Positions 1 through 64,000 of a stretch of 64,000 nt of DNA are shown here, piece after piece. The notes below the pieces were generated by a model, which was not told the DNA's origin, did not search any database, and worked only from the letters and a program-made list of their open reading frames with translations. The stretch's first letter is position 1, and the number at the start of each line of letters is the position of its first letter. Location: NCBI GenBank assembly GCA_965195285.1, contig CBDAFS010000039.1, forward strand, positions 64,001-128,000. Direction: 5' to 3'. Source of the DNA: an uncultured Aminicenantes bacterium (GTDB lineage: Bacteria > Acidobacteriota > Aminicenantia > UBA2199). A program made the position numbers and the translations under genes.

Positions 1-354
1 CTGGCCGAACTGGAAATTCAAGGTTTGAAACCCCCATTGATAAATCAGAATACCGGGAACCAGACCGAATGTAACTGCATCGACCAGAGAATCGAATTGC
101 ATACCAAAACTGGATTCTGTCTTGGTTAAACGGGCAATGGTACCATCAAACCCATCCATCACAACACCAATTATAACCAGATATGATGCGGTAATATAAT
201 TGTTTTTGAATATTTGAACTACAGCCAGATAACCCATAAAAAGGTTGAATGTGGTAAAAACCGAAGGCAGGAAAGAAATGTTGATGAGTTTGGAAATACT
301 GACTTTCCGAATTCGCTTTTTTTTTACTCTTGGTTTTTTATCTTTCCGATTAAT
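1..354 (-). CDS. pssA: CDP-diacylglycerol--serine O-phosphatidyltransferase (runs off the window start; start codon uncertain)
   Basis: Not in the ORF track. Manual translation gives FLPSVFTTFNLFMG...MDGFDGTIARLTKTESSFGMQFDSLVDAVTFGLVP, the CDP-alcohol phosphotransferase motif; it lies directly downstream of psd. Confidence 0.85.
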   Translation of the reverse strand, partial: MNRKDKKPRVKKKRIRKVSISKLINISFLPSVFTTFNLFMGYLAVVQIFKNNYITASYLVIIGVVMDGFDGTIARLTKTESSFGMQFDSLVDAVTFGLVPGILIYQWGFQTLNFQFGQ

Positions 355-950
355 GTCAAGCCTCCATAGACTTTGTCACCTTTTTTTACCTGTAAAGATA
401 CCGATTTGGGAATAAACAGCTCTGCTCGGGAGCCAAACATGATGATCCCGATTTTACTGCCGGTATTTATTTTGTCTCCCTGATGCACCCACATCCTGAT
501 TCTTCTGGCAGCAATGCCCGCAATCAATTTCAGAGTATATTGGAATGATTTGGAATTAACGGTTAAATTAATCTGCTCATTGAGTTCAGAGGCCTTATCC
601 CGATAGGCGGGCAGGAATTCTCCTTTAAAATATTCCATTTTTTCCATCTGCCCCTTGTAGGGAAGACGGGTAACATGAACGTTAAATATTGAAAGAAAAA
701 CAACAAGACGATTGGAATCGGTTTCAGAGACAATATCCAGAATGGTACCGTCTACCGGGGAAACCCATTCATGGTCCCGGGCAACTATTTTACGTGGTGG
801 ATCTCTGAAAAAAAAAGCAAAATAGGCAGTAAAAATGTACAAGATTACGGCAAATATATATGACAGAACCGGGATCTTCAATAATAAAAAAATCAGCCCC
901 AGCAAAAAGGGAATGACCACAAAAGGGATACCTTCTTTTGCCATGATCAC
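324..950 (-). CDS. psd: Phosphatidylserine decarboxylase proenzyme
   Basis: FFRDP, SPVDG, FLSIFNVHVTR and FGSR self-cleavage motifs; adjacent to pssA. Confidence 0.92.
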   Translation of the reverse strand: MIMAKEGIPFVVIPFLLGLIFLLLKIPVLSYIFAVILYIFTAYFAFFFRDPPRKIVARDHEWVSPVDGTILDIVSETDSNRLVVFLSIFNVHVTRLPYKGQMEKMEYFKGEFLPAYRDKASELNEQINLTVNSKSFQYTLKLIAGIAARRIRMWVHQGDKINTGSKIGIIMFGSRAELFIPKSVSLQVKKGDKVYGGLTLIGKIKNQE

Positions 951-980
951 CTCGAATTGTCTAAATAGTATAGAGAAATT

Positions 981-1817
981 TTAGCTGGGTTCATTTAAAT
1001 CACCGCCATTTTCCTTCTTTTTCTGTTCTTTGTATTCACGGCAAAACTTCAGATAGGATTGCATGTTTCTATCCTTACCGATTACAGAAAGTGTTGAAGT
1101 AATACACTCGGTAATTGATTTCCCCAGTACATTTAATACTATATAATCCAGGCCTTTTTCAATGGCTAGAGAAAGAAAATAAGCATTGATCAGATACCGC
1201 TTGGGTAAACCCTCGGACAAGGTACACAGGTTGGCAATGGTCTTTACCTGTGGAAAATCCAGTTTAAACAATTCCAGGGTATTTAAAAAAGTCTTGCCAT
1301 TGGAAAAATCATCTTCTAACGGCCTTACCGTGGGGTCCAATAAAATGTGACTCCTTTCAATTCCCATATCCAGTAAATAGTCAACATACCTCTGGGCAAT
1401 CAGCAGTGATTTCTCGGGGTAGATATTGGCCTTTGACTGATGATCATTTATCAGGGCAATAATTTTTACCTTATCATTCTGCATGATATTGATAATGGAA
1501 TCCAGTTTTTTTTTATTAAATTCAATATCTCCGATCATCAGATCTTTCTGGGCAATCTTGGTAACTTCTATCAGGGTTTCAATTTTATTGCTTCTGACCA
1601 AAACTTTCCCACCATTCTCTTCAACCACCGGAATGACTTCCCTTAAAAAAGGGACCTCATTGTGAAGCAATGATACCGCATTAAGCTGGATGTATTCAGC
1701 CCCCATTTCAACCTGAGCAGTAATTTCCCTTTTGATGAATTCGAAATCCATCTTGTTCATCTTGTCGAGAATCTTCTTGTTACAGGAATTTAACGAATTT
1801 CCAATTATTCTAATCAT
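981..1817 (-). CDS. Pterin-binding TIM-barrel protein, AcsE/MetH methyltetrahydrofolate:corrinoid methyltransferase-like (degenerate)
   Basis: N-terminal IIGNSLN, ILLDP and LSEGLPKRYLINAYFLSLAIEKGLD resemble the AcsE family. Confidence 0.7.
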   Translation of the reverse strand: MIRIIGNSLNSCNKKILDKMNKMDFEFIKREITAQVEMGAEYIQLNAVSLLHNEVPFLREVIPVVEENGGKVLVRSNKIETLIEVTKIAQKDLMIGDIEFNKKKLDSIINIMQNDKVKIIALINDHQSKANIYPEKSLLIAQRYVDYLLDMGIERSHILLDPTVRPLEDDFSNGKTFLNTLELFKLDFPQVKTIANLCTLSEGLPKRYLINAYFLSLAIEKGLDYIVLNVLGKSITECITSTLSVIGKDRNMQSYLKFCREYKEQKKKENGGDLNEPS

Positions 1818-1842
1818 TTTTTTTCTCTGATCTGTTAATCAA

Positions 1843-2754
1843 TTATACATTGAAGAATTCTTTTAAAATGGTTATCACATCCAGACCTGCTCTTTCCTGG
1901 CCCTCGACCGTTGATGCCCCCAGGTGAGGAGCTGGAAAGACCTTCTCATGATCAATCAGTTCAAACTGGTCCGGAGGTTCTTTTTCATAGACATCAAGGG
2001 CAACAGCTTTTAATTTATCTTCCTTCAATGTTCCCAACAAAGCCTTTTCATCCACCACACCGCCCCGGGCAACATTAATTAAAACGGCATTTTGCTTCAT
2101 TAAATCAAACTCCTTGGCGGATATCAGATTTTTGGTTGATTCATTCAGGGGCAGGTGTATGGAAATGAAATCCGATTTCATCAACAACTCTTCCAGCGAA
2201 ACCTGTTTGGCATTGATATCGGTTTGAATCTCCAGCATATCGCAAAACAGTACATTCATTCCCATGGCCAGTTCGCGTTTTGCAATTTCTTTTCCAATTC
2301 TTCCGAAACCAATAATGCCGGCCGTCTTTCCATAAACCTCCATACCTTTGGAAAAAAACTTCTTTTCCCATTTATGCTCTTTCATACTTTTATAAGCCGG
2401 CCCGACAAACCTGCATATTCCCAGCATCAGAGCCAATGTATATTCAGCAACCGTAATCGAAGTGGCAAAGGGGGTGTTCCGAACTTCAATTCCCTGTGAC
2501 TTGGCATATTCAACATCAACATTATCGAGACCGATACCGGCTCGAACTACTAATTTCAGATTCGATCCGTGTTCCAGTATTTCTTTCCTTAATTTGGTTG
2601 CACTCCTGATCACCACGGCATCGAATTTTCCGATCTCTCCCTTTAACACATCAGGTGCAAGGCCTGTATTTTCAATCACTTCAAATTCCGGAATTTCCTT
2701 TAATTGTTCTATGGCTTTGGGACTCAACTTGTCAGCCAATAATATTTTTATCAA
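1843..2754 (-). CDS. D-isomer-specific 2-hydroxyacid dehydrogenase (phosphoglycerate dehydrogenase-like, no ACT domain)
   Basis: RAGIGLDNVD, GIIGFGRIG, NVARGGVVDE, DVYEKEP, PHLGAST; TTG start with AGGAGG RBS. Confidence 0.88.
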   Translation of the reverse strand: MIKILLADKLSPKAIEQLKEIPEFEVIENTGLAPDVLKGEIGKFDAVVIRSATKLRKEILEHGSNLKLVVRAGIGLDNVDVEYAKSQGIEVRNTPFATSITVAEYTLALMLGICRFVGPAYKSMKEHKWEKKFFSKGMEVYGKTAGIIGFGRIGKEIAKRELAMGMNVLFCDMLEIQTDINAKQVSLEELLMKSDFISIHLPLNESTKNLISAKEFDLMKQNAVLINVARGGVVDEKALLGTLKEDKLKAVALDVYEKEPPDQFELIDHEKVFPAPHLGASTVEGQERAGLDVITILKEFFNV

Positions 2755-3063
2755 TTTTTATCCTCCTGTCCATTTTTTTGAACCATTAGAAAATTTCTCT
2801 GTATAAAAGAATCATTCTGTAATGGGAAGTGATTTTTTTAACGGTATTGAGTCCAACATCAACCCCTTTAACCATCCAGCAGAGCTCAAATCGTCTGTTT
2901 TTCATTTTTATCAAATTAGCATCATTAGGTTATCAAAATTTTGACTTGCTGTCAAGATTTAAAGTTGACCGGGTATATCTTTTCCCTTTACCTGCACAAC
3001 TTCCTGCTGTATAATAAACTGGTGACAGCCGGATAAGTTCGGTGCCCGAACGAGGTGATAATC

Positions 3064-3468
3064 ATGAAAAAAGAAGCCATTGAAAAGTATTTAAACCAAA
3101 TAAGAAAAAACGCCTCCTTTATTTCACCCGGGGTTCTGGAACCACTTCCATACAACAATGAAAAAGAAAACACATGGGTTGAGATAAAAAATCCGGAATT
3201 TACTTCCCTATGCCCCAAAAGCGGCTTGCCTGATTTTGGCTGTATTACCATTAAATACCTTCCGGACCGATATATTGTGGAATTGAAATCGTTAAAATAT
3301 TATTTTATTCAATTTAGAAATACCGGGATTTTCTATGAAAATCTGAATCAATTGATCCTCGATCACTTGGTGGAAGTGATCAAACCGATCGAAATGATCA
3401 TCCACTCAGAATTCACCCCCCGGGGTGGGATCAGTACCCGGATCACCTCTACCTATAAAAATAAATAG
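3064..3468 (+). CDS. queF: NADPH-dependent 7-cyano-7-deazaguanine reductase (type I QueF)
   Basis: PEFTSLCPKSGLPDF, VELKSLKYY and FTPRGG; GAGGTG RBS before ATG 3064. Confidence 0.93.
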   Translation: MKKEAIEKYLNQIRKNASFISPGVLEPLPYNNEKENTWVEIKNPEFTSLCPKSGLPDFGCITIKYLPDRYIVELKSLKYYFIQFRNTGIFYENLNQLILDHLVEVIKPIEMIIHSEFTPRGGISTRITSTYKNK

Positions 3469-3563
3469 GCTTCAGCATTATATGAAAACAATGAACATCC
3501 CGTGATTGGTAAAAAAGTTAAACTGGTAATATTATTAAGTTATCATGTACAGGTAAGGCCAAG

Positions 3564-4544
3564 ATGAGAGCATTGATAACCGGAGCCACCGGATTTATCG
3601 GAAGTCATTTATCCGAATGGTTATTGAAAAAAGGCTTTGAAGTCCATTGTTTGATTAGAAAAACCAGTAACCTGCGCTGGATCAGACCGCTTCAGATCCG
3701 CCTGATTGAAGCTGACTTCAGTGACAGCCAGTCTCTTAATCGGGCTGTAGCGGGTATGGATTACATATTCCATCTGGGGGCTGTTATCAACTCAAATCAG
3801 TGGGAGACCCATTTCCGTGTTAATTTCATGAATACAAAATATTTGATAGAAGCCTGTCTGCGAAACAATCTCAATTTGAAAAAATTTGTTCTGGTCTCCA
3901 GTATTGCGGCCATGGGACCGGGTGAAAAAGATAAGTTTATGATTGAAACCGATCCCTGTAAGCCCCGATCTTTATACGGTAAAAGCAAGAGACTGGCTGA
4001 AAAAATCGTTTTAAAATATAAAGATACCATTCCCACGGCCATCATCAGACCTCCCAATGTGCTGGGCCCGAGGCAAAGAGAAATATACCTGGCCGCCAAA
4101 CTCATCAAAATGCGATTGGTACCCCGTATCGGAAATGAAGACAAACAGACCAGCCTGTGTTATGTGGGCGATCTGGTCGAAGCCATACGATTGGTTGCAG
4201 AAAGAGAGGAAGCCAATGGGCAGATATATCTGGTCACCGATTCCAACACCTATGCCTGGAAGGAAATAAGCGACCAGATAGCCAAAGAACTTGGAACCGG
4301 GAAGCTATTCCTGCGAACTCCTTACTCCATTCAATATATTATTGCCTTCATTTCCGAAGCCATCTCCACCATGACCCGTTCCACTCCCATTCTAACCATA
4401 CAAGATTTGAAATCATCCAGACATTTTTACTGGTTATATGATGACTCCAAAATAAGAAGGGAATTGGGTTTTATATCAAAAACCGATATGAAACAAGCAG
4501 TCCGGAAGACCATCCAGTGGTACCGGGACCAGAATATGATCTGA
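3564..4544 (+). CDS. NAD-dependent epimerase/dehydratase (extended SDR)
   Basis: TGATGFIG, VSSIAA and YGKSK catalytic motif. Confidence 0.88.
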   Translation: MRALITGATGFIGSHLSEWLLKKGFEVHCLIRKTSNLRWIRPLQIRLIEADFSDSQSLNRAVAGMDYIFHLGAVINSNQWETHFRVNFMNTKYLIEACLRNNLNLKKFVLVSSIAAMGPGEKDKFMIETDPCKPRSLYGKSKRLAEKIVLKYKDTIPTAIIRPPNVLGPRQREIYLAAKLIKMRLVPRIGNEDKQTSLCYVGDLVEAIRLVAEREEANGQIYLVTDSNTYAWKEISDQIAKELGTGKLFLRTPYSIQYIIAFISEAISTMTRSTPILTIQDLKSSRHFYWLYDDSKIRRELGFISKTDMKQAVRKTIQWYRDQNMI

Positions 4545-4617
4545 TATTCTCAGTCCAGATTGACATCCTGGATTATTTGTGTTACTTAAATTTCTATTTA
4601 TTAATCAATTCGGTATC

Positions 4618-6339
4618 ATGTCAAGAAAAACAATTATATTACACTTATTATTTTGCTTTATGCTAACCGCGATATGGTCACCCCCGATTCTGCCTGGAGC
4701 CAGTGAAAAAAGAATTTTTTTTTCCACAATCGATTTGAACCGGAATTTCAGTTTAAAATTGGGTGATGCCACGATACAGCCGGTTGCATTTTTTTCTGAA
4801 TCCCTAACCGGGAAAACAATCAAAAGAACACTCTCCAACACCTATTTTCTCGGATTACCGGAAGAGGGTGTGCAAAAAAATTCGAAAAGATTCACGCGCG
4901 CACTACTTTTTAACTGTGGACTTATATTAATTAGTTCAGTTCATTACTGGATAAAGTACAGTGAATGGATTGAGGATTGGCAGTATGAACTAACCTGGGA
5001 AGACCAAAAAATCCGGTTTTTTTCTATGGAAGCACATCGATTCGATTCAAATCCTTTTTTTACCAACTGGTCCCACGCCCTTTCGGGTGCCGCCTACTAT
5101 AATTTTGCCCGCTATCACCGGTTGAATAAACTGGAATCACTTCTATTTATATTCGGCTCATCTTTATGGTGGGAATATTTTACTGAATGGCGCGAAGTGA
5201 TATCAATTAACGATACGATCTACTCTGGGATCGGCGGGGGACTATCAGTGGGAGAACCGCTGTACTGGATCGGGAGCTATTTTACACAAAAAAAGGGTAT
5301 TGGGAATAAAATACTCGGTTTTATTTTCAATCCGGTTGTAGCCATAAATGATTTGCTGGACAACAAAAAACATATGAGTTATCTCGACCTTCAGCGGTTT
5401 GCCAGGCCTGAATTCAATTTATTCATTGGCACCCAAATGGTATCCACCAGCGAAGATGAAAACAGCACCTCAACTCAATTTCATACCGGTCTCGACATTC
5501 GATTTTATACAATCGAAGGATACAGGGAACCCGGAACCGTAAATAAATTTATTAAAGACACCCTTTTAAGTGAATTATTTGTTGATTTAATCTTTGGAGC
5601 CAATACGTTAGAAGAGCACAGCATCTTTGCTAAAGCAGTTATATTCGGACATTTTATCCAAAAAATAAAACAAGACTCATACAAAAATCTAAAAGGGTAC
5701 AGCTTTTTTGCAGGTGCGGGTTCTGCCTTTGATTATTTTAAAAAAAGGGCTGTTGTTTATTATGACCAATTTGAATATCACTTTGACTTTGCCGGAGGAG
5801 AAGAAGCTCCTCAGCCCACTGAGTTTACTGATAAACTGGCCATAATAAATTTAATCGGGCCGGTTTTCGAACTTTCCATTTACTCAGGCCAGTTCGAATT
5901 CAGATCATCTATCAGTGCTTATATTGATTTTGCTCTATTGAATTCACTGGCTCTAAATGAATATTCAATTGATAATGATCTTTACGAACCACAAATGAAA
6001 ACCACACTTTCACACTATGGATATTACTATGCATTCGGATTTACATTTTCATCTGATATGGATTTGAATTATAAAAATATCCAGTTAAAAGGAAAAATAA
6101 AATACCAATACTACGACTCTATTGAAGGCCTGGACAGGTTTCAAGATGATGTGGAAGATGATTGCAATATCAGGGATACCCGGTTTATGTATAAAATCAG
6201 TCTTGGTTATGCCCTATCAAAAAGTCCGGTAACAATCCAGCTTGCCTATGAACATATTGACCGGGAAGGAACACTCAAGGACATCACCCATACCTTCTCG
6301 GAAGATCGAATTTACGCCCAGCTGAAAATTTCATTATAA
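4618..6339 (+). CDS. DUF3943-like exported/outer-membrane protein
   Basis: Signal peptide; FDSNPFFTNWSHALSGAAYYNFAR...SSLWWEYFTE...SINDT block; beta-strand-rich C-terminus. Confidence 0.55.
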   Translation: MSRKTIILHLLFCFMLTAIWSPPILPGASEKRIFFSTIDLNRNFSLKLGDATIQPVAFFSESLTGKTIKRTLSNTYFLGLPEEGVQKNSKRFTRALLFNCGLILISSVHYWIKYSEWIEDWQYELTWEDQKIRFFSMEAHRFDSNPFFTNWSHALSGAAYYNFARYHRLNKLESLLFIFGSSLWWEYFTEWREVISINDTIYSGIGGGLSVGEPLYWIGSYFTQKKGIGNKILGFIFNPVVAINDLLDNKKHMSYLDLQRFARPEFNLFIGTQMVSTSEDENSTSTQFHTGLDIRFYTIEGYREPGTVNKFIKDTLLSELFVDLIFGANTLEEHSIFAKAVIFGHFIQKIKQDSYKNLKGYSFFAGAGSAFDYFKKRAVVYYDQFEYHFDFAGGEEAPQPTEFTDKLAIINLIGPVFELSIYSGQFEFRSSISAYIDFALLNSLALNEYSIDNDLYEPQMKTTLSHYGYYYAFGFTFSSDMDLNYKNIQLKGKIKYQYYDSIEGLDRFQDDVEDDCNIRDTRFMYKISLGYALSKSPVTIQLAYEHIDREGTLKDITHTFSEDRIYAQLKISL

Positions 6340-6345
6340 ATCAAT

Positions 6346-7053
6346 CTACAATAACTTAAAAACATCCTCTTCCTTCAAGAGTTTTTCAGCACTTCCAGCA
6401 AAGGCAAATTTACCATTGCGCATCACATATCCCCTATCAACATACTGTAATGCCAGCCGGGCATTCTGTTCCACTATTAAAACTCCAATATCTTTTTTTA
6501 AAGCAACAAGTTTTTTAAATAGAATTTTCATATAATTGGGAGACAGGCCAGCAGTGGGTTCATCCAGGATGAGAAATTCCGGCTCTGTAATCAGAGACCG
6601 GGCCAATGAGAGTATCTGTCGTTCTCCCCCTGAAAGACTACCAGCAATACGTTTTAAAAGAGGTTCTAAAATTGGAAAAGTTCTGAGTACATTCTCAATC
6701 CTGGCAGCCAGTACTCCTCTATCTTCCATGGTATATCCACCCATTTCCAGGTTTTCGTGAACCGTCATCCCGGAAAATACCTTGCCTCCATCAGGTACAA
6801 AAGCGATTCCGGATCTAAATAACTCATAGGGTTTATTATGGATGATCGAAAGACTGTCTCTTTTAATGTCACCTTTTTTTATATACCCGTCATATGCATC
6901 TATTATGCCCACCAGGGATCTCAGCAAAGTGGTTTTTCCCGACCCGTTGGGCCCTAAAATAGCAACCATCTCACCTTTATTGATGATCATATTGATATCT
7001 TTAATGATATCAATATTGTTATAACCTGCAGTCAGACTTTTAACTTCTATCAC
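6346..7053 (-). CDS. livF: Branched-chain amino acid-type ABC transporter ATPase (LivF-like)
   Basis: GPNGSGKTT, LSGGERQ, ILDEP, VEQN. Confidence 0.85.
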   Translation of the reverse strand: MIEVKSLTAGYNNIDIIKDINMIINKGEMVAILGPNGSGKTTLLRSLVGIIDAYDGYIKKGDIKRDSLSIIHNKPYELFRSGIAFVPDGGKVFSGMTVHENLEMGGYTMEDRGVLAARIENVLRTFPILEPLLKRIAGSLSGGERQILSLARSLITEPEFLILDEPTAGLSPNYMKILFKKLVALKKDIGVLIVEQNARLALQYVDRGYVMRNGKFAFAGSAEKLLKEEDVFKLL

Positions 7054-7850
7054 TCCTCTCCTCCAAAGTAGGCATCAATGACTTTCTTATCTTCCAGAAC
7101 AACATTTGGTTTGCCATCCGCAATAACTTCACCTTTATCCAGAACAATGACCCGTTGTGCCACTTCCCGGACTGTTTGCATGTCATGTTCGGCAAAAACA
7201 ATGGTTTTACCTGATTTTCTCCATTCCCTAAACAGAGCAATAATTCTCTTCCTGATTTCCGGGAACACACCAGCAGTGGGTTCATCAAATAAAAACAGTT
7301 CCGAATCAAGCGCCCGGGCTCTCATTAACTCCAGCAATCTTCTCTGGCCATGGGATAGATTACCGGCCATTTCATGGGCCATATCATCCAGTTCTGCATT
7401 TTTTAAATACATCCTGGATTCCTCTTCTATTCGTGTACAACTATATTTTATAAAAGGATTTAATCCATAAAAAAGACCTTCTCTTTTTCTCTCTTCCAAA
7501 GCAATTAACATATTATCCATCACAGAAATTCCGGGAAATATTCTTCCAATCTGAAATGTTCGTCCGATTCCCCTTGCTGAAATATTGTAAGGTGAAAGTT
7601 TGACTATGTTTTGTCCCTTGAAATCAATAGATTTTGTATCTCTATTAGCATCCAGATAACCCATGATAACATTGATCAGGGTTGTTTTTCCGCTGCCATT
7701 TGGTCCGATAAGTGCTGTGATGGATTGTTTTTCGATATTCAAATTGAGTTTGCTTAATGCTCTAACACCATCAAAACTTTTACTCAAATTCCGGATGGAT
7801 AAAATATGATTTTCCAGATGATTTCCGTTTTTCGCACTCATTTTTATCAT
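7050..7850 (-). CDS. livG: Branched-chain amino acid-type ABC transporter ATPase (LivG-like)
   Basis: GPNGSGKTT, GRTFQ, LSHGQRR, DEPTAG, EHDM, VIDAYFG. Confidence 0.85.
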   Translation of the reverse strand: MIKMSAKNGNHLENHILSIRNLSKSFDGVRALSKLNLNIEKQSITALIGPNGSGKTTLINVIMGYLDANRDTKSIDFKGQNIVKLSPYNISARGIGRTFQIGRIFPGISVMDNMLIALEERKREGLFYGLNPFIKYSCTRIEEESRMYLKNAELDDMAHEMAGNLSHGQRRLLELMRARALDSELFLFDEPTAGVFPEIRKRIIALFREWRKSGKTIVFAEHDMQTVREVAQRVIVLDKGEVIADGKPNVVLEDKKVIDAYFGGEE

Positions 7851-7860
7851 TTTATAAGAG

Positions 7861-8730
7861 CTATTTCCACTTTACTTTTCCCAATATTCCCTGGGGCCGG
7901 AATATCATCAATATCACCAGGATTAATCCATATAACATCTGTCTGAGTTGTGCGGCAATGGATGAAGGCAATCCCAAAAATCTAAGAGCTTCCGGTATGG
8001 CTATTAAGAGAAAAGCACCCAGAATGGCGCCTCGAAGGGTTCCCATACCCCCAAAAATGACCATCAGCAGAATGGTAATGGATTCCATCACCGTAAAGCT
8101 CGAGGGATCAATAAAAGTGATATAATGGGCATATAATGCACCGGCAATTCCGGCAAAAAATGCGCCGGTCATAAACACCTTCAATTTAAAAAGAGGGGTG
8201 TTTTTTTTCAAAGCCCGGGCAGCTCGCTCATCTTCTCGGATGGCTTTCAAAACCCTTCCAAAAGGTCTTTTTACCAATAATATCAATAGGAAATAAGTAA
8301 TAAAAGCAATCAATGCTACAAAAATCAAATATTGCCAGACCTCACTGAATTCAAATCCAAAAACAGATAAAGCTGGAATACCGGGCAGACCCATGGGACC
8401 CCGGGTAAGAGATACCCAGTTTTTAGCCACCACATAAGCAATGATGCCAAAGCCAAAGGTTGCCAGAGCCAGGTAATCTCCCTTCATTTTTATGGCCGGA
8501 TAAGACACAATGGCTCCGGCAATGGAAGCCAAAATTCCACCTATAAGCATTCCCAGAAGAGGGGGAAATCCCAAATTTAAAGCCAGTAAGGTTGATGTAT
8601 AAGCTCCAACTAATGAAAAAGCAGCATGGCCAAGAGATGGGATACCGGTATAGCCGACTATGATATCAAGACTCATGGCCAGTATGGCATAAATCCCGAA
8701 TATCACTAATATATGTAAAAAATATTCCAC
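7861..8730 (-). CDS. livM: ABC transporter permease (LivM-like)
   Basis: GYTGIPSLGHAAF, GDYLALATFGF, LTRGPMG, FGRVLKAIREDE, RPQGILG. Confidence 0.88.
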   Translation of the reverse strand: MEYFLHILVIFGIYAILAMSLDIIVGYTGIPSLGHAAFSLVGAYTSTLLALNLGFPPLLGMLIGGILASIAGAIVSYPAIKMKGDYLALATFGFGIIAYVVAKNWVSLTRGPMGLPGIPALSVFGFEFSEVWQYLIFVALIAFITYFLLILLVKRPFGRVLKAIREDERAARALKKNTPLFKLKVFMTGAFFAGIAGALYAHYITFIDPSSFTVMESITILLMVIFGGMGTLRGAILGAFLLIAIPEALRFLGLPSSIAAQLRQMLYGLILVILMIFRPQGILGKVKWK

Positions 8731-8732
8731 GT

Positions 8733-9635
8733 TCAGCGCTCCTTTTTACCTAAAATTCCCTGGGGCCTGAACAACAGGAATATTAAAAATATTCCAAATA
8801 CAATGGCATCCTTCCATCCGGCAGGCATGAACCAAACAGCCAGGTTCTCGGTAAATCCCAGGAAAAGACTTCCAACCAGGGCTCCCCAGATGCTGCCAAT
8901 TCCTCCAATTATAACGGCAATGATTCCTTTTAACAGAATGTTAAATCCCATGGTGGGTTCCAGATTGGTTTCCAGGGATATCAGCACACCGGAAAGCCCG
9001 GCAATAGCCGAACCCAGTATGAATGCAAACAGTATGATTTTTTCCGGGTTTATTCCCACGATACTGGCTGTTATTGGATCATTAGACACCGCCCTCATGG
9101 CTTTTCCAATCTTGGTGTATCCGGTAATGAATAGAACAAAAATAAATACAACCATTGCTGAACCAATGATGAGAATCTGTATGGGTGTAATTATTCCACC
9201 CAGAAAATGTAGCCCTTCTTTAACCGGTCCGGTTCTCAAGGTTAAAATTTGATTGCCATAAATCATGGCAATCAGATTCTGGATAAAAATGAATATCCCA
9301 AAAGAGGCCAGAAGTAAAATTAAATTGGATGCCTTCCGTTTCCTTAAAGGCTTATAAACCATTCTGTCAATCAAAATCCCTGCAATCGCAGCTACAACCA
9401 TAGCTAACAAAGCAGCGAATATATATAAAAATATTGGAGATGCTTCAGAACTTCCCCTCCTGGACTCCCCTACCCACCAACTCATCAATGAAAAAGCAGT
9501 ATACGCCCCAACCGTATAAACCGCACCATGAGCCAGATGAAAAAACCTTATAGTGGAATATATTATCGAAAAGCTTGCTGCAACCAACAAATAATTTCCG
9601 ACTAAAATTAATGTATTAAAAAGTATCTGACTCAT
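8733..9635 (-). CDS. livH: ABC transporter permease (LivH-like)
   Basis: FHLAHG, TKIGKAMRAVS, IIGGIGS, FRPQGILG. Confidence 0.88.
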   Translation of the reverse strand: MSQILFNTLILVGNYLLVAASFSIIYSTIRFFHLAHGAVYTVGAYTAFSLMSWWVGESRRGSSEASPIFLYIFAALLAMVVAAIAGILIDRMVYKPLRKRKASNLILLLASFGIFIFIQNLIAMIYGNQILTLRTGPVKEGLHFLGGIITPIQILIIGSAMVVFIFVLFITGYTKIGKAMRAVSNDPITASIVGINPEKIILFAFILGSAIAGLSGVLISLETNLEPTMGFNILLKGIIAVIIGGIGSIWGALVGSLFLGFTENLAVWFMPAGWKDAIVFGIFLIFLLFRPQGILGKKER

Positions 9636-9714
9636 TTATGTTAACCAAACTTTTTATTTTAATTTTTTTCAATATGATTTGCAAAATAAATTTACTTTTT
9701 TTATATGCACTCTT

Positions 9715-10719
9715 TTACCATAAATCACCTATAACATTAGCAAAAGCAATCATTCCATTTTTTGCGGATGATGTCTTTAAAGAATTAAGACTCTCAATAG
9801 CTTCACTAGTATTAACTTTAATAATTCTTTTACATTGATCAATCGAACCGGAATCTTTGATTATCTCAAAACATTTTTTCAGACTTTTTTCATTATTTTT
9901 TTTACGTTTAAAAGTCTTTAATAAAAAATTTCTATCTTTTTCATTGGCAAGTTGTAAAGCCATTATAAATGGTAATCTCATTTTTTTCTGTTTTATATCT
10001 CCTCCTAATTGTTTTCCAATGAGTCTTACATTTCCAATAATTTCAAGAACATCATCTTTGATTTGGAAAGCAACTCCCAAAAATTTACCATAAGTAGAGA
10101 TTGAATTAATTTCCTTAATATTTCCTCCCCCAAGAATTGCTCCAATTTTCAAACTGCATATGATCAATGAAGCTGTGGTTTTTGAAATCATTTCCATATA
10201 TTGCTTTTCAGTGATGTTCTGATTGTATTCAAAATCTAAATCAAGAAACTGACCTATATATAATTCTTTATATGTTTCTTTTAATGTTTCTTCTGATTTT
10301 AATATCCTATTAACAGGAATCTTATCATTTGAATACAATTCAGACATTGCAGCATGTGCAACGCTATTTAGGATTTCACCTATTATTACTGCTTTTTTTG
10401 CACCATGAGCAGAATAAACTGATATAACTCCTCCTCTCAAGGATGATTCATCTAGAAAATCATCAATAATTAAAGTAGAAAAATGAAAAAGTTCAACAGC
10501 AATTGCTGCTGGTAGAATTATGTTATATTCACCTCCAACAGATTCACAGGCTAATTTCATCAAGAAGGGTCTTTCTCTATGTCCTTTAGGCTTTAATGCA
10601 AATTCAATTATCTTTTTTATTTTAATTTTTTGAATATTTAAAAACTTGAAAATTTCATCATCAATTATTTTACTATTCTCTTTAAATATTCTATTGATAG
10701 ATTGGTGTAAATTTATCAT
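9715..10719 (-). CDS. Polyprenyl diphosphate synthase family protein (trans-isoprenyl diphosphate synthase fold)
   Basis: RERPFL, FARM DDFLD, GQFLD, KTTASL, second Asp-rich motif FQIKDDVLE, GKQLGGD. Confidence 0.85.
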   Translation of the reverse strand: MINLHQSINRIFKENSKIIDDEIFKFLNIQKIKIKKIIEFALKPKGHRERPFLMKLACESVGGEYNIILPAAIAVELFHFSTLIIDDFLDESSLRGGVISVYSAHGAKKAVIIGEILNSVAHAAMSELYSNDKIPVNRILKSEETLKETYKELYIGQFLDLDFEYNQNITEKQYMEMISKTTASLIICSLKIGAILGGGNIKEINSISTYGKFLGVAFQIKDDVLEIIGNVRLIGKQLGGDIKQKKMRLPFIMALQLANEKDRNFLLKTFKRKKNNEKSLKKCFEIIKDSGSIDQCKRIIKVNTSEAIESLNSLKTSSAKNGMIAFANVIGDLW

Positions 10720-10739
10720 AATGAAGAATATAATCTAAA

Positions 10740-10898
10740 TCAATCAACTTCATATTTAATTTCAGATTCTGGCCTTTTTTTAGAGTTCTTAATTTTAAAT
10801 AAAAACCTTTTTTTCATTAGATCAAAAAGCTTTTTTGTTTTCAAATGTTTTTTTAAGATACGCTTAGTTGGCTTTTCTCCGAGAACCAATTGTGCCAT
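10740..10898 (-). CDS. Small lysine-rich protein, 52 aa (not in the ORF track)
   Basis: GGAGG 7 nt before ATG; MAQLVLGEKPTKRILKKHLKTKKLFDLMKKRFLFKIKNSKKRPESEIKYEVD*; fills the gap between co-oriented genes. Confidence 0.6.
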   Translation of the reverse strand: MAQLVLGEKPTKRILKKHLKTKKLFDLMKKRFLFKIKNSKKRPESEIKYEVD

Positions 10899-10925
10899 TC
10901 AAATTCCTCCATATCCATATTAATA

Positions 10926-11720
10926 CTAATATTGAATATACTGCAATTTCTCAAATGTTTCAATTTGAGTTGAATAACTCCCTGCTTTCGTTTTTCCTGC
11001 AGTAATCACTAATTTTACTTTATTCTTTAATTCAAAATCCTTCTTAAGATCAATTGTTGAAATTGCTAATATATCATCTGCTAAAGCAAAATCTCTAATT
11101 TCAATATTATTATTGAGTACATCTTTTCTATTACAAACTTTTAAAGTTATATTAGCTTCTTTGGAATTTTGCCCGAGCAGACTTTTCTCTAACTTTTTGT
11201 ATGTAATTGTCTCATTAGTAGGTATTATATATCGTGTTTTTTTGATATCTTTTACTTTTAAGAGATTATTATATTCTTTTAGATGTTCGTTATATTTATA
11301 CCAATCACTTAGATGAATTGTATAGGTGGTTTCCCATTTTTTTTCTGCGAAATATAATCCACTAATCAAAAATTTTATATACTCCTCACATGTTACATTA
11401 AAAGGAATTTCAATTTCATTTCCTTTTAAAGCTGAATTCAGTATTGTGAATATTATAATTTTTGACTTTGTTAATGCACTTATATTACATTCTTTTAATA
11501 CTTTGAGTAGATTGGGGCAGATATTTTTATATTCCAAAATAAATGAAGTAGTGAAGTAAGAAACAATAGCTATACTTATGAGGCCAAGATAATAATATAA
11601 AAGTTTTGAGATAGAGCTATCATCAGGTGTGTTTATAATTACATCAAAAATAAATGTTATAAGTAATGAAAAAAATATCGAAAATAGAATATTTGAAGTA
11701 TTTTTTAATTTATCTTTCAT
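10926..11720 (-). CDS. Hypothetical protein with two N-terminal TM helices and a soluble domain
   Basis: Two hydrophobic N-terminal segments; TRYII and RDFALADD motifs; in operon order between livK and the prenyltransferase. Confidence 0.7.
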   Translation of the reverse strand: MKDKLKNTSNILFSIFFSLLITFIFDVIINTPDDSSISKLLYYYLGLISIAIVSYFTTSFILEYKNICPNLLKVLKECNISALTKSKIIIFTILNSALKGNEIEIPFNVTCEEYIKFLISGLYFAEKKWETTYTIHLSDWYKYNEHLKEYNNLLKVKDIKKTRYIIPTNETITYKKLEKSLLGQNSKEANITLKVCNRKDVLNNNIEIRDFALADDILAISTIDLKKDFELKNKVKLVITAGKTKAGSYSTQIETFEKLQYIQY

Positions 11721-11737
11721 AATTATTATTGGTTATA

Positions 11738-12862
11738 TTATTCATATATTTGAAACTTCCCACCCCTTACAATTTTGATTACAGCTTGTTGAATCACATC
11801 ACCATTTTTATCAAATGTTGTATCACCAACAATTCCTGGATAATGCTTTACTGTATATATATAATTTTTAATACTTTCCGCAGTTAATTCAGCATTTGAT
11901 TCTAATATCGCCAATGATATAATCTTAATAGCATCATAACTCAAGGCAGCAAAAATATCTGGTTCCACATTATATTTATCTACATATTTTTTTACAAATT
12001 TTTTGATATTATGGGCATTACTTTTTGGATCATAAGTTCGAGCTGAATATATAACACCTTCGGCAGAATCACCTGCAATCTTAAGAATCTCAGGATCCTC
12101 AAACATCACAGTGCTTAAAAACTGTTTGTTAATGTCAAGCTCTCTTGATTGTCTAAGTAATTGCGCTAGTTCTTTATAGCCGATAATATAGATTGCATCT
12201 GGATTATACTTTTTTATTTTAGATAATTGTAAACGAAAATCTGTAGTTCCTTGATCAAAAGTTTCTGAAATCAAGATTTCTCCGCCTAATTTTATATAAT
12301 TTGTGGTAAATACATCTTTTATTCCTAAGCCATAGTCATTATTTACATAAAGAATAGCAACTTTTTCCAATTTCATTTTTCTAATTGAAAATTCAGCCAT
12401 AATATTCCCTTCAAAAATATCAGATGCACAATTTCGAAAAATATAATCACCAGCATTAGTTATTTCAGGTGCAGAAGATGTTGGAGAAAGTAATACAACT
12501 TTGTTTTTATTCAAAATTGGCGATACTGCCAAAGTCACACTACTGAACAAACCACCAATTATAACTGGTACATTATGTGTTGATATCAACATTTGAACTG
12601 CTAAAACACCTGTTTTTGGATCACCTTTTGAATCTTCAAAAATTACTTCGATTTTTTTCTTAGTACTTTTTTTTTCATTTATTTCATCAATAGCAAGATT
12701 AATAGCATTTTTTGCTGTTTCCCCATATTTAGCACCATCTCCAGTTAAAGGCATAATAGCGCCAATCTTTATTACAGTTTCCTCTTTTATTGGTTTACAA
12801 CTTTGAGCACAAATAATCAACAATACTAAACAGACTGCTAATGAATAATTTTTTTTACTCAT
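11738..12862 (-). CDS. livK: ABC transporter substrate-binding lipoprotein (LivK-like)
   Basis: Lipobox AQSC, KIGAIMPLTGDGAKYG, FEDSKGDP, NNDYG, TTFDKNGD; GGAGG RBS. Confidence 0.85.
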   Translation of the reverse strand: MSKKNYSLAVCLVLLIICAQSCKPIKEETVIKIGAIMPLTGDGAKYGETAKNAINLAIDEINEKKSTKKKIEVIFEDSKGDPKTGVLAVQMLISTHNVPVIIGGLFSSVTLAVSPILNKNKVVLLSPTSSAPEITNAGDYIFRNCASDIFEGNIMAEFSIRKMKLEKVAILYVNNDYGLGIKDVFTTNYIKLGGEILISETFDQGTTDFRLQLSKIKKYNPDAIYIIGYKELAQLLRQSRELDINKQFLSTVMFEDPEILKIAGDSAEGVIYSARTYDPKSNAHNIKKFVKKYVDKYNVEPDIFAALSYDAIKIISLAILESNAELTAESIKNYIYTVKHYPGIVGDTTFDKNGDVIQQAVIKIVRGGKFQIYE

Positions 12863-13102
12863 AAAAACCTCCCAACAACCTTAATTATAAAATTAATTAA
12901 ATCAAATTCAAAAAAAAAAGTCAAATTGAAAAAAGTATTTTCATAAATTAATATACATAAACATTTAAATAAGAAGAATTGAATAAATTCGATTTAAAAT
13001 CCCAATTCAAATATTGACAAAAAAAAAGAATTTATTAATAATACAAATGGGATACAGAATTTATTTCTTATAGTTAAAATTAGTTTTTTCAAAATAAAAC
13101 AA

Positions 13103-14335
13103 ATGTATTACATAGAACTATTTTCAGGTGCCGGTGGATTATCCGAAGGTTTCATAAAAGCAGGGTTTAAACCAATAGCCCATATTGAGATGGATAAAAA
13201 TTCATGTTGTACATTAAAAACCAGACATGCTTATCACTATTTAAAAAAAAAGAGGAAACTGGATATATATCAATCCTATTTAAAAAAAGAAATATCACGC
13301 GAAGATTTGTATTCAACAATCCCTGATGATTTAATTGAATCAATTATAGAGACAGAAATTACAGAAAATAATCTAAAACTTATTTTCAATAAAATAAAAT
13401 ATTTTCAAAAAAGTAAAAGTATATCAGATATTGATTTAATTATTGGGGGCCCTCCCTGTCAGGCATATTCAACCATTGGAAGAGCAGCAACAAAAAACAA
13501 AAAGTCTTTTGACCTTAGAAATTATTTGTATCAACTATACGGTCGTTTTTTATTGGAATTCAAACCAAAATTATTCTTATTTGAAAATGTACCGGGTATA
13601 AAAACAGCAGGAAATGGTCAGTATTATTGTAGTTTGAAGGACGAATTCAGAAATTTTGGATATGAAATTGAAGATAGAATGCAAAATGCTGCAGATTATG
13701 GCGTCATACAGAGAAGAGAAAGAGTTATCATAATTGGCTGGCGGAAGGATATACAGTTTAGATATCCTGAATTTGAGAATATTGAGAATAAATGGACGGT
13801 TAAGGATATATTATTCGATTTACCTGAATTGAAAGCTGGAGAATCAATTAATATTGGAAAGTATATAAGTAAACCATCTGAATATATAAAAATGTTCAAT
13901 ATCCGTAATGGAAGTGATATTTTGACCCAACATATAGCTAGACCTCATAATAAAAAAGATTTAAGAATTTATAAACTGGCAATTGAAAAGTGGAACAAAA
14001 ACCATAAGAGAATAATGAATTTCGAAATTCCAGACAAAATTAGAACCCAGAAAAACATTTCATCATTCCTTGATCGATTTAAAGTTGTATCAAAAGATGA
14101 TTTATCACATACATTAATAGCTCATATAGCAAAAGATGGACATCATTATATTCATCCGGATATTGAACAGTTAAGATCTATTAGTATTAGGGAAGCAGCA
14201 AGGATCCAATCTTTCGAAGATAATTACTATTTTGAAGGCCCAAGAACTTCTATTTTTAATCAAATTGGAAATGCAGTCCCTCCACTCTTGTCCTATGCTA
14301 TTGCTTCAAAAATAAGGGATATTATAAATGTCTAA
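13103..14335 (+). CDS. DNA (cytosine-5)-methyltransferase
   Basis: FSGAGG (motif I), GGPPCQ (IV), ENV (VI), QRRER (VIII), REAARIQSF (IX), GNAVPP (X). Confidence 0.95.
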   Translation: MYYIELFSGAGGLSEGFIKAGFKPIAHIEMDKNSCCTLKTRHAYHYLKKKRKLDIYQSYLKKEISREDLYSTIPDDLIESIIETEITENNLKLIFNKIKYFQKSKSISDIDLIIGGPPCQAYSTIGRAATKNKKSFDLRNYLYQLYGRFLLEFKPKLFLFENVPGIKTAGNGQYYCSLKDEFRNFGYEIEDRMQNAADYGVIQRRERVIIIGWRKDIQFRYPEFENIENKWTVKDILFDLPELKAGESINIGKYISKPSEYIKMFNIRNGSDILTQHIARPHNKKDLRIYKLAIEKWNKNHKRIMNFEIPDKIRTQKNISSFLDRFKVVSKDDLSHTLIAHIAKDGHHYIHPDIEQLRSISIREAARIQSFEDNYYFEGPRTSIFNQIGNAVPPLLSYAIASKIRDIINV

Positions 14336-16424
14336 AGAGCTAGCTTTTAAGCCCAAGGCAAGATTATTGTTACAATTAGGTGAACAACTAATCCGTAATG
14401 AAAGCATAGCACTTATGGAAATTATCAAAAATTCATATGATGCTGATGCCTCTAAAGTATCAATATCCATGAAAAATGTTGATGACACAAAAAAAGGTGA
14501 AATAATCATTGAAGATAATGGTATCGGAATGGATGAAAGAATTATAGAAGATGTATGGATGCAACCAGGAAGTAATTATAAATCATCATTATTTGAAAAA
14601 AGAGTTAGAACCGTAAAATATAAAAGATTACCAATAGGAGAAAAGGGAATTGGAAGATTTGGGGTACACCGTCTGGGTCAGGAAATTGAGATAATCAGCA
14701 AGAAAGAAGGTAAAAATGAAGTTTATTTAAAAATTAATTGGAGTAAATTTGAGAAAGATGACTTTTTGTCAAATATAAAAGTAAATTTATTTGAAAGACT
14801 ACCTCAATATTTTCTTAAGGGAAATACAGGTACTAAAATAATAATTAATAAACTACGAAAATCCTGGAGTCGTATTGAAGTGAGAGAATTATATAGATCA
14901 ATAAACACTTTGAATTCCCCTTTTAAATCATATGACTCTTTCGAAGTTGACTTTTCAATTGATAAAAAGAAATGGTTAGAAGGACTTCTTTCATTTGATG
15001 ATATAAAAAAATATGCCCTTTATTATTCCATAGCCTCTATTGAAGGAAATGAAATCAAAGATTTCAAGTATGAATTCCGTCCCTGGGATACAATGGTAAA
15101 ACTAAATGAAAGGAAAGTTGAAGATAAGCATATCAGGATGGTAAAAAAGATTTATGATGAAGAAAAAAGAAAAAATGTTTATGTTGATATTGATCTAAAT
15201 AAATCTAAAATAGGAAAGATAAGTTTTGAGATTTTAATTTTCGATAGGGAAAGAAGAATATTATCTTTAGGAGTTACCGATAGAAAAGGATTTGATGAAT
15301 ACCTAAATGAAAATGGTGGTATAAGGGTTTTCAGGGATGGAATTAGAATATATGATTATGGTGAAAAAAGTAATGATTGGCTTGACCTTGACATAAAAAG
15401 AGTTAATCGACCCGGGGAAACAATTAGTAATAATCTTGTTATGGGTGCAGTCTATCTTGATCGAGAAAGTAGTACTGATTTAGTTGAAAAAACAAATAGA
15501 GAAGGTTTCATTGAAAATAATGCGCTATCTGAATTTATATTGGCTATTGATTTTGCTTTAAACAATATTTTGACATATAGAAGTATTGATAAAAATAAAG
15601 TCAGAACAATATATAGTAATATTGATACAAATGAACCTGTTACTGAAAATTTGCGAGAACTGAAGAACAAAATAGAAAAAAATATTGAAAAAGGGGAATT
15701 TAAAAAGGAACTATTAAAAACAATAAAAAACATTGATAAAGATTACAAATATATAAAAGAGATTTATGTAAAAAGCGCTAGTGCTGGTTTAAGTCTTAGT
15801 ATTGTCATCCACGAAGTTGAAAAAATTTTAGCAGAATTGGTAAAAATAGTAGAAGCAACAGGATCAAGAGAAAGAATAAAATTTCTAGTAAACCACCTCG
15901 ATAAAATTGTTAATGATTATGCAACCATAATTAAACAAAGCAAAAAGGAAAAAAGTAATCTAAAATCTCTCATCGATCAATCTCTTTTCAATTTAACCTA
16001 TAGGATTAAGGCACATAATCTGAACGTAATCAGATCTTACGAAAAATATAAAGAAAATCCAGTTGTTACATGCGCACAAAATTTGGTAATAAGCGTAATC
16101 ATGAATATCATTGATAATTCAATCTTCTGGATAAATTATGCAAATAGACAAGTAAAAAAACTATATATCACATTAACCGATGAAATACCGGAACATACTT
16201 CAATATTAATTGCAGATAATGGTCCGGGATTTCATATTTCTCCAGAAGACGCAATAAAGCCCTTTATAACGGAAAAACCAGGAGGTATGGGGCTAGGATT
16301 ACATCTCGCAGATGAAGTTATGAATGCACAGGGCGGAAAACTATTATTTCCTGAAAAATTTGATTTCAAGCTACCAGTAGACCTTCAAAATGGTGCAAAA
16401 ATTTTACTAGCTTTTAAAAATTAA
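14328..16424 (+). CDS. MORC/MutL-type GHKL ATPase fused to a C-terminal histidine kinase
   Basis: N-terminal EIIKNSYDADA, DNGIGM, GEKGIGRF, GTKIII; C-terminal H-box IHEVEK, N-box NIIDNS, DNGPG, PFITEKPGGMGLGL. Confidence 0.88.
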   Translation: MSKELAFKPKARLLLQLGEQLIRNESIALMEIIKNSYDADASKVSISMKNVDDTKKGEIIIEDNGIGMDERIIEDVWMQPGSNYKSSLFEKRVRTVKYKRLPIGEKGIGRFGVHRLGQEIEIISKKEGKNEVYLKINWSKFEKDDFLSNIKVNLFERLPQYFLKGNTGTKIIINKLRKSWSRIEVRELYRSINTLNSPFKSYDSFEVDFSIDKKKWLEGLLSFDDIKKYALYYSIASIEGNEIKDFKYEFRPWDTMVKLNERKVEDKHIRMVKKIYDEEKRKNVYVDIDLNKSKIGKISFEILIFDRERRILSLGVTDRKGFDEYLNENGGIRVFRDGIRIYDYGEKSNDWLDLDIKRVNRPGETISNNLVMGAVYLDRESSTDLVEKTNREGFIENNALSEFILAIDFALNNILTYRSIDKNKVRTIYSNIDTNEPVTENLRELKNKIEKNIEKGEFKKELLKTIKNIDKDYKYIKEIYVKSASAGLSLSIVIHEVEKILAELVKIVEATGSRERIKFLVNHLDKIVNDYATIIKQSKKEKSNLKSLIDQSLFNLTYRIKAHNLNVIRSYEKYKENPVVTCAQNLVISVIMNIIDNSIFWINYANRQVKKLYITLTDEIPEHTSILIADNGPGFHISPEDAIKPFITEKPGGMGLGLHLADEVMNAQGGKLLFPEKFDFKLPVDLQNGAKILLAFKN

Positions 16425-16439
16425 ATAGGGGGTACAATA

Positions 16440-17771
16440 TTGATGTATCATATTGATATACCTAAGAATGGATCCGTAGTAATTATAGATGATAAAATCA
16501 AAGAAGTTATACCTTTATTTAATATACTTTCAAAAGCTGGAATTTCCTTTACTTATTATTCAGGTACTGATCTTGAAGAATTACCTGAAAAACCTATCCA
16601 AACGATAAGGGCAGTTTTTCTTGATATTCAATTAATACCTGCTTTAAATGCTCATAGCTATTCACAAATGGCTCTAAATTTGCTTGAAAAAATTATTCCA
16701 GACGATAATGGTCCTTATATTCTGTTAATCTGGAGTACAAATCAAAGGCAATATGCAGAAACACTTGAAGCACAGATTATAGGCCCTAATTATTCAAGAA
16801 GACCAGCAATAATAATACATTTAGATAAAATAGATTATTTTAAACAAGAAATACTACAAAAAAATAGTAACACACAAGAAGTGAAATTTATCCCTAAATC
16901 TGATGCATTTAAATCTATCACAAAAAAAATAAATTCTGAATTAGAAAAGGTTAAGGTTTTCCACCTTTTCACCTTATGGTCCGATATAATAAATAATTCT
17001 GCAAATGAACATGTAAACAATTTTCTAACTCTATTTCCTTATGATAATCAATGGCAAAATAATCTGAAGAAAACAATATTTAAATTAGCAAAAGCTGTTG
17101 CGGGTGATACAATTAATAATATAGAAGATGATGAAAAAATCAAATACGCTTTTTTTTCTTTAAATAGAACATTAATAGATACAATCGAAAAAAATACTAA
17201 TCTTAATTTCAAAATCAGCTTAAAAAACATTAAAAATGGAGTAATTAATCAGTCGATTATAGCAGATATAAATTCAAAATTACATCTAATGCTAATAAAT
17301 AGTGATTGGAAAATTAAAACTGGTAACCTTTATATTATTCCTCAAAACCACACAAGAATATATTCAGAACATTTGGATCTAATTATTTCTGAAAGAAATT
17401 TCAAAGCAACAAGATGTGAAGAAATAAAACTTAATAGACCAAAACTATTTAGACTGGATATAACTCCAGTTTGTGACTATGCACAGGATAAAGGATATGT
17501 GAGATTTCTATATGGTTTTATTATTGATTCAAGATTTGAGGATGAGGTTAAAAAGAAAAATTTTAATAATTATGTTAGTCCATTATTATACATTAATAAC
17601 AAAATTGTGTTTCTATTCATTGATTTTAGATTTTCAAACTCTGTCCAAAATGAAAAAAAATTCAATATAAAACTAAAACCAAATTTTGTTGTAAAAAAGG
17701 AGATCATTACAGATATGCAAACACACTTTTCACATTATATAAATAGACCTGGGATTATCAAAGTAGAGTGA
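16440..17771 (+). CDS. Receiver-domain protein with a long C-terminal region of unknown function
   Basis: VVIIDD, FLDIQL (phospho-Asp), LIWST and LDK receiver motifs; C-terminal DITPVCDYAQDK and YINRPG. Confidence 0.75.
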   Translation: MMYHIDIPKNGSVVIIDDKIKEVIPLFNILSKAGISFTYYSGTDLEELPEKPIQTIRAVFLDIQLIPALNAHSYSQMALNLLEKIIPDDNGPYILLIWSTNQRQYAETLEAQIIGPNYSRRPAIIIHLDKIDYFKQEILQKNSNTQEVKFIPKSDAFKSITKKINSELEKVKVFHLFTLWSDIINNSANEHVNNFLTLFPYDNQWQNNLKKTIFKLAKAVAGDTINNIEDDEKIKYAFFSLNRTLIDTIEKNTNLNFKISLKNIKNGVINQSIIADINSKLHLMLINSDWKIKTGNLYIIPQNHTRIYSEHLDLIISERNFKATRCEEIKLNRPKLFRLDITPVCDYAQDKGYVRFLYGFIIDSRFEDEVKKKNFNNYVSPLLYINNKIVFLFIDFRFSNSVQNEKKFNIKLKPNFVVKKEIITDMQTHFSHYINRPGIIKVE

Positions 17772-18541
17772 AAAAGAAAAGTCCTGGTTGGTCTTATAAT
17801 GAACTTTTGGTCGCCTTTAATTTGTACTGTAAAATTCCTTTTTCGAAAATAAATTATAGAAAAAAAGAAATAGTTAAGCTCGCAAAATTGATTAATAGGA
17901 CCCCATCAGCAGTTGCATTAAAACTTGCTAATTTTTCAAGGTTTGATCCAGAACTAAAATCCCGTCAAATTTCAGGTATGACGCATGGAAGTAAAGAAGA
18001 AGAAATAATATGGAATGAATTCAATGAAAACCAGGAAAGATTTGTTTATGGGAGTGAGAAAATACTTGCTCATTATAAAGATCAAACACTTGAAAAATCT
18101 TTTGACCTGGATATTGAATTGCTTGTAAAAGATGGAAAAGAACGTGAGGCAATTGTAAAAATGAGAGTGAATCAGAGTTTCTTCAGGAAAATGATTCTGG
18201 CGTCATATAACAATATGTGCTGTATAACCGGAATTTCTATATCCGATTTACTGGTGGCCAGTCATATAATTCCATGGTCTATTGATATAAAAAATAGAAT
18301 GAATCCAAAAAATGGCATTTGTTTAAATGTTTTACATGATAAAGCTTTTGATAAGGGGCTGATAACCATTACTCCGGATTATAAAATAATGATATCACCT
18401 CAATTAAAAAATAATAGGAACAAGTTTTCAGAATTATTTTTCTTAAAATATGAAGAATCTAAAATAATTCTACCACAGCGATTCTTTCCGGATATTGAAT
18501 TTTTAAAATATCATAACAAACACATCTTTCAAAAAAATTGA
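17768..18541 (+). CDS. HNH endonuclease with N-terminal helical domain
   Basis: RVNQSFFRKMILASYNNMCCITG, LLVASHIIPWS, NPKNGICLNVLHDKAFDKG. Confidence 0.9.
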   Translation: MKKKSPGWSYNELLVAFNLYCKIPFSKINYRKKEIVKLAKLINRTPSAVALKLANFSRFDPELKSRQISGMTHGSKEEEIIWNEFNENQERFVYGSEKILAHYKDQTLEKSFDLDIELLVKDGKEREAIVKMRVNQSFFRKMILASYNNMCCITGISISDLLVASHIIPWSIDIKNRMNPKNGICLNVLHDKAFDKGLITITPDYKIMISPQLKNNRNKFSELFFLKYEESKIILPQRFFPDIEFLKYHNKHIFQKN

Positions 18542-19176
18542 ATAAGCAACTAAAAAAATCAAGAAGAATCTTAATAAAAAATTGGGATAAATATAAAAGA
18601 GATTTCATCTGGAGATACTTTAAAGATCCTTATAAAATAATGATTGCTGAATTTATGCTCCAGAGGACAAAAGCCCCTCAGGTAGAACCGGTATATAAAA
18701 ACTTTCTGGAAAAGTATCCTGATGTTTTCATTCTTTCTAGAGCAAAACATAAATCAATTTCAAAATTTACTACAAATCTAGGATTACATGGGAGAAGCCG
18801 GAACTTTATTGAAGCTTCGAAATTTATAATAAAAAAATATACTGGTAATTTCCCATCTACCAGAAAAGAATTGTTAAAAATTCCGGGTATCGGTGATTAT
18901 GTTGCTGGAACTATTCTTACAATATGCTTTAATAAACAGGAATATGTTATAGATAGTAATATTGCCAGATTCATTAATCGTTTTTGGGGCTTAAATTTAT
19001 CAGGAGAAATAAGAAGAAAAAAAATAATAATCTCACTTGCAACAGAATTGTTTAAATATAAAAATACAAGAGATTTATTATTCTGCTTATTGGATTTTTC
19101 AGCCTTAATATGTAAACCCCGAAATCCAGTATGCGAAACTTGTGTTTTGAGAAAACCTTGTTTCTTCTATCAATGA
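18538..19176 (+). CDS. HhH-GPD DNA glycosylase with [4Fe-4S] cluster, Mig/T:G-mismatch type
   Basis: RDFIWR, EFMLQRT, HhH PGIGDY, catalytic IDSN, CKPRNPVCETCVLRKPC; lacks the MutY C-terminal domain. Confidence 0.8.
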   Translation: MNKQLKKSRRILIKNWDKYKRDFIWRYFKDPYKIMIAEFMLQRTKAPQVEPVYKNFLEKYPDVFILSRAKHKSISKFTTNLGLHGRSRNFIEASKFIIKKYTGNFPSTRKELLKIPGIGDYVAGTILTICFNKQEYVIDSNIARFINRFWGLNLSGEIRRKKIIISLATELFKYKNTRDLLFCLLDFSALICKPRNPVCETCVLRKPCFFYQ

Positions 19177-20810
19177 GAATCTTTTTCGGTTTTTAGTTTC
19201 TTGTATTTGAAAAAATCTCCGCTTTCGTCGACGATCCGGCGGTACCAGTCTTCCGGGTAACCGGGGTGTTTAACCTTGTTCAACTCATTTTTGACATTGC
19301 CATCCAGGTATTTGAAAATTAAAAACTCACCCAATTTTTTCCAGCTTTTCACCGTCGATTCAGCTATTTTGATTGAATATTTATTGAGGTATTCCCTGGA
19401 CAGTTGCGAAGACTTTTTATAAAGCTCCAAAGCCGCTTTTTCAATCTCCGGCTGATTGGACATGAAATTTCCTTCCAGCTGACGCTGGACTCTTTGTATA
19501 TCCTGAATCATATCCGAATATCGTGAATAAGCATAATTCGAGACAAAGTTGAAGACCCAGAAAGCCGAATCCCAGTTGAAATGATTGAAATCAGCAGTTC
19601 CCACGGCATAGGCTTTTGGAATCTCGCGGATACTGCAATACATGGGCACATATACAGTGCTATATGTATCATCTACCGAAAACCAGATTATCCCTCCAAC
19701 CACATCCGGAAGCCAGGACCTGGACTGGGTCACAAAAGAAAATCCGGTTTGCTGGGTGGAGGTAGCCCTTTCATTGAAATATTCTACATCATCCACTTTC
19801 CAGGTTAGGGGACGCCAGCGGTAGGGCAATTTATAAGGTCCGGCCCCTACTCCCCGGGTCATATCCAGTTCACTTCCTTCAAAATGATCCCTCATCAGCT
19901 CCATTACATCCCTTACCGATAATTTCTTATCCGGTTTAATCCACAGGGGCATGGGTTGGGCTCCGTCAACTCCCTTGATAAAATCAGATGAAAGATTCAA
20001 GGACGGAGCTACCCGTCTGAACATACTCCAGACTCTGGCTTCACAGAAACGAAGGCCACCGAAATCCAGAGGGGCATAGGCATCGACAAAACTGAAATCT
20101 TCATCCTTTCCTTTAAAATATCCTTTGTCCCTGGCAAATGAAATGACATCCTTGGCATACAGGCAATTTTGTTTATCATTCAAAGGAAACTGCCGGATTC
20201 TGGCCTGATTGGCATGGGCGCAAACATATCCATCCGGAATCAGTCGGGCCACCCAGACTGCCCCTTTGTTATCAGGTCCTTTGCCAATGATCTCCATGAT
20301 CCATACTTCATTCTTATCTGAAATGGAAAACGATTCACCGGAACTGCAATACCCGTATTTTTCAACCAGATCACCAATTATCAATACGCCTTGGCGAGCG
20401 GTTTTGGCCCGCTGAAGCATGATGTACATCAGACTTCCGTAGTCCATAACACCCTTAGGATCCTTCAATTCCTTGCGTCCGCCATAGGTGGTTTCACCGA
20501 TTGCAACCTGATACTCATTGATATTACCGACAACCGAATAGGTCTGTTCAACCTGTTTGATTTTTCCCAAATACTTTCCAGTATCCCATTCATATATATC
20601 CAGAAAAGACCCCTTGATATGACGGGCTGCCGGCGTGTAATACAATTCACCATAGAGGACATGCGAATCTGCCGCATAAGTGATCATGGTACTTCTGTCA
20701 ACTGAAGCGCCCTTGGTAATCAAAAAATTGGTGCATGCCATTAGCTCAAAATCCAACCATAAAACCATTAAAATGAGAATAAATATTGTTTTGAAAATTT
20801 TAGCAATCAT
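19170..20810 (-). CDS. Peptidase family C69 (exported dipeptidase)
   Basis: Signal peptide followed by the N-terminal nucleophile ACTNFLITKGAS...YAADSH; HANQARI; ATG 20810 has a GGAGG RBS. Confidence 0.88.
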   Translation of the reverse strand: MIAKIFKTIFILILMVLWLDFELMACTNFLITKGASVDRSTMITYAADSHVLYGELYYTPAARHIKGSFLDIYEWDTGKYLGKIKQVEQTYSVVGNINEYQVAIGETTYGGRKELKDPKGVMDYGSLMYIMLQRAKTARQGVLIIGDLVEKYGYCSSGESFSISDKNEVWIMEIIGKGPDNKGAVWVARLIPDGYVCAHANQARIRQFPLNDKQNCLYAKDVISFARDKGYFKGKDEDFSFVDAYAPLDFGGLRFCEARVWSMFRRVAPSLNLSSDFIKGVDGAQPMPLWIKPDKKLSVRDVMELMRDHFEGSELDMTRGVGAGPYKLPYRWRPLTWKVDDVEYFNERATSTQQTGFSFVTQSRSWLPDVVGGIIWFSVDDTYSTVYVPMYCSIREIPKAYAVGTADFNHFNWDSAFWVFNFVSNYAYSRYSDMIQDIQRVQRQLEGNFMSNQPEIEKAALELYKKSSQLSREYLNKYSIKIAESTVKSWKKLGEFLIFKYLDGNVKNELNKVKHPGYPEDWYRRIVDESGDFFKYKKLKTEKDSH

Positions 20811-20978
20811 GATTTTTAAAACCTCCTTTGCTTTCAAGTGAATGATCAACGAATTTTGAATACTTAAAAAACGCATCAACTATTTTATCTAAATCAAAAT
20901 CCGAAGTAAAGAAAATAATTTGTTGCAATAGTAAAATATTTACTTTAGAATGAAATATTATTTACATTCATCTTTATC

Positions 20979-22574
20979 ATGAAGAAAATCAAGGGTTATA
21001 ATTTAAAAAAAATTGTTTATCTAGACGGTATACGACTCAGGAATGCAATCCTGTCCAGTCTAGCTTTAATAAAAAATAAAAAGAATTATCTGAATAAAAT
21101 AAATTTTTTTCCCATACCTGATAAAGATGCCGGAACAAATTTTTTCCATACATTGAACTTCATCGTTTCCGAACTATACTTTCTTGAGGATCGTTCGGTT
21201 ACCTTAATGAGCCATCAATTATCCAAATCTGCCCTATCCGCTGCCCAAGGATATTCAGGTACTATTCTGGCCCAGTTCTTTCAAGGTTTTGCCCAGGGAT
21301 TTTCAGGACAGGTCAGAATTTCAACAGTGGATTTTGCGCTTGCTTCACAAAAAGCCTCCAAAGCAGCTTATGCGTCACTCTCCGAACCTATAGAAGGCAC
21401 AATTTTAAGTGTTATGAGAGATTGGGCCAATTCGGTTTCCAAAATCGCCGAACAAACCGATGATTTTGTCGAACTTCTAAATATGAGTTTGCTAGAGGCA
21501 AAACAATCCCTGGCTGAAACAAAAAAAATATTACCGGTTTTGAAAAAGGCCGGTGTGGTTGATGCAGGTGCTCAGGGATTTATTTTTTTACTGGATGGAA
21601 TCCTGAATTTCATAAAAAAAGGAAATTTAAAAGATCTTCGAACTTTATCTCGAAATAATAAATCCAGTCAAGGTCATAAATATGAAAAAAAAATTCACGA
21701 TTATTCAGGTGCTCCGCCAGTAGATGAATTTGGCATCGTGACCGACTCATCGTGTGATCTTCCCGATCATTATTTAATAAATTATCAGATCCATGTAATT
21801 CCACTCAAAATCATATTTGGATCCGAAACCTTTCTGGATAAAGTGCAGATCACTCCAACTGAATTCTATAATAAATCGATCAAATCACCGATACATCCCA
21901 AAACCTCACAACCGTCATTGGCAGATGTCACCCGGCTATTCGATGAGATTGTACCCAAATACAATCATATCCTGTCCATTCACATCCCCCGGGCAATAAG
22001 TGGAACCCTGTCGGTCGTTGAAAAAGCAGCCCAAAAATACGGGAAAAAGATCACCTGCATAGACGGAAAAAATATTTCAGCCGCTTTGGGACTGGTGATC
22101 ATGGAAGCGGTATATGCAATAGAGAAAGATCTATCCCGGGAAAAGGTTATTGATCGAATTGAACAATCAATAGATAATATTAAAATTTTCATTGTTTTGC
22201 CAACGGTAAAATATCTGGTCAAGGGAGGAAGGCTCAGTAAATCCAAGGGATTCATCGGACGTCTGCTTCGGTTGAATCCGATTTTATCTTTTGATACTCG
22301 GGGACATATTGTGCCCCTGTCCAAAGCATTTGGAAACAAAGCAGCCTTGAAAAAAGCATTTAAAATCGTACAACTAGCGGTTAAAGATTATAAGCGAATT
22401 AAATTCATGATTGCCCATGCCAATGCCCCGGTGAAAGCCAGGTGGGTATCGGTCAAGCTGTCCGGATTGTTTCAGCTGCAAGAGGAGATAGAAATTGTTG
22501 AGGTGGCCCCGGTTCTGGGTGTACATGTCGGACCCGGAACCGTTGGATTCGGATTTATCGGTTATCATCAATAA
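20979..22574 (+). CDS. DAK2-DegV fusion (fatty acid kinase FakA/FakB-like)
   Basis: LNKINFFPIPDKDAGTN, EGTILSV, VDAGAQG, then the DegV motifs IVTDSSCDLP, KTSQPS, LVKGGR, HVGPG. Confidence 0.88.
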   Translation: MKKIKGYNLKKIVYLDGIRLRNAILSSLALIKNKKNYLNKINFFPIPDKDAGTNFFHTLNFIVSELYFLEDRSVTLMSHQLSKSALSAAQGYSGTILAQFFQGFAQGFSGQVRISTVDFALASQKASKAAYASLSEPIEGTILSVMRDWANSVSKIAEQTDDFVELLNMSLLEAKQSLAETKKILPVLKKAGVVDAGAQGFIFLLDGILNFIKKGNLKDLRTLSRNNKSSQGHKYEKKIHDYSGAPPVDEFGIVTDSSCDLPDHYLINYQIHVIPLKIIFGSETFLDKVQITPTEFYNKSIKSPIHPKTSQPSLADVTRLFDEIVPKYNHILSIHIPRAISGTLSVVEKAAQKYGKKITCIDGKNISAALGLVIMEAVYAIEKDLSREKVIDRIEQSIDNIKIFIVLPTVKYLVKGGRLSKSKGFIGRLLRLNPILSFDTRGHIVPLSKAFGNKAALKKAFKIVQLAVKDYKRIKFMIAHANAPVKARWVSVKLSGLFQLQEEIEIVEVAPVLGVHVGPGTVGFGFIGYHQ

Positions 22575-22593
22575 TTAAACAAAACAGGAAGGC

Positions 22594-23781
22594 TTAAGTG
22601 GATTTATTAAGTTCCAGACGATTGATGATATGTTGGTATTTCTTTTCAATCACCGGCCAGGAATAGTTGTCCTGAAAAAATTGCACGCCATTTTCACCCA
22701 GCCTGGATCGAATCCCGGGGTTCCCCTGCAACAATAACACAATGGCCTTGAATTCCTCATAATCGGAATACCATAATCCCGCATTGCTGCGTTTGCATTG
22801 ACCCTGGAGTACTTCGGTTCTTCCATTGGCAACCACCGGCTTCCCAATGGCCCAGGCCTCCAATGCCACCATGGAAAGCGACTCAAACTGTGAGGGTATA
22901 ATCAAAAAATCAGATCCTTTCAAGGCATCAAACTTTTCACTGTCAGATACAAATCCCAGATACCTGATTTTCGGGTGATCTGGAATTTCAATCAGTGATT
23001 TCCCCATCAGGACCAGGGTATAATCTATCTTCGTCTCCTCCAAGAATTTTAGATAAAATGAAAGCAGTTCCGGTATTCCCTTGTTTTCATCCAGGCGCCC
23101 GATATAGACAAAATAATTTTCAGGGATTTTGTATTTCTCCCGGAATACCCAAGGCGAAAATGAAGAGGGAATCTCCGAGCCCACACCCACGATATCTCCG
23201 ATTACCGATTCATTTCCCGCCATTTGATTGATCATTGCCTTCTCTTCATGTGAATTGTAAACAATGGCTCCGGGTAAATTAAAAAAATTCTTGAACATCC
23301 TCAAATATATTACATCATCATGTTCGGCAGTGGGAACCAGAATTGATTTTTCCCGAAACCTGGTAATACCTTGAAAAGAATGATAATAACGATATGAGAA
23401 AAAAATGAAATAATCAAATTCCCCTTCCCGGTTCTCCAGTTCTTTGATCAGGGCAGGTACCCTGGGTCCCTCTTCATCCAGCCAGGTTATTTCTTCCTCC
23501 AGGCTGTGTTCGTTGTTGAAAATAAAATTCTGAATTTTCCCGAACCGCTCCGGATCCCGGGTTTGATGGACATTAAAGCGGTTTACCCGGATACCATCCA
23601 CTTGATCCTGACCCGGGGGGAAATGATGCTCCCAAGTAATGTAATCCAGGGCCGTGGTGGTAAAAACTTCAATTGCATAGTATTTTGCCATTTTCTCGGT
23701 AATCAATTTGGCATGATATTCGGCACCCCCATTTATTTCCGAACCGTATCGCTGAACCACAATTGCAATTTTTTTAGCCAT
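22594..23781 (-). CDS. Glycosyltransferase family 4
   Basis: GGAE, YIGRLDENKG, PSQFESLSMVALEAW. Confidence 0.88.
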   Translation of the reverse strand: MAKKIAIVVQRYGSEINGGAEYHAKLITEKMAKYYAIEVFTTTALDYITWEHHFPPGQDQVDGIRVNRFNVHQTRDPERFGKIQNFIFNNEHSLEEEITWLDEEGPRVPALIKELENREGEFDYFIFFSYRYYHSFQGITRFREKSILVPTAEHDDVIYLRMFKNFFNLPGAIVYNSHEEKAMINQMAGNESVIGDIVGVGSEIPSSFSPWVFREKYKIPENYFVYIGRLDENKGIPELLSFYLKFLEETKIDYTLVLMGKSLIEIPDHPKIRYLGFVSDSEKFDALKGSDFLIIPSQFESLSMVALEAWAIGKPVVANGRTEVLQGQCKRSNAGLWYSDYEEFKAIVLLLQGNPGIRSRLGENGVQFFQDNYSWPVIEKKYQHIINRLELNKST

Positions 23782-23845
23782 GATTTAATTATAACACAGT
23801 ACTGGATTCTGTCGAATAATCCATTCCTGGCGGAAAAACAATAGC

Positions 23846-23874
23846 TTTACATTTAACAATAATCTTGCTAAAAT
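23846..23874 (+). promoter_or_regulatory. Sigma70-type promoter of the RiPP cassette
   Basis: TTTACA-17 nt-TAAAAT with an extended -10 TG. Confidence 0.6.
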
Positions 23875-23886
23875 CAAATGATCGTC

Positions 23887-24168
23887 ATGAAACCAACCGC
23901 CAATCCCACGGCCAACCCCACGATAGTACTCAGGGAAGAATTCGACGACTGGGCCATTCTTTTTGATCCCGATACCGGTAACGCTCATGGCATCAACCCG
24001 GTGGGTGTGTTTGTCTGGAAGCATCTGGACGGCCTGCATACTGCCAACCAGATATTGCAGAAGTTGCATGAAAGCTGTGAAACTGTGCCCCAGGATGCTG
24101 AAAAAGATGTAAATGATTTTATTGAGGATCTTGTAAAAAGAGGATATGCCGGATATGAAGCCCGATAA
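23887..24168 (+). CDS. scmD: PqqD-family RiPP recognition element, SynChlorMet ScmD-like
   Basis: NPTIVLREEFDDWAILFDPDTG...GINPVGVFVWKHLDG...DVNDFIEDLVKRG; ATG 23878 is an alternative start. Confidence 0.85.
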   Translation: MKPTANPTANPTIVLREEFDDWAILFDPDTGNAHGINPVGVFVWKHLDGLHTANQILQKLHESCETVPQDAEKDVNDFIEDLVKRGYAGYEAR

Positions 24169-25276
24169 CCTTCATACCTCCATGCGGCTGATGAAGACCC
24201 CGCGAACCGTTGATATTGCTATCACCAACAAGTGCAACCTGCGTTGCACTTACTGCTACCATTTTTCCAGTGCCGGCGATGTTGACGAGGACTTGCCAAA
24301 AGAGGAATGGCTCGGATTTTTCGAAGAATTGAAGCGCTGTGCAGTGATAGATGTTGTTTTGGCCGGTGGCGAGCCTTTCTTCCGCAAGGATTTAAGCGAA
24401 CTGATAGAAGGTATTGTCAAAAACAATATGCGGTTTTCTATCCTCAGTAATGGTACCCTCATTACCGATGAAATCGCCGAATTTCTATCTTCCACGGGAC
24501 GATGTGATTATATTCAGGTTTCCCTTGACGGATCCAAACCTGAAACCCATGATACCTGCCGGGGTAATGGAAATTTTAATCGAGCCATTAAGGGTATCGA
24601 GTGTCTCCGAAAACATTCTGTTAATGTCCAGGTTCGCGCCACGATTCATAAGCATAACGTCACGGATCTTGAGGAAATGGCCCGGTTTTTATTGGAGGAA
24701 ATCGGGCTTGAGAGCTTTTCCACTAATGCCGCTTCCTACATGGGCCTCTTAAGACAACATGTGGAGCAAGTGGGATTAACCGTTGAAGATCGAATGCTGG
24801 CCATGGAGTCCCTTGTCAGGCTAAACAAAAAATATGCCAATCGCATCAACGCCCAAGCCGGACCACTGGCAGAGGCTGCCATGTGGGCCGAAATGAAGAT
24901 CGCCCGCGACCAAGGAAAAAAACAGATTCCCGGTCGAGGGCATCTAACCGCCTGCGGCTGCGTGACGGTGAAAATTGCCGTCCGTGCCGACGGTGCCATT
25001 GTCCCTTGCACCATGCTCAGTCACATGAAACTCGGGCAGATCAATAAGGATGATTTTAAAGCAATCTGGCAAGACCATCCGGAAATGCGAAAAATGAGAG
25101 AACGACGAAATATCCCTTTAAGTGATTTTATATTCTGCCGGGAATGCGAATACATCAATTTCTGCACGGGAAACTGCCCGGGTCTTGCTTACTCGATTGT
25201 CGGGATAGTGAATCATCCGAGCCCGGATGCATGCCTGCGGCGATTTCTTGAGGATGGGGGAAGGCTTCCTTTATAG
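24146..25276 (+). CDS. scmE: Radical SAM/SPASM peptide maturase, ScmE-like
   Basis: MKTPRTVDIAITNKCNLRCTYC, GGEP, SPASM Cys array ending CRECEYINFCTGNCPG...SPDAC. Confidence 0.88.
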   Translation: MPDMKPDNLHTSMRLMKTPRTVDIAITNKCNLRCTYCYHFSSAGDVDEDLPKEEWLGFFEELKRCAVIDVVLAGGEPFFRKDLSELIEGIVKNNMRFSILSNGTLITDEIAEFLSSTGRCDYIQVSLDGSKPETHDTCRGNGNFNRAIKGIECLRKHSVNVQVRATIHKHNVTDLEEMARFLLEEIGLESFSTNAASYMGLLRQHVEQVGLTVEDRMLAMESLVRLNKKYANRINAQAGPLAEAAMWAEMKIARDQGKKQIPGRGHLTACGCVTVKIAVRADGAIVPCTMLSHMKLGQINKDDFKAIWQDHPEMRKMRERRNIPLSDFIFCRECEYINFCTGNCPGLAYSIVGIVNHPSPDACLRRFLEDGGRLPL

Positions 25277-25286
25277 TGAACGATCG

Positions 25287-26414
25287 ATGAGTATCAACAA
25301 AGACCGAAAAGGACGAGCATATCCCTTGAATCAGATATATTTTTACCTGACCAAAGGATGCAACCTGCGCTGCCGTCACTGCTGGATTGCGCCGAAATTT
25401 CAGACCGAAAAGCGTTCCTATCCCGTTCTATCCACGGATCTTTTTCGATCCATCATTGAGCAGGCTAAAATACTGGGCCTTTACGGTGTCAAATTGACCG
25501 GTGGAGAACCCCTGATGCACCCTGATATTCATGAGATTCTCAAGTATATTAAGGAAGAAGATCTTAAACTTACGGTGGAGACCAATGGGATTCTCTGTAC
25601 CCTCGAAATTGCCCAAAAAATGGCGAACTGCAACAATCCATTTGTCTCGGTGAGCCTGGATGGTGCCGATGCCCCAACCCATGAATGGGTGCGCGGAGTT
25701 TCCGGCTGTTTTGAGGAAACTCTTCAAGGCATACGGAATCTTGTTGATGCCGGATTAAAACCCCAAATCATCATGAGCCTCATGCGGCGCAACAAAGATG
25801 AGATGGGGCGTCTTGTACAGCTGGCGGAAAAACTGGGAGCAGAATCGGTCAAATTTAACCTCACCATGCCCATCGCAAGGGGGAAGAAGCTGCATGATAG
25901 CGGAGAGACCCTGACCATTGAAGAGCTTGTAGAGCTGGGCTCGTGGGTGGAGAATACGCTTTCCGCTTCAACCGAACTGCGGCTGGTATACGATCATCCG
26001 ACAGCCTTCCGTCCATTGGGAAAGATGTTTGGAAATAACGGGGATGGATGCAGCCGATGTGGAATCCTTGGCATTCTGGGAGTACTGGCAAATGGATCTT
26101 ATGCCCTTTGCGGTATCGGGGAGAATGTGGCTGAATTGGTTTTTGGGCATGCGGAAACAGAACGCCTGGAGGATATATGGAAAAAGACCGATATTCTAAA
26201 TGAATTACGTGAAGGACTTACAGAGCGCTTCGAAGGGGTCTGTGGAAGTTGTCTCATGAGATACTTGTGCCTGAGAAGCTGTATCGCCCAAAATTATTAC
26301 CAGAACAAGAATCTTTGGGCACCTCATTGGTTTTGTGAAACGGCCAGGGGAAAAGGGCTCTTTCCGAAAACCCGGTTACATTTTTCCAGCTCGAATAACA
26401 ATTTAAATAAGTAA
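25287..26414 (+). CDS. scmF: Radical SAM/SPASM peptide maturase, ScmF-like
   Basis: YPLNQIYFYLTKGCNLRCRHCWIAPKFQ, TGGEP, SPASM CSRCGI...LCGIG...CGSC...CLRSCIAQNYY...FC; likely start ATG 25287. Confidence 0.88.
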   Translation: MSINKDRKGRAYPLNQIYFYLTKGCNLRCRHCWIAPKFQTEKRSYPVLSTDLFRSIIEQAKILGLYGVKLTGGEPLMHPDIHEILKYIKEEDLKLTVETNGILCTLEIAQKMANCNNPFVSVSLDGADAPTHEWVRGVSGCFEETLQGIRNLVDAGLKPQIIMSLMRRNKDEMGRLVQLAEKLGAESVKFNLTMPIARGKKLHDSGETLTIEELVELGSWVENTLSASTELRLVYDHPTAFRPLGKMFGNNGDGCSRCGILGILGVLANGSYALCGIGENVAELVFGHAETERLEDIWKKTDILNELREGLTERFEGVCGSCLMRYLCLRSCIAQNYYQNKNLWAPHWFCETARGKGLFPKTRLHFSSSNNNLNK

Positions 26415-26443
26415 TAGACAATATTGCAAAAGTATAGTATTCT
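26415..26443 (+). promoter_or_regulatory. Candidate internal sigma70 promoter for the precursor peptide gene
   Basis: TAGACA-17 nt-TATTCT, ending 23 nt before ATG 26467. Confidence 0.4.
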
Positions 26444-26466
26444 CAAAGTAGACAAAGATAGCAGCG

Positions 26467-26703
26467 ATGAAATACGAAAAACCATTACTCGTTGAATTGA
26501 ATAATCCGAATATCGCGTATGGACTCTGTGCAAATGGTTCCGGCGACGAAGGGCCTTGTGGATCAGGGACTTCACCAGTTACCAGATGTGTAATCGGTAG
26601 TAACGCTGGCGCGGCTTGTAATTCAGGTAATATCGCGAATAATAACTGTGTGAACGGAAGCTCGGCAGGAGGTCTATGTAACCCTGGCAGCACCGCAAAT
26701 TAA
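26467..26703 (+). CDS. Putative RiPP precursor peptide (78 aa; YEKPxL leader and six CxxG decamer repeats)
   Basis: Cys at residues 21, 31, 41, 51, 61 and 71; G/S/N-rich core; located between the rSAM genes and scmC. Confidence 0.85.
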   Translation: MKYEKPLLVELNNPNIAYGLCANGSGDEGPCGSGTSPVTRCVIGSNAGAACNSGNIANNNCVNGSSAGGLCNPGSTAN

Positions 26704-26774
26704 GAGAACCTCAAACATCCGCCAGCGGTCTTGTATGAAACGATCTGTCAAGCAAAGAAGATGAGAGCCATATA

Positions 26775-27659
26775 ATGGAAGAACCCGAAAAATCCGAACC
26801 AGTGACCGTTCAAAGATCATATCATCTATCATTGAGTGATGGAAACCGATGGTGTTTTTCTGCAGATCACCGCAACACCCATGTGTTAGATAACCTGGCT
26901 CGCATTATGCGACTCAATCAAGGGATCGTAAACGGCTCACCCAGGCTTATTTTCTGCAGTAATGGGTCCAATAGGGGAAAGGGTGCCAACAGGCATACCA
27001 ATACGCATAAGCCCTTTCGGTTTTGGAAACATAACGGTGGACCTGATGTCTTTTGTGAGACAAATGACAACAGAGGACTTGAAATTCAATACTTACATAT
27101 GTGGCATGGCCTTTTGCCTATCTACCGACAAAGTGTTCGTAAGGGAGGACTGGCTATACATGGGGCCTTGACTGAGCTAAACGGCGAAGGATTTTTGATT
27201 ATAGCACCGAGTGGTGGCGGAAAATCAACCTGCTATCACCGGTTTCCTGGTTACTGGCAGCCATTGTGTGATGATGAAGCACTGGTTGTTCTCGACGAGC
27301 AAAAAAAATACCGGGCCCATCCATTTCCAACCTGGAGCGATTATCTTTGGAAACGTTCCCAAAGGACCTGGAATGTTCAGTATTCGGTACCGCTTAAGGG
27401 ATTATTTTTTCTTGAAAAAGCCGACATTGATACAGTCGAATCATTGGGAGAGGGTAAGGCCGTCGTATTAATGAATGCATCGGCCAACCAAGTTTTTGAA
27501 AAATACTATCGAATATTAAATAAAAAAGATCAAAGAACGCTTCGGCAGAGGTTCTTTAAAAATACCTGCCGTATGGCAAAGCAGATTCCGTCGTATCGTC
27601 TGTGTGTCAGCCGTGATGACAAATTTTGGGAAAAGATGGAAAAGGTCCTGGACCGATAA
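26775..27659 (+). CDS. scmC: HPr-kinase-like P-loop protein, SynChlorMet ScmC-like
   Basis: GGLAIHGAL...APSGGGKSTC...LCDDEALV...AHPFPTWSDY. Confidence 0.82.
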   Translation: MEEPEKSEPVTVQRSYHLSLSDGNRWCFSADHRNTHVLDNLARIMRLNQGIVNGSPRLIFCSNGSNRGKGANRHTNTHKPFRFWKHNGGPDVFCETNDNRGLEIQYLHMWHGLLPIYRQSVRKGGLAIHGALTELNGEGFLIIAPSGGGKSTCYHRFPGYWQPLCDDEALVVLDEQKKYRAHPFPTWSDYLWKRSQRTWNVQYSVPLKGLFFLEKADIDTVESLGEGKAVVLMNASANQVFEKYYRILNKKDQRTLRQRFFKNTCRMAKQIPSYRLCVSRDDKFWEKMEKVLDR

Positions 27660-27672
27660 TCAAGGGAAATTA

Positions 27673-27741
27673 ATGAGACCCAATATGAACTATATGGGTC
27701 CCAGCATGAATCCCATCCTGAAAACGGGTGACATCGTTTGA
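27673..27741 (+). pseudogene. Truncated S24/S26 serine peptidase (22-codon N-terminal stub)
   Basis: Translates MRPNMNYMGPSMNPILKTGDIV*, matching the GxSMxPxLxxGD catalytic-Ser box, then stops. Confidence 0.7.
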
Positions 27742-27818
27742 CATTTCAGACCAAATATTATATATAGGACTATAATCTTTTGAGTATAAATATTCATTTC
27801 AATCATTAGGAGGTAAGC

Positions 27819-28598
27819 ATGAATATATATGTATGTATAAAACAGGTTCCTGATACCGAAGCTGTTTTAAATATTAAAGAAGGCAAGTTTATCAATGAAG
27901 AAAACATCAAATGGATTATCAGTCCCTATGATGAAATTGTCCTGGAATTTGCCCTGCAGTTAAAAGAGAAGAATCCGGACTTCAAGGTCACCCTGATTAC
28001 GGTAGGTCCTCCCCGGGCAGAGAGCACTATTCGCAGTGGTCTGGCCATGGGTGCTGAAAGTGCCATTCATATTGAAGCGAGCGATTACCTTGATCATAAG
28101 ACCATTGCCAAGGCATTGGCCCAGGCCTTGAAAAATGAGGGCGATTTCGGTGTCATCTTCACGGGGAAACAGGCCATTGATGACGATGCGAGTTTGACCC
28201 ATATTTATCTTGCTCAAAGCCTGGATATTCCGGTAGTCACAAATGTTATCGGATTTCAGATGGAAGCGGAGAAAGTCATTGTTGAGAGAGAGATTGATCA
28301 GGGAGCCAGGGAAAAAATCGAAATGGGTATCCCCTGTGTAATCGCTGCCACCAAAGGTATTAATGATGTTAACGAGCCCAGATACGCTACCCTGATGGGT
28401 ATCATGAAAGCCAAGAAAATACCCATTAAAAAAATATCGATTCAGGATCTGGGGATTAAAGATGCCACTCCTACGGTCACACAGGAAAAACTGGAAGCAC
28501 CGCCCGAAAAACCGTCCGGAAGAATCATTGAAGGCGAAGTTACAGAATCCATTAAAGAGCTGGTTAGATTGTTGAAAGATGAAGCTAAGGTATTATAG
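27819..28598 (+). CDS. etfB: Electron transfer flavoprotein beta subunit
   Basis: VCIKQVPDT, GKQAIDDD, NEPRYATLMGIMKAKK. Confidence 0.93.
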   Translation: MNIYVCIKQVPDTEAVLNIKEGKFINEENIKWIISPYDEIVLEFALQLKEKNPDFKVTLITVGPPRAESTIRSGLAMGAESAIHIEASDYLDHKTIAKALAQALKNEGDFGVIFTGKQAIDDDASLTHIYLAQSLDIPVVTNVIGFQMEAEKVIVEREIDQGAREKIEMGIPCVIAATKGINDVNEPRYATLMGIMKAKKIPIKKISIQDLGIKDATPTVTQEKLEAPPEKPSGRIIEGEVTESIKELVRLLKDEAKVL

Positions 28599-28607
28599 GA
28601 GGAATCA

Positions 28608-29552
28608 ATGTCAAACATAGGCGTTTATATTGAGTTAAGAGGAGACGAGTTCAAAAAAGCAAACCGTGAAGCCCTTGGTCTGGCGAGATCAAGTGGAAAA
28701 GATGTATATGCAATTATTTTTACCAGAGACATCTCAGCCTATGAGAATGAATTCAAAGGAATACCCAAAGTCATTCAAATAAAAAATGAGAACTTGACCT
28801 ATCAACCGGATGTATATGCAGCAACCATTGCCAACATAATGAAGGAACATCAATTAAACGACCTTTTAGGGGTTGCTTCCGCTCAGGGAAAGGATTTATT
28901 CCCTCGCATTGCAGCCAATACCGATGGCAGTATCATTAATGACTGCATCGCTGTGGATTTTGATAACCATACGGTTAAAAAACCGGTTTATGCCGGGAAA
29001 CTGATATCCACTTTCAAGTTAGGCGGTGAATTCCGGATTATTACCATCAGGCCCAATGTTTTTCCTGTAAAAGAAAAAGAATCGGACAGCCAACCGGAAG
29101 TAATCGAGACTGGTATCGTGAAAATTGAAGAAAAATCAAAAATTATCGATATAATAAAAAGTGAAACCAAAAAGATTGATTTAACCGAAGCCGAGATTAT
29201 TATTTCCGGTGGAAGAGGAATGAAGTCCAAAGAGAATTTTAAAATACTGCAAGAGGTGGCCGAAGTCCTGAATGCCGGTGTGGGGGCATCCCGCGCAGCA
29301 GTTGATTCCGACTATGCCACTCCGGATATGCAGGTCGGGCAAACCGGAAAAGTGGTAAACCCAAAACTCTATATTGCCTGCGGTATATCGGGAGCCATTC
29401 AGCACTTTGTTGGCATGAAAACATCTAAATTCATTGTGGCCATAAACAAGGATCCGGAAGCACCCATATTCAAAAAAGCGGATTACGGCATTGTTGCCGA
29501 TCTGTTTAAAGCCGTTCCCCTGCTGAAAGAAGAGCTGGAGAAAATTCTATAG
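28608..29552 (+). CDS. etfA: Electron transfer flavoprotein alpha subunit
   Basis: SGGRG, GASRAAVD, QVGQTGK, GISGAIQH, AINKDPEAPIF. Confidence 0.95.
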   Translation: MSNIGVYIELRGDEFKKANREALGLARSSGKDVYAIIFTRDISAYENEFKGIPKVIQIKNENLTYQPDVYAATIANIMKEHQLNDLLGVASAQGKDLFPRIAANTDGSIINDCIAVDFDNHTVKKPVYAGKLISTFKLGGEFRIITIRPNVFPVKEKESDSQPEVIETGIVKIEEKSKIIDIIKSETKKIDLTEAEIIISGGRGMKSKENFKILQEVAEVLNAGVGASRAAVDSDYATPDMQVGQTGKVVNPKLYIACGISGAIQHFVGMKTSKFIVAINKDPEAPIFKKADYGIVADLFKAVPLLKEELEKIL

Positions 29553-29580
29553 ATTGATTTCTGTCTGCGACTGATTTAGG

Positions 29581-29657
29581 AAAAAGTAACCGGTATCAGT
29601 TATAAAAAAAGGTAAAAAGGTGGGAGACATATTGAAAGGAAAACTGATACCGGTTAC
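29581..29657 (-). terminator. 16-bp perfect inverted repeat with a 40-nt loop, followed by a U-tract on the minus strand
   Basis: GTAACCGGTATCAGTT (29586-29601) pairs with AACTGATACCGGTTAC (29642-29657); A5 at 29581-29585. Confidence 0.5.
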
Positions 29658-30009
29658 GGATATACATCCAAACCTTCAGGGAAATGTAAAATTCCGACCC
29701 CCACTATCAATATAAAGCTTGCAGGAATCATATTGCCTATAGCCGAATAAGGTATGAATACTGATATAGGGGGTTCCGTTCATGGCTAATGATTCATGAA
29801 ATTCCAGCCAGTTCATATGATGTTGACCATTGCTGGCACCCTCGGGGAAAAAAGCCCCCCCCTGGTAGCCAAAGCCGGTTTTATTGCGGTTTGACAACTC
29901 GGTTTGATACAACTCATGCCATTGGAACCATAATGATATAAACCGGGTAGTACAGGCCATTTCAATTAGATTCTTATCCATTTAAACAAGTCCCATGTCC
30001 CCAGAAGAT

Positions 30010-30081
30010 GCCACGCCCAGTGCCAGTGTTACTTTCAATGATATGGCAGGAATATGTTGCAACATCTGGCACTGGTGTGGC
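30010..30081. repeat. Imperfect ~16-20 bp inverted repeat
   Basis: GCCACGCCCAGTGCCAG ... CTGGCACTGGTGTGGC. Confidence 0.7.
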
Positions 30082-30174
30082 TGTATAAGAAGGGTATTTT
30101 GAAAATTGGCAATTCAACAACCCATCCAAACCTGATTCCGGGGCACTAAGCCTACCATTTGCCAATAATGTATT

Positions 30175-30190
30175 AGCAATTATGCTTCCA
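30175..30190 (-). promoter_or_regulatory. Candidate sigma54 (-24/-12) promoter
   Basis: TGGAAGCATAATTGCT = GG-N10-GC with TTGCT. Confidence 0.4.
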
Positions 30191-30498
30191 ATAATTTCAA
30201 GTTTGAAAACATCTATAATAAATGATTTCAAGATTCTTCTTTTTTTATGACTTTTTTAACTGTTCCATATTGAAACACTTTTCTAAAGTTTTTTTGCTTT
30301 TATGACTATATACCTTTCAATTGAACCGGGATCCAATTGTAATGGTTTGAAACACCATTTTTCATTAAAATGAAATCACCTCATTGACAAACGATTTCAG
30401 GATCTTAAAGAGTGTACTGAAACGGGACGATCCCCTTAAAATGGACTTTTTGCTTAGAACAAAATTCAAACTTTATTTATTCAGAAAAAACAGAAATT

Positions 30499-31086
30499 TT
30501 AATAAAAAACAGATGATACGACTTTGTGTTTGTATTTCTGGTTATTGTGAAGGTAACCATTGTTATATAGATGCAAAGTCTTCAACAGATCTCCCCTGGC
30601 TTCATCATAATATCTCTTCAGAATTTGCATTCCCAAATCAATATTATATTCAATATTAAAAATCCGTAGATTATCAATGTCCAATTCTTCCTTCCACACC
30701 GAGTAATTCACCTGCATCAGGCCATAGGCTCCTTTTGAAGATTTAGCCCGGGGTTTGAAATTGCTCTCAATCTGAATTAAACTCAAAATCAAATTGGGAT
30801 TGAAACCGTATTCCTTACTTTTATAGTAAACCACATCTACAATTTTGGAGAAAACCGAGTATTTTTTCCGGACCACCTTATCTCTGTAGATTAAAAAATC
30901 AACTTTCTCCATCTGAACTTGATGGGTATGCATTTTCTGTTTCATTTTATCAAGCCGGATATTCAGTATTTCAATTTCCTTTTTTCTGTGTTTATTTTCA
31001 ACCGATACATTAAGCAGGTTTGCCGTCAATATGGCTACAATCAAGGTTGAAGATATTAATATAAATATTGTTTTTTTTAAATTCAT
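30499..31086 (-). CDS. Membrane-anchored lytic transglycosylase (SLT domain)
   Basis: N-terminal TM and coiled coil, then LIQIESNFKPRAKSSKGAYGLMQV, NIDLG, LHLYNNG; ATG 31086 has a GAGGGG RBS. Confidence 0.88.
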   Translation of the reverse strand: MNLKKTIFILISSTLIVAILTANLLNVSVENKHRKKEIEILNIRLDKMKQKMHTHQVQMEKVDFLIYRDKVVRKKYSVFSKIVDVVYYKSKEYGFNPNLILSLIQIESNFKPRAKSSKGAYGLMQVNYSVWKEELDIDNLRIFNIEYNIDLGMQILKRYYDEARGDLLKTLHLYNNGYLHNNQKYKHKVVSSVFY

Positions 31087-31098
31087 TTTTCTACCCCT

Positions 31099-31145
31099 CA
31101 ACTATATATTGTGTATATACTATCATAAAACACTATATATGTCAA
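31099..31145 (-). promoter_or_regulatory. Sigma70 promoter overlapped by two NrdR-like boxes
   Basis: Minus-strand TTGACA-17-TAGTAT with extended TG; boxes CAACTATATATTGTGT (31099-31114) and ACACTATATATGTCAA (31130-31145), 31 bp apart. Confidence 0.6.
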
Positions 31146-31340
31146 TTTATTTTAATTTTTTTAAAGCCTGAATTCTATCAGTCAAAGGCTGTTTGTGTCA
31201 AGCCAATAACTCCAATAAATTGACCTGAAATTAACCTTGATTTTTGTGATGGTTGCCTTTACAATACGTTCAGAATGAACAAATTACTCAGGCTTAAAAA
31301 CGAAATATGATTTATTACAACCTATCGATAAGGAGTATAC

Positions 31341-32861
31341 ATGAATATTGCCCTAATAAGTGTTTATCATAAAAAAGGTATCGAGACGGTGGCACAAAAA
31401 TTGAAAGATAAGGGATGGAAAATCATTTCCACCGGAGGAACCGCTGAATATCTGAAGAAACATCATGTCGATGTGATCGAAATATCCGATTTGACCCAAT
31501 TTCCGGAAATCCTGGACGGCCGGGTAAAAACCCTGCACCCGCTTGTTTTTGCACCGATTCTGGCTAAAAAAATCGATCATCACTTGCAGCAACTTAAACA
31601 GCTGGATACATCAAAAATCGATCTGGTTATGGTCAATTTCTATCCCTTTGAAGATGCCCTGATAGAAAAACAAAAAGGAATCGATTATATGGTTGAAAAT
31701 ATCGATATCGGGGGTCCTTCAATGGTCAGGGCAGCGGCAAAGAATTTTATGGCCACCATTGTTGTTGTGGACCAGGAAGATTACCTACCCGTGGTTGAAC
31801 AATTAATCATGGATGACGATATCACGACCGATCATCGCAAGGCCCTGGCTCAGAAGGCATTTGCCTATTGTTCATTCTATGATTCACTGATTGCCCGATA
31901 CCTTGATGACGGTTCAGAGTTTTTCCCCCCCTATTTTACCCTGGGAGGCCGCAATAAACTCAAGCTCAGATACGGAGAAAATCCGCATCAAAATGCATCT
32001 CTTTATATTCGGGATAAGAATTCTCCGATGGGGAACTTCCTCAAAATCCAGGGTAAAGAACTTTCCTTTAACAATATCCTGGATCTTTCCATGGTTTACG
32101 AAGTGTTGAATCATTTTCAGGATGAGGAAAGCTTTTGCACAATTGTCAAGCACCAGAATCCCTGTGGGGCTGCCCAGGATCCACAACAAAGGCAGGCATT
32201 TAAAAAGGCCTTTTCAGGAGATTCAAAATCAGCCTTTGGCGGTATTGTCGGCTTCAACAATACCCTGAATAAAGATACTGCAGAGGAAATGAGCAAAATC
32301 TTTTTTGAAGTGATTATAGCCCCGGATTTCTCCGAAGAGGCCTTGGCTATTTTAAGAAAGAAGAAAAATCTCAGGGTGATAAAAATGTCGCCTGGCTATA
32401 CAGAATTGCTGGATATGAAAACCATCCCCGGTGGATTTTTACTGCAGAAAAAAGATATTGATCTGAAAGATTCGAAACATTTTGAATTAAAAACATCCAG
32501 AAAACTACAAAAGGGTGAAAGGTCAGATGTGGCTTTTGGCTGGAAATTAATAAAGTTTGTAAAATCAAACGGGATTATCCTGGTGAAGGGCCACATGTTG
32601 ATCGGTGTGGGAGCCGGACAGATGAGCCGGGTGGATGCCGTGGATCTTGCCATTCGAAAAAGTCAATTTCCTTGCGAAGGAGCGGTTCTCCTATCCGATG
32701 CCTTTTTTCCATTCGCCGATTCCATAGAGATAGCCGCCAGGGAAAAAATCCGGGTTGTCGTGGAACCGGGTGGATCTATACGGGATAACGAAGTTATCGA
32801 GGCAGCAGAAAAAAACAGCATTTCACTTCTGTTTACCGGGATGCGACATTTCAGACATTAA
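31341..32861 (+). CDS. purH: Bifunctional AICAR transformylase / IMP cyclohydrolase
   Basis: STGGT, GRVKTLHP, IDIGGPSMVRAAAKN, LRYGENPHQ, KHQNPCG, SDAFFPF, GMRHFRH. Confidence 0.96.
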   Translation: MNIALISVYHKKGIETVAQKLKDKGWKIISTGGTAEYLKKHHVDVIEISDLTQFPEILDGRVKTLHPLVFAPILAKKIDHHLQQLKQLDTSKIDLVMVNFYPFEDALIEKQKGIDYMVENIDIGGPSMVRAAAKNFMATIVVVDQEDYLPVVEQLIMDDDITTDHRKALAQKAFAYCSFYDSLIARYLDDGSEFFPPYFTLGGRNKLKLRYGENPHQNASLYIRDKNSPMGNFLKIQGKELSFNNILDLSMVYEVLNHFQDEESFCTIVKHQNPCGAAQDPQQRQAFKKAFSGDSKSAFGGIVGFNNTLNKDTAEEMSKIFFEVIIAPDFSEEALAILRKKKNLRVIKMSPGYTELLDMKTIPGGFLLQKKDIDLKDSKHFELKTSRKLQKGERSDVAFGWKLIKFVKSNGIILVKGHMLIGVGAGQMSRVDAVDLAIRKSQFPCEGAVLLSDAFFPFADSIEIAAREKIRVVVEPGGSIRDNEVIEAAEKNSISLLFTGMRHFRH

Positions 32862-32901
32862 TCAATCCACATAAGGGATCGTTAAAACATTGATGGAAAA
32901 G

Positions 32902-33480
32902 TTATTGGTTGGAATAAATTTGGATGTCGATTTTTTTTAACATCTGCATAATCATATGCAGAGGTAATCCCATTACATTGAAATAACAACCATTTATTTT
33001 TTTTACAAAAACCGATGCCCTACCCTGAATCGCATAAGCTCCGGCCTTGTCCAAATATTGCTCATGATCAAGATAGTATTCAATTTCAGAATGGGAAATC
33101 TTCTCAAAATACACGTTGGTCCGCTGGTAATCAAAATAAATTTTTTGTTGATAAAGAATGGAAATACCGGTCCACACCTCATGCATTTGATCGGAAAGGG
33201 AGGCCAACATGGTGGTGGCATGCCTTCGATCAACCGGTTTTCCCAGAATCTTATCATGCAAAAGAACAATGGTATCGGCGCTGAATATAACTGAATTCAA
33301 ATAGGTATTCCGGTAAATACTCCAGGCTTTCTCAGCTGTGATCCTTTCCAGGAACTTTTCCAGGGATTCTCCATCAATTAAATTTTCCTTTATATCCGGA
33401 GAGATCACCAGGGGATCAATACCAACCAAATTCAAAAGCTCTTTTCTCCGGGGTGAAGAAGAAGCCAAAATGAAATCCAT
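32902..33480 (-). CDS. maf: Maf-family nucleoside triphosphate pyrophosphatase
   Basis: LASSSPRRKELL, ADTIV, LGKP, DKAGAYAIQG, NVMGLP. Confidence 0.92.
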   Translation of the reverse strand: MDFILASSSPRRKELLNLVGIDPLVISPDIKENLIDGESLEKFLERITAEKAWSIYRNTYLNSVIFSADTIVLLHDKILGKPVDRRHATTMLASLSDQMHEVWTGISILYQQKIYFDYQRTNVYFEKISHSEIEYYLDHEQYLDKAGAYAIQGRASVFVKKINGCYFNVMGLPLHMIMQMLKKIDIQIYSNQ

Positions 33481-33500
33481 ATTTCTCACTCTCCTCCGGC

Positions 33501-34895
33501 TCAAACTTTTAAATTGAATTTGCTGATCAGGTACCGTAAAGAACGGTAACTTATATTTAACATTTCAGCGGTCATTTTCAGATGGGAATGATTTTTTTCC
33601 AATGCTTTGACAAGAACCTGTTGACTGATTTTATCCATATATTCAGTATAATCGAAATCACTTTCAGTCAGTAAGGAATCAATACTGTCTTCGGACATGA
33701 CACTTTCGGTTATGTTGTATACCAATTCTTTGGGCAATGATTTTGTGGTGATAACATTTTCTTTCTCCAGAGCCACTGACCTCTCTATAAAATTCTCCAG
33801 TTCTCTGACATTTCCCGGCCAGGGATACTTAATGAACAGATCAATCACTTCCCGCTCATATCCCTCAATCCGTTTGTTAAACCTTTTGTTCAGGTTATTT
33901 AAAATATTATGCATTAACAAAGGGATATCATCCTTTCTGTCCTTCAGAGGCGGGATATTGATGGATATGACATTCAGGCGATAAAATAAATCGGAGCGGA
34001 ACTTACCCTTGGTCATGCTGTCCAACAAATCCTTATTGGTCGCCGATATAATCCGGACATCAATGGCAATCTCATTGTTGCTTCCGACTCTTCTTATTGT
34101 CCTTTCCTGAATAGCTCGTAGGAGTTTCACCTGCATGGGTTGAGGCATTTCGCCGATTTCATCCAAAAATAAAGTGCCCTTATCCGCTACTTCAAACAAT
34201 CCAGTCTTGTCCCGATAGGCATCTGTGAATGCTCCCTTTGAATGTCCAAATAATTCGCTCTCCAGTAAATTTTCTGGCAAGGCCCCACAGTTAATTGACA
34301 CAAAGTCATTTTGGGCACGGGGACCTTTATTATGAATGGCCCTGGCAATTAATTCCTTTCCGGTTCCGCTCTCACCACTTATAAGAACTGTTGAATCGGT
34401 CTGGGAAATGGTATCGATCAAATCAAATATCTTCAGCATTTTGGAATTTTTGCCAACAATATTTTCGAATTTTTCTTTTTCCGTTAACTTTGATTTGAGT
34501 TCAATGTTTTCCTTTTCAATGGTTTTTCTGTAAATCGACTTATTGATGATGATTTTCAACTCATCCAGGTTGAACGGTTTGATGATATAATCCTCAGCCC
34601 CCAACTTCATGGCTTCAACCGCATCATTTGTACTGGCAAATCCAGTGATCATGATAACCGGGATTTCCTGATCAATCGACTTTACTTTACGCAACAGTTC
34701 AATACCGCTGATTTCCGGCATTTTGATGTCTGAAATGATCAAATCGATCATTTCTTTTTTTAATTTTTTCAAGGCGACAATGGCGCTCTCTACCGCAATC
34801 ACTTCATAACCCTCATTCTTCAATACAATTGATAACATATTGCGGATACTGTGATCATCATCAATGATCAAAACCTTTATCCCTTTATCCTGCAT
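33501..34895 (-). CDS. pilR: Sigma54-dependent response regulator (PilR-like)
   Basis: Receiver domain, GESGTGKE, GAFTDA, WPGNVRELEN, C-terminal HTH; follows pilS. Confidence 0.85.
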   Translation of the reverse strand: MQDKGIKVLIIDDDHSIRNMLSIVLKNEGYEVIAVESAIVALKKLKKEMIDLIISDIKMPEISGIELLRKVKSIDQEIPVIMITGFASTNDAVEAMKLGAEDYIIKPFNLDELKIIINKSIYRKTIEKENIELKSKLTEKEKFENIVGKNSKMLKIFDLIDTISQTDSTVLISGESGTGKELIARAIHNKGPRAQNDFVSINCGALPENLLESELFGHSKGAFTDAYRDKTGLFEVADKGTLFLDEIGEMPQPMQVKLLRAIQERTIRRVGSNNEIAIDVRIISATNKDLLDSMTKGKFRSDLFYRLNVISINIPPLKDRKDDIPLLMHNILNNLNKRFNKRIEGYEREVIDLFIKYPWPGNVRELENFIERSVALEKENVITTKSLPKELVYNITESVMSEDSIDSLLTESDFDYTEYMDKISQQVLVKALEKNHSHLKMTAEMLNISYRSLRYLISKFNLKV

Positions 34896-36498
34896 GCCTT
34901 TTCCCCTTCTCCTGTTTGTTAAAATGGATGATCACTTCGGTTCCAATATTTTTCTCGGAATTGATTTCAATTCCAAAGCCATGATCTTCGACAATCCTGT
35001 GTACAATAGCCATTCCCAGGCCAATACCGGAAGTGAATTTGGAATAGAACGGAGTAAATACTTTACTCATTTCACTTTTATCCATGCCACGGCCGTTATC
35101 TTTTATCGATAGGATCAGATGGTCCGTTTTATCATAAACATTCACTTCGACAATACCGTTGCCATTAACCGCCTTGACCGCATTGCTAAACAAATTCCAA
35201 AACAGTTGTTTGATTTGTTCGGAATCAGCCATCACCATTTCCTGTTTGCCATATTTTTGGATGAATTTTACTTCCTTATGATTGATCCGGAGTAATTTTG
35301 TGATATCATCAATGATTTCAGATAGGTTGATTTGAGTTTTTTTCAAAGGAGTTACTTTGGCAAATTCAAGAAATTCTTCAACGGATTTCGAAAGACGGTT
35401 TGACTCGGTAATGATGATATCCATCAGGTTCCTATATTCACTTCCCAGTTTGAGTTTTTTCTGAAGAAATTGAACAGAGCCCGATATTGAAGCGAGGGGA
35501 TTTCGTATTTCATGGGCAATACCGGCAGCCATTTCGCCAATAATGGCAAAATTTTCCTTTTTTTGCAATGCATGCTCAATCTCTTTCGTCTTGGTTAAAT
35601 CCATAATGATAAAGACAAATATTTTATTGAAAGAATAAATATTCCTTAACATTGATACCGAAATACCCAGGATAAACCTGTTTGTCTTTTTCTCAAAATA
35701 ATATTTATGATGAGATTCGGTTATCCCCTTCAGTTCCTGTTGATCATGCGCTGATAATAATATCTTAAAAATGTTACTCTTGCTGTTGAGATTTAAAAGC
35801 TTTTTGGATTTTTCATTATAAGATATGATCCTCCCACGGACATCACAGATAAAAAATCCATTCTCCATTTTTTCCATGACGGCATTGTTGATCAAAACCA
35901 AATCCTTTAAATTCTCCTGTATGTTCTTCAATTCCTCATCTGTTTTTTTGATTTTGTCAAAATAATAAGAAGCAATTATGGCCACAGCCGAAAAGGCAAT
36001 GAAACTCATCAACAGATTATAAATAAAGCTGCTAAATGATATGTCAGGTAAATAATTTCCTGAATAAAACGGAATAATCTTCAGGTACATAAAGTCTGAT
36101 AAAATTCCAAAAATGATGAAAGACAACGTGGCAATATACAAGGTGTCTCTCTTGGTCAAAAATATGGCTGAGGTAATAATGGGCAAGATATAGAGAAAAT
36201 AAAAAGGGCTGATGATTCCTCCTGAAAGATAAACCAGGAGGGTGATAACCAGGATATCGATAAAGAGTTGAAGATAGATATTAAATCTGAAATTCAAGTA
36301 TTTGAATAAAGGGAAATAGGAAATGGCAAATAACACGGCAACAAACAGTGAAATAATGATGGGGAATATTTGAGAAGGGTATTCGGTAAAATTCAGTAAA
36401 AATAAAGATATGAGAGCCAGAGCGGAAAGAATAGTGATGCGGATAGAATTCAGAAATAAGAATCTTCTTCTTAAGCTTTTATCTTTTAAAAAAATCAA
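34885..36498 (-). CDS. pilS: Sensor histidine kinase (PilS-like)
   Basis: Multiple TMs with GGIISPFYFLY; AHEIRNPLASI; DNGRG and GIGLG; follows pilC. Confidence 0.85.
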   Translation of the reverse strand: MIFLKDKSLRRRFLFLNSIRITILSALALISLFLLNFTEYPSQIFPIIISLFVAVLFAISYFPLFKYLNFRFNIYLQLFIDILVITLLVYLSGGIISPFYFLYILPIITSAIFLTKRDTLYIATLSFIIFGILSDFMYLKIIPFYSGNYLPDISFSSFIYNLLMSFIAFSAVAIIASYYFDKIKKTDEELKNIQENLKDLVLINNAVMEKMENGFFICDVRGRIISYNEKSKKLLNLNSKSNIFKILLSAHDQQELKGITESHHKYYFEKKTNRFILGISVSMLRNIYSFNKIFVFIIMDLTKTKEIEHALQKKENFAIIGEMAAGIAHEIRNPLASISGSVQFLQKKLKLGSEYRNLMDIIITESNRLSKSVEEFLEFAKVTPLKKTQINLSEIIDDITKLLRINHKEVKFIQKYGKQEMVMADSEQIKQLFWNLFSNAVKAVNGNGIVEVNVYDKTDHLILSIKDNGRGMDKSEMSKVFTPFYSKFTSGIGLGMAIVHRIVEDHGFGIEINSEKNIGTEVIIHFNKQEKGKRHAG

Positions 36499-36515
36499 GG
36501 CAATTAAACTCTATT

Positions 36516-37733
36516 TTACACCCTTCCGATAATATCAAACATGGGCAGATACATGGCAACAATGATCGAACCAACCAGGCCTCCCAGAATCAAAATTAAG
36601 ATGGGCTCCATAACCGCAATCAGGGCTGTAACCGCTGTTTCCACTTCTTCATCATAAAAATCCGCAATTTTGCCCAGCATGGTGGAGAGTGAACCGGTTT
36701 GTTCTCCGACTGAAACCATCTGGGTAACCATAAATGGGAATATCTTGGCTTCTTCCCAGGCCTCCCACAATGGCTTTCCCTCCTGAACCGAACCCCGGCT
36801 TTTTAATACCGAGTCCTCGATAATGGCATTTCCCGAGGTCTTTGCCGTGATGGTGATGCCCTCAATGATCTCAACACCAGCATTTAGAAGTGTTGAAAGG
36901 GTTCTGGTCACCCTGGCAACACCCAGTTTTAAGAGCAATGGTCCAAAAATCCAGAGTTTCAGTTTGATTCGATCGATCACCCTTCGCCCGCCAAAGGTGG
37001 CATAGTAAGACCGAAAAGCAAAAACTAGAATTCCAATGCCGATTAATACAAAGAAAAAATTACCCTGTAGAAATTCTGAAATACTCATGATTACCTGGGT
37101 GGGAATTGGCAATCCTGCTCCCAATTGATCGAACATTCCCTTAAAGATCGGAACCACCTTCCAGAGTATGACCGAAGTGATGACCACTGCCATAATTAAA
37201 ACAGCAATAGGGTAAGCCATGGCGGATTTAACTTTGGCGGTTAACCTGGTCATGTTTTCAATATATTGGGATAACCTTAGCAGGATGGTATCCAAACTAC
37301 CCGAAGCTTCTCCAGCCTGAATCATACTACAATATAGTTCATTAAAAATTTTCGGGTGCTTTCTGAGAGCGTTGGAAAAATTTGACCCTGATTCCACATC
37401 TTTTCTCACCTCGGATACCACTTCCTGAAAATACTTATTCTTCTGCTGAGTGGCCAAAATCCCAAGCCCCTGGGTGATGGGTAATCCGGCATTGAACATA
37501 ACTGAAAGTTGTCGGTTAAAGACCGAGAGCTCACGGAGGGTAACCTTTTTTCTCTGAAATCCTCCGGCTGAGGTAAATGGCAGCTGCATTTGAATTTTCT
37601 TCTTTTCAACACTCAGTACCTGGATGGATTCCTTTTCCAGAGTTGAGATGACCTCCTGTGGGGTCCTTGCTACCCGTTCTCCTTCGATAAGAGTTCCAGT
37701 TTTATTTTTCCCCTTGTATTTATAAATTGCCAT
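36516..37733 (-). CDS. pilC: Type IV pilus platform protein
   Basis: RQLSVMFNAGLP, AGEASGSL, VGEQTGSL, AMYLPMF. Confidence 0.92.
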   Translation of the reverse strand: MAIYKYKGKNKTGTLIEGERVARTPQEVISTLEKESIQVLSVEKKKIQMQLPFTSAGGFQRKKVTLRELSVFNRQLSVMFNAGLPITQGLGILATQQKNKYFQEVVSEVRKDVESGSNFSNALRKHPKIFNELYCSMIQAGEASGSLDTILLRLSQYIENMTRLTAKVKSAMAYPIAVLIMAVVITSVILWKVVPIFKGMFDQLGAGLPIPTQVIMSISEFLQGNFFFVLIGIGILVFAFRSYYATFGGRRVIDRIKLKLWIFGPLLLKLGVARVTRTLSTLLNAGVEIIEGITITAKTSGNAIIEDSVLKSRGSVQEGKPLWEAWEEAKIFPFMVTQMVSVGEQTGSLSTMLGKIADFYDEEVETAVTALIAVMEPILILILGGLVGSIIVAMYLPMFDIIGRV

Positions 37734-37742
37734 AATTCCCCC

Positions 37743-38873
37743 TTAAAAATTATTGGATTCGAAACTTGCCCCATAGCCATGCTTGAATTGGCTGGACAGT
37801 GAAGACGGGCCTCTCTTGATTAATTCAGCCAATTCTTCAGGATTATGGGATATCGATAAAGCCAGTTCATTGCTGATCTCTCTTTTAAAATATAGATTGG
37901 CCAGGGATTGATTGAAAGTAATCATTCCATATTTATCCTGTCCGGTTTGCATGGAAGAATATATCTGGTGGATTTTATTATCCCTGATTAAATGACGAAT
38001 GGCTGAATTGGGAATCAGAACTTCACAGGCAACACACCGTCCCCGGCCATCTGCCCGGGGCAACAGACTCTGGGTAACAATGCCTTCCAGGTTCATGGCG
38101 AGCTGGGTTCTAACCTGATCCTGCTGATGGGGAGGAAACACATCAATGATTCGGTTGATGGTTTGTGAGGCTGAATTGGTATGCAGGGTGGCAAAGGTTA
38201 AATGCCCGGTTTCCGCAATGGTAATTGCCGCTTGAATGGTTTCCAGATCCCTCATTTCCCCGATTAAAACTACATCGGGATCCTCCCGGAGAACAGACCT
38301 CAAGGCAGGGCCGAAGCCCTTGGTATCAACACCTAATTCCCTCTGGTTGACAATTGCCTTTCGATGGGTATGCAAATATTCAATGGGATCTTCGATGGTA
38401 ATGATATGTACCAATTTTTCCTTATTGATTTTATCGGTTAAAGACGCCAGGGTAGTGGTTTTTCCTGAACCGGTCGGACCGGTTACCAGTACCAAACCCC
38501 TGGGCCTATCGGCCAGGGTAGCCACAACCGGCGGAAGTCCGAGTTTTTCAAGTCCCCAAATTTCATAAGGTATCCTTCTGAAGGCACCGGCAACCGCTCC
38601 CCTCTGCATAAAGACATTGGCTCGGAAACGGGCAACCCCTTTAATCCCAAAGGAAAAATCCAATTCCCAATCCTCTTCGAATTTATGTTTCTGGGTATCA
38701 TTTAATATGCTATAAATCACCTGTTTGGTTTCAGCCGGACTAAGCGGGGGATGTTCAATTCTCTTGATCTTTCCATGTACTCGAATAATCGGAGCCGTAT
38801 TGGTGGTAATATGGAGATCTGTACCCCCTTCATCAACCATTATTTTTAACAACTGGGGAAGCGGTAGAGCCAT
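37743..38873 (-). CDS. pilT: Type IV pilus retraction ATPase
   Basis: GPTGSGKTTT, EDPIE, LREDPD, AETGHL, AIRHLIR. Confidence 0.95.
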   Translation of the reverse strand: MALPLPQLLKIMVDEGGTDLHITTNTAPIIRVHGKIKRIEHPPLSPAETKQVIYSILNDTQKHKFEEDWELDFSFGIKGVARFRANVFMQRGAVAGAFRRIPYEIWGLEKLGLPPVVATLADRPRGLVLVTGPTGSGKTTTLASLTDKINKEKLVHIITIEDPIEYLHTHRKAIVNQRELGVDTKGFGPALRSVLREDPDVVLIGEMRDLETIQAAITIAETGHLTFATLHTNSASQTINRIIDVFPPHQQDQVRTQLAMNLEGIVTQSLLPRADGRGRCVACEVLIPNSAIRHLIRDNKIHQIYSSMQTGQDKYGMITFNQSLANLYFKREISNELALSISHNPEELAELIKRGPSSLSSQFKHGYGASFESNNF

Positions 38874-38884
38874 TTATCATCTCC

Positions 38885-40594
38885 TTAAATTTTTGATGTT
38901 TCCCTTAAAACTTCATCAATAGAGGTTGCACCCGCTTTAATTTTAGTAATCCCACTCTCTCTCAAAGTCAACATCCCTTTTTCTTTGGCCTTCATTCTCA
39001 GCTCTGATGTGGATGCCCCGACCATTAACAATTCTTTGATTTCCTCATCAATTTCCATTACTTCATACAATCCCACTCTACCTTTATAACCGGTATTATT
39101 GCATTTCTCACAACCACTGGGCTCAAAAATATCGACAGATTTTGCTTCTTCCGGGGAAAATCCGATATCAATAAGGGTTTGCGGTGGTACCTTCGCTTTC
39201 TTTTTGCATGAACCGCATATCCGTCTGACCAGGCGTTGAGCCACAATGAGACGCACTGAACTGGATACCAGAAAAGGCTCGATTCCCATATTAATTAAAC
39301 GGGCAATGGTTGATGGTGCATCATTGGTATGCAAGGTTGATAATACCAAATGGCCCGTCAGAGCAGCTTTGATGGCAATATCAGCAGTCTCAAAATCCCT
39401 AATCTCTCCAACCAGAATGATATTCGGATCCTGTCGCATAAACGATCTCAAACAGGCCGGAAAGGTCAACCCTATCTGTTCTTTTATATTCACCTGATTG
39501 ATGCCGAAGATATTGAATTCCACGGGATTTTCAGCAGTCAGAATATTGACTTCTTCATCATTCAGTTTGGATATTGCCGAATAAAGAGTGTTGGTCTTAC
39601 CGGAACCAGTGGGACCGGTAACCAGAATAATGCCCCAGGGTTCGTTGATGTTTCTTTCAAACTTTTGCAAAGATTGAGGCTCAAAACCAAGCTTGGTCAT
39701 ATCGAGCATCAAATTGTCTTTATCCAGAATTCGGACAACGATCTTTTCACCGTGAATGGTTGGTAAAGACGACACCCTCATATCCACCAGCTTGATTTTG
39801 TCATTGACTTCCATTTTGGTTTTGATTCTGCCATCCTGTGGCAGTCTTCTTTCGGCTATGTCAATTCCGGCAATCAATTTAACCCGGGAAAGGATTTTAT
39901 TCTTCAGATTCATGGGCGGGGTCATATATTCGTGCAAAACACCGTCAATTCTTAATCTAACCCTGAATACTTTTTCATATGGTTCGAAATGAATATCGGA
40001 TGCTCCCTTGGAAATACCATCTTTAAAGGTCAGATTAACCAATTTAACAGCGGGTGCATTCTCATCCAGCTCTGCTTCTCCGAGTATATCTTCTTCTTCA
40101 TCTTCTATCAATTCAATTGAGGAATCATCATCCAGTTCTATCTCCTCCAGAAATTTCTGGGCTTCGATTCCCGTGGAAGAACCGTAATACTTGTCAATGG
40201 ACCGAAGTATTGAACTTTCGGGAGCGATAACAGCCTGAATTCTTAAATTGGTGGTGAACCGAATTTCTTCCTGTACGAACAAATTGGACGGATCAGCCAT
40301 GGCCAGGGTTAAAATGCTACCGATCCGGTGTACGGGAAGAACGATATGTTTTCGGGCAATCTCCGGCTTTATCAACTGGGTTATTCTTTCATCGATATCA
40401 AACTTGGAAATATTAATAGATGGATAACCAAATTGCTTACTGAGAACTTGGGAGATATCTTCCTCGGTAACATAACCCAGTCGAATCAGAATACTGCCCA
40501 GTTTACCCGGTTCTTTTTTCTGGACGTCAAGGGCATGTTGAAGATTTTCTTCGGTTATGCTTTCATCTTTTTTAAGCAACTCTCCAATCTTCAT
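38885..40594 (-). CDS. pilB: Type IV pilus extension ATPase
   Basis: MshEN-like N-terminus, ERRLPQDG, GPTGSGKT, RQDPN, Zn-binding CxxC pairs, GYKGR. Confidence 0.93.
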   Translation of the reverse strand: MKIGELLKKDESITEENLQHALDVQKKEPGKLGSILIRLGYVTEEDISQVLSKQFGYPSINISKFDIDERITQLIKPEIARKHIVLPVHRIGSILTLAMADPSNLFVQEEIRFTTNLRIQAVIAPESSILRSIDKYYGSSTGIEAQKFLEEIELDDDSSIELIEDEEEDILGEAELDENAPAVKLVNLTFKDGISKGASDIHFEPYEKVFRVRLRIDGVLHEYMTPPMNLKNKILSRVKLIAGIDIAERRLPQDGRIKTKMEVNDKIKLVDMRVSSLPTIHGEKIVVRILDKDNLMLDMTKLGFEPQSLQKFERNINEPWGIILVTGPTGSGKTNTLYSAISKLNDEEVNILTAENPVEFNIFGINQVNIKEQIGLTFPACLRSFMRQDPNIILVGEIRDFETADIAIKAALTGHLVLSTLHTNDAPSTIARLINMGIEPFLVSSSVRLIVAQRLVRRICGSCKKKAKVPPQTLIDIGFSPEEAKSVDIFEPSGCEKCNNTGYKGRVGLYEVMEIDEEIKELLMVGASTSELRMKAKEKGMLTLRESGITKIKAGATSIDEVLRETSKI

Positions 40595-40684
40595 TTCTTT
40601 CGTCTCAACCTTATAATATCATAATCATATAAAAAATGACAAAATATGTCAAATTGTCGGCTGTTTTATATTTCAAATGTTTCA

Positions 40685-41851
40685 TTAAAACATAAAAAAA
40701 CCGGAAATCGCCATACTATTTATTGCCCCCCCGCTATCAATGCCAATTGCAAAATCAACCAGAATCTTACTCATATTGAACCCGAAACCAACTCCATACA
40801 AACTGTTGGATTTGCTTCCTAAAAAATACTTCTCGGTTAAATCACTTAAAAATCCCGCTCTCAGCAGCAACTTGTTTTGAAAAAATCCCTTTTCAACACC
40901 GATAGATATCAATTGAACATCCTCCCCGTTATAGTAAAGATCGGTTTTATTGATGTCCATATCCAGATATATCCCCCATTGAACGGTGGGCCTGAAGGCA
41001 ATACCGGCGATAATCCTTCTCTCCATAACAATATCTCTTTCTGTGGTTACCAAGGTGGGATTTCCAACATTTTTGGCAATAATACCCAGTTTAAAATATT
41101 GCCCGATATCGGCTGTGAGTGAAATATCCATATTCAGTTTATAGAAAGTGTCTTCGGCATCATCCCAGGCATATTCCAGATAATCCCGTATGGAAGAATC
41201 GGTATTAAATATGGGTTCAACAATGGAAGAACCAAATTCCGTAATTTTTCCATATAAATAATGCAGACTGATTCCAAAACTGACTCCGGTTGAAATATTC
41301 AACCCATATGATAATGAGAACTGGGTATAACTCAATCCAATAAGATTAAATTTCAAGCTGGCAATATCTTCATTGGTGACTTCTCCGACCTCTTTTTTAA
41401 ATATAGTATTCTGGATTGGATTGATAATCGCGGTATTGACAAATGAAACCGAGAAACCATAATCTTTGGAAACCATGCCCGGAATACTGGCACGGAATCC
41501 ATTGAATCCGTGCTTGGAGGTAAACAGATCATTAAGTCTCGAAAATAGAATTTCCTTATCACTCAAGCTCAATGAGTTGAAGTTGCTCAAATCAAATTCC
41601 AGGGCTTCATCCAGTTGATCCTTAAAATCCTTATAATCGGAGTAACTGTACTGAAACTGATATCCGCTTAATGAACTGGTGATATAGGTCAATAATGCCG
41701 GATTAATAAAAATGGCATTGATATCATAGTTAAAGGCCATTGAGGAATATCCGAGAGATAAAGATCTCGCCCCGTAGAAAGTGGGAATATAAGCCAGGAC
41801 AAGCGAATTTATTGATATGATGATGATAAATACACCAATGGCTCTTTTCAT
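40685..41851 (-). CDS. Outer-membrane beta-barrel protein (TraF/PorV/FadL-like)
   Basis: Signal peptide, GARSLSLG...INPA, C-terminal Phe. Confidence 0.6.
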   Translation of the reverse strand: MKRAIGVFIIIISINSLVLAYIPTFYGARSLSLGYSSMAFNYDINAIFINPALLTYITSSLSGYQFQYSYSDYKDFKDQLDEALEFDLSNFNSLSLSDKEILFSRLNDLFTSKHGFNGFRASIPGMVSKDYGFSVSFVNTAIINPIQNTIFKKEVGEVTNEDIASLKFNLIGLSYTQFSLSYGLNISTGVSFGISLHYLYGKITEFGSSIVEPIFNTDSSIRDYLEYAWDDAEDTFYKLNMDISLTADIGQYFKLGIIAKNVGNPTLVTTERDIVMERRIIAGIAFRPTVQWGIYLDMDINKTDLYYNGEDVQLISIGVEKGFFQNKLLLRAGFLSDLTEKYFLGSKSNSLYGVGFGFNMSKILVDFAIGIDSGGAINSMAISGFFMF

Positions 41852-41912
41852 TTATATTTAATATACAATACAATGTTTGATAATGTCAACAAAAGACTGA
41901 TAGCTGTCCAAT

Positions 41913-42563
41913 TTACTGATCATGTCCTTTATTTCGAAAATGTTTCATGATAATCTCTTTGACTATTTCATGGGTGTTTTCATTATCATAAAGTCTTTTC
42001 AACTGTGCTGTTTTCAAAATGGGAATCATATCCAGAATTAATTTTATCGGAGCCTCCTGGTCCCGTATGATCGCCTCGGAAATGGCTGGCCTCTTGTACC
42101 AATCAGATAATTGCAGGGCTCGATAGAACTCTGATTTCTGAGTTTTCCTGTTTATAAATTTTAATATCAATTCCTCGGTGCATTCCTGGTTTTTGAGAAT
42201 GCCCTTCAGAATTCTGGAATCATTCTCTTCGATAAAATGATTCAAAACCTGAGTCGGTGCTATTTTCAAAATCGATATTTTTTCACCCAGTTCGAGTCGT
42301 TGGTAGCGGGTGAGAAATTCAGTCTCGGCCTTTTTCCGTATAAAAGGATTGGTCCTTCTGTTCTTGATCACTCGGATCATATCCATGGTAAATAACTGGT
42401 GAATAATATTCAGAGCTATCTTTACCGGAAACTTGGGATGTTGGACCAAATGAAATCGAATACGGTAATTATTCGGTTGATTATCAAATATATCGATTAA
42501 ATCTTTTTCTTTTACACTGCCAAAACGGATTTGTCTGATAATCTCAATTTCGCTTTTTTTCAA
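41913..42563 (-). CDS. Hypothetical helical-repeat protein
   Basis: 216-aa ORF directly behind the ubiA-like gene; no recognisable catalytic motif. Confidence 0.65.
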   Translation of the reverse strand: MKKSEIEIIRQIRFGSVKEKDLIDIFDNQPNNYRIRFHLVQHPKFPVKIALNIIHQLFTMDMIRVIKNRRTNPFIRKKAETEFLTRYQRLELGEKISILKIAPTQVLNHFIEENDSRILKGILKNQECTEELILKFINRKTQKSEFYRALQLSDWYKRPAISEAIIRDQEAPIKLILDMIPILKTAQLKRLYDNENTHEIVKEIIMKHFRNKGHDQ

Positions 42564-42564
42564 T

Positions 42565-43449
42565 TTAATAAATTATAAGCAATATAAAAACAATTACCCA
42601 TAGAATGATATTCAGAGTAAATGGAAAATCCGAAAAAATGACCTCTTCGGGACTTTCTCCTTTTTCCTCGATGTATATTAAATATAAATAGCGAAATATT
42701 CCGAAAACCACGAAGGGGATAGTGAAATATAAATTATCCGTATTGAACTTCATCTGGATACCCGGATTTAATACATACATAATATATGAAATCAAGGTGG
42801 TGGCAGTGGTCAGAGAAATTAATTGATCCAGAAGAGAAATATTGTACAGTTTCAAGGTATAGCGGGTACTGATCTGGCCATCAGGCGGAGCTAACCGGAC
42901 CAATTCCTGACGCCTTTTAACCAGCCCGAGAAATGTTGAGAGTAAAAAGGTCATGATCAAAATCCATGGAGATAAGTTGATTTGATCGATAACCCCCCCG
43001 ATTAACACCCTTAGCACAAATCCGAAAGCAATAATCAACACATCAAGGATAACCACTTTTTTTAGATAAAAGGAGTAAAGAATATTAATACTGATATAAA
43101 TAAGTGAAATCAAGAAAAAATCAGTATTAAACTGATAGATTAGAAATAAATCCACCACCAGCAAAAACACAACTCCCAGCAAAGCGGTTTTCACTTTCAA
43201 TTGTCCGGAAGCTATGGGTCTCAGTCGTTTTATTGGATGAAATCGATCATTATTTTTATCAATACAATCATTGATGATATAAACACATCCGGTAACAATT
43301 CCAAATAAAACAAAGGCAATTATTCCATTCTTTATATACCTCAGCTGAAGAAAATGGAGAGCAAATACCATGGGGGCAAAAATAAACATATTTTTTACCC
43401 ATTGCTGCTTGAATCTCAATGATTTGATAAACAATAAGATGATTCTCAT
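42565..43449 (-). CDS. UbiA-family prenyltransferase (decaprenyl-phosphate phosphoribosyltransferase-like)
   Basis: QWVKN, YIINDCID...DRFHPIKRLRPIASG, KRRQE. Confidence 0.88.
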   Translation of the reverse strand: MRIILLFIKSLRFKQQWVKNMFIFAPMVFALHFLQLRYIKNGIIAFVLFGIVTGCVYIINDCIDKNNDRFHPIKRLRPIASGQLKVKTALLGVVFLLVVDLFLIYQFNTDFFLISLIYISINILYSFYLKKVVILDVLIIAFGFVLRVLIGGVIDQINLSPWILIMTFLLSTFLGLVKRRQELVRLAPPDGQISTRYTLKLYNISLLDQLISLTTATTLISYIMYVLNPGIQMKFNTDNLYFTIPFVVFGIFRYLYLIYIEEKGESPEEVIFSDFPFTLNIILWVIVFILLIIY

Positions 43450-43514
43450 TCTACATTATAATCATTTTACCTGTTTATTTAAAACCGACTGCTCAAATAT
43501 TTGATTGTACATTT

Positions 43515-44531
43515 TCAGAATAATGAATTTTGCCCCCGGGATTTACCGGTTTTAAAGTGCTTCAGTGCTTTTTCTGTCGCCACCCGACCCCTGGGCGTGA
43601 TTTTTAAATAACCCTGCTGTACCAGAAAGGGTTCATAAACATCTTCCAGGGTTTCCTTTTCCTCCTGAATTGAGGTTGAGAGCGTTGACAATCCCACCGG
43701 CCCCCCGGAAAAATTCTCAATGATAGTCATCAAGATTTTTCGGTCAATTTCATCAAAACCATTTACATCAACTTCTAAGGCCTCAAATGAACTCAGTGTG
43801 ATTTTCAGATCAATAAATCCCTCTCCTTTTACCTGGGCAAAATCCCTCACCCGCCTCAACAGCTTATTGGCAATCCGGGGAGTGCCTCTCGAGCGCCTGG
43901 CAATTTGATCTGCGGCTTCATTCGAAACATGAATATTTAAAATTTGAGAACTTCTCATCAAAACCCTGATTAATTCATCGGTGGAGTAGAAGTCGAGATG
44001 GATCAAAATACCAAAACGATCCCGAAACGGAGAAGAAAGGAGCCCGGTACGGGTGGTAGCACCGATCAGGGTAAAAGGATTCAAAGATATGGAAATATTC
44101 TTGGCCCCAATTCCTTCACCGATTATCACATCAACCTGAAAATCCTCCATTGCTTTATATAGAATCTCTTCCAATGATGTTTTTAGCCGGTGTATTTCAT
44201 CAATAAACAACACATCATAGGTTTCCAGTTCGGTAAGTAAAGCCGTAATATCCCCCTTTTTCTCCAGCACAGGCCCTGCAGTCTGCTTGATTTGAACTCC
44301 CATCTCAGCAGCAATGATGTTGGCCAAAGTGGTTTTTCCCAATCCGGGAGGGCCATGAAATAGGACATGGTCCAAAGGTTCTTTTCGTTTAGTTGCCCCT
44401 TCTATATAGGTCTTCAGGTTTTCAATTTTTTTCTTCTGCCCGATAAATTCCTCGATATGAGTGGGTCTGAGTTTATTATCAAATTTGATATCCTCATTTT
44501 TTTTAGAAGGCAGAATATTGGATTCGGTCAT
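43515..44531 (-). CDS. ruvB: Holliday junction branch migration helicase RuvB
   Basis: LRP, GPPGLGKTT, FIDEIHR, GATTR, RGTPRIA, TPRGR. Confidence 0.96.
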   Translation of the reverse strand: MTESNILPSKKNEDIKFDNKLRPTHIEEFIGQKKKIENLKTYIEGATKRKEPLDHVLFHGPPGLGKTTLANIIAAEMGVQIKQTAGPVLEKKGDITALLTELETYDVLFIDEIHRLKTSLEEILYKAMEDFQVDVIIGEGIGAKNISISLNPFTLIGATTRTGLLSSPFRDRFGILIHLDFYSTDELIRVLMRSSQILNIHVSNEAADQIARRSRGTPRIANKLLRRVRDFAQVKGEGFIDLKITLSSFEALEVDVNGFDEIDRKILMTIIENFSGGPVGLSTLSTSIQEEKETLEDVYEPFLVQQGYLKITPRGRVATEKALKHFKTGKSRGQNSLF

Positions 44532-45115
44532 TATTTACTGATTTTCTTTAACACTTTTTTAAATAAAATTTCAAATGAAGTTTCTTTCGAATTTTCCTTA
44601 ATGATTGTATCAATATATCCGGAAATACTGCGGGAAGTAAACCCGAGGTTAACCAGCCCGGAAATCAGATCACCCTTCATTTTCAGTCTTGCATCATCCA
44701 ATTCATCCTCATCATAATCGAGCTTACCGGTTAGCTCCAGTATAATCCGCTGAGCTGTTTTTTTACCGATACCGGGTATAGAAACCAGCTTGTTCAAGTC
44801 CCCCCGGTTGATTGCATCGGTGAGCTCGGTATTTGAAAAGGCGGAGATAAACGACAATCCGGTTTTCCCTCCCACTCCGGTGATGGATATTAATTTTTCA
44901 AAAAATTCTTTTTCTTTAATCGATAAAAACCCATAGAGGATGCTTTCCTCCTCTTTTTGCCGAAAAACAGTGTGGAGCAGAACATTTTTCTCATTCTTTA
45001 TTTGTGAATAACTGGAAACCGGATAGAAGATCCGGACGATAAACCCATTTCCGGTTTCAACATAAACCACTCCAGGTTGAATTCTGAAAACCGTACCCTT
45101 TACCGCTGCAATCAT
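44531..45115 (-). CDS. ruvA: Holliday junction binding protein RuvA
   Basis: LYGF, GVGGK, IPGIGKKTAQRIILEL, LVNLGF. Confidence 0.93.
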   Translation of the reverse strand: MIAAVKGTVFRIQPGVVYVETGNGFIVRIFYPVSSYSQIKNEKNVLLHTVFRQKEEESILYGFLSIKEKEFFEKLISITGVGGKTGLSFISAFSNTELTDAINRGDLNKLVSIPGIGKKTAQRIILELTGKLDYDEDELDDARLKMKGDLISGLVNLGFTSRSISGYIDTIIKENSKETSFEILFKKVLKKISK

Positions 45116-45582
45116 CCTATCCTCAATAAATGGCAATAAGCTACTGCCAGCGCATCACTTTCATCGCTTTCCAATTCTTTATTCCCAAACTGTAAAAGTA
45201 TCTTCATGGCTTTGATCATCTGGGATTTCATGGCATTGCCACTTCCGGTCACAGCCATTTTAACCTGTCTGGGTGAATAAAAAGTCAAATTCAGATCTTT
45301 TTCAATCAGGAAACCCAGCGCCACCCCCCGGACTTGGGCCAACAGGTTCATTGAACTGACATTTTTGCCCAGATACCCTTCTTCGATTGCAGCGTCCTCT
45401 ATATCAAAAGAAGCAAAAATTGCTTCCAGGCGATGCCAGAGTTGTTTCATCCTGTCATTAAAATGCTTACCGGTCATTTTAATTTCTTCCGAATGAATAT
45501 AATGAATCATCCGGTTTTTTCTCTGCAGAATACCAACTCCGAAACTGATTGAACCCGGATCAAACCCAACCACTACCATCAA
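45112..45582 (-). CDS. ruvC: Holliday junction resolvase RuvC
   Basis: [37 protein letters not shown]. Confidence 0.93.
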
Positions 45583-46331
45583 CTATTCTGATAATTTTCA
45601 ATATCTTCTTCGGTGATATCAAAATTGGCCCATACATTTTGGACATCGTCCAAATCTTCCAGTTTTTCAAACAATCGAAGCATGCTTTCTGCCTGTTTGC
45701 CCTCCAATTTAACAACTGAAGATGGAATCATGGCTATTTCAGATGATTCGATATCTAAATTTCTATCTTTGATTGCTTTTAAAACCTGATCAAACTCCTC
45801 AACCGTAGTGATGACCTCATAGATTTCTCCTTCAATCTTTAAATCTTCGGCACCACTTTCCAGAACAATTTCCAACAATTCATCTTCTTCGATTAAGCCC
45901 CTGTCAACAATAATAAGCCCCTTTCGGGCAAACATCCAGCCGACACAGCCGTTTTCACCCAGATTTCCGTTGTATTTACCGAAAACATACCTGACCTCTG
46001 CCACCGATCTGTTTTTATTATCGGTCAATACTTCAACCAGAATCGCCACACCTCCAGGACCATAGCCCTCATAAGTACTGGCTTCATAGGTAACTCCATC
46101 CAATTCACCGATTCCCCGCTGGATGGCTTTCTTGATGTTGTCACTGGGCATGTTCACCGATTTGGCTCCATCAATGGCATGTCGCAGTCGTGGATTGGCT
46201 TCAGGATCCCCGCCTCCCAGTCTGGCGGCAATGGTGATTTCTTTTATGTACCTTGTAAAAATCTTACCGCGTTTTGCATCAGTGGCTTCCTTTTTATGTT
46301 TTATGGAATGCCATTTTGAATGACCCGACAT
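45579..46331 (-). CDS. YebC/PmpR family protein
   Basis: [34 protein letters not shown]. Confidence 0.95.
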
Positions 46332-46333
46332 GG

Positions 46334-47188
46334 TTAACTCCTTATTCTGAATTTCATTAATTCTCTGGCCAGATAGGTTTGTTTGAACCCCCCTCTGGCT
46401 TTTTTTAACATTTTTTTAAGTTTTTTATCTGAGTAATCTGGATGATAATGAAATAAATACAATTTTTCAACCTCGCAGGTCAACGCATTGCGAACCGCCA
46501 TGGAGCAGGTACTGTGACCAAAACCGATTCTTGAATCGTTCCGGTTATGATAATGTGAATCAAAATACTGTGAATCATGGATCAATATATGACTGCCTTT
46601 GATAAAATCAACCATTTCATCATTAAACCCGTCCGGAGATTCCACATCGGTTGCAAATACCATATGCCGGTCATCAACCGATAATTTATATATCAACACC
46701 CCGGACAAGGGGTGGGAATCTTCCTTTTTACAGGAAACCGAAATATTCCCGTTAATGGCAATCGTTTTAACTTCAGTCAGGGGCAACTTGACGATGTTTA
46801 TTTTGGCTTTGATGCCATGATCACTGATGGGTGAAATGGGATCATTGAATAAAGAATAAATAAAATCCTCAACCGATATATTCTGATAATCCGGGCAAAA
46901 AATGTTAATCTGGAAATCCGGATCGAATATGGGCTTAAAAAACGGAAGCCCCTGGATATGATCCAGATGAAGATGGGTCAGGAATATATCAATCTTCTTT
47001 CTCTCTATTTCATTCTTCTCAATTTCTTTACCAATATTGATAATTCCGGTGCCTGCATCAAAAATCAACCTCAAATTTTCCCCGGAAATGAGTATTGATG
47101 AGGTATTCCCACCATAGAGGGCCACTTTTGGGCTGGAAACCGGAAAACTGCCCCTAACCCCGTAAAATTGAATAAATACATCCTGCAT
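46334..47188 (-). CDS. MBL-fold metallo-hydrolase (phosphodiesterase/RNase Z-like)
   Basis: [34 protein letters not shown]. Confidence 0.88.
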
Positions 47189-48462
47189 TATAAAAGATTC
47201 TCTAATAATTTATAAACACAAAATTCCCCGCACATGGAACAGGCTTCGGTGTTGGAACTGCGATTTTCTCTAATGTGGCGAAACTTCTCGGGATCAAGAC
47301 AGAACGCTTCCTGTTTTTTCCAATCCAATTCCTTTCTGGCCTGAGCCATTCCCTCATCCCGTTTCAATACATTGGGAACGCCTTTGGCAATATCTGCCAC
47401 ATGGGCAGCAATTTTTGAAGCCATTATCCCGTTTTTCACATCTTCATTATCGGGTAATCCCAGGTGTTCACTTGGAGTAACATAACAGAGGTAATCCGCT
47501 CCGGCTGCACCGGCAATGGATCCCCCAATGGCTGAGGTGATGTGATCATATCCCGGTGCGATATCGGTAACGATAGGCCCTAAAACATAAAACGGAGCCT
47601 CCAGACAGATTGTTTTCTGCAGCTTGACATTCATTTCAATTTGATCAATGGGGAGATGTCCCGGGCCTTCAACCATCACCTGAACACCGGCTTCCCGCGA
47701 TTGTTTCACCAGCTCCCCCAGGGTCAGCAACTCTTCCATCTGCCCCCAGTCAGAACCATCTGCCAGTGATCCGGGTCTTAATCCATCCCCCAACGACAAC
47801 GTAACTTCATATTTCTTGCATATTTCAAGTATTTGATCAAAATGAGAGTAAAACGGATTTTCCAGGTTATTATGGAGCATCCAACCGGTCAGCAGCGACC
47901 CTCCCCGGGAAACGATTCCTGCTTTTCTCTGTTGCCTTTTGACTTTTTCCACAGCCCTGCGGGTCAGACCCGCATGAATGGTCATGAAATCAACTCCATC
48001 CTCGGCCTGGGTAATGATGTATTCAACCATTTTTTCAAAAGTCAGGTCAACAAATATTTTTCCTTTTTTGACACTATCAACACAAATTTCATAAATGGGA
48101 ACATTTCCAAAAGGCAGGGTAGCCCGATTCAGTAGAGTCCGTCGAATTCTCCCGATCTCTCCACCTGTGCTCAAATCCATGACCGTATCGGCATGATACC
48201 GGATGACCATTTCCATTTTTTTCAATTCATCTTCGATCTGTTCAAAGTCTCCGGATGTTCCGATATTGGCATTGATCTTGGTTTTTAATTGTTTTCCGAT
48301 TCCAATTGGAATTAAATTTTTATGATTAATATTGGCAGGAATTACCACTTGTCCCCGGGCAATCAGTTCTCTTAAATCTTCCTCAGAAATTGATTCTTTC
48401 CGGGCAACCTGTTTCATTTCCGGGGTGATGAATCCCCTTTTTGCACTTTCCAGTTGTGTCAT
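47188..48462 (-). CDS. thiC: Phosphomethylpyrimidine synthase ThiC (short form)
   Basis: KINANIGTS, MDLSTGG, SRGGS, LGDGLRPG, EGPGH, YDHITSAIG, CSMCGEFC. Confidence 0.9.
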   Translation of the reverse strand: MTQLESAKRGFITPEMKQVARKESISEEDLRELIARGQVVIPANINHKNLIPIGIGKQLKTKINANIGTSGDFEQIEDELKKMEMVIRYHADTVMDLSTGGEIGRIRRTLLNRATLPFGNVPIYEICVDSVKKGKIFVDLTFEKMVEYIITQAEDGVDFMTIHAGLTRRAVEKVKRQQRKAGIVSRGGSLLTGWMLHNNLENPFYSHFDQILEICKKYEVTLSLGDGLRPGSLADGSDWGQMEELLTLGELVKQSREAGVQVMVEGPGHLPIDQIEMNVKLQKTICLEAPFYVLGPIVTDIAPGYDHITSAIGGSIAGAAGADYLCYVTPSEHLGLPDNEDVKNGIMASKIAAHVADIAKGVPNVLKRDEGMAQARKELDWKKQEAFCLDPEKFRHIRENRSSNTEACSMCGEFCVYKLLENLL

Positions 48463-48590
48463 CTTTGTATCTCCTGGAACTTATATTATCTCATTTTTTC
48501 TATTAAATCAAGTGTAAAATCTGGATGCCTTTCAAGTAAAAAACATCAATCAGCCAAAACCTTCTTCATCCGTTTTGGATCTATCGAGTA

Positions 48591-48619
48591 TTGACAAATA
48601 TCGGAAAACGCCTTATCAT
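48591..48619 (+). promoter_or_regulatory. Sigma70 promoter of the DnaJ-class gene
   Basis: TTGACA-17-TATCAT. Confidence 0.6.
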
Positions 48620-48643
48620 TTATCATAATCAAAAGGAAATAAA

Positions 48644-49546
48644 ATGGCTGCTGATTATTATAAAGTATTAGGTGTCAGTCGGAAAACATCCCAAGAGGAA
48701 ATCAAGAAAGCCTATCGAAAACTGGCCATGAAATACCATCCGGATAAAAATAAAGATAACAAAGAAGCCGAAGAAAAATTCAAGGAAATCAGTGAAGCCT
48801 ATGCCGTTCTGAGTAACGATGAAAAAAGGAAACAGTATGACCGGATTGGTGCCGAGGGATTTTCGCGCCGTTATTCCCAGGAGGATATTTTCCGTGGTTC
48901 TGATATTGGCAGTATATTCCAGGAATTTGGTTTTGGAGACCGTTTTAGTGGCAATGACCTCTTCTCTAATCTGTTTGGAGGAGGACGACAATCAAGAGGC
49001 CAACAATTCAACTTCAATTCTCGCTCCCCCCAGCATGCTGAAGCGGAACTCCTGGTAAACCTTGAAGATATTGTAAAGGGATCCACCAAGCGGGTATCCT
49101 TCAAAACCACTGAAGGTCTTGAACACCTGAATATAAAAATTCCGAAGGGAATCGAAGCCGGAAAAAAATTGCGCCTGAAGGGAAAAGGTCCTCTGGACCC
49201 TGTCAGCGGACAGCGGGGGGACCTCTTTTGTAAAATAATGATCGAACCCCATCCCCGGTTTCACAGAAAGGGCAATGATTTGGTTCATGAAGTAGAAGTG
49301 AATATCAGTACCCTGGTTTTAGGAGGAAAAGTACAAGTTACCACCCTCGAAGGGAAGACCATCGAATTGAAAATCCCTCCCTACACCCGGGACAATGCCT
49401 GTTTGCGAATCAAAGGCAAGGGAATCCCAGCCTCCGGAAATAAAACGGGTGGACATTTATTAGTCAGGCTTCATCCCAAAATCCCGACTCAATTAAGTCC
49501 TGAACAGAAAAAACTGTTTGAAAAACTCTCCGAACAGGGCTTGTAG
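48644..49546 (+). CDS. DnaJ-class chaperone (CbpA-like; J domain plus C-terminal domain, no Zn finger)
   Basis: [13 protein letters not shown]-rich region, LRLKGKG. Confidence 0.9.
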
Positions 49547-49551
49547 ATTCG

Positions 49552-51915
49552 TTATTTTACCTTTCTCTGAATCAATGAAACCGACCCGATTTTCCAGATC
49601 CCCCGGCCATAGGTGGCACAGACCAGGGTATTGTCCCGGGGATGAACAAACAAATCCCAGACAAAGCAGGTAGGCAATCCGTTTGCCAGTGCATGCCACG
49701 ACTGTCCTTTGTTCAGGGTGACATAAACACCAAAATCAGTGCCCACATATAATATTTTATCTTTCTTTGGATCCTCAAATACCACATTTACCGGTCCGCC
49801 CGGCAAGTTGGTTGAAATATCAACCCAGGTCCGGCCGAAATCGGTAGATTTGTACAAGTAGGCGTTGAAATCATCATCCCGCTTGCCATTCAGAGAAACA
49901 TATATGGTTCCTAATTCATAGGCCGATGCCACCACTCTGGACACATGCTTCTTAACGGGTAAACCCCTGGTAATTTCTCTCCACTTCAAACCGTGATTTT
50001 CCGTACACCAGACCCGTCCGTCATCGGTTCCCACAACCAACAACCCAAATTTCAGGGAAGATTCAGATATGCTGGATATGGTGGCAAAGGATATTTTTGC
50101 CGGGGAGACTCCCTGTTGAGCCGGATCATTATAGGTCAGATCATTGCTTATTCTCTCCCAGTCATCCCCTTGGTTTAAAGACCGGAACACAACCTGCATA
50201 CAGTGATAAATGATCTTATTGTTGTGAGGAGAAATGATAAAGGGCGCCAGCCATTGCCCCCTCAAAAGAGGTTTTCCCTTTTTTATTTTCGGTAAAATAT
50301 TAACCGTTTTGGCCGGGGTTTTTGAAAAATCCGTGCGAATGATTCGGCCATAAAAACTGGCCGAGTAAAAAATATTGGAATCGGTGGGATCAACCGCACA
50401 ATAACATCCCTCTCCTCCCGGAACCATGGTCCAGGGGGTCTTTAAGCGGTCAAAGGCATTGGGAAGTTCCGGCTTATAGTCAATGTTTCCCTTATAGGTT
50501 CCATGGTCCTGCACCGAACCGTAAATATTGAAGGGTTTCTCCATATCATAGGTAATATTACAGAACTGCACCACCGGATGAATGGTACGAAAGTTCTGCC
50601 AGGTTTTACCGGCATCATAGGAGACATTCACCCCTCCGTCATTTCCATTAACAACAAATTTCGAATTGTTGGGGTCAATCCACATGGCATGATGGTCGAC
50701 ATGAAGCCCGGGATAACGAATGACTTTAAAATTTTTTCCGCCGTCCGTTGATTTGGCCAGGGGAACGCCCATGATGTATACGGTATTCTCATCGCCGGGA
50801 TCCACCCGGATCTGGCCGAACACCCAGCCATATGTACTCAGTAAACGCTCCATCACTGCATTGCTTTTGCTGACCTTGACAAAGGAGTCCCCCACGTCAT
50901 CCGATCGGTAAACCTCTGCGCCCTTGATTCTTGGTTTTTTCAATACCCGACCGTAAGAATCCCTTTCCCCGGCACCCGGTTTTTTTCCTGCTTCATGGTT
51001 ATCAATTAGAACATAAACAACCCGGGGATTGCTTCGGCAGATATCAATTCCAATCCGACCCGTGTATTTGTAGTCGGGTAATCCCTGGGTCAGGATCTTC
51101 CAGGTTTGTCCGCCATCAAAGGTTTTAAAGAGACCGTCACCCGGTCCTGGTACCGGATCACTCCAGCGTTTCCGGGTTCTATTCCACATGGATACGATCA
51201 GGGTTTGTGAATCCTCCGGATGCATGATGAGATCGATGGCTCCGGTAGTTTGATTGAGATAAAAAATCTTTTTCCAGGTTATTCCGCCATCCACGGTTTT
51301 GTACAACCCGCGTTCGGGATTGACGGTCCATTCATTTCCGGATGCCGCCACATACACAATATCCGGATTGGTGGGATGAATGATGATGCGTGCGATGGTA
51401 TGGGTCTCTTCAAGCCCCATATGCTTCCAGTCCTGACCGCCATTGATGGATTTGTATATTCCCACTCCGGCAACCGAACCCCGAAATATATTGGCTTCTC
51501 CTGTCCCCACCCAGACAGTATCGGGTTGAGAGGCTGAAATGGCAATATCACCGATGGATATGGATGCCACATCATCCATGATGGGGAACCAGGTAGTTCC
51601 CGAATTTTCGGTCTTCCAGACCCCGCCAGTTGCCGCCCCGGCAAATATAATCCCCCGGTTTTGGGGATGAACTTCTACATCCGTGATTCGCCCGCTGATA
51701 ATATCCGGGCCCACAAACTTCCACTTCAACAACTTGAATGGAGATTTTTTCTTTAAAACCTGATGCTGGGCGAACCAGGCCAGCCTCTGCTTGGCCGGTG
51801 TATTTACGATCAGCTTCCCCTTTCGGCTTTTGGCATAAACCTGATCGGTTTGAACCGAAAGCAATATCAGGGATAATACCAGATAAAAAAGTAATTTAAT
51901 TGATTTTCTTTTCAT
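49552..51915 (-). CDS. Secreted VPS10/BNR (Asp-box) beta-propeller protein
   Basis: Signal peptide; SGRITD; repeated K(S/T)xDGGxTW Asp-boxes. Confidence 0.85.
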   Translation of the reverse strand: MKRKSIKLLFYLVLSLILLSVQTDQVYAKSRKGKLIVNTPAKQRLAWFAQHQVLKKKSPFKLLKWKFVGPDIISGRITDVEVHPQNRGIIFAGAATGGVWKTENSGTTWFPIMDDVASISIGDIAISASQPDTVWVGTGEANIFRGSVAGVGIYKSINGGQDWKHMGLEETHTIARIIIHPTNPDIVYVAASGNEWTVNPERGLYKTVDGGITWKKIFYLNQTTGAIDLIMHPEDSQTLIVSMWNRTRKRWSDPVPGPGDGLFKTFDGGQTWKILTQGLPDYKYTGRIGIDICRSNPRVVYVLIDNHEAGKKPGAGERDSYGRVLKKPRIKGAEVYRSDDVGDSFVKVSKSNAVMERLLSTYGWVFGQIRVDPGDENTVYIMGVPLAKSTDGGKNFKVIRYPGLHVDHHAMWIDPNNSKFVVNGNDGGVNVSYDAGKTWQNFRTIHPVVQFCNITYDMEKPFNIYGSVQDHGTYKGNIDYKPELPNAFDRLKTPWTMVPGGEGCYCAVDPTDSNIFYSASFYGRIIRTDFSKTPAKTVNILPKIKKGKPLLRGQWLAPFIISPHNNKIIYHCMQVVFRSLNQGDDWERISNDLTYNDPAQQGVSPAKISFATISSISESSLKFGLLVVGTDDGRVWCTENHGLKWREITRGLPVKKHVSRVVASAYELGTIYVSLNGKRDDDFNAYLYKSTDFGRTWVDISTNLPGGPVNVVFEDPKKDKILYVGTDFGVYVTLNKGQSWHALANGLPTCFVWDLFVHPRDNTLVCATYGRGIWKIGSVSLIQRKVK

Positions 51916-52047
51916 AAAACCTCCTGAAATAATTCCGTTATTTTAATGGGTTGACAATATCAGATCCACATCATTGTCAATGCATCACAACATATCATTG
52001 TATATGAATTTTTATTTTATTTCAAAATCAATCTATTTCTCTCACAA

Positions 52048-52500
52048 TCACTTCAGGGCGGCCCAGCATTCGATTTCCACCCGGGCTCCCAGGGCCAGGC
52101 CGCTGGCTCCAAAGGCGCTTCGGGCCGGTTTATGCCCTGGGAAATAGGTCACATAAATCTGGTTCATGTCTCCCCATTCACTGATATCTGCCAGCATAGC
52201 CGTGCATTTGACCACCCGGTTCATGGAACTCCCGAATTTTTCCAAAGTGACTTTGATGTTTTTCATGGTCTGGCGGGTTTCCGCTTTAATGCCACCCGGA
52301 ACCAATTTACCGGTATCGGGGTCAACTCCAAGCTGTCCGGAAAGAATCAATAAATCACCCACTCGAACCGCTTCACAAAAGGGTTTGGTCGCATCCGATC
52401 CCAGATATTCCACCGATACCGGTTCATCATTACCCTTTTCCCCCTGACAGGAAACCAGTGAAAACAAGAATAAAACAGCAAGCAATGATTTTACTCTCAT
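52048..52500 (-). CDS. RidA-family protein with a lipoprotein signal
   Basis: LVSC lipobox; SGQLG, PARS, VEIE; AGGAGG RBS before ATG 52500. Confidence 0.87.
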   Translation of the reverse strand: MRVKSLLAVLFLFSLVSCQGEKGNDEPVSVEYLGSDATKPFCEAVRVGDLLILSGQLGVDPDTGKLVPGGIKAETRQTMKNIKVTLEKFGSSMNRVVKCTAMLADISEWGDMNQIYVTYFPGHKPARSAFGASGLALGARVEIECWAALK

Positions 52501-52620
52501 GATAATCCTCCTTATAAAATGTATCAGGTCATATATCCCGGTCAATTTAAATCAATATAATTATTTTAAATGATTGATGTTCTGATTTCAAATGGTTGTA
52601 CTGATTCCTCAAAATACTCA

Positions 52621-52649
52621 TTGACAAAGAATCGGTTTCTACCCATAAT
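52621..52649 (+). promoter_or_regulatory. Sigma70 promoter
   Basis: TTGACA-17-CATAAT. Confidence 0.6.
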
Positions 52650-52678
52650 ATTCCTGATATGGTAAAGGAGGAAAACCC

Positions 52679-53539
52679 ATGGATACAAAAGTGATTAACT
52701 TATATCATGAATACAGGAATCAGCATCTGGACCGCCGATCATTTCTCAGAAGGTTGATCACCCTGGCCGGAGGCTCAGTTGCTGCCGTGGCTCTGATTCC
52801 CCTACTGGAAAATAAATCTGGCCGGGCCCGGGTGGTTTTCAGAGATGATGCCCGTCTGGATACAGCAACCATCCAGTATCCCGGTGAAACCGGCAGGGTA
52901 AGCGCCTATCTGGCCAAACCCAAAGACGACGGCAAACATCCGGGTATAATTGTCATCCACGAGAATAAGGGCCTTCGCCCCCATATCAGGGATGTGGCCC
53001 GGCGTGTGGCTCTGGAAGGATTTATGGTGATTGCACCGGATGCCCTGTCTCCTCTGGGCGGAAGTCCTGGTGATTCCGATAAGGCCCGGTCACGCATGAG
53101 AGAACTGGACCCCCAATCCACGGTTAAGAATTATGTGGCTGCAGTCAAATATCTGAAAACCCATCCCCAAACCACGGGAAAGGTGGGATGCATGGGATTC
53201 TGCTGGGGAGGCGGAGTAACCAATCAAGTAGCAGTCCTTTCTGCAGATCTCACCGCTGCGGTTCCCTTTTACGGGAGGCAACCAAAATCTGAAGATGTCC
53301 CCAACATCAAAGCCTCCTTGCTCTGCCATTACGGAGAACTGGACAAACGGATCAATGAAGGAATTGAAGCCTTTGAAGCGGCACTGAAAGCCAATTCTGT
53401 TAAATACAAAATATTTATGTATGAGGGGGCCAAACATGCTTTCTTCAATGATACCCGGCCGGACCGGTATCACCCGGAAGCATCCAGACTGGCCTGGAAG
53501 CGGACCATCGATTTTTTCAAAGAAGAGTTAAAGATCTAA
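52679..53539 (+). CDS. Dienelactone hydrolase family protein (YghX-like, twin-Arg motif)
   Basis: DRRSFL, HENKGL, GFCWGG, HAFFND. Confidence 0.9.
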   Translation: MDTKVINLYHEYRNQHLDRRSFLRRLITLAGGSVAAVALIPLLENKSGRARVVFRDDARLDTATIQYPGETGRVSAYLAKPKDDGKHPGIIVIHENKGLRPHIRDVARRVALEGFMVIAPDALSPLGGSPGDSDKARSRMRELDPQSTVKNYVAAVKYLKTHPQTTGKVGCMGFCWGGGVTNQVAVLSADLTAAVPFYGRQPKSEDVPNIKASLLCHYGELDKRINEGIEAFEAALKANSVKYKIFMYEGAKHAFFNDTRPDRYHPEASRLAWKRTIDFFKEELKI

Positions 53540-53569
53540 ATACCAGGATTATGTAAAAAAAACGTAAAT

Positions 53570-53819
53570 CGTGAGGACGTAAGACGTGAAACTTCTGGCT
53601 TCTGACTCCTGGCTCCTCAGACTTAGGTTAAGGCAAAGGTAAAGGAAAATAATTTTTTTTTGAATATCGAATATCGAATGACGAACAAGGAATAATGAAG
53701 TGTTATCAAAAAATGAATCTTTCCCTTCGATATTCATGATTCGACATTCGGTGTTCATCATTCAATGTTTAATAAGAATCACTTCGTTTCGGATTTCGAA
53801 TTTAGGTTTTCGGATTTTC
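53570..53819. repeat. Cluster of 6-7 nt periodic repeats, including a heptad inverted repeat
   Basis: GAATATC GAATATC GAATGAC GAACAAG GAATAAT GAAG ... CTTC GATATTC ATGATTC GACATTC GGTGTTC ATCATTC (53662-53763), plus other periodic tracts. Confidence 0.75.
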
Positions 53820-54950
53820 CCGGCGCCACTGGGCAGCCACTTCATCCACAAATGGCTTACAGTGGGTAAAAAACTGTTTATACCCCTGGCACAGGTAATT
53901 GAGCCCCAACTCCCCGTCCGGTGTCTTTATGAAACGATTTTTTGGGCATCCGCCATTGCACATGTCCAGAACCTCACACTGTTTGCAATATCCCGGGAGT
54001 CGATCCGATTTTGCCCGGCCAAAGGACCTCTGAGCCGGGCTTTCGAGCAATTCCGATAAAGGCATTTCTATGATATTACCCAATCGATGATCGGCATCTA
54101 CAAAATGATCACAGCTATAAAAATCCCCGTTGTGCTCCACCACCGGGATATCACCACAGGTTTTGCGAAATATGCACAGTGAATGATCCAGCCCAAAGGC
54201 GGTTCTGGCAGCTTCTTCGAATATTTGGATTTTGATCTGTCCGATATCCTGGTTCATCCATTCATCAAAAATAGTACAGAGAAAATTTCCAAATGCCTTT
54301 GAGGGAACGGTGCGCCGGCTCACTCCTGTAGTTCTCTCCGGTTCGGATTCTACCAGAGGGAGAAAACTCACATATTGTACACCAATCTGCTTGAAGAACC
54401 GGTATATTTCTTCAGGATAACGGACATTGGTATCATTGACCACACAGAGTATCTCGGTATTGGCTCCCTGACCCCTCAGGAGATCATATCCCTTCCTCAC
54501 CTGGCTGAAGGTGGGTTTTCCGCTTTTGGTTCGACGGTAGCGGTCATGCAGCTTCCTGGGCCCGTCCAGGCTCAATCCCACATAGAAGCTTTCTGCTGCC
54601 AGAAATTGGCACCATTGCTCATTCAGCAGGGTACCGTTGGTCTGTATTCCGTTGAATATTTTCCGGTTTCCCGGCAGGTGTTTTTTCTGCAGGGCTACAA
54701 TTTTACGGAAATAGTCCAGTCCCAGAAGCGTGGGTTCGCCGCCGTGCCATGAAAAGCGGATCACCGGTTCGCCGGAGGCCTCGATATGCTGGACAATATA
54801 CTCTTCCAGGATTATATCCGGCATCCGGAAGGATTCGGTTTCTGGGTAGAGCCGGTTTTTTTTCAAATAATAACAATACTCACAATTCAGGTTGCAGGCA
54901 GCCCCGATGGGTTTGACAAAAACCTGAAACATCCGGCTTACTGAATCCAC
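53802..54950 (-). CDS. Anaerobic sulfatase maturase (radical SAM/SPASM)
   Basis: KPIGAACNLNCEYCYY, WHGGEP, YSCDHFV, CNGGCPKNR, NYLCQGY. Confidence 0.93.
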   Translation of the reverse strand: MDSVSRMFQVFVKPIGAACNLNCEYCYYLKKNRLYPETESFRMPDIILEEYIVQHIEASGEPVIRFSWHGGEPTLLGLDYFRKIVALQKKHLPGNRKIFNGIQTNGTLLNEQWCQFLAAESFYVGLSLDGPRKLHDRYRRTKSGKPTFSQVRKGYDLLRGQGANTEILCVVNDTNVRYPEEIYRFFKQIGVQYVSFLPLVESEPERTTGVSRRTVPSKAFGNFLCTIFDEWMNQDIGQIKIQIFEEAARTAFGLDHSLCIFRKTCGDIPVVEHNGDFYSCDHFVDADHRLGNIIEMPLSELLESPAQRSFGRAKSDRLPGYCKQCEVLDMCNGGCPKNRFIKTPDGELGLNYLCQGYKQFFTHCKPFVDEVAAQWRRENPKT

Positions 54951-55041
54951 TTCTCGACCTTCAATCTCCTGATAAAATTGTAGGGAAAAGCGGTCAAAAT
55001 ATCAACTTTTAAATCCGGTGCCTTGATTTTTGAGTGAGAAA

Positions 55042-55596
55042 TTATTTTTTCGGTGGAAAGTTTTTTAAGATTTGAGCAACTGTTTTCTTAACCAGACTAC
55101 CGAGTTCTGTCGGAGACAGATCAGCCGGAATGACTTTTGAAGCATACCCCCTCCATATTAATTTTTTCTCCCGGGTAGACACCACATCAATAAACAAGGT
55201 CCCTTCTGCAAGTTGTTGCACATATCCACTTCCCGTAGAATGATACTGAACCCCGCGCCAGTAATGGGGATCCATGCTATACCCCCAATCGGTCAGTTTG
55301 AGCATATCTTTCCTTTTGGTATGAATGGCAATCAGTATATCGGGATTCTCTATATTTCTTTTTAAGCCTTTGGATTGTAAACTCGTGGTTACCGCTTCTA
55401 TTCCATTGGTTAAAACCACCGGATTTGTCTTTACATTGGCCGGAATGGGCATAAAAGAAAATGTTTTAAAATCATAGAAATTCTTTCCGGTATGATACTC
55501 ATAAACAATTTTTGTTTGAGTGGAACAATTGGATACCAAGCCCAGCAATAATATTATAAAAAATAGTATAAGATTTATTAATAATATTCGCTTCAT
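55042..55596 (-). CDS. DUF4136-like lipoprotein
   Basis: Lipobox-like VSNC; FKTFSF; EGTLFIDVV...LIWRG...ILKNFPP. Confidence 0.75.
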   Translation of the reverse strand: MKRILLINLILFFIILLLGLVSNCSTQTKIVYEYHTGKNFYDFKTFSFMPIPANVKTNPVVLTNGIEAVTTSLQSKGLKRNIENPDILIAIHTKRKDMLKLTDWGYSMDPHYWRGVQYHSTGSGYVQQLAEGTLFIDVVSTREKKLIWRGYASKVIPADLSPTELGSLVKKTVAQILKNFPPKK

Positions 55597-55723
55597 GAAA
55601 ACCTCCTGGCAAATACGCTTCATAAATGAAACATACCTGAATACCTACGATATTATCATGAAAAGAGAGTCATATCAACTGGATTTCAGTCAAATACACC
55701 TCTCTTTGGAAAAAAGACTGAAC

Positions 55724-58048
55724 TTATTGAGTTGATTTTATACGCATCTCGATGAAATCTGACAGCCGCTTGGCCATGGGATGTTCCGGATGGATTGAAA
55801 TCAATTTGTCTGCAAACTGTTTGGCCCGGGGATATTCCCCGGTTTTGACATAATGATCGGCCATGGCAAAGAGAAAATCAGCATTATCCGGTTCCTGCCC
55901 GAGGGCTCTTTTAAGGGAAGCTTCTGCTTCGGAATAGCGATTCAAAACCTGGTAGATCAGGCCCAGGTTGTAGTGAATGCGGGCCCGCTGGGGTAGTCCC
56001 CGGGCAGCCCTTTCCAGATAAGGGGCTGCCTTGTCATATCGCTTCATTTCAGCCAGTAAAAGTCCCAATGAGTAAGCCACTTCAGCTGAATCAGGTTGGC
56101 CTTTTTCTACTTCCCGAAGCATCGCCAAGGCCTTGTCATTTTTTCCCATCTGGTTATACAGGATGGCCAGGTTGTTTTTGGCTTGGAGGAAAAGGTTGTC
56201 TATCTTTATGGCCGCCTGGTAATGCTGAACGGCCAGTTCATGTAATCCCTGGTTGGTGTACAGGTTTCCCAGGTTGAACCGCCCGGAGGCAAAATCCGAC
56301 GCATAAAGCATAAATTCTTTGTATTCACCCAGGGCGCGTTCAAAAGCAGCCCGTTCCGGGTTTTTGAACTGTTTGGCCGGGATGGTGGACAAATTCATGG
56401 CAGCCTGGGCCCGGACTGACTTACGGGGGTCATACAACAGCGGTGCGATTATATTCAGACGTTCCCGGGGATCAATCCAGCTATAGAAATGAACTGCCGT
56501 GTGACGGATCAGAGATTCTCCATCCGTTAAAGCCTTTTTTAATAATTCTATATTTGCATATCCGGGATACATGCTCAAAAGTGAAAGCGCCGTGGCCCGA
56601 ACATTTACCGGATATAATTCATTCTCTACCAGTTTGATCAGGTTGGGTATGGCTTCCGGTTTTCTCCTGCGGCCGGCATCCAGTAAAGTACCATAGTGAG
56701 GTTTTCGGCCGATACCATACCACTTGGTGAATTCTTGGTTGGCCCATTCATCCGATTTGTCCCGATGGCAGCGGGTACAGGCGTTGGGAGTCTTTATGTT
56801 TAAACTAAGATCGGGCCGGGGAATTCGAAAACTATGGTCATTTCGCAGGTCATTCCCCATGTAGTACCGGGCGGGCATATGACATTCGATGCATTCAGCA
56901 CCCTTCCCTACCGCAACAATCTTATTGCCAGACAACCTCAGCGGCTCACCTTCTTCGCCCTTTTTTTTATGAAAATGGTGGCTGTACCGGTCATAGACAT
57001 CCTGTTGATGACAGGTCAGACACATGTCATTGGGTTCCTTCCCTGCCAGCAACTCCAAACTGTGGGCATCGTGACAGTCCCGGCAGCTGACCTCATTTCG
57101 ATACATCTTACTCTGGATAAAAGATCCGTACACATAGACCTCACCCAGAATCTGACCGTCAGCAAAATAGAGATCTTCGGAAAGCAGCGCAGGAATGGCA
57201 ATATCCAGTAGATCTTTAGAAGGATGGTCAAAATCACCCAATTGAGAGCGGCGGGAATGGCAGCGGGCACAGATATCAACATACCCTTTGGAAGTCAGGT
57301 TGGAGGTTTGCGTGGCCAGTTCATAATTGCTGGCTTGCGGCCGGGCCATTTCCGGTAATTCGGCCCACTCCACATGGCGGGACCCTGGCCCATGGCAGGC
57401 CTCACAATTGACATCGATTTCAGACCAGGTGGTGTTGAAGGTGTCTGTCTCGGGATCATAGCCCTTCCTGAGATGGGTGGAGTGACACTCGGCACACATG
57501 GTGTTCCAATTCTGACCGGGATTGGTCCAGTAGAGCCAGTCATCCGGTAGAATTTTTTCATCCGGATACACCTCAGTAAAAAGATGGAACCATTTTTTCT
57601 TCTCCGTATCCCAGGCAATGGGCAAACACTGAAGACGTCCACCCTCAAAAGGTACTAAATATTGCTGAAGCGGAGTAATTCCAAAGGTATGGGTAATCTC
57701 AAAATCAGCCATCCTGCCATCCGGACCCGGTGTGTTAATAAAAAACTTTTCGCCTTGGCGAAAAAAACGAGAGGTAACACCGTCATGTTCAAGGGTGGCA
57801 TTGTTAAAATCACCTTTAACACTTTTTTCACTGGCAATATCCATGGCATCATCGTGATGGGAACCCAGCCACTTATCATATTCCTTCCGGTGACAGTCCA
57901 CACATTTTTGACCCCCCACGAATGTGGCCTCCCGAAGAGGACTCTGGGTATGGAACAGACCGAATATATGGACCTTCAGAAGATATATGGGTATGGCCAG
58001 AACAATGGCAACCGCTGCCAAAAAACCGGTTATCTTCCAGGCTCTCAT
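55724..58048 (-). CDS. Multiheme (8 CxxCH) c-type cytochrome with HEAT and TPR repeats
   Basis: CVDCH, CAECH, CEACH, CARCH, CRDCH, CLTCH, CIECH, CTRCH; N-terminal TM; C-terminal TPRs. Confidence 0.9.
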   Translation of the reverse strand: MRAWKITGFLAAVAIVLAIPIYLLKVHIFGLFHTQSPLREATFVGGQKCVDCHRKEYDKWLGSHHDDAMDIASEKSVKGDFNNATLEHDGVTSRFFRQGEKFFINTPGPDGRMADFEITHTFGITPLQQYLVPFEGGRLQCLPIAWDTEKKKWFHLFTEVYPDEKILPDDWLYWTNPGQNWNTMCAECHSTHLRKGYDPETDTFNTTWSEIDVNCEACHGPGSRHVEWAELPEMARPQASNYELATQTSNLTSKGYVDICARCHSRRSQLGDFDHPSKDLLDIAIPALLSEDLYFADGQILGEVYVYGSFIQSKMYRNEVSCRDCHDAHSLELLAGKEPNDMCLTCHQQDVYDRYSHHFHKKKGEEGEPLRLSGNKIVAVGKGAECIECHMPARYYMGNDLRNDHSFRIPRPDLSLNIKTPNACTRCHRDKSDEWANQEFTKWYGIGRKPHYGTLLDAGRRRKPEAIPNLIKLVENELYPVNVRATALSLLSMYPGYANIELLKKALTDGESLIRHTAVHFYSWIDPRERLNIIAPLLYDPRKSVRAQAAMNLSTIPAKQFKNPERAAFERALGEYKEFMLYASDFASGRFNLGNLYTNQGLHELAVQHYQAAIKIDNLFLQAKNNLAILYNQMGKNDKALAMLREVEKGQPDSAEVAYSLGLLLAEMKRYDKAAPYLERAARGLPQRARIHYNLGLIYQVLNRYSEAEASLKRALGQEPDNADFLFAMADHYVKTGEYPRAKQFADKLISIHPEHPMAKRLSDFIEMRIKSTQ

Positions 58049-58620
58049 TCCGGTTTCACCCAGTTCTTCGGTTCCTGCGGCTTTTTAGCCTGAGAGGGAT
58101 TGTACCGTTTTCTCTGCAGGGCTTTGGCCGTATCCACTTTAACGATCTCATTTTCAATAATGACCGGAAACAGGTCCAGAGCGCGCGGGGCAGGTGGATT
58201 AATCACATCCCCCTTTATATCAAAGCTTGAGGAATGACAGGGGCAGAGAAACTTGTTTTGTTTTTGGTACCAGCTGACCGTACAACCCAGGTGGGTACAT
58301 CGCCGGGAAAAAGCTAAAAAACCACCGTCTTCCAGCCGGGACAGGAAAAAATGACCCCGGGCAAAGGCAGTAACCGTGCCGGGTTCAAAGCTTTCGGCAG
58401 CACCGGCTTCAATAAGACTGCCGAATTCTCCGCCTTTGGCAGGGCGTTTTCGGGGTTTTAAAAAAGCAGTAATGACCGCAATGGCTTCGACTATGGCCAG
58501 CCCACCCAGTCCCAGAAGGATTTTGGTCAGGAATCCCCGGCGGCCGTGATCGGGTTGATCGGTATCCGAATTCAATTGTTTTTTCGTTTCGGTTTTATTC
58601 TTAGAGATTATATTATTCAT
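58045..58620 (-). CDS. Rieske [2Fe-2S] protein
   Basis: Tat motif GRRGFL, CTHLGC, CPCH, PPAPRAL. Confidence 0.93.
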   Translation of the reverse strand: MNNIISKNKTETKKQLNSDTDQPDHGRRGFLTKILLGLGGLAIVEAIAVITAFLKPRKRPAKGGEFGSLIEAGAAESFEPGTVTAFARGHFFLSRLEDGGFLAFSRRCTHLGCTVSWYQKQNKFLCPCHSSSFDIKGDVINPPAPRALDLFPVIIENEIVKVDTAKALQRKRYNPSQAKKPQEPKNWVKPE

Positions 58621-58658
58621 TGGCTCAATCCATACCCATTATCCAGGTTCATCCCGAA

Positions 58659-60044
58659 TCAATTCCAGGGCAACACCAGGGCCATGCCTTCCCCTCTGAA
58701 CCAGATACCCGCTATGGTAGTAATCAGGAAAGCCACCAGCAATAGGATAAACAGGGTTTGCAACGCTTCATTATTGGAAGCGGCATATCTCTTTTTCATC
58801 CCTCTGTAGAATAAAATCAGAAATGAAGTTAAAATCAATACCGGAACCAGACCCAGGGTAACCAGGCTTGGAATTCCGGGTAGCCAGAGCTCGATTTTCA
58901 GTAAAAATTCATCCATCAAAATGAAAGCGGGTGTGAGGATCAATGCGGTAACAGCAGCCACAACACCCATCTTCCGCCCTTTGGTTGAATGAAACCATAT
59001 ACCTTGAGGAGTCTGATCGTAGCGGATATAAGGGATGAGAAATATAATAACAATAAACAGAAGGGGTATAACCAGAGCTGCAAATACAGGATGAAAATGC
59101 ATCAGCAATTCCTGAAAACCCATAAAGTACCAGGGTGCTTTGGTGGGATTGGGGCTAAGTCCCGGGTTGGCCTTTTCGGCCAGGGGAGCATTGAAAAATA
59201 TGGCTAAGAACAGGATTAATCCAATCAACACCAGCGCCACAACCCCCTCTCGAACCACCAGATGGGGAATGGTTGAAACAAATTTTCCTTTTGATTCAAC
59301 CCGGTCTTCAGGCCGGGGAGGCCGCATAACCCCGCCGGCTTTTCGTACCCTCCAGAAGTGAAATCCCATAAGCGTAACCAGGCTGGCCGGTAGAATAAAC
59401 GTATGAAAGGTATAAAAGATTGAAATGGTGACAGGGCCCACCTCAGAACCCCCTCTGATCATATCCTGGAGCCATGGACCTGCCCAGGGAATATAACCCA
59501 CAATTCCGACACATATGGTAATGGCCCAATAGGCTAACTGATCCCAGGGAAGTAAATAGCCGGTAAAATTGGAAAAAATCACCAGGAAAAACAAACCGAG
59601 TCCGATTACCCAGTTGAACTGGCGGGAATGGGTAAAAGCCCCGGTAAAATAGACCCGCAGCAGGTGTAAAAAGGTCACCAGCAACAGCAGAACCGCACTC
59701 CAGTAATGGATGTTTCGGATCAATTGGCCGAACATGATCTCATTTTGAAGGGCGATAATAGACTCATAGGCTTTTCCGGGAAACGGAAGGTAAACAAATT
59801 TCAAAAACACCCCGCTGATAAACTGAATCAGGATCAGCAGAAGGGCCATGCCGCCGAGTCCCCAGGTACGGGAAAAGCCGAGAGTGCTTTTTTCGACAAC
59901 CGGGGGATGGATATGCAGGATAAGGCTGTTCAATATGGCTCGTCTTCTCTCCGTTTCGGTTTTGGGCTGGAAAGTGCGGGGAAATATCGACCGATAAATG
60001 CGATAAAAAAGACCTTTCCGGCTTACCTGTTCTTTTTCATCCAT
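58659..60044 (-). CDS. Cytochrome b (b6 plus subunit IV-like in one chain)
   Basis: IRNIHYWSA, LHLLRV, TGYLLPWDQLAYWA, FH..LP..H, KAPWYF. Confidence 0.9.
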   Translation of the reverse strand: MDEKEQVSRKGLFYRIYRSIFPRTFQPKTETERRRAILNSLILHIHPPVVEKSTLGFSRTWGLGGMALLLILIQFISGVFLKFVYLPFPGKAYESIIALQNEIMFGQLIRNIHYWSAVLLLLVTFLHLLRVYFTGAFTHSRQFNWVIGLGLFFLVIFSNFTGYLLPWDQLAYWAITICVGIVGYIPWAGPWLQDMIRGGSEVGPVTISIFYTFHTFILPASLVTLMGFHFWRVRKAGGVMRPPRPEDRVESKGKFVSTIPHLVVREGVVALVLIGLILFLAIFFNAPLAEKANPGLSPNPTKAPWYFMGFQELLMHFHPVFAALVIPLLFIVIIFLIPYIRYDQTPQGIWFHSTKGRKMGVVAAVTALILTPAFILMDEFLLKIELWLPGIPSLVTLGLVPVLILTSFLILFYRGMKKRYAASNNEALQTLFILLLVAFLITTIAGIWFRGEGMALVLPWN

Positions 60045-60119
60045 AGGCTATTATAAAAAATATCAAAATACCTGTCAATTGAGTGGGAAATAGAATCAAA
60101 GGTTATCCGGTTGCGCCCA

Positions 60120-61514
60120 TCATGGATTGAGTGATTTTTGTAAAACCGGATACAAAACTGATTTTTTCCTCTTTAGCAACCGGTCTCTGACCCGGGAAAC
60201 CGATTTGATCAATTTTCGAGAAGACCAACTCAGTTCATTAAGTCCGGCTGCTGTTTTTCCAAACAACTCTTCCTTTAGTCCATTCAGCTGGTTTTTCAAC
60301 TGAGAATCCTCCGTCTTCCCCAGCAGCCAGGTCAGGGTGGCGGCTCCGGGGCTGGGATAAATCCGATCCAGCCAGGCCATTAACAGATTATACGCCATTT
60401 TGGCATCATTCTGCCTGCATCCCCGTATAAATCTTTTAAAATAGGCGGCTTCTGATTCTTTTTTTTCCTGCCTTCTTTTCTTTCTCCAACGAACATAACG
60501 TTTGATCATGGGGATCAGCAACAGCCAGCAGCAGGCAACAATTACTGCCAGGGCCAGGACAATTTGTATTAAACGGGAAATGTCAAAACCGCTTTTTTCC
60601 CTGACCTCCTCTCCTTCACCTGCAGTGGGGATTTGTTTCTCAAGGGTTTCCAGCATTTCCTTTTCGAGATCTGGATTTGTTTTCACCGACAGATGATAAA
60701 CCGGAAGCTCATCTTTGTGCAGGCTTTTATTTTTTATATCCCACCAGTAAATGTTTAATGCCGGAAGCTGATATTCCCCCTCCTTTTCAAAAAGGTAAGT
60801 AACCGATTCAATACGCTTTCCAGTTGATTCACCGCGAATGACTTGCTCCGACACCTGCGGGGGATCCGGGTAAATAGCGATTCCCTCGATCTGGTCAAAA
60901 GAAAGCGTGGGCAGCAGCATGCCCACTGAGTCTTCAGCTACCATGGTAATGGTGCGGTTGAGTGAATCCCCCACTCTTAAATTCTGCAAATCTTTATCAA
61001 ATGTGTCTTCAACGCTCAGGTTCGGCGTGGTCACAAACGAATCAATATTTTCAGCCCCCGGGGGAATCCGGACATTGAAAGTCAGCGAAGGTGACGTTAA
61101 AGTGGTTTTTCCCGGAGTTCTGCCGGGGATGGCATAGCTGACCTTGACCTCCAGACTGGGAACCGTATAGTTTCCGGCCCGCTGGGGAAAAACCACATAT
61201 TCCCTCCGCTGGACCGCCCAGGTTTCTCCGTTAATGCGCTCGGTGAAATTGATGCCAAACTGACTCAACTGCAGGGTTATTGCCTTGGCAATTCTCATTT
61301 CGGGAAAGTCCGGCGCTTGGGCAAACCAGGTATTGGTCAGCACATCTACCCAGAGCATAACCTTCTGTCCGACCACAATTGAATCTCCTCCAGCCAAGCG
61401 GGCCCGGATTTTGGTTGGATTTAGGGTATTGTCTTCTGCTGAGGGCAGGGCATTCTGGGCTGGAATCCCTCCGAAAACCATAAAAGAAACCAAAACCAAC
61501 CACACTATTTTCAT
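60120..61514 (-). CDS. BatD-like protein
   Basis: Signal peptide, FPQRAG, VGDSLNRTI, YPD, WWD, single TM; follows the VWA genes. Confidence 0.75.
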   Translation of the reverse strand: MKIVWLVLVSFMVFGGIPAQNALPSAEDNTLNPTKIRARLAGGDSIVVGQKVMLWVDVLTNTWFAQAPDFPEMRIAKAITLQLSQFGINFTERINGETWAVQRREYVVFPQRAGNYTVPSLEVKVSYAIPGRTPGKTTLTSPSLTFNVRIPPGAENIDSFVTTPNLSVEDTFDKDLQNLRVGDSLNRTITMVAEDSVGMLLPTLSFDQIEGIAIYPDPPQVSEQVIRGESTGKRIESVTYLFEKEGEYQLPALNIYWWDIKNKSLHKDELPVYHLSVKTNPDLEKEMLETLEKQIPTAGEGEEVREKSGFDISRLIQIVLALAVIVACCWLLLIPMIKRYVRWRKKRRQEKKESEAAYFKRFIRGCRQNDAKMAYNLLMAWLDRIYPSPGAATLTWLLGKTEDSQLKNQLNGLKEELFGKTAAGLNELSWSSRKLIKSVSRVRDRLLKRKKSVLYPVLQKSLNP

Positions 61515-63169
61515 TTTTTCTTCTGCTGACCTGTTTTTTTATCATCCAAAAGGAGCTGATAGCTGAATTTGAAGCGCAGAAAATCAGCCGGGCTGGTTTG
61601 TACCCGGCGCATCCACATCTCATTGATCTGTTCATCGGTCAGCATATCCATTTTTATCTCCTGGGGATCCCCTTCTATCTCCGGCCGTTTGGTTTTATCC
61701 TTGGGATCGGATATTTTAATTTCATCCGCTCCTATCAGAGAACCGGGCTGGGATTCTTCTTCCTCATCTTTTTTACTTTTTTTATCTTCAATTATCTTTT
61801 TTATTAGCTTAAAATTGTGTTGGGCATCAACATGACCCGGTTTCCTTTTCAATGCCTGCTGAAAACTCTCTAGGGCATTTTCGTACTGTCCCAGACGGGC
61901 ATAGGCATTCCCCAGATTTAAATAACTTTCAGCAGTATCCAGCCGGGAAAACTGTTGTATAGCATTCTGATAATCTTTATTAAAATAAAATGAAATTCCT
62001 TTCCACAACGGATTTTCAAACAGCTGGGCCGCTTTTGCATAATCACTGCGTTCAAAATAATATCGTCCCTGCTGGTCGGCAGTCATCCACAGATTGATAA
62101 AACCGGAGCTGTCTGCTTTCAGGGTCACGGGTTGCATGAAAAACAAAAAAACAATCAGACCGGAAACCCAGCGGATGGTCCAGCCCCGACGGAACCAGAA
62201 AAGAGCCAGCAAAGCAGCAGGAAACAGTAAAAAATAGCCAAAATCCTTCCAGTTGCGGTTTTCATCCTCACTCAACACATTCTGCAAATGTCTCTGGATA
62301 TTGCGGTTAATGCGCCCCACATCACTGTCATCCACGGTAACCGAAGTGACATAAACATCGGCTCCCCTGGAAAGAGTTAACAAACCCTCCCGGTCGAGCC
62401 GGCTGGTCACCCGGTTTCCATTTTCATCTGTTAAGAAAAGATTGTTACCCAGTGGAATGGGTCCCCCGGATTCACGCCCCATCCCCAGGATTAAAATTTT
62501 GGATTTGTTTTCCCGGCTCCAGTCATCAAACGCAGGGAAGTATTTTGATTCGATTCGGTTGGTTATAAACAGGATAGACCCGGGAGTGATTTCCTTTGCC
62601 AACATCTTTTCAGCTAAATCGATGGCCAGGTCAGCCCTTTTACCCGGCTTGGGCATGATTTCCGGATGGAGTGAATCCAGATAGGTTTCCATAATTTGTT
62701 GATCATCGGTTAGAGGGAGTATCAGGTGGGCACTGCCCGCATAGACAAGGAGAGCGGTCCTGGAACCGCTTCTTCGTTCCATCAGGTCGCGAATCTTTTG
62801 TTTGGCCCGTTCCACCCGGGAGGGTTGAATATCAACAGCGTTCATCTCCACTGAAAGATCCAGGGCAATAACCAGGGGAGCCTGGTCTTCGGTAAATGGC
62901 AGGGGCTCCTGCTGCCAGGTGGGGCCGGCCATGGCCATGATTAATAAAAAAACCACCGGGAAAAACAGATTGGCCGGCCGCAGTTTTCCTTTTTTATCCT
63001 TGCCCACCAGTAAATGTGCCAGCAGGTGGGGGGCAATGGTTTTTTTCCAGGTGCGGGAAACATCCTGTCTCCTCAGCAATAGCCACTGCAGCAACACAGC
63101 CGGAATTAGCAACAGCAGCCATAAAGAACGGATAAAATGGAATTGGGAAAGTAGACTGAGGTCAGGCAT
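61511..63169 (-). CDS. VWA plus TPR protein (BatB/C-like)
   Basis: AGPTW, ALDLS, PSRVERAK, PLTDD, WFRRG, TPRs. Confidence 0.85.
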   Translation of the reverse strand: MPDLSLLSQFHFIRSLWLLLLIPAVLLQWLLLRRQDVSRTWKKTIAPHLLAHLLVGKDKKGKLRPANLFFPVVFLLIMAMAGPTWQQEPLPFTEDQAPLVIALDLSVEMNAVDIQPSRVERAKQKIRDLMERRSGSRTALLVYAGSAHLILPLTDDQQIMETYLDSLHPEIMPKPGKRADLAIDLAEKMLAKEITPGSILFITNRIESKYFPAFDDWSRENKSKILILGMGRESGGPIPLGNNLFLTDENGNRVTSRLDREGLLTLSRGADVYVTSVTVDDSDVGRINRNIQRHLQNVLSEDENRNWKDFGYFLLFPAALLALFWFRRGWTIRWVSGLIVFLFFMQPVTLKADSSGFINLWMTADQQGRYYFERSDYAKAAQLFENPLWKGISFYFNKDYQNAIQQFSRLDTAESYLNLGNAYARLGQYENALESFQQALKRKPGHVDAQHNFKLIKKIIEDKKSKKDEEEESQPGSLIGADEIKISDPKDKTKRPEIEGDPQEIKMDMLTDEQINEMWMRRVQTSPADFLRFKFSYQLLLDDKKTGQQKKK

Positions 63170-64000
63170 TTTTTTTCTTACCCCTCCTTCTAAGCAAACT
63201 TCCCGCTGCGGCAATCAAATGAAAGGAAATCAGGAGAACCAGCAGCAGGGCTATAGGATAAAAAAACAATGGTCTTCGGGGCCGGTAAGAGAGGGTTTCG
63301 AACTCGACTTTTTCCAGGTCATCCAGTTTCTGGTATATTTGTTCAAGTTCTTCCCGGTCCACGGCCTGGAAAAACTGGCCGCCAGTAACCTCTGATATTT
63401 CTTTAAGGGTATCAACATCCATCTCGTTCTCACCGGCGGTTTCCGGGTCTCCCATGGCAATGGTATGGATAGTAACCCCTTTCTGAGCGGCAATTCCGGC
63501 TGCCCGCACCGGCGGCACCTTGCTTCCGGTATCGTTGCCATCGGTAAGCAGGATCAAAACCCGGTTCTGGGTTTCACTGTTTTCGAATAATTTCATACTC
63601 AATCCGATTGCATCGCCGATCATGGTCTGGGGGCCGGCCATGTTCACCTGGGCTTCATCAAGCAAGAGGCGGAAGGTTTCGAAATCCTGGGTAAAGGGCA
63701 CCTGGAGAAAGGCCTGGGTGCCAAAAAAAATTAATCCCAGCCGGTCACCCTCACGGCGCTTGATAAAATCATTTAAGACCAGTTTTACTGCTTTTAAGCG
63801 TTCGATTTTTTGCCCATCTGGATCCAGAAAATCAGCTGTCTCCATGGACCCGGAAAGATCAACAGCTAACATCAAATCGCGTCCCGATTCAATTTTAGTG
63901 ATGGGTTCTTCCACCCATTGCGGACGGGCCATTGCACCCACCAGCAGCAGCCAGGCAATCGGAAGCAACACCATCTGAAACCAGTTTCGACGCAGAATGA
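63162..64000 (-). CDS. VWA domain protein (BatA-like), 5' end beyond the window
   Basis: ARPQW, MIDAS DLSGSM, T..GDAIG, LLTDG. Confidence 0.88.
   Translation of the reverse strand, partial: ILRRNWFQMVLLPIAWLLLVGAMARPQWVEEPITKIESGRDLMLAVDLSGSMETADFLDPDGQKIERLKAVKLVLNDFIKRREGDRLGLIFFGTQAFLQVPFTQDFETFRLLLDEAQVNMAGPQTMIGDAIGLSMKLFENSETQNRVLILLTDGNDTGSKVPPVRAAGIAAQKGVTIHTIAMGDPETAGENEMDVDTLKEISEVTGGQFFQAVDREELEQIYQKLDDLEKVEFETLSYRPRRPLFFYPIALLLVLLISFHLIAAAGSLLRRRGKKKNA

Follow-up and report, generated by a model that had tools for sequence, protein, structure and literature searches.

The window, that is, the whole 64,000-nt stretch of DNA analyzed here, contains five co-oriented open reading frames on its plus strand, at 13103-14335, 14328-16424, 16440-17771, 17768-18541, and 18538-19176. 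In that order, the junctions consist of an 8-nt overlap, a 15-nt gap, and two 4-nt overlaps, and the gap between the kinase and receiver genes contains a GGGGG ribosome-binding stretch. All five genes, as well as the three overlaps and the single gap, were found where an earlier note on this DNA had placed them. The GC content of the operon is 28.8%, compared with 39.6% in positions 1-9600 and 42.9% in positions 19177-64000 of the window, and the DNA directly upstream (9641-12862) also has a low value of 27.1%. Of 40 relatives, one had a full-length ortholog of the kinase, and three same-genus genomes had none. Since its GC content lies far below the surrounding level of about 40% and the kinase ortholog is so rare among relatives, the operon was horizontally acquired. 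A promoter-like site (TTGACA, 17 nt, AATAAT; 11/12 matches), the best on the strand, lies at 13014-13042 (+), 60 nt 5′ of the methylase start. This is a weak call, because such sites were not enriched in the region (35 vs. 40.8 ± 7.4 in shuffled sequences). There was no helix-turn-helix ORF within or beside the operon.

The first gene (13103-14335, +) encodes a 410-aa C5 cytosine DNA methyltransferase, in agreement with the earlier call of a 5mC methylase. It matched PF00145 (E 2e-60), the NCBIfam model TIGR00675 dcm (E 3e-50) and, over its full length, the PADLOC DrmMII model PDLC02649 (E 1.5e-164), and it carries the motifs FSGAGG (aa 7-12), PPCQ (aa 117-120), ENV (aa 161-163), and QIGNAV (aa 387-392). 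The last gene (18538-19176, +) encodes a 212-aa Mig/MutY-type HhH-GPD mismatch glycosylase, which had been called a T:G glycosylase. Its best solved relative, 1KEA, is a G-T mismatch repair enzyme and was matched over the full length (E 3e-39), which upholds that call. The protein contains the HhH motif PGIG (aa 116-119), Asp139 in IDSN, and the iron-sulfur loop Cx6Cx2Cx5C (aa 192-208), while a scan with Pfam/NCBIfam-type models detected no MutY C-terminal domain; in PADLOC, it matched the "type II nicking endonuclease" model PDLC03398 (E 1e-40). 1KEA is Mig.MthI, the T/U:G mismatch glycosylase whose gene lies next to that of a GGCC methylase on a plasmid of Methanothermobacter. Mig.MthI (221 aa) is of the same size as the window protein, and the two have the HhH motif, the catalytic Asp, the four-Cys iron-sulfur loop, and a C5 methylase neighbor in common, but unlike Mig.MthI, the window glycosylase sits inside a kinase-receiver cassette. 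Across 80 related loci, Vsr was present in 34, a glycosylase in nine, and both in none. The glycosylase, a Mig-type enzyme, thus stands in for Vsr.

The second gene (14328-16424, +) encodes a soluble 698-aa fusion of a GHKL ATPase (HATPase_c_3, aa 27-152) and a histidine kinase (HATPase_c, aa 586-674), so that the MORC-ATPase/histidine-kinase fusion proposed earlier was borne out. The N-terminal MORC/MutL/Hsp90-type Bergerat ATPase domain (14406-14783, +) contains the motifs E31xxKNxxDA39, D63xGxGM68, and G104EKGIGRFG112, which were kept in 79-80 of the 81 family members, the remainder being gaps. The H-box (H495-E496) of the dimerization/phosphotransfer helix lies at 15810-15824 (+), and both residues were present in 81/81 kinases. 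The histidine-kinase catalytic (CA) domain with its N, G1, and G2 boxes follows at 16083-16349 (+; PF02518, E 4.5e-16), where N593, N597, D630, G634, G653, G655, and G657 were found in all 81 kinases and G632 in 79. In searches with the kinase family profile (A2), aa 4-133 matched the HtpG/TRAP1 N-domain and aa 517-675 matched HK853-type kinases (E 2-3e-6), and profile positions 463-681 aligned to the kinase ThkA (3a0r). The kinase has no transmembrane segment, with a highest 19-residue Kyte-Doolittle mean of 1.46, as expected from the earlier statement that the locus lacks a membrane sensor. An EKTNREGF loop is likewise invariant (81/81) and is only a candidate for an S5-fold transducer of the MORC/paraMORC type. 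An EcoRII-N DNA-binding domain was fused to the kinase N-terminus in four of the eight long family members scanned, and this single observation suggests that the GHKL module may act as a sensor of unmethylated DNA. Per-column conservation of the kinase across phyla is about 65%, which argues against a variable sequence-reading element in it.

In PADLOC, the kinase matched solely restriction-enzyme and MzaB models. Its N-terminal 130-180 residues matched the "type II restriction enzyme" model PDLC03419 (E 4e-12), and its N-terminus matched the BbrUII/HgiDII restriction-enzyme family of NCBIfam, far below the cut-off (E 1.6e-25). These matches would fit a protein that is itself an ATP-dependent restriction enzyme, the assumption made in REBASE-derived annotation. 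The receiver protein would in that case serve a type II-like system cutting unmethylated DNA, either as a subunit or as its regulator, and restriction-modification systems typically show such tight linkage to methylase and deamination-repair genes. Orlowski and Bujnicki (2008; PMC2441816) also list a putative REBASE enzyme that begins with a GHKL domain and ends with a histidine kinase. However, the matches are confined to the ATPase domain, the Pfam and NCBIfam scans detected no nuclease family anywhere in the 698-aa protein, and the invariant H-box and CA motifs indicate phosphotransfer rather than cleavage. We consider this explanation improbable.

The third gene (16440-17771, +) encodes a 443-aa protein (AF2 model, pLDDT 85.9) that matched no family in Pfam, NCBIfam, or PADLOC, PF19192 included. 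The PADLOC comparison suggested earlier was productive for the methylase, the kinase N-terminus, the HNH protein, and the glycosylase, and none of its models matched the receiver protein. The alignment of this protein (A3) comprised 70 rows, 69 of them full-length relatives, and a search of 1.84 billion proteins with its profile retrieved 2142 cluster representatives at E ≤ 0.001. The first domain (16452-16889, +) has a predicted CheY-like receiver fold: VIA-align ranks 1-14 were all receiver domains, with 6tg7 CheY as the best match (Z 10.2, rmsd 3.0, 120 residues aligned), whereas the sequence model PF00072 was matched by neither the protein nor its family alignment. The phospho-acceptor D62 (16623-16625, +) was present in 75/75 receiver proteins, as was K130, with D17 in 72, D18 in 68, and S/T99 in 73 of them. 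The fold and the conservation of the acidic pair, Asp, Ser/Thr, and Lys support the receiver call of the earlier note, and the constancy of H495 and D62 confirms its description of the kinase His and receiver Asp motifs as intact.

The receiver domain is followed by a predicted four-helix linker domain (16905-17285, +; helices at aa 156-196, 205-227, 230-256, and 271-282), which gave generic helical fold matches only (Z ≤ 5.2) and varies in length among homologs, with insertions of about 100 aa in those of 520-545 aa. In the model of aa 156-443 (pLDDT 90.5), aa 290-438 (17307-17753, +) form a MazF/Kid/CcdB-like beta-barrel domain. VIA-align ranks 1-12 for this domain were all MazF, Kid, CcdB, or CptN toxins, with Z from 8.0, a middling value by VIA-align's own scale, down to 5.7, and with up to 113 of 115 target residues covered; the next match on the C-terminal region had a Z of 4.2. 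Foldseek gave probabilities of 0.98-0.99 for the same domain, with a best E of 0.015 and nothing at E ≤ 0.001. As modeled, the protein consists of a receiver domain, a helical linker, and a MazF/CcdB-like toxin fold.

The resemblance to MazF/Kid/PemK and CcdB toxins lies in the predicted fold and is not accompanied by sequence similarity: neither MazF/PemK nor CcdB was found when the family profile was compared with PDB sequences or in Pfam, and a word-limited search returned no stand-alone homolog of the domain. Unlike these toxins, the window's domain is fused to a receiver domain, has no paired antitoxin, and has extra helices inserted in its barrel. Among ungapped rows, N278, G295, C345, and D346 were conserved in 72/72, R436 and G438 in 71/71, and R355 in 69/72. 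That the domain retains the polar residues C345, D346, and R436 without exception counts in favor of a toxin. To our knowledge, however, the invariant C345-D346 pair has no counterpart in MazF. Both this unmatched pair and the missing MazF- or CcdB-like sequence signal argue against a toxin; on the strength of the modeled fold, a toxic role of the domain in cell arrest is nonetheless plausible.

The fourth gene (17768-18541, +) encodes a 257-aa HNH_2 nuclease (PF13391, E 4e-13 at aa 151-201), as had been called, which also matched the PADLOC HNH model PDLC04132 over its full length (E 3e-93). Among solved chains, it comes closest to 6yex, the EVE-HNH enzyme VcaM4I (aa 122-214, E 1.6e-10), and it matched the phosphorothioate-DNA-dependent restriction endonuclease model of NCBIfam below the cut-off (E 6.5e-19).

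Gene linkage was counted at the 80 related kinase loci, which come from many phyla and of which 55 have full flanks. The receiver gene comes immediately after the kinase gene in 74/80, and a co-oriented C5 methylase lies directly upstream in 59/80 and within -4 to +5 genes in 71/80; 49 of 60 adjacent methylases were 42-57% identical to that of the window. Methylase, kinase, and receiver protein together make up the conserved core, a triad. HNH_2 was found near only 13/80 kinases and the exact five-gene order recurred at one locus (L006), and consequently the claim of five genes forming one conserved unit did not hold. The methylase, HNH, and glycosylase each match their own PADLOC restriction-modification model over the full length, and HNH_2 proteins of 255-259 aa make up large separate clusters, but an explanation in terms of such separate models is very improbable, since the association of the kinase-receiver pair with the methylase (59-71/80) spans phyla and plasmids with or without HNH, and overlapping stop/start codons link the genes of the operon. 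Within the cassette, the HNH is accessory and optional. In 24/55 full-flank loci, the receiver gene is the last of the operon, and in 18/55 there is no recognized nuclease cluster nearby, so that an effector is needed within the core itself. With these counts, the earlier proposal of the HNH as the effector gated by the phosphorelay is unlikely.

A cassette of methylase, GHKL-histidine kinase, and receiver protein was predicted in 2021 by Bellieny-Rabelo, Pretorius, and Moleleki (PMC8011034), in work that, like the present analysis, was entirely computational. As described there, the HEF_HK / Response_reg_2 elements likewise have a soluble kinase with HATPase_c_3, a His-Glu H-box, and HATPase_c, an adjoining receiver-like protein without other known domain, an upstream C5 methylase, and frequent HNH_2 and deamination-repair partners; the repair gene is Vsr in these elements and HhH-GPD in the window. 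[quoted passage not shown] PF19191 (HEF_HK) did not match the window kinase at E ≤ 10 in hmmscan, and its four weak matches in the genome all lie outside the window. PF19192 (Response_reg_2), of which true members score E 1e-30 to 1e-35, matched neither the window protein at E ≤ 10 nor any of the 70 rows of A3. Conversely, true Response_reg_2 proteins (528-581 aa) were not picked up by the HMM of the window's receiver family, and the profile-profile comparison of the two was not significant (E 0.038, probability 1.4%). The earlier note had credited the two-component links to Iyer et al. (2008), but neither "receiver" nor "two-component" occurs in the main text of that paper (PMC2292703).

The Ambrosia system (AbrR-AbrA-AbrB-AbrC-AbrD) comprises an XRE regulator, N6 methylase, HATPase kinase, REC protein, and type IV HNH, and was shown in 2025 to protect Pseudomonas aeruginosa from phages, with all genes needed (bioRxiv 10.1101/2025.09.30.679545). 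According to this preprint, defense was lost in the receiver mutant D60A, reporter genes in the cluster were induced on infection, methylation did not protect the phages, and the authors favor transcriptional control. In view of the phage protection and the D60A result, the earlier statement that no mechanistic characterization was known is out of date. As far as the published description goes, the likeness to the window is one of architecture only, namely the order of methylase, HATPase/histidine kinase, receiver, and HNH, with the receiver Asp at position 60 in Ambrosia and 62 in the window. The two differ in their methylase (N6-adenine in Ambrosia, C5 in the window), in the XRE regulator, which is missing from the window, and in the repair glycosylase that the window has; the receiver protein is said to bear a winged helix in Ambrosia, as against a predicted MazF/CcdB-like domain in the window.

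Transferred to the window, the Ambrosia model would have the kinase phosphorylate the receiver protein on infection, whereupon the methylase and a modified-DNA-cutting HNH would be transcribed, the HNH being the effector and the receiver only a regulator. It is the working model of a validated system, built on D60A, the infection-induced reporters, and the unprotective methylation, and it would suit an HNH protein whose catalytic region is closest to the modification-dependent VcaM4I, whose sequence matched the phosphorothioate-dependent endonuclease model below the cut-off, and whose gene shares 4 nt with the receiver gene. Yet Pfam and fold searches of the receiver protein turned up neither a helix-turn-helix nor a winged helix, the linker giving generic matches only, HNH_2 is rare among the related loci, the window contains no XRE or controller gene, and HTH genes lie near 16/80 loci. 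We therefore regard transcriptional control of this kind as rather unlikely here.

Our preferred reading, held tentatively and with somewhat less than even confidence, is that the receiver protein itself is a putative phospho-gated effector and the HNH an accessory. The toxins MazF, Kid, and CcdB function as homodimers, and phosphorylation commonly makes receiver domains dimerize. The cassette would be a methylation-linked two-component system with a defensive function in this organism, in which the methylase would mark the host's own DNA and the N-terminal MORC/Hsp90-type ATPase module of the kinase, dimerizing on ATP, would provide the input. The cue for this module would probably be DNA without the methylase mark, or an infection signal. 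This input would lead to autophosphorylation of H495, and the phosphoryl group would pass from there to D62 of the receiver protein. Dimerization of the receiver may then pair two C-terminal MazF/CcdB-like domains as an active toxin dimer, presumably an RNase or gyrase poison, and the growth of the invaded cell would be halted. In a minority of cassettes, the HNH_2 nuclease would serve as an extra DNA-cutting effector, and the glycosylase would repair T:G mismatches from 5-methylcytosine deamination, as Vsr would in most other cassettes. The transcriptional model of Ambrosia and its methylation without phage protection argue against a receiver-toxin, and since the window does contain an HNH gene whose translation is coupled to that of the receiver, the HNH could be the main effector there. 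Of the phosphorelay-controlled defense proposed earlier, the methylase-linked His-Asp relay is supported by precedent and conservation, but the five-gene unit and the gating of the HNH are not supported.

The design is not new, and by its gene content, the window appears to hold a variant of a phage-defense design that has already been described. What is added here is the conserved triad, the optional HNH, the glycosylase replacing Vsr, and the predicted toxin fold of the receiver protein. A related logic is known from Detocs (DtcA/DtcB/DtcC), reportedly described by Rousset and colleagues in 2023, in which a histidine kinase is said to sense infection and phosphorylate a receiver fused to a toxic effector, resulting in abortive infection. 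Detocs reportedly lacks both a methylase and a GHKL-MORC input and is said to use a nucleoside phosphorylase-like domain as its effector; it and the proposed window cassette would share a common logic with different parts. The PADLOC scan of the operon, in a release that may not hold Detocs models, gave no DtcA, DtcB, or DtcC row. Separately, on a Klebsiella plasmid, a locus with the N6 type of methylase was observed to carry a broken kinase, a piece of which matched the family profile at E 6e-23, together with weak REC-like and HNH matches.

The five co-oriented ORFs that the earlier note had proposed as a defense operon were confirmed on the + strand at 13103-19176, with identical coordinates. 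The ORF calls gave a C5 cytosine methylase (13103-14335; PF00145), a GHKL ATPase/histidine kinase (14328-16424; HATPase_c_3 and HATPase_c), a receiver protein (16440-17771; recognized by the fold of its AlphaFold2 model), an HNH_2 nuclease (17768-18541; HNH_2), and an HhH-GPD glycosylase (18538-19176; best solved relative 1KEA). The junctions, proposed as three overlaps and one 15-bp gap, were found to be an 8-nt overlap, a 15-nt gap, and two successive 4-nt overlaps, and a GGGGG stretch precedes the start codon within the gap between kinase and receiver genes. The operon has a GC content of 28.8%, compared with 39.6% in the window before 9600 and 42.9% after 19177. Immediately 5′ of it lies a second AT-rich block (9641-12862, 27.1% GC), which encodes a polyprenyl synthase, an uncharacterized 264-aa protein, and a LivK-like binding protein on the minus strand and forms a single low-GC stretch with the operon from 9.6 to 19.2 kb. 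No tRNA was found in positions 1-30000, no integrase marks the operon borders, the flanking repeats sought at the island borders were unconvincing (AT-rich chance matches only), and promoter-like sites were not enriched in the operon region. A full-length kinase orthologue was present in one of 40 relatives of the source genome, belonging to the same class and another family, and in none of three same-genus genomes (completeness 91, 70, and 87%). The cassette is accordingly regarded as horizontally acquired.

The kinase comprises 698 aa, with HATPase_c_3 at aa 27-152 and HATPase_c at aa 586-674. The front of its family profile matched Hsp90/HtpG N-domains and the back matched HK853-type kinases, and the ATPase, H-box, and CA domain are all intact. 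The absence of a membrane sensor and the integrity of the kinase His and receiver Asp motifs, both noticed earlier from the DNA alone, were borne out: the kinase has no membrane segment, its H-box is intact, and the receiver residue D62 is invariant among 75 receiver proteins. Among 8000 candidates, 3481 proteins were related to the kinase at E ≤ 0.001, the best 120 of these being 50-60% identical to the window's protein, and the mean column identity was 65% in a 25-row alignment; judged by sequence, this is a large family with strong conservation. Of the eight long variants scanned, four have an EcoRII-N DNA-binding domain fused at the N-terminus, and these fusions are the one observation that points to DNA as what the kinase input module may work on. 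The EcoRII-N (B3-like) fusions were located at L061:7467-10097 and L078:7440-10109 and in proteins P0074 and P0122; at the related loci L061 and L078, the methylase next to the kinase shares only 23-26% identity with the window's. A GHKL N-terminus joined to a histidine-kinase C-terminus had been described as a putative REBASE enzyme (Orlowski and Bujnicki, 2008; PMC2441816). That restriction would be carried out by the kinase protein itself appears quite improbable beside the complete set of kinase motifs. Complex prediction with two copies of the kinase DHp-CA (aa 470-698) and the receiver domain (aa 1-155) scored 0.00 in both runs and speaks neither for nor against an interaction.

A search with the kinase-family alignment A2 gave 543 loci with a kinase relative in species-representative genomes, and a single kinase sequence as the query gave no loci. 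The best 80 of the 543, from many bacterial phyla and two archaea, were retained; their ORFs were called and clustered, and one representative per cluster was named by Pfam (28 clusters). The receiver protein lies immediately 3′ of the kinase in 74 of the 80 loci, with two of the six misses at contig ends, and a co-oriented C5 methylase lies immediately upstream in 59 and within -4 to +5 genes in 71. Most adjacent methylases (49/60) are 42-57% identical to the window's, and 11/60 are below 33%. That two unrelated modules merely happen to adjoin is, beside these counts, very improbable. Other genes are less regular neighbors: Vsr occurs in 34 loci, the HhH-GPD glycosylase in nine, and the two together in none, while small HTH genes occur in 16, Mza-type genes in 11, and HNH_2 in 13, immediately after the receiver gene in 11 of them. 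The exact five-gene order of the window recurs once, in the related locus L006. The idea that all five genes make up a single fixed system was rejected on these neighborhood counts. Among the 55 loci with full flanks, the receiver gene is the last of the operon in 24, and no recognized nuclease cluster occurs in the neighborhood in 18. Since a large share of cassettes has no other candidate gene, this comparative argument would place the effector inside the core, that is, the triad of methylase, kinase, and receiver protein.

The receiver protein (443 aa; whole-protein AlphaFold2 model, pLDDT 85.9) matched no model of Pfam, NCBIfam, or PADLOC, even with the threshold relaxed to E 10. Its aa 5-175 form a receiver domain, for which the five Foldseek matches with E ≤ 0.001 all hit one response regulator, PorX, and VIA-align placed receiver domains at ranks 1-14, led by CheY 6tg7 (Z 10.2, rmsd 3.0, 120 residues). 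In the pocket, D62 and K130 are invariant over 75 family members, with S/T99 in 73, D17 in 72, and D18 in 68. The remainder (aa 156-443) was modeled separately from a 70-row alignment (pLDDT 90.5) and begins with a four-helix linker that gave generic structural matches only. For the beta-rich domain at aa 290-438, toxins of the MazF, Kid, CcdB, or CptN type filled the first 12 VIA-align ranks, with Z from 8.0 to 5.7 and as many as 113 of the 115 target residues covered; the next match there had Z 4.2. Foldseek hits for this C-terminal domain were nearly all chains of MazF or CcdB, with probabilities of 0.98-0.99 and a best E of 0.015. Because no sequence method linked the domain to MazF or CcdB, the predicted MazF/CcdB-like assignment holds at the fold level only; the receiver-family profile A1 gave a single irrelevant match (E 7.7) among PDB sequences. 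In the C-terminal part, N278, G295, C345, D346, R436, and G438 are invariant and K351, R355, and G359 nearly so.

A word-indexed search gave 29 relatives of the receiver protein, and a word-limited search found no stand-alone copies of its C-terminal domain. Searching 1.84 billion representatives with the family profile gave 2142 matches at E ≤ 0.001, including 1188 at E ≤ 1e-30, and the best 150 of the 2142 all align across nearly the whole profile. A family of 2142 cluster representatives is without a Pfam model, which constitutes an annotation gap. A protein atlas search with the C-terminal domain gave unnamed clusters at 0.90-0.91 and a Response_reg_2-bearing cluster at 0.78, which are leads only. 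A limited literature search found no paper on a receiver domain-MazF fusion in an anti-phage context, and one may already have been published.

The same architecture was described computationally as HEF_HK (PF19191) plus Response_reg_2 (PF19192) by Bellieny-Rabelo et al. (2021; PMC8011034), a study that reports no experiments. In that work, 91.6% of 644 regions had the two genes linked, with C5 methylases upstream and HNH_2 and Vsr as frequent neighbors (PMC8011034). However, the Pfam models of that paper match neither window protein, and no row of the 70-row receiver alignment A3, which includes 69 full-length relatives, is matched by PF19192. The PF19192 model works on true members, obtained from 8 out of 401 Bacteroidota-class genomes; these proteins are 528-581 aa long and are not matched by the HMM of the window's receiver family. 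A profile-profile comparison of the two families was not significant (E 0.038, probability 1.4%). True Response_reg_2 proteins have, at similar places in their C-terminal parts, a Cys-Asp pair that is invariant and a C-terminal Q..R.G motif, which is a lead for a possible distant kinship and not a result. The earlier note had credited Iyer et al. (2008) with the two-component link; this source was rejected, since "receiver" and "two-component" each occur zero times in its main text (PMC2292703).

The methylase (PF00145, E 2e-60) has intact motifs I, IV, VI, and X, and among PADLOC models it fits a DrmMII-type methylase best (E 1.5e-164). The glycosylase matches 1KEA, a G-T mismatch repair enzyme, over its full length (E 3e-39) and retains the HhH motif, the catalytic Asp, and the iron-sulfur loop Cx6Cx2Cx5C. 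The HNH_2 nuclease matches a PADLOC HNH model over its full length (E 3e-93), and the closest solved structure to its catalytic region is 6yex (E 1.6e-10), from work on VcaM4I, an EVE-HNH enzyme that is modification-dependent (PMC7897488). This kinship to modification-dependent enzymes keeps alive a reading of the Ambrosia type, in which the relay would control transcription. Ambrosia, validated in Pseudomonas aeruginosa, consists of an XRE regulator, an N6 methylase, a HATPase kinase, a receiver protein, and a type IV HNH (AbrR-AbrA-AbrB-AbrC-AbrD); as described, every part is required, receiver D60A abolishes defense, phages are not protected by AbrA methylation, and its authors favor transcriptional control (10.1101/2025.09.30.679545). 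In contrast, the window has another methylase class, no XRE gene, an extra repair glycosylase, and a different receiver output domain, differences taken from the descriptions of the two systems. We regard Ambrosia-type control as unlikely here. A search for Ambrosia in the order of genome G406 (Pseudomonadales; small genomes only) matched one of 286, G406 itself.

Our reading is that the cassette is a defensive two-component system linked to methylation, with the triad as its core. The MORC/Hsp90-type module of the kinase would be the input, acting on DNA; H495 would hand its phosphate to receiver D62; and phosphorylation would cause receiver dimerization and hence an active dimer of the MazF/CcdB-like domain, while the coupled HNH gene may contribute DNA cleavage. 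The evidence-backed elements are the intact kinase ATPase, H-box, and CA domain, the intact receiver pocket, the obligatory gene adjacency, and the co-travelling methylase subfamily and deamination-repair gene. That the receiver protein is the phospho-gated effector is the likeliest reading and has, in our estimate, somewhat less than an even chance, and the probability left over from the readings weighed here falls to something else. Of the earlier proposal that a DNA-sensing GHKL protein gates the HNH nuclease through a phosphorelay, the phosphorelay residues and the kinase-receiver-methylase linkage were supported, the five-gene unit was not, and much had been anticipated in print. The useful new points are the predicted fold of the receiver output domain and the comparative demotion of HNH.

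A more specific and rather doubtful proposal is that the triad, widespread with at least 543 kinase relatives in species-representative genomes, is a self-contained system of methylation-licensed abortive infection. The MazF/CcdB-like domain would be the true effector, switched on by phosphorylation-driven dimerization when the MORC-like clamp meets DNA without the cassette's 5mC mark, with HNH, MBL, or another nuclease as an exchangeable addition. Restriction-type self/non-self marking would then be coupled to a toxin-type output via a His-Asp relay, in an immune device that reads an epigenetic mark yet arrests the cell rather than cutting DNA. Should phosphorylation indeed gate a toxin in the receiver protein, the very common cassette that is now annotated as "ATP-binding protein" and "hypothetical protein" beside Dcm methylases would function in immunity. 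For Ambrosia, in which methylation does not protect phages, an effector that is not a methylation-sensitive DNA nuclease might likewise be relevant.

Several related loci showed further arrangements. In L080 and L082, Tn7-like genes (Mu-transposase C, TniB, TnsD/TniQ, TnsE-C) lie immediately upstream of the kinase-receiver pair, which suggests that the pair is carried as transposon cargo. Mza-type genes (HATPase_c_3, Z1, DUF4420, AIPR) often adjoin the cassette (L011, L014, L016, L017, L020, L030, L031, L075, L081), and L016, L017, L020, and L076 have a kinase gene without a receiver gene. In L014 and L022, the gene after the receiver gene encodes an AspBHI-like modification-dependent restriction enzyme (RE_AspBHI_N + Mrr_cat); L057 has one in the neighborhood as well, there on the opposite strand. 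Distant members occur on Burkholderia, Rhizobium, Agrobacterium, and Campylobacter plasmids, also adjoining cytosine methylases, and 43 Campylobacter plasmid records were among the plasmid-search matches. On a Campylobacter armoricus conjugative plasmid (L102, 6001-10451), the gene after a 731-aa GHKL-histidine kinase encodes a 340-aa protein with a response-regulator annotation and weak hits to PF00072 and cREC_REC, and a convergent cytosine methylase adjoins. A sister cassette on a Hymenobacter volaticus plasmid (L101, 4646-9780) comprises, in one co-oriented run, an N6 methylase, a GHKL-histidine kinase (687 aa), a 227-aa protein of no known family, and an MBL-fold hydrolase.

Follow-up and report, generated by a model that had tools for sequence, protein, structure and literature searches.

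The SynChlorMet cassette and its peptide gene

The window analysed here, a stretch of DNA of 64,000 nucleotides, carries a SynChlorMet cassette on its + strand. ScmD (23878–24168; 96 aa) is a discrete PqqD-like RiPP recognition element, ScmE (24146–25276; 376 aa) and ScmF (25227–26414; 395 aa) are radical SAM (rSAM)/SPASM enzymes, and ScmC (26775–27659; 294 aa) is a P-loop protein with a PEPCK/HprK-like fold, putatively a peptide kinase. Between ScmF and ScmC lies a gene for a 78-aa peptide (26467–26703), which we assign to the ScmA-like precursors from a match to the model TIGR04252 that is below cut-off and from homologues at the same position. Beyond ScmC is a 22-codon stub of an S26-type peptidase (27673–27741; MRPNMNYMGPSMNPILKTGDIV*), recognized by tblastn against the peptidase frame of the closest relative of the cassette, L025. 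The initial annotation had placed the peptide in a SynChlorMet cassette and this is confirmed, each of the four enzymes scoring above its NCBIfam cut-off: ScmD 132.8 bits on TIGR04248 (cut-off 100), ScmE 618.9 bits on TIGR04250 (400), ScmF 589 bits on TIGR04251 (400) and ScmC 270.3 bits on TIGR04249 (125). A GT4 gene upstream of the cassette has no support for linkage to the Scm system. The ETF alpha/beta genes on its 3′ side (27819–29552) were rejected as part of the system, since tblastn finds them absent beside other cassettes, including L025.

The peptide reading frame opens with an ATG at 26467 and closes with a stop codon at 26701–26703, and the open frame holds no other start codon. Its translation is MKYEKPLLVELNNPNIAYGL followed by six units. 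The leader (residues 1–20; 26467–26526) begins MKYEKPLLVEL and contains the YxxPxL motif expected from the initial annotation as Y3, P6 and L8; the more general [YW]xxPx[LIVM] form also occurs in all 50 distinct peptide frames from metagenomes. The core (residues 21–78) comprises six C-x-x-G units with a 10-residue period, its cysteines at positions 21, 31, 41, 51, 61 and 71 being separated by five spacings of 10, and glycine occupies +3 in all six units. This exact period, claimed when the frame was first described, holds not only in the translation but also against shuffled cores and the whole genome. When the 58-aa core was shuffled 1,000,000 times, 7 of the shuffles had evenly spaced Cys and 17 had Gly at +3 of every Cys. 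Among 57,293 stop-to-stop frames of at least 30 aa in the 3.28-Mb genome, the peptide frame alone has more than four consecutive equally spaced cysteines, and no other of the 73,076 frames of at least 25 aa combines a length of up to 200 aa with six C..G. A chance origin of the Cys/Gly periodicity is excluded. Moreover, Tandem Repeats Finder detects zero DNA repeats within the gene, so the period is maintained at the protein level and does not reflect recent duplication.

A 472-nt metatranscriptome contig spans 26305–26751 with zero differences, evidence that comes from one library kept as contigs, in which DNA carry-over is possible and from which a ranking of expression is not derivable. Contigs of the same library leave ScmD, ScmE and most of ScmF uncovered, which we do not read as absence. 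Small word shares in three other runs (X6, X8 and X9) were left out of any inference on habitat. There is no good Shine–Dalgarno sequence upstream of the ATG. Sigma-70-like sites precede ScmD (23846–23874) and the peptide gene (26415–26443); they were dropped as evidence, the total of 17 such sites being no excess over the 13.2±3.7 found in shuffles. An attenuator or terminator 3′ of the peptide was likewise rejected, as the fold of 26695–26780 has a z of 0.63 and 146 of 200 shuffles fold equally well.

ScmD scores 58.8 bits on the Pfam PqqD family. All three runs that co-folded it with the leader scored 0.40, against 0.20 for the best of three controls (partner pLDDT, 40–41), with at least 60% of contacts in agreement between runs, values to be read against a calibration in which 58 of 80 solved complexes and 2 of 110 mismatched pairs reached the mark, 7 of the 80 and both mismatches doing so with scores of 0.60 or less. 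ScmE and ScmF, which are 23–25% identical to each other, have a CX3CX2C motif at residues 30 and 45, respectively, and each has a complete SPASM Cys motif. The closest solved structure to ScmE is the sactisynthase SkfB (77.8 bits); those closest to ScmF are BlsE (65.8 bits), SkfB (55.2 bits) and PqqE (52.8 bits). In the NCBIfam scan both enzymes fall far under the cut-off of every characterized thioether synthase model. ScmE scores 115.4 bits for StsB (cut-off 625), 101.6 for PapB (340), 86.6 for SkfB (300) and 83.9 for AlbA (850), and ScmF scores 97.3 for StsB and 75.4 for AlbA. The top matches of the two enzymes outside the Scm models are WgkB, NirJ, AhbD and MftC, at 116–156 bits.

The ScmA-like precursor family

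The initial annotation took the precursor of the cassette to be missing. This premise was wrong, as NCBIfam already holds a model, TIGR04252 ‘SCM_precur_ScmA’ (TIGR04252.1 in release 20; 49 profile positions; equivalog cut-off 35 bits). The window peptide went unmatched by it in a first NCBIfam scan at E≤0.01. Scored directly, it reaches 15.2 bits (E=0.018), below cut-off, with its residues 3–48 aligned to model positions 1–48. It shares with TIGR04252 the cassette, the leader and the first CxxG units but is longer, with 78 aa and six units compared with 49 positions. On these sequence grounds, the window peptide is an unannotated, longer member of the known but uncharacterized ScmA family.

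TIGR04252 is too short to be usable alone in six-frame mode. In a scan of five genomes, in which the window peptide scored 14.2 bits, none of the five yielded a match above cut-off, and sub-threshold matches also appeared in 10 of 14 control genomes. The model also spans just a narrow slice of the family, since none of 26 cassette-linked peptides tested singly reached its cut-off; such genes therefore stay uncalled in automatic annotation. Nonetheless, 39 of 139 family members scanned match it at E≤0.01, the strongest at 4.3e-9, and no other model is matched by more than two of them. Other routes to homologues were less informative. A Pfam scan of the peptide returned no family and a word-index search no candidates, for which reason a profile search was used instead, and the clusters obtained from the ESM Atlas were all unnamed ‘hypothetical protein’ ones (scores 0.89–0.92), with recognition under the tool's mark, and so a lead at most.

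We built a broader HMM from 16 cassette-linked peptides, the window peptide among them (alignment A1). A peptide was called ScmA-like if it has [YW]xxPx[LIVM], its first Cys 18–20 residues on from the aromatic position, three or more CxxG units spaced by 10–11 residues, and a location adjacent to Scm genes. The window peptide has all of these features, and as one of the HMM's own 16 seeds it scores 74.4 bits (E=2.4e-20). At E≤1e-3 the family comprises 1,472 clusters at 50% identity, some of which are false positives. Indeed, the core part of the HMM also matches Cys/Gly-rich repeats in unrelated, eukaryote-type proteins, and among the best 150 matches 12 are longer than 150 aa, 6 of the 8 of these that were scanned having unrelated Pfam domains.

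Across the family, conservation is confined to the Cys, the Gly at +3 (85–89%) and, less strongly, an Ala at +6 (39–51%), with Cys spacings of 10 in 52–58% of cases and 11 in 25%. Counted from the aromatic residue of the leader, the first Cys comes 18–20 residues on in 111 of the 138 peptides from the library and in 41 of the 50 from metagenomes, and position −2 is Gly or Ala in about 75% of family peptides. Residue +4 had been described as S, T or N. This is correct for the window peptide (S, T, S, N, S, S) but does not extend to the family, where +4 is S in 25%, G in 25%, T in 13% and N in 12%. The lasso leader model NF033521 (lasso_leader_L3; cut-off 19) gives two relatives 14.6 bits and does not match the window peptide.

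To our knowledge, no described RiPP class combines periodic rings, a second rSAM step, an HprK-like kinase and S26 leader removal. The searchable literature, with subscription-only papers outside its scope, yielded no paper naming the SynChlorMet cassette or TIGR04248–51, no experimental paper for or against rSAM modification of the peptide, no paper on Syntrophobacter radical SAM and SPASM precursor peptides and, among the matches listed, none of relevance on KYEKP/ScmA/ScmE/ScmF. None of the terms looked for on this system occurs in an rSAM mapping paper (PMC9062424), and the sole related mention in RRE-Finder (PMC7470986) is of SCIFF. In a SPASM review (PMC10114670) ‘Scm’ is absent, and the Haft passages there treat other systems. 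Precord et al. [quoted passage not shown]

Related cassettes, ScmC and the S26 peptidase

If the peptide is the substrate of the cassette, homologous cassettes should have counterparts, and ORFs with the leader and CxxG repeats were indeed found in them. Eighty metagenome ScmC loci served as an independent sample; 49 of them have a match to the 16-peptide HMM at E≤1e-3, and in 42 it lies directly 5′ of ScmC on the same strand; where at least 500 bp of upstream sequence is available, the peptide is directly 5′ of ScmC in 35 of 52 loci. Two further loci have divergent Cys peptides with KWVIP leaders upstream. Thirteen of the 52 evaluable loci have no HMM match, among them four (L058, L060, L093 and L098) in which D-E-F-C is contiguous, leaving no room for a peptide; the same holds for genome G301, whose peptide is found on a separate contig. 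The order D-E-F-peptide-C recurs in L025 and in a second cassette of the same genome (L041, contig C42), whereas the order is peptide-D-E-F-C in L035 and D-peptide-D-E-F-C in L037. Within the 3.28-Mb genome the HMM matches in two places only, each beside a Scm-like cassette.

The window and L025 cassettes have diverged unevenly. Their enzymes are 86–89% identical and ScmC 78%, but the peptides just 39%, despite which the leader and the C/G skeleton are preserved. The initial annotation proposed that spacing rather than sequence is conserved; across the family the core is hypervariable, and only Cys, Gly+3, Ala+6 and the 10–11-residue period are kept.

The fold of ScmC was examined with an AF2 model (pLDDT 84.9). 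In Foldseek its best matches are PEPCK structures (E=1.9e-8), a likeness that is partial given a TMq of 0.44–0.53. A marginal phmmer match to HPr kinase/phosphorylase (E=0.96) aligns over HG..GxGKS..DD, and residues H129, G149, K150, T152, D166 and D167 are invariant across 10 homologues. ScmC thus joins the fold to the Walker A motif (GxGKS/T), upstream His and downstream Asp–Asp by which we recognized HPr kinase/PEPCK-like proteins, and as modelled it probably phosphorylates the peptide or serves an ATP-dependent step.

Of the 53 metagenome loci that could be evaluated, 36 have a full-length S26 peptidase (Pfam Peptidase_S26/S24; NCBIfam signal peptidase I models) directly 3′ of ScmC and 16 have no peptidase match. 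In the window, 20 aa of the stub align at 85% identity with residues 8–27 of the peptidase frame in L025, and the remainder of the gene is absent after ScmC. Nor is an ABC exporter linked to the window cassette, as one is to many, though not all, related cassettes. The second cassette on contig C42 is intact and runs D-E-F-peptide-C-S26-ABC exporter, its S26 peptidase occupying 3002–3553 of L041. With only a stub of the peptidase and no linked exporter, the window cassette may therefore be decaying, and processing of its peptide would need the paralogous C42 cassette or does not occur.

Proposed maturation of the peptide

We put at about 0.8 the probability that the ORF is a real gene for the ScmA-type precursor of a RiPP cassette, ScmD-ScmE-ScmF-ScmA-ScmC, that works broadly as follows; taken by itself, the assignment of the ORF as precursor of this cassette is very probable. 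ScmD would bind the YxxPxL leader and offer the core to the two SPASM rSAM enzymes, which would then, by hydrogen-atom abstraction, join the sulfur of every Cys to a carbon close by. The likeliest acceptor would be the alpha-carbon of the near-invariant Gly+3, so that each of the six 10-residue units would hold a small, unnested C-x-x-G sactionine ring; alternatively, Cys might be joined to the beta-carbon of +4 (S/T/N) as a ranthionine. The probable part of ScmC is to phosphorylate the peptide or to serve a step that needs ATP. In most cassettes removal of the leader would fall to the S26 peptidase, with a plausible cut behind the small-x-small motif (A17-x-G19 in the window peptide) that directly precedes the first Cys, and in some the ABC exporter would secrete the product. 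From analogy with characterized systems we infer the roles of both rSAM enzymes and the substrate of ScmC. By the same analogy a thioether of some kind on the cysteines is slightly favoured, and a Cys–Gly(+3) sactionine in particular is a tentative proposal.

Several known systems bear on this scheme. Lasso peptides have YxxPxL leaders and PqqD-like RREs, and HPr-kinase-like lasso peptide kinases exist. The Scm cassette resembles lasso systems in its leader, in an RRE of the PqqD family that stands as a discrete protein and in a putative kinase of HprK-like fold within a RiPP cluster, but it has no homologues of the lasso cyclase or leader protease and its core is Cys-periodic. The ranthipeptide freyrasin (PapA/PapB) repeats a Cys-X3-Asp thioether ring six times. 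It resembles the present case in its six periodic Cys units and SPASM maturase, and one small ring per unit would be expected here too; it differs in having Asp at +4 as the acceptor and a shorter period, and the score of ScmE on the PapB model is 101.6 bits against a cut-off of 340.

The best precedent for the proposed thioether chemistry is the Cys-x-x-Gly sactionine of streptosactin. In this type II sactipeptide (GggA/GggB), the SPASM enzyme GggB forms unnested Cys25–Ser28 and Cys31–Gly34 sactionines, i to i+3 rings that include Cys-x-x-Gly (PMC8172795), and it is the Cys31–Gly34 ring that our scheme would repeat. Streptosactin has 14 residues and two rings, depends on a single rSAM enzyme and another kind of protease, and comes from streptococci, where it is under quorum-sensing control, whereas the window system has six units at a 10-residue period, a pair of rSAM enzymes, a PqqD encoded as a discrete protein and the kinase-like ScmC. 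CrpC of Methanococcus voltae forms thioethers in C-X-X-Q/D repeats of the Cys-rich protein CrpA, which likewise has Cys-rich repeats, a leader-like N terminus and an adjoining SPASM rSAM enzyme, with thioethers placed within the C-X-X-acceptor motifs CAGM, CAVD and CPLV (PMC13692751). CrpA differs in its larger size and in repeats of 17 residues, CrpC is from a different orphan family (TIGR04463) and carries its RRE as a fusion, and the system is without a PqqD, kinase or S26 peptidase.

The precursor family was thus already known; what is new here is its size, the linkage to peptidase and exporter, the fold of ScmC and the narrow reach of the curated model. SynChlorMet is a curated yet uncharacterized RiPP system, and its family is far bigger than the four-genome cassette name implies (the type genomes in the TIGRFAM being Syntrophobacter, Chlorobium, Methanocella and NaphS2), usually with an S26 peptidase, often with an ABC exporter and with a kinase-like ScmC. 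The window offers a clean test substrate: its six CxxG units are perfectly periodic, all four enzymes are intact, L025 supplies a diverged core for comparison and contig C42 carries another, complete cassette. Taken together, these points turn a conserved hypothetical cassette into a concrete hypothesis open to co-expression and mass spectrometry. A wider reading, doubtful as a whole, is that ScmA-like peptides form a very large RiPP class of about a thousand 50%-identity clusters in Thermodesulfobacteriota, Myxococcota, Chloroflexota and other taxa. Its products would be periodic, ‘beaded’ poly-thioethers with one small, unnested Cys-x-x-Gly sactionine ring in every 10-residue unit; an HprK-like kinase and another reaction of rSAM type would modify them further, and the lasso-like YxxPxL leader would be cut off by an S26 enzyme of signal-peptidase type.

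Alternative readings

That the ORF is no RiPP precursor at all, being a chance frame or an unmodified Cys/Gly-rich metal-binding mini-protein within the cassette, is very improbable. Such a reading could draw on the empty Pfam and word-index searches and on the unrelated Cys/Gly-rich repeats matched by the HMM core, but the shuffle and whole-genome statistics rule out chance, the leader, spacing and genomic position are kept over dozens of cassettes, and the family is matched by the curated precursor model TIGR04252. More weight attaches to the peptide being a genuine substrate whose cysteines become something other than thioethers, through heterocycle formation, formylglycine-type oxidation or excision of a Cys-derived cofactor, the two rSAM enzymes catalysing two reactions. 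The Geobacter SbtM system reportedly makes backbone heterocycles of the thio-oxazole type, and PQQ and mycofactocin are small cofactors cut from a peptide in pathways with a discrete PqqD, as this cassette has. The low identity between ScmE and ScmF would suit two different reactions, none of their best non-Scm matches (WgkB, NirJ, AhbD and MftC) is a thioether synthase, and BlsE, the closest solved relative of ScmF, is a decarboxylase. The ETF genes 3′ of the window cassette would also fit, but they are not conserved at L025 or other loci, and the exporter and leader-type peptidase of many cassettes better suit a secreted peptide than a cofactor. As the repeated CxxG unit, moreover, agrees with known thioether motifs, we regard non-thioether chemistry as unlikely.

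It is similarly unlikely, in our estimate, that the gene is real but belongs to a decaying paralogue, its peptide unmatured or silent and the C42 cassette the functional one. The peptidase stub points this way, since the gene is kept in 36 of 53 related loci, as do the intact C42 cassette with its S26 peptidase and exporter and the weak ribosome-binding site of the peptide. Yet the peptidase is not universal, being without a match in 16 of those 53 loci, and the peptide gene is covered by a contig of the RNA library. The four enzyme genes of the window are intact and far over cut-off, with all Fe–S cysteines present, and L025 retains the same four genes at 78–89% identity.

The precursor gene and its cassette

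The window peptide is very probably the precursor of the SynChlorMet cassette (probability about 0.9), for which the comparative evidence is strong. Its gene (26467–26703, forward strand; 78 codons, ATG start) is flanked by ScmF and ScmC, and all four Scm neighbours exceed their curated NCBIfam cut-offs: ScmD (23878–24168; 132.8 bits, cut-off 100; also Pfam PqqD), ScmE (24146–25276; 618.9 bits, cut-off 400), ScmF (25227–26414; 589 bits, cut-off 400) and ScmC (26775–27659; 270.3 bits, cut-off 125). The peptide consists of MKYEKPLLVELNNPNIAYGL followed by six Cys-initial units, with Cys at residues 21, 31, 41, 51, 61 and 71 and Gly at +3 in each. Equal Cys spacing arose in 7 of 10^6 shuffles of the core, and universal Gly at +3 in 17 of 10^6. 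Among 57,293 stop-to-stop frames of at least 30 residues in the 3.28-Mb, 94.9%-complete assembly, equal spacing of more than four Cys residues is seen in this one alone; no DNA-level tandem repeat was found in its gene. Translation, shuffles and genome-wide frames thus bear out in all details the ORF, the six CxxG units and the exact 10-residue period of the initial annotation.

In the closest related cassette (L025), which has the same D-E-F-peptide-C order, the enzymes are 86–89% and ScmC 78% identical to those of the window but the peptide only 39%, keeping the leader (KWEKPILIDL...AYG) and the Cys/Gly skeleton. Conserved enzymes beside a diverged peptide of this kind are typical of a RiPP precursor. 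The position of the peptide varies elsewhere, before ScmD in L035 and between two ScmD genes in L037. A profile built from 16 cassette-linked peptides, the window peptide among them, matches two places only in the whole genome, the window cassette and a second cassette on contig C42.

The proposed scan of related loci for leader plus CxxG peptides was run around ScmC. Searching metagenome contigs with an ScmC alignment gave 494 relatives, the best 80 of which were retained as an independent sample. The profile matches at E≤1e-3 in 49 of these best 80 loci, immediately 5' of ScmC and in the same orientation in 42 of the 49, hence in 42 of 80, counts whose independence is overstated by near-duplicate loci (for example, L110/L111 and L119/L120). 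Leader plus Cys-repeat peptides stand beside Scm genes in many cassettes. Where at least 500 bp of upstream sequence was available (52 loci from the best 80 of 494), the match was adjacent in 35, elsewhere in the locus in 4 and absent in 13. Upstream in two of the 13 are divergent Cys peptides with a KWVIP leader, a further one has a candidate at 2.5 kb distance, and four are D-E-F-C without a gap; genome G301 is likewise D-E-F-C without a gap, its peptide (starting MKYEKP) being on a different contig.

A 472-nt contig of metatranscriptome run X7, which belongs to the same study as three runs containing about 94% of the locus, covers 26305–26751 with zero differences, and two short contigs lie inside ScmC. 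This is presence in an RNA library, by which transcription, strand and level are not proven. The 472-nt contig (record 15; 26269–26751) folds back, nucleotides 1–447 matching the minus strand of 26305–26751 and 448–472 the plus strand of 26269–26293, probably an assembly or library artefact. The best matches to the window DNA in metagenomes are from marine sediment.

Relation to the ScmA family

The initial annotation took the precursor of the cassette as missing. This did not hold, since the peptide and its relatives match NCBIfam TIGR04252.1 (SCM_precur_ScmA, 'SynChlorMet cassette protein ScmA') at a relaxed threshold. Residues 3–48 of the window peptide align to profile positions 1–48 of 49, scoring 15.2 bits (E 0.018) and not reaching the cut-off of 35. 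The model matches 5 of the 16 cassette-linked peptides at E≤1, none above cut-off, 5 of 10 metagenome peptides (17–21 bits) and 39 of 139 family members at E≤0.01 (best 4.3e-9); no other model matches more than two of the 139. On these alignments the window peptide is best described as a longer, divergent ScmA member, whose gene annotation pipelines would leave unnamed. It is a sub-threshold addition to a known but uncharacterised kind.

No literature on the SynChlorMet cassette was found by name or accessions, and wider literature searches gave nothing pertinent; closed supplements and subscription journals may describe it. We add to this kind the actual extent of the family, the 10-residue rule, the kinase-like nature of ScmC, the linkage of an S26 peptidase and an exporter, and the degradation of the peptidase gene in the window copy. 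The cassette is a well-defined, attractive target for RiPP chemistry, and unsurprising to specialists familiar with the TIGRFAM.

Searched with the profile, 1.84 billion representative sequences yielded 1,472 proteins at E≤1e-3, of which 21 reached E≤1e-10. Among the best 150 matches, 138 are at most 150 residues long and all 138 contain [YWF]xxP, with the aromatic leader residue 18–20 residues ahead of the first Cys in 111; of the distinct peptide frames taken from ScmC loci in metagenomes, all 50 have [YW]xxPx[LIVM]. Across the family, successive Cys residues are 10 apart in 58% of cases and 11 apart in 25%, with Gly at +3 in 89% and Ala at +6 in 51%. The other 12 matches are long, and six of eight checked have unrelated, mostly eukaryote-type domains and align to the core part of the profile only; the total of 1,472 therefore includes false positives. 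These six (P0002, P0003, P0004, P0011, P0012 and P0013) are GH20, AKAP7-like, BTB, QSOX, EGF-like and RDM3 beta-solenoid proteins, whose Cys/Gly-rich repeats match the core at E down to 8.6e-31, a likeness that is compositional or periodic, without leader.

Proposed maturation

The set of cassette genes and its conservation are established. In the proposed sequence, ScmD would bind the YxxPxL leader; co-folding the two scored 0.40 against 0.20 for the best control, at a partner pLDDT of 40–41, a weak kind of support that usually misleads unless the pairing was already likely. ScmE and ScmF would next modify the periodic Cys residues. Both retain CX3CX2C and the full SPASM cysteine set, and neither is N-terminally extended to accommodate a fused RRE, consistent with a discrete PqqD-like ScmD. 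The closest solved structures are the sactisynthase SkfB for ScmE and the decarboxylase BlsE for ScmF; neither enzyme comes near the cut-off of any characterised thioether-synthase model in NCBIfam.

Because Gly at +3 is near-invariant, a Cys-to-Gly(+3) alpha-carbon sactionine is the simplest guess for the window peptide, and a tentative one. Alternatively, Cys may be linked to the beta-carbon of the +4 residue, which would resemble the CX3D rings carried by freyrasin. The S/T/N rule noted at +4 stands for the window peptide (S/T/S/N/S/S) and fails family-wide, where +4 is mixed. A +4 link would also resemble the C-X-X-acceptor ranthionines of CrpA (PMC13692751). For the Cys-to-Gly sactionine the parallel is streptosactin, in which, according to a review (PMC8172795), the SPASM enzyme GggB makes unnested i to i+3 rings, Cys25–Ser28 and Cys31–Gly34, the latter with the Cys/Gly(+3) spacing of the window units.

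In 36 of 53 evaluable metagenome loci the gene next downstream of ScmC encodes an S24/S26 signal-peptidase-like protein, as it does in L025 and the C42 cassette (family call by Pfam Peptidase_S26 and the NCBIfam signal peptidase I and NiSOD-protease models). Given the signal-peptidase -3/-1 rule for cleavage sites and the small residue (G/A) at -2 in about 75% of family peptides, this enzyme would remove the leader after the A17-x-G19 motif. In the window, comparison with related cassettes reveals a remnant of the first 22 codons of this gene, MRPNMNYMGPSMNPILKTGDIV (27673–27741, forward strand), which keeps the GPSMNP serine motif and is followed by a stop and an AT-rich spacer up to the ETF-beta gene (27819); the remaining ~190 codons are lost. 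An exporter-type ABC half-transporter is linked in about ten longer loci, C42 among them; none was found linked to the window cassette.

ScmC is probably a peptide kinase, as predicted from fold and motif. Residues H129, G149, K150, T152, D166 and D167 are invariant in 10 homologues. Its AlphaFold2 model (pLDDT 84.9) best matches PEP carboxykinases (E 1.9e-8, TMq 0.44–0.53), and phmmer gives a marginal match to HPr kinase/phosphorylase (E 0.96) with HG...GxGKS...DD aligned. The PEPCK-like fold is also that of the HprK C-terminal domain, and lasso peptide precursors are phosphorylated by HprK homologues; hence this reading.

Neighbouring genes and further loci

ETF beta and alpha genes follow the window cassette directly (27819–29552, forward strand). 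They match mycofactocin-associated ETF models below cut-off (alpha 155.5 bits, cut-off 240; beta 69.7, cut-off 200) and were rejected as cassette members, not being conserved beside other cassettes. Just before the cassette, in the opposite orientation, is a GT4 glycosyltransferase gene (22594–23781). In L025 (4167–9882) the cassette and S26 peptidase are followed by polysaccharide-export genes encoding a beta-barrel porin, a Wza-like Poly_export/SLBB protein and a Wzz/GNVR tyrosine-kinase-like protein. Given these export genes and the GT4 gene, Scm cassettes may be loosely associated with envelope or EPS loci.

The second, complete paralogous cassette of the genome (L041; contig C42, about 800–7900, minus strand) is ordered D-E-F-peptide-C. 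It encodes a fused double PqqD-like protein (213 aa), ScmE-like and ScmF-like radical SAM enzymes, an ScmC-like protein, a 77-residue peptide with a KYEKP leader and 12-residue Cys spacing (L041 4555–4785), an intact S26 peptidase (3002–3553) and the ABC exporter (835–2646). A third radical SAM-rich locus (L040; contig C14, about 18000–24200) has three SPASM-type ORFs, one (703 aa) with an ScmC-like domain, and an S26-like fragment; the locus yielded no ScmA-like peptide.

A frameshift interrupts a cassette peptide of L039 (about 9170–9330; genome G017, contig C10) whose leader resembles KYVAMK...AQGAC, and two in-frame TGA codons occur in the ScmC-like gene that follows; the cassette is either decaying or wrongly assembled. 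Within the same 19 kb there are several more radical SAM/PqqD pairs and an intact 96-residue peptide. In two loci of genome G382, L056 (contig C312) and L055 (contig C80), the profile match to leader plus CxxG peptides crosses a stop codon (one TGA, one TAA), the TGA of L056 being located where a Cys-containing unit would continue.
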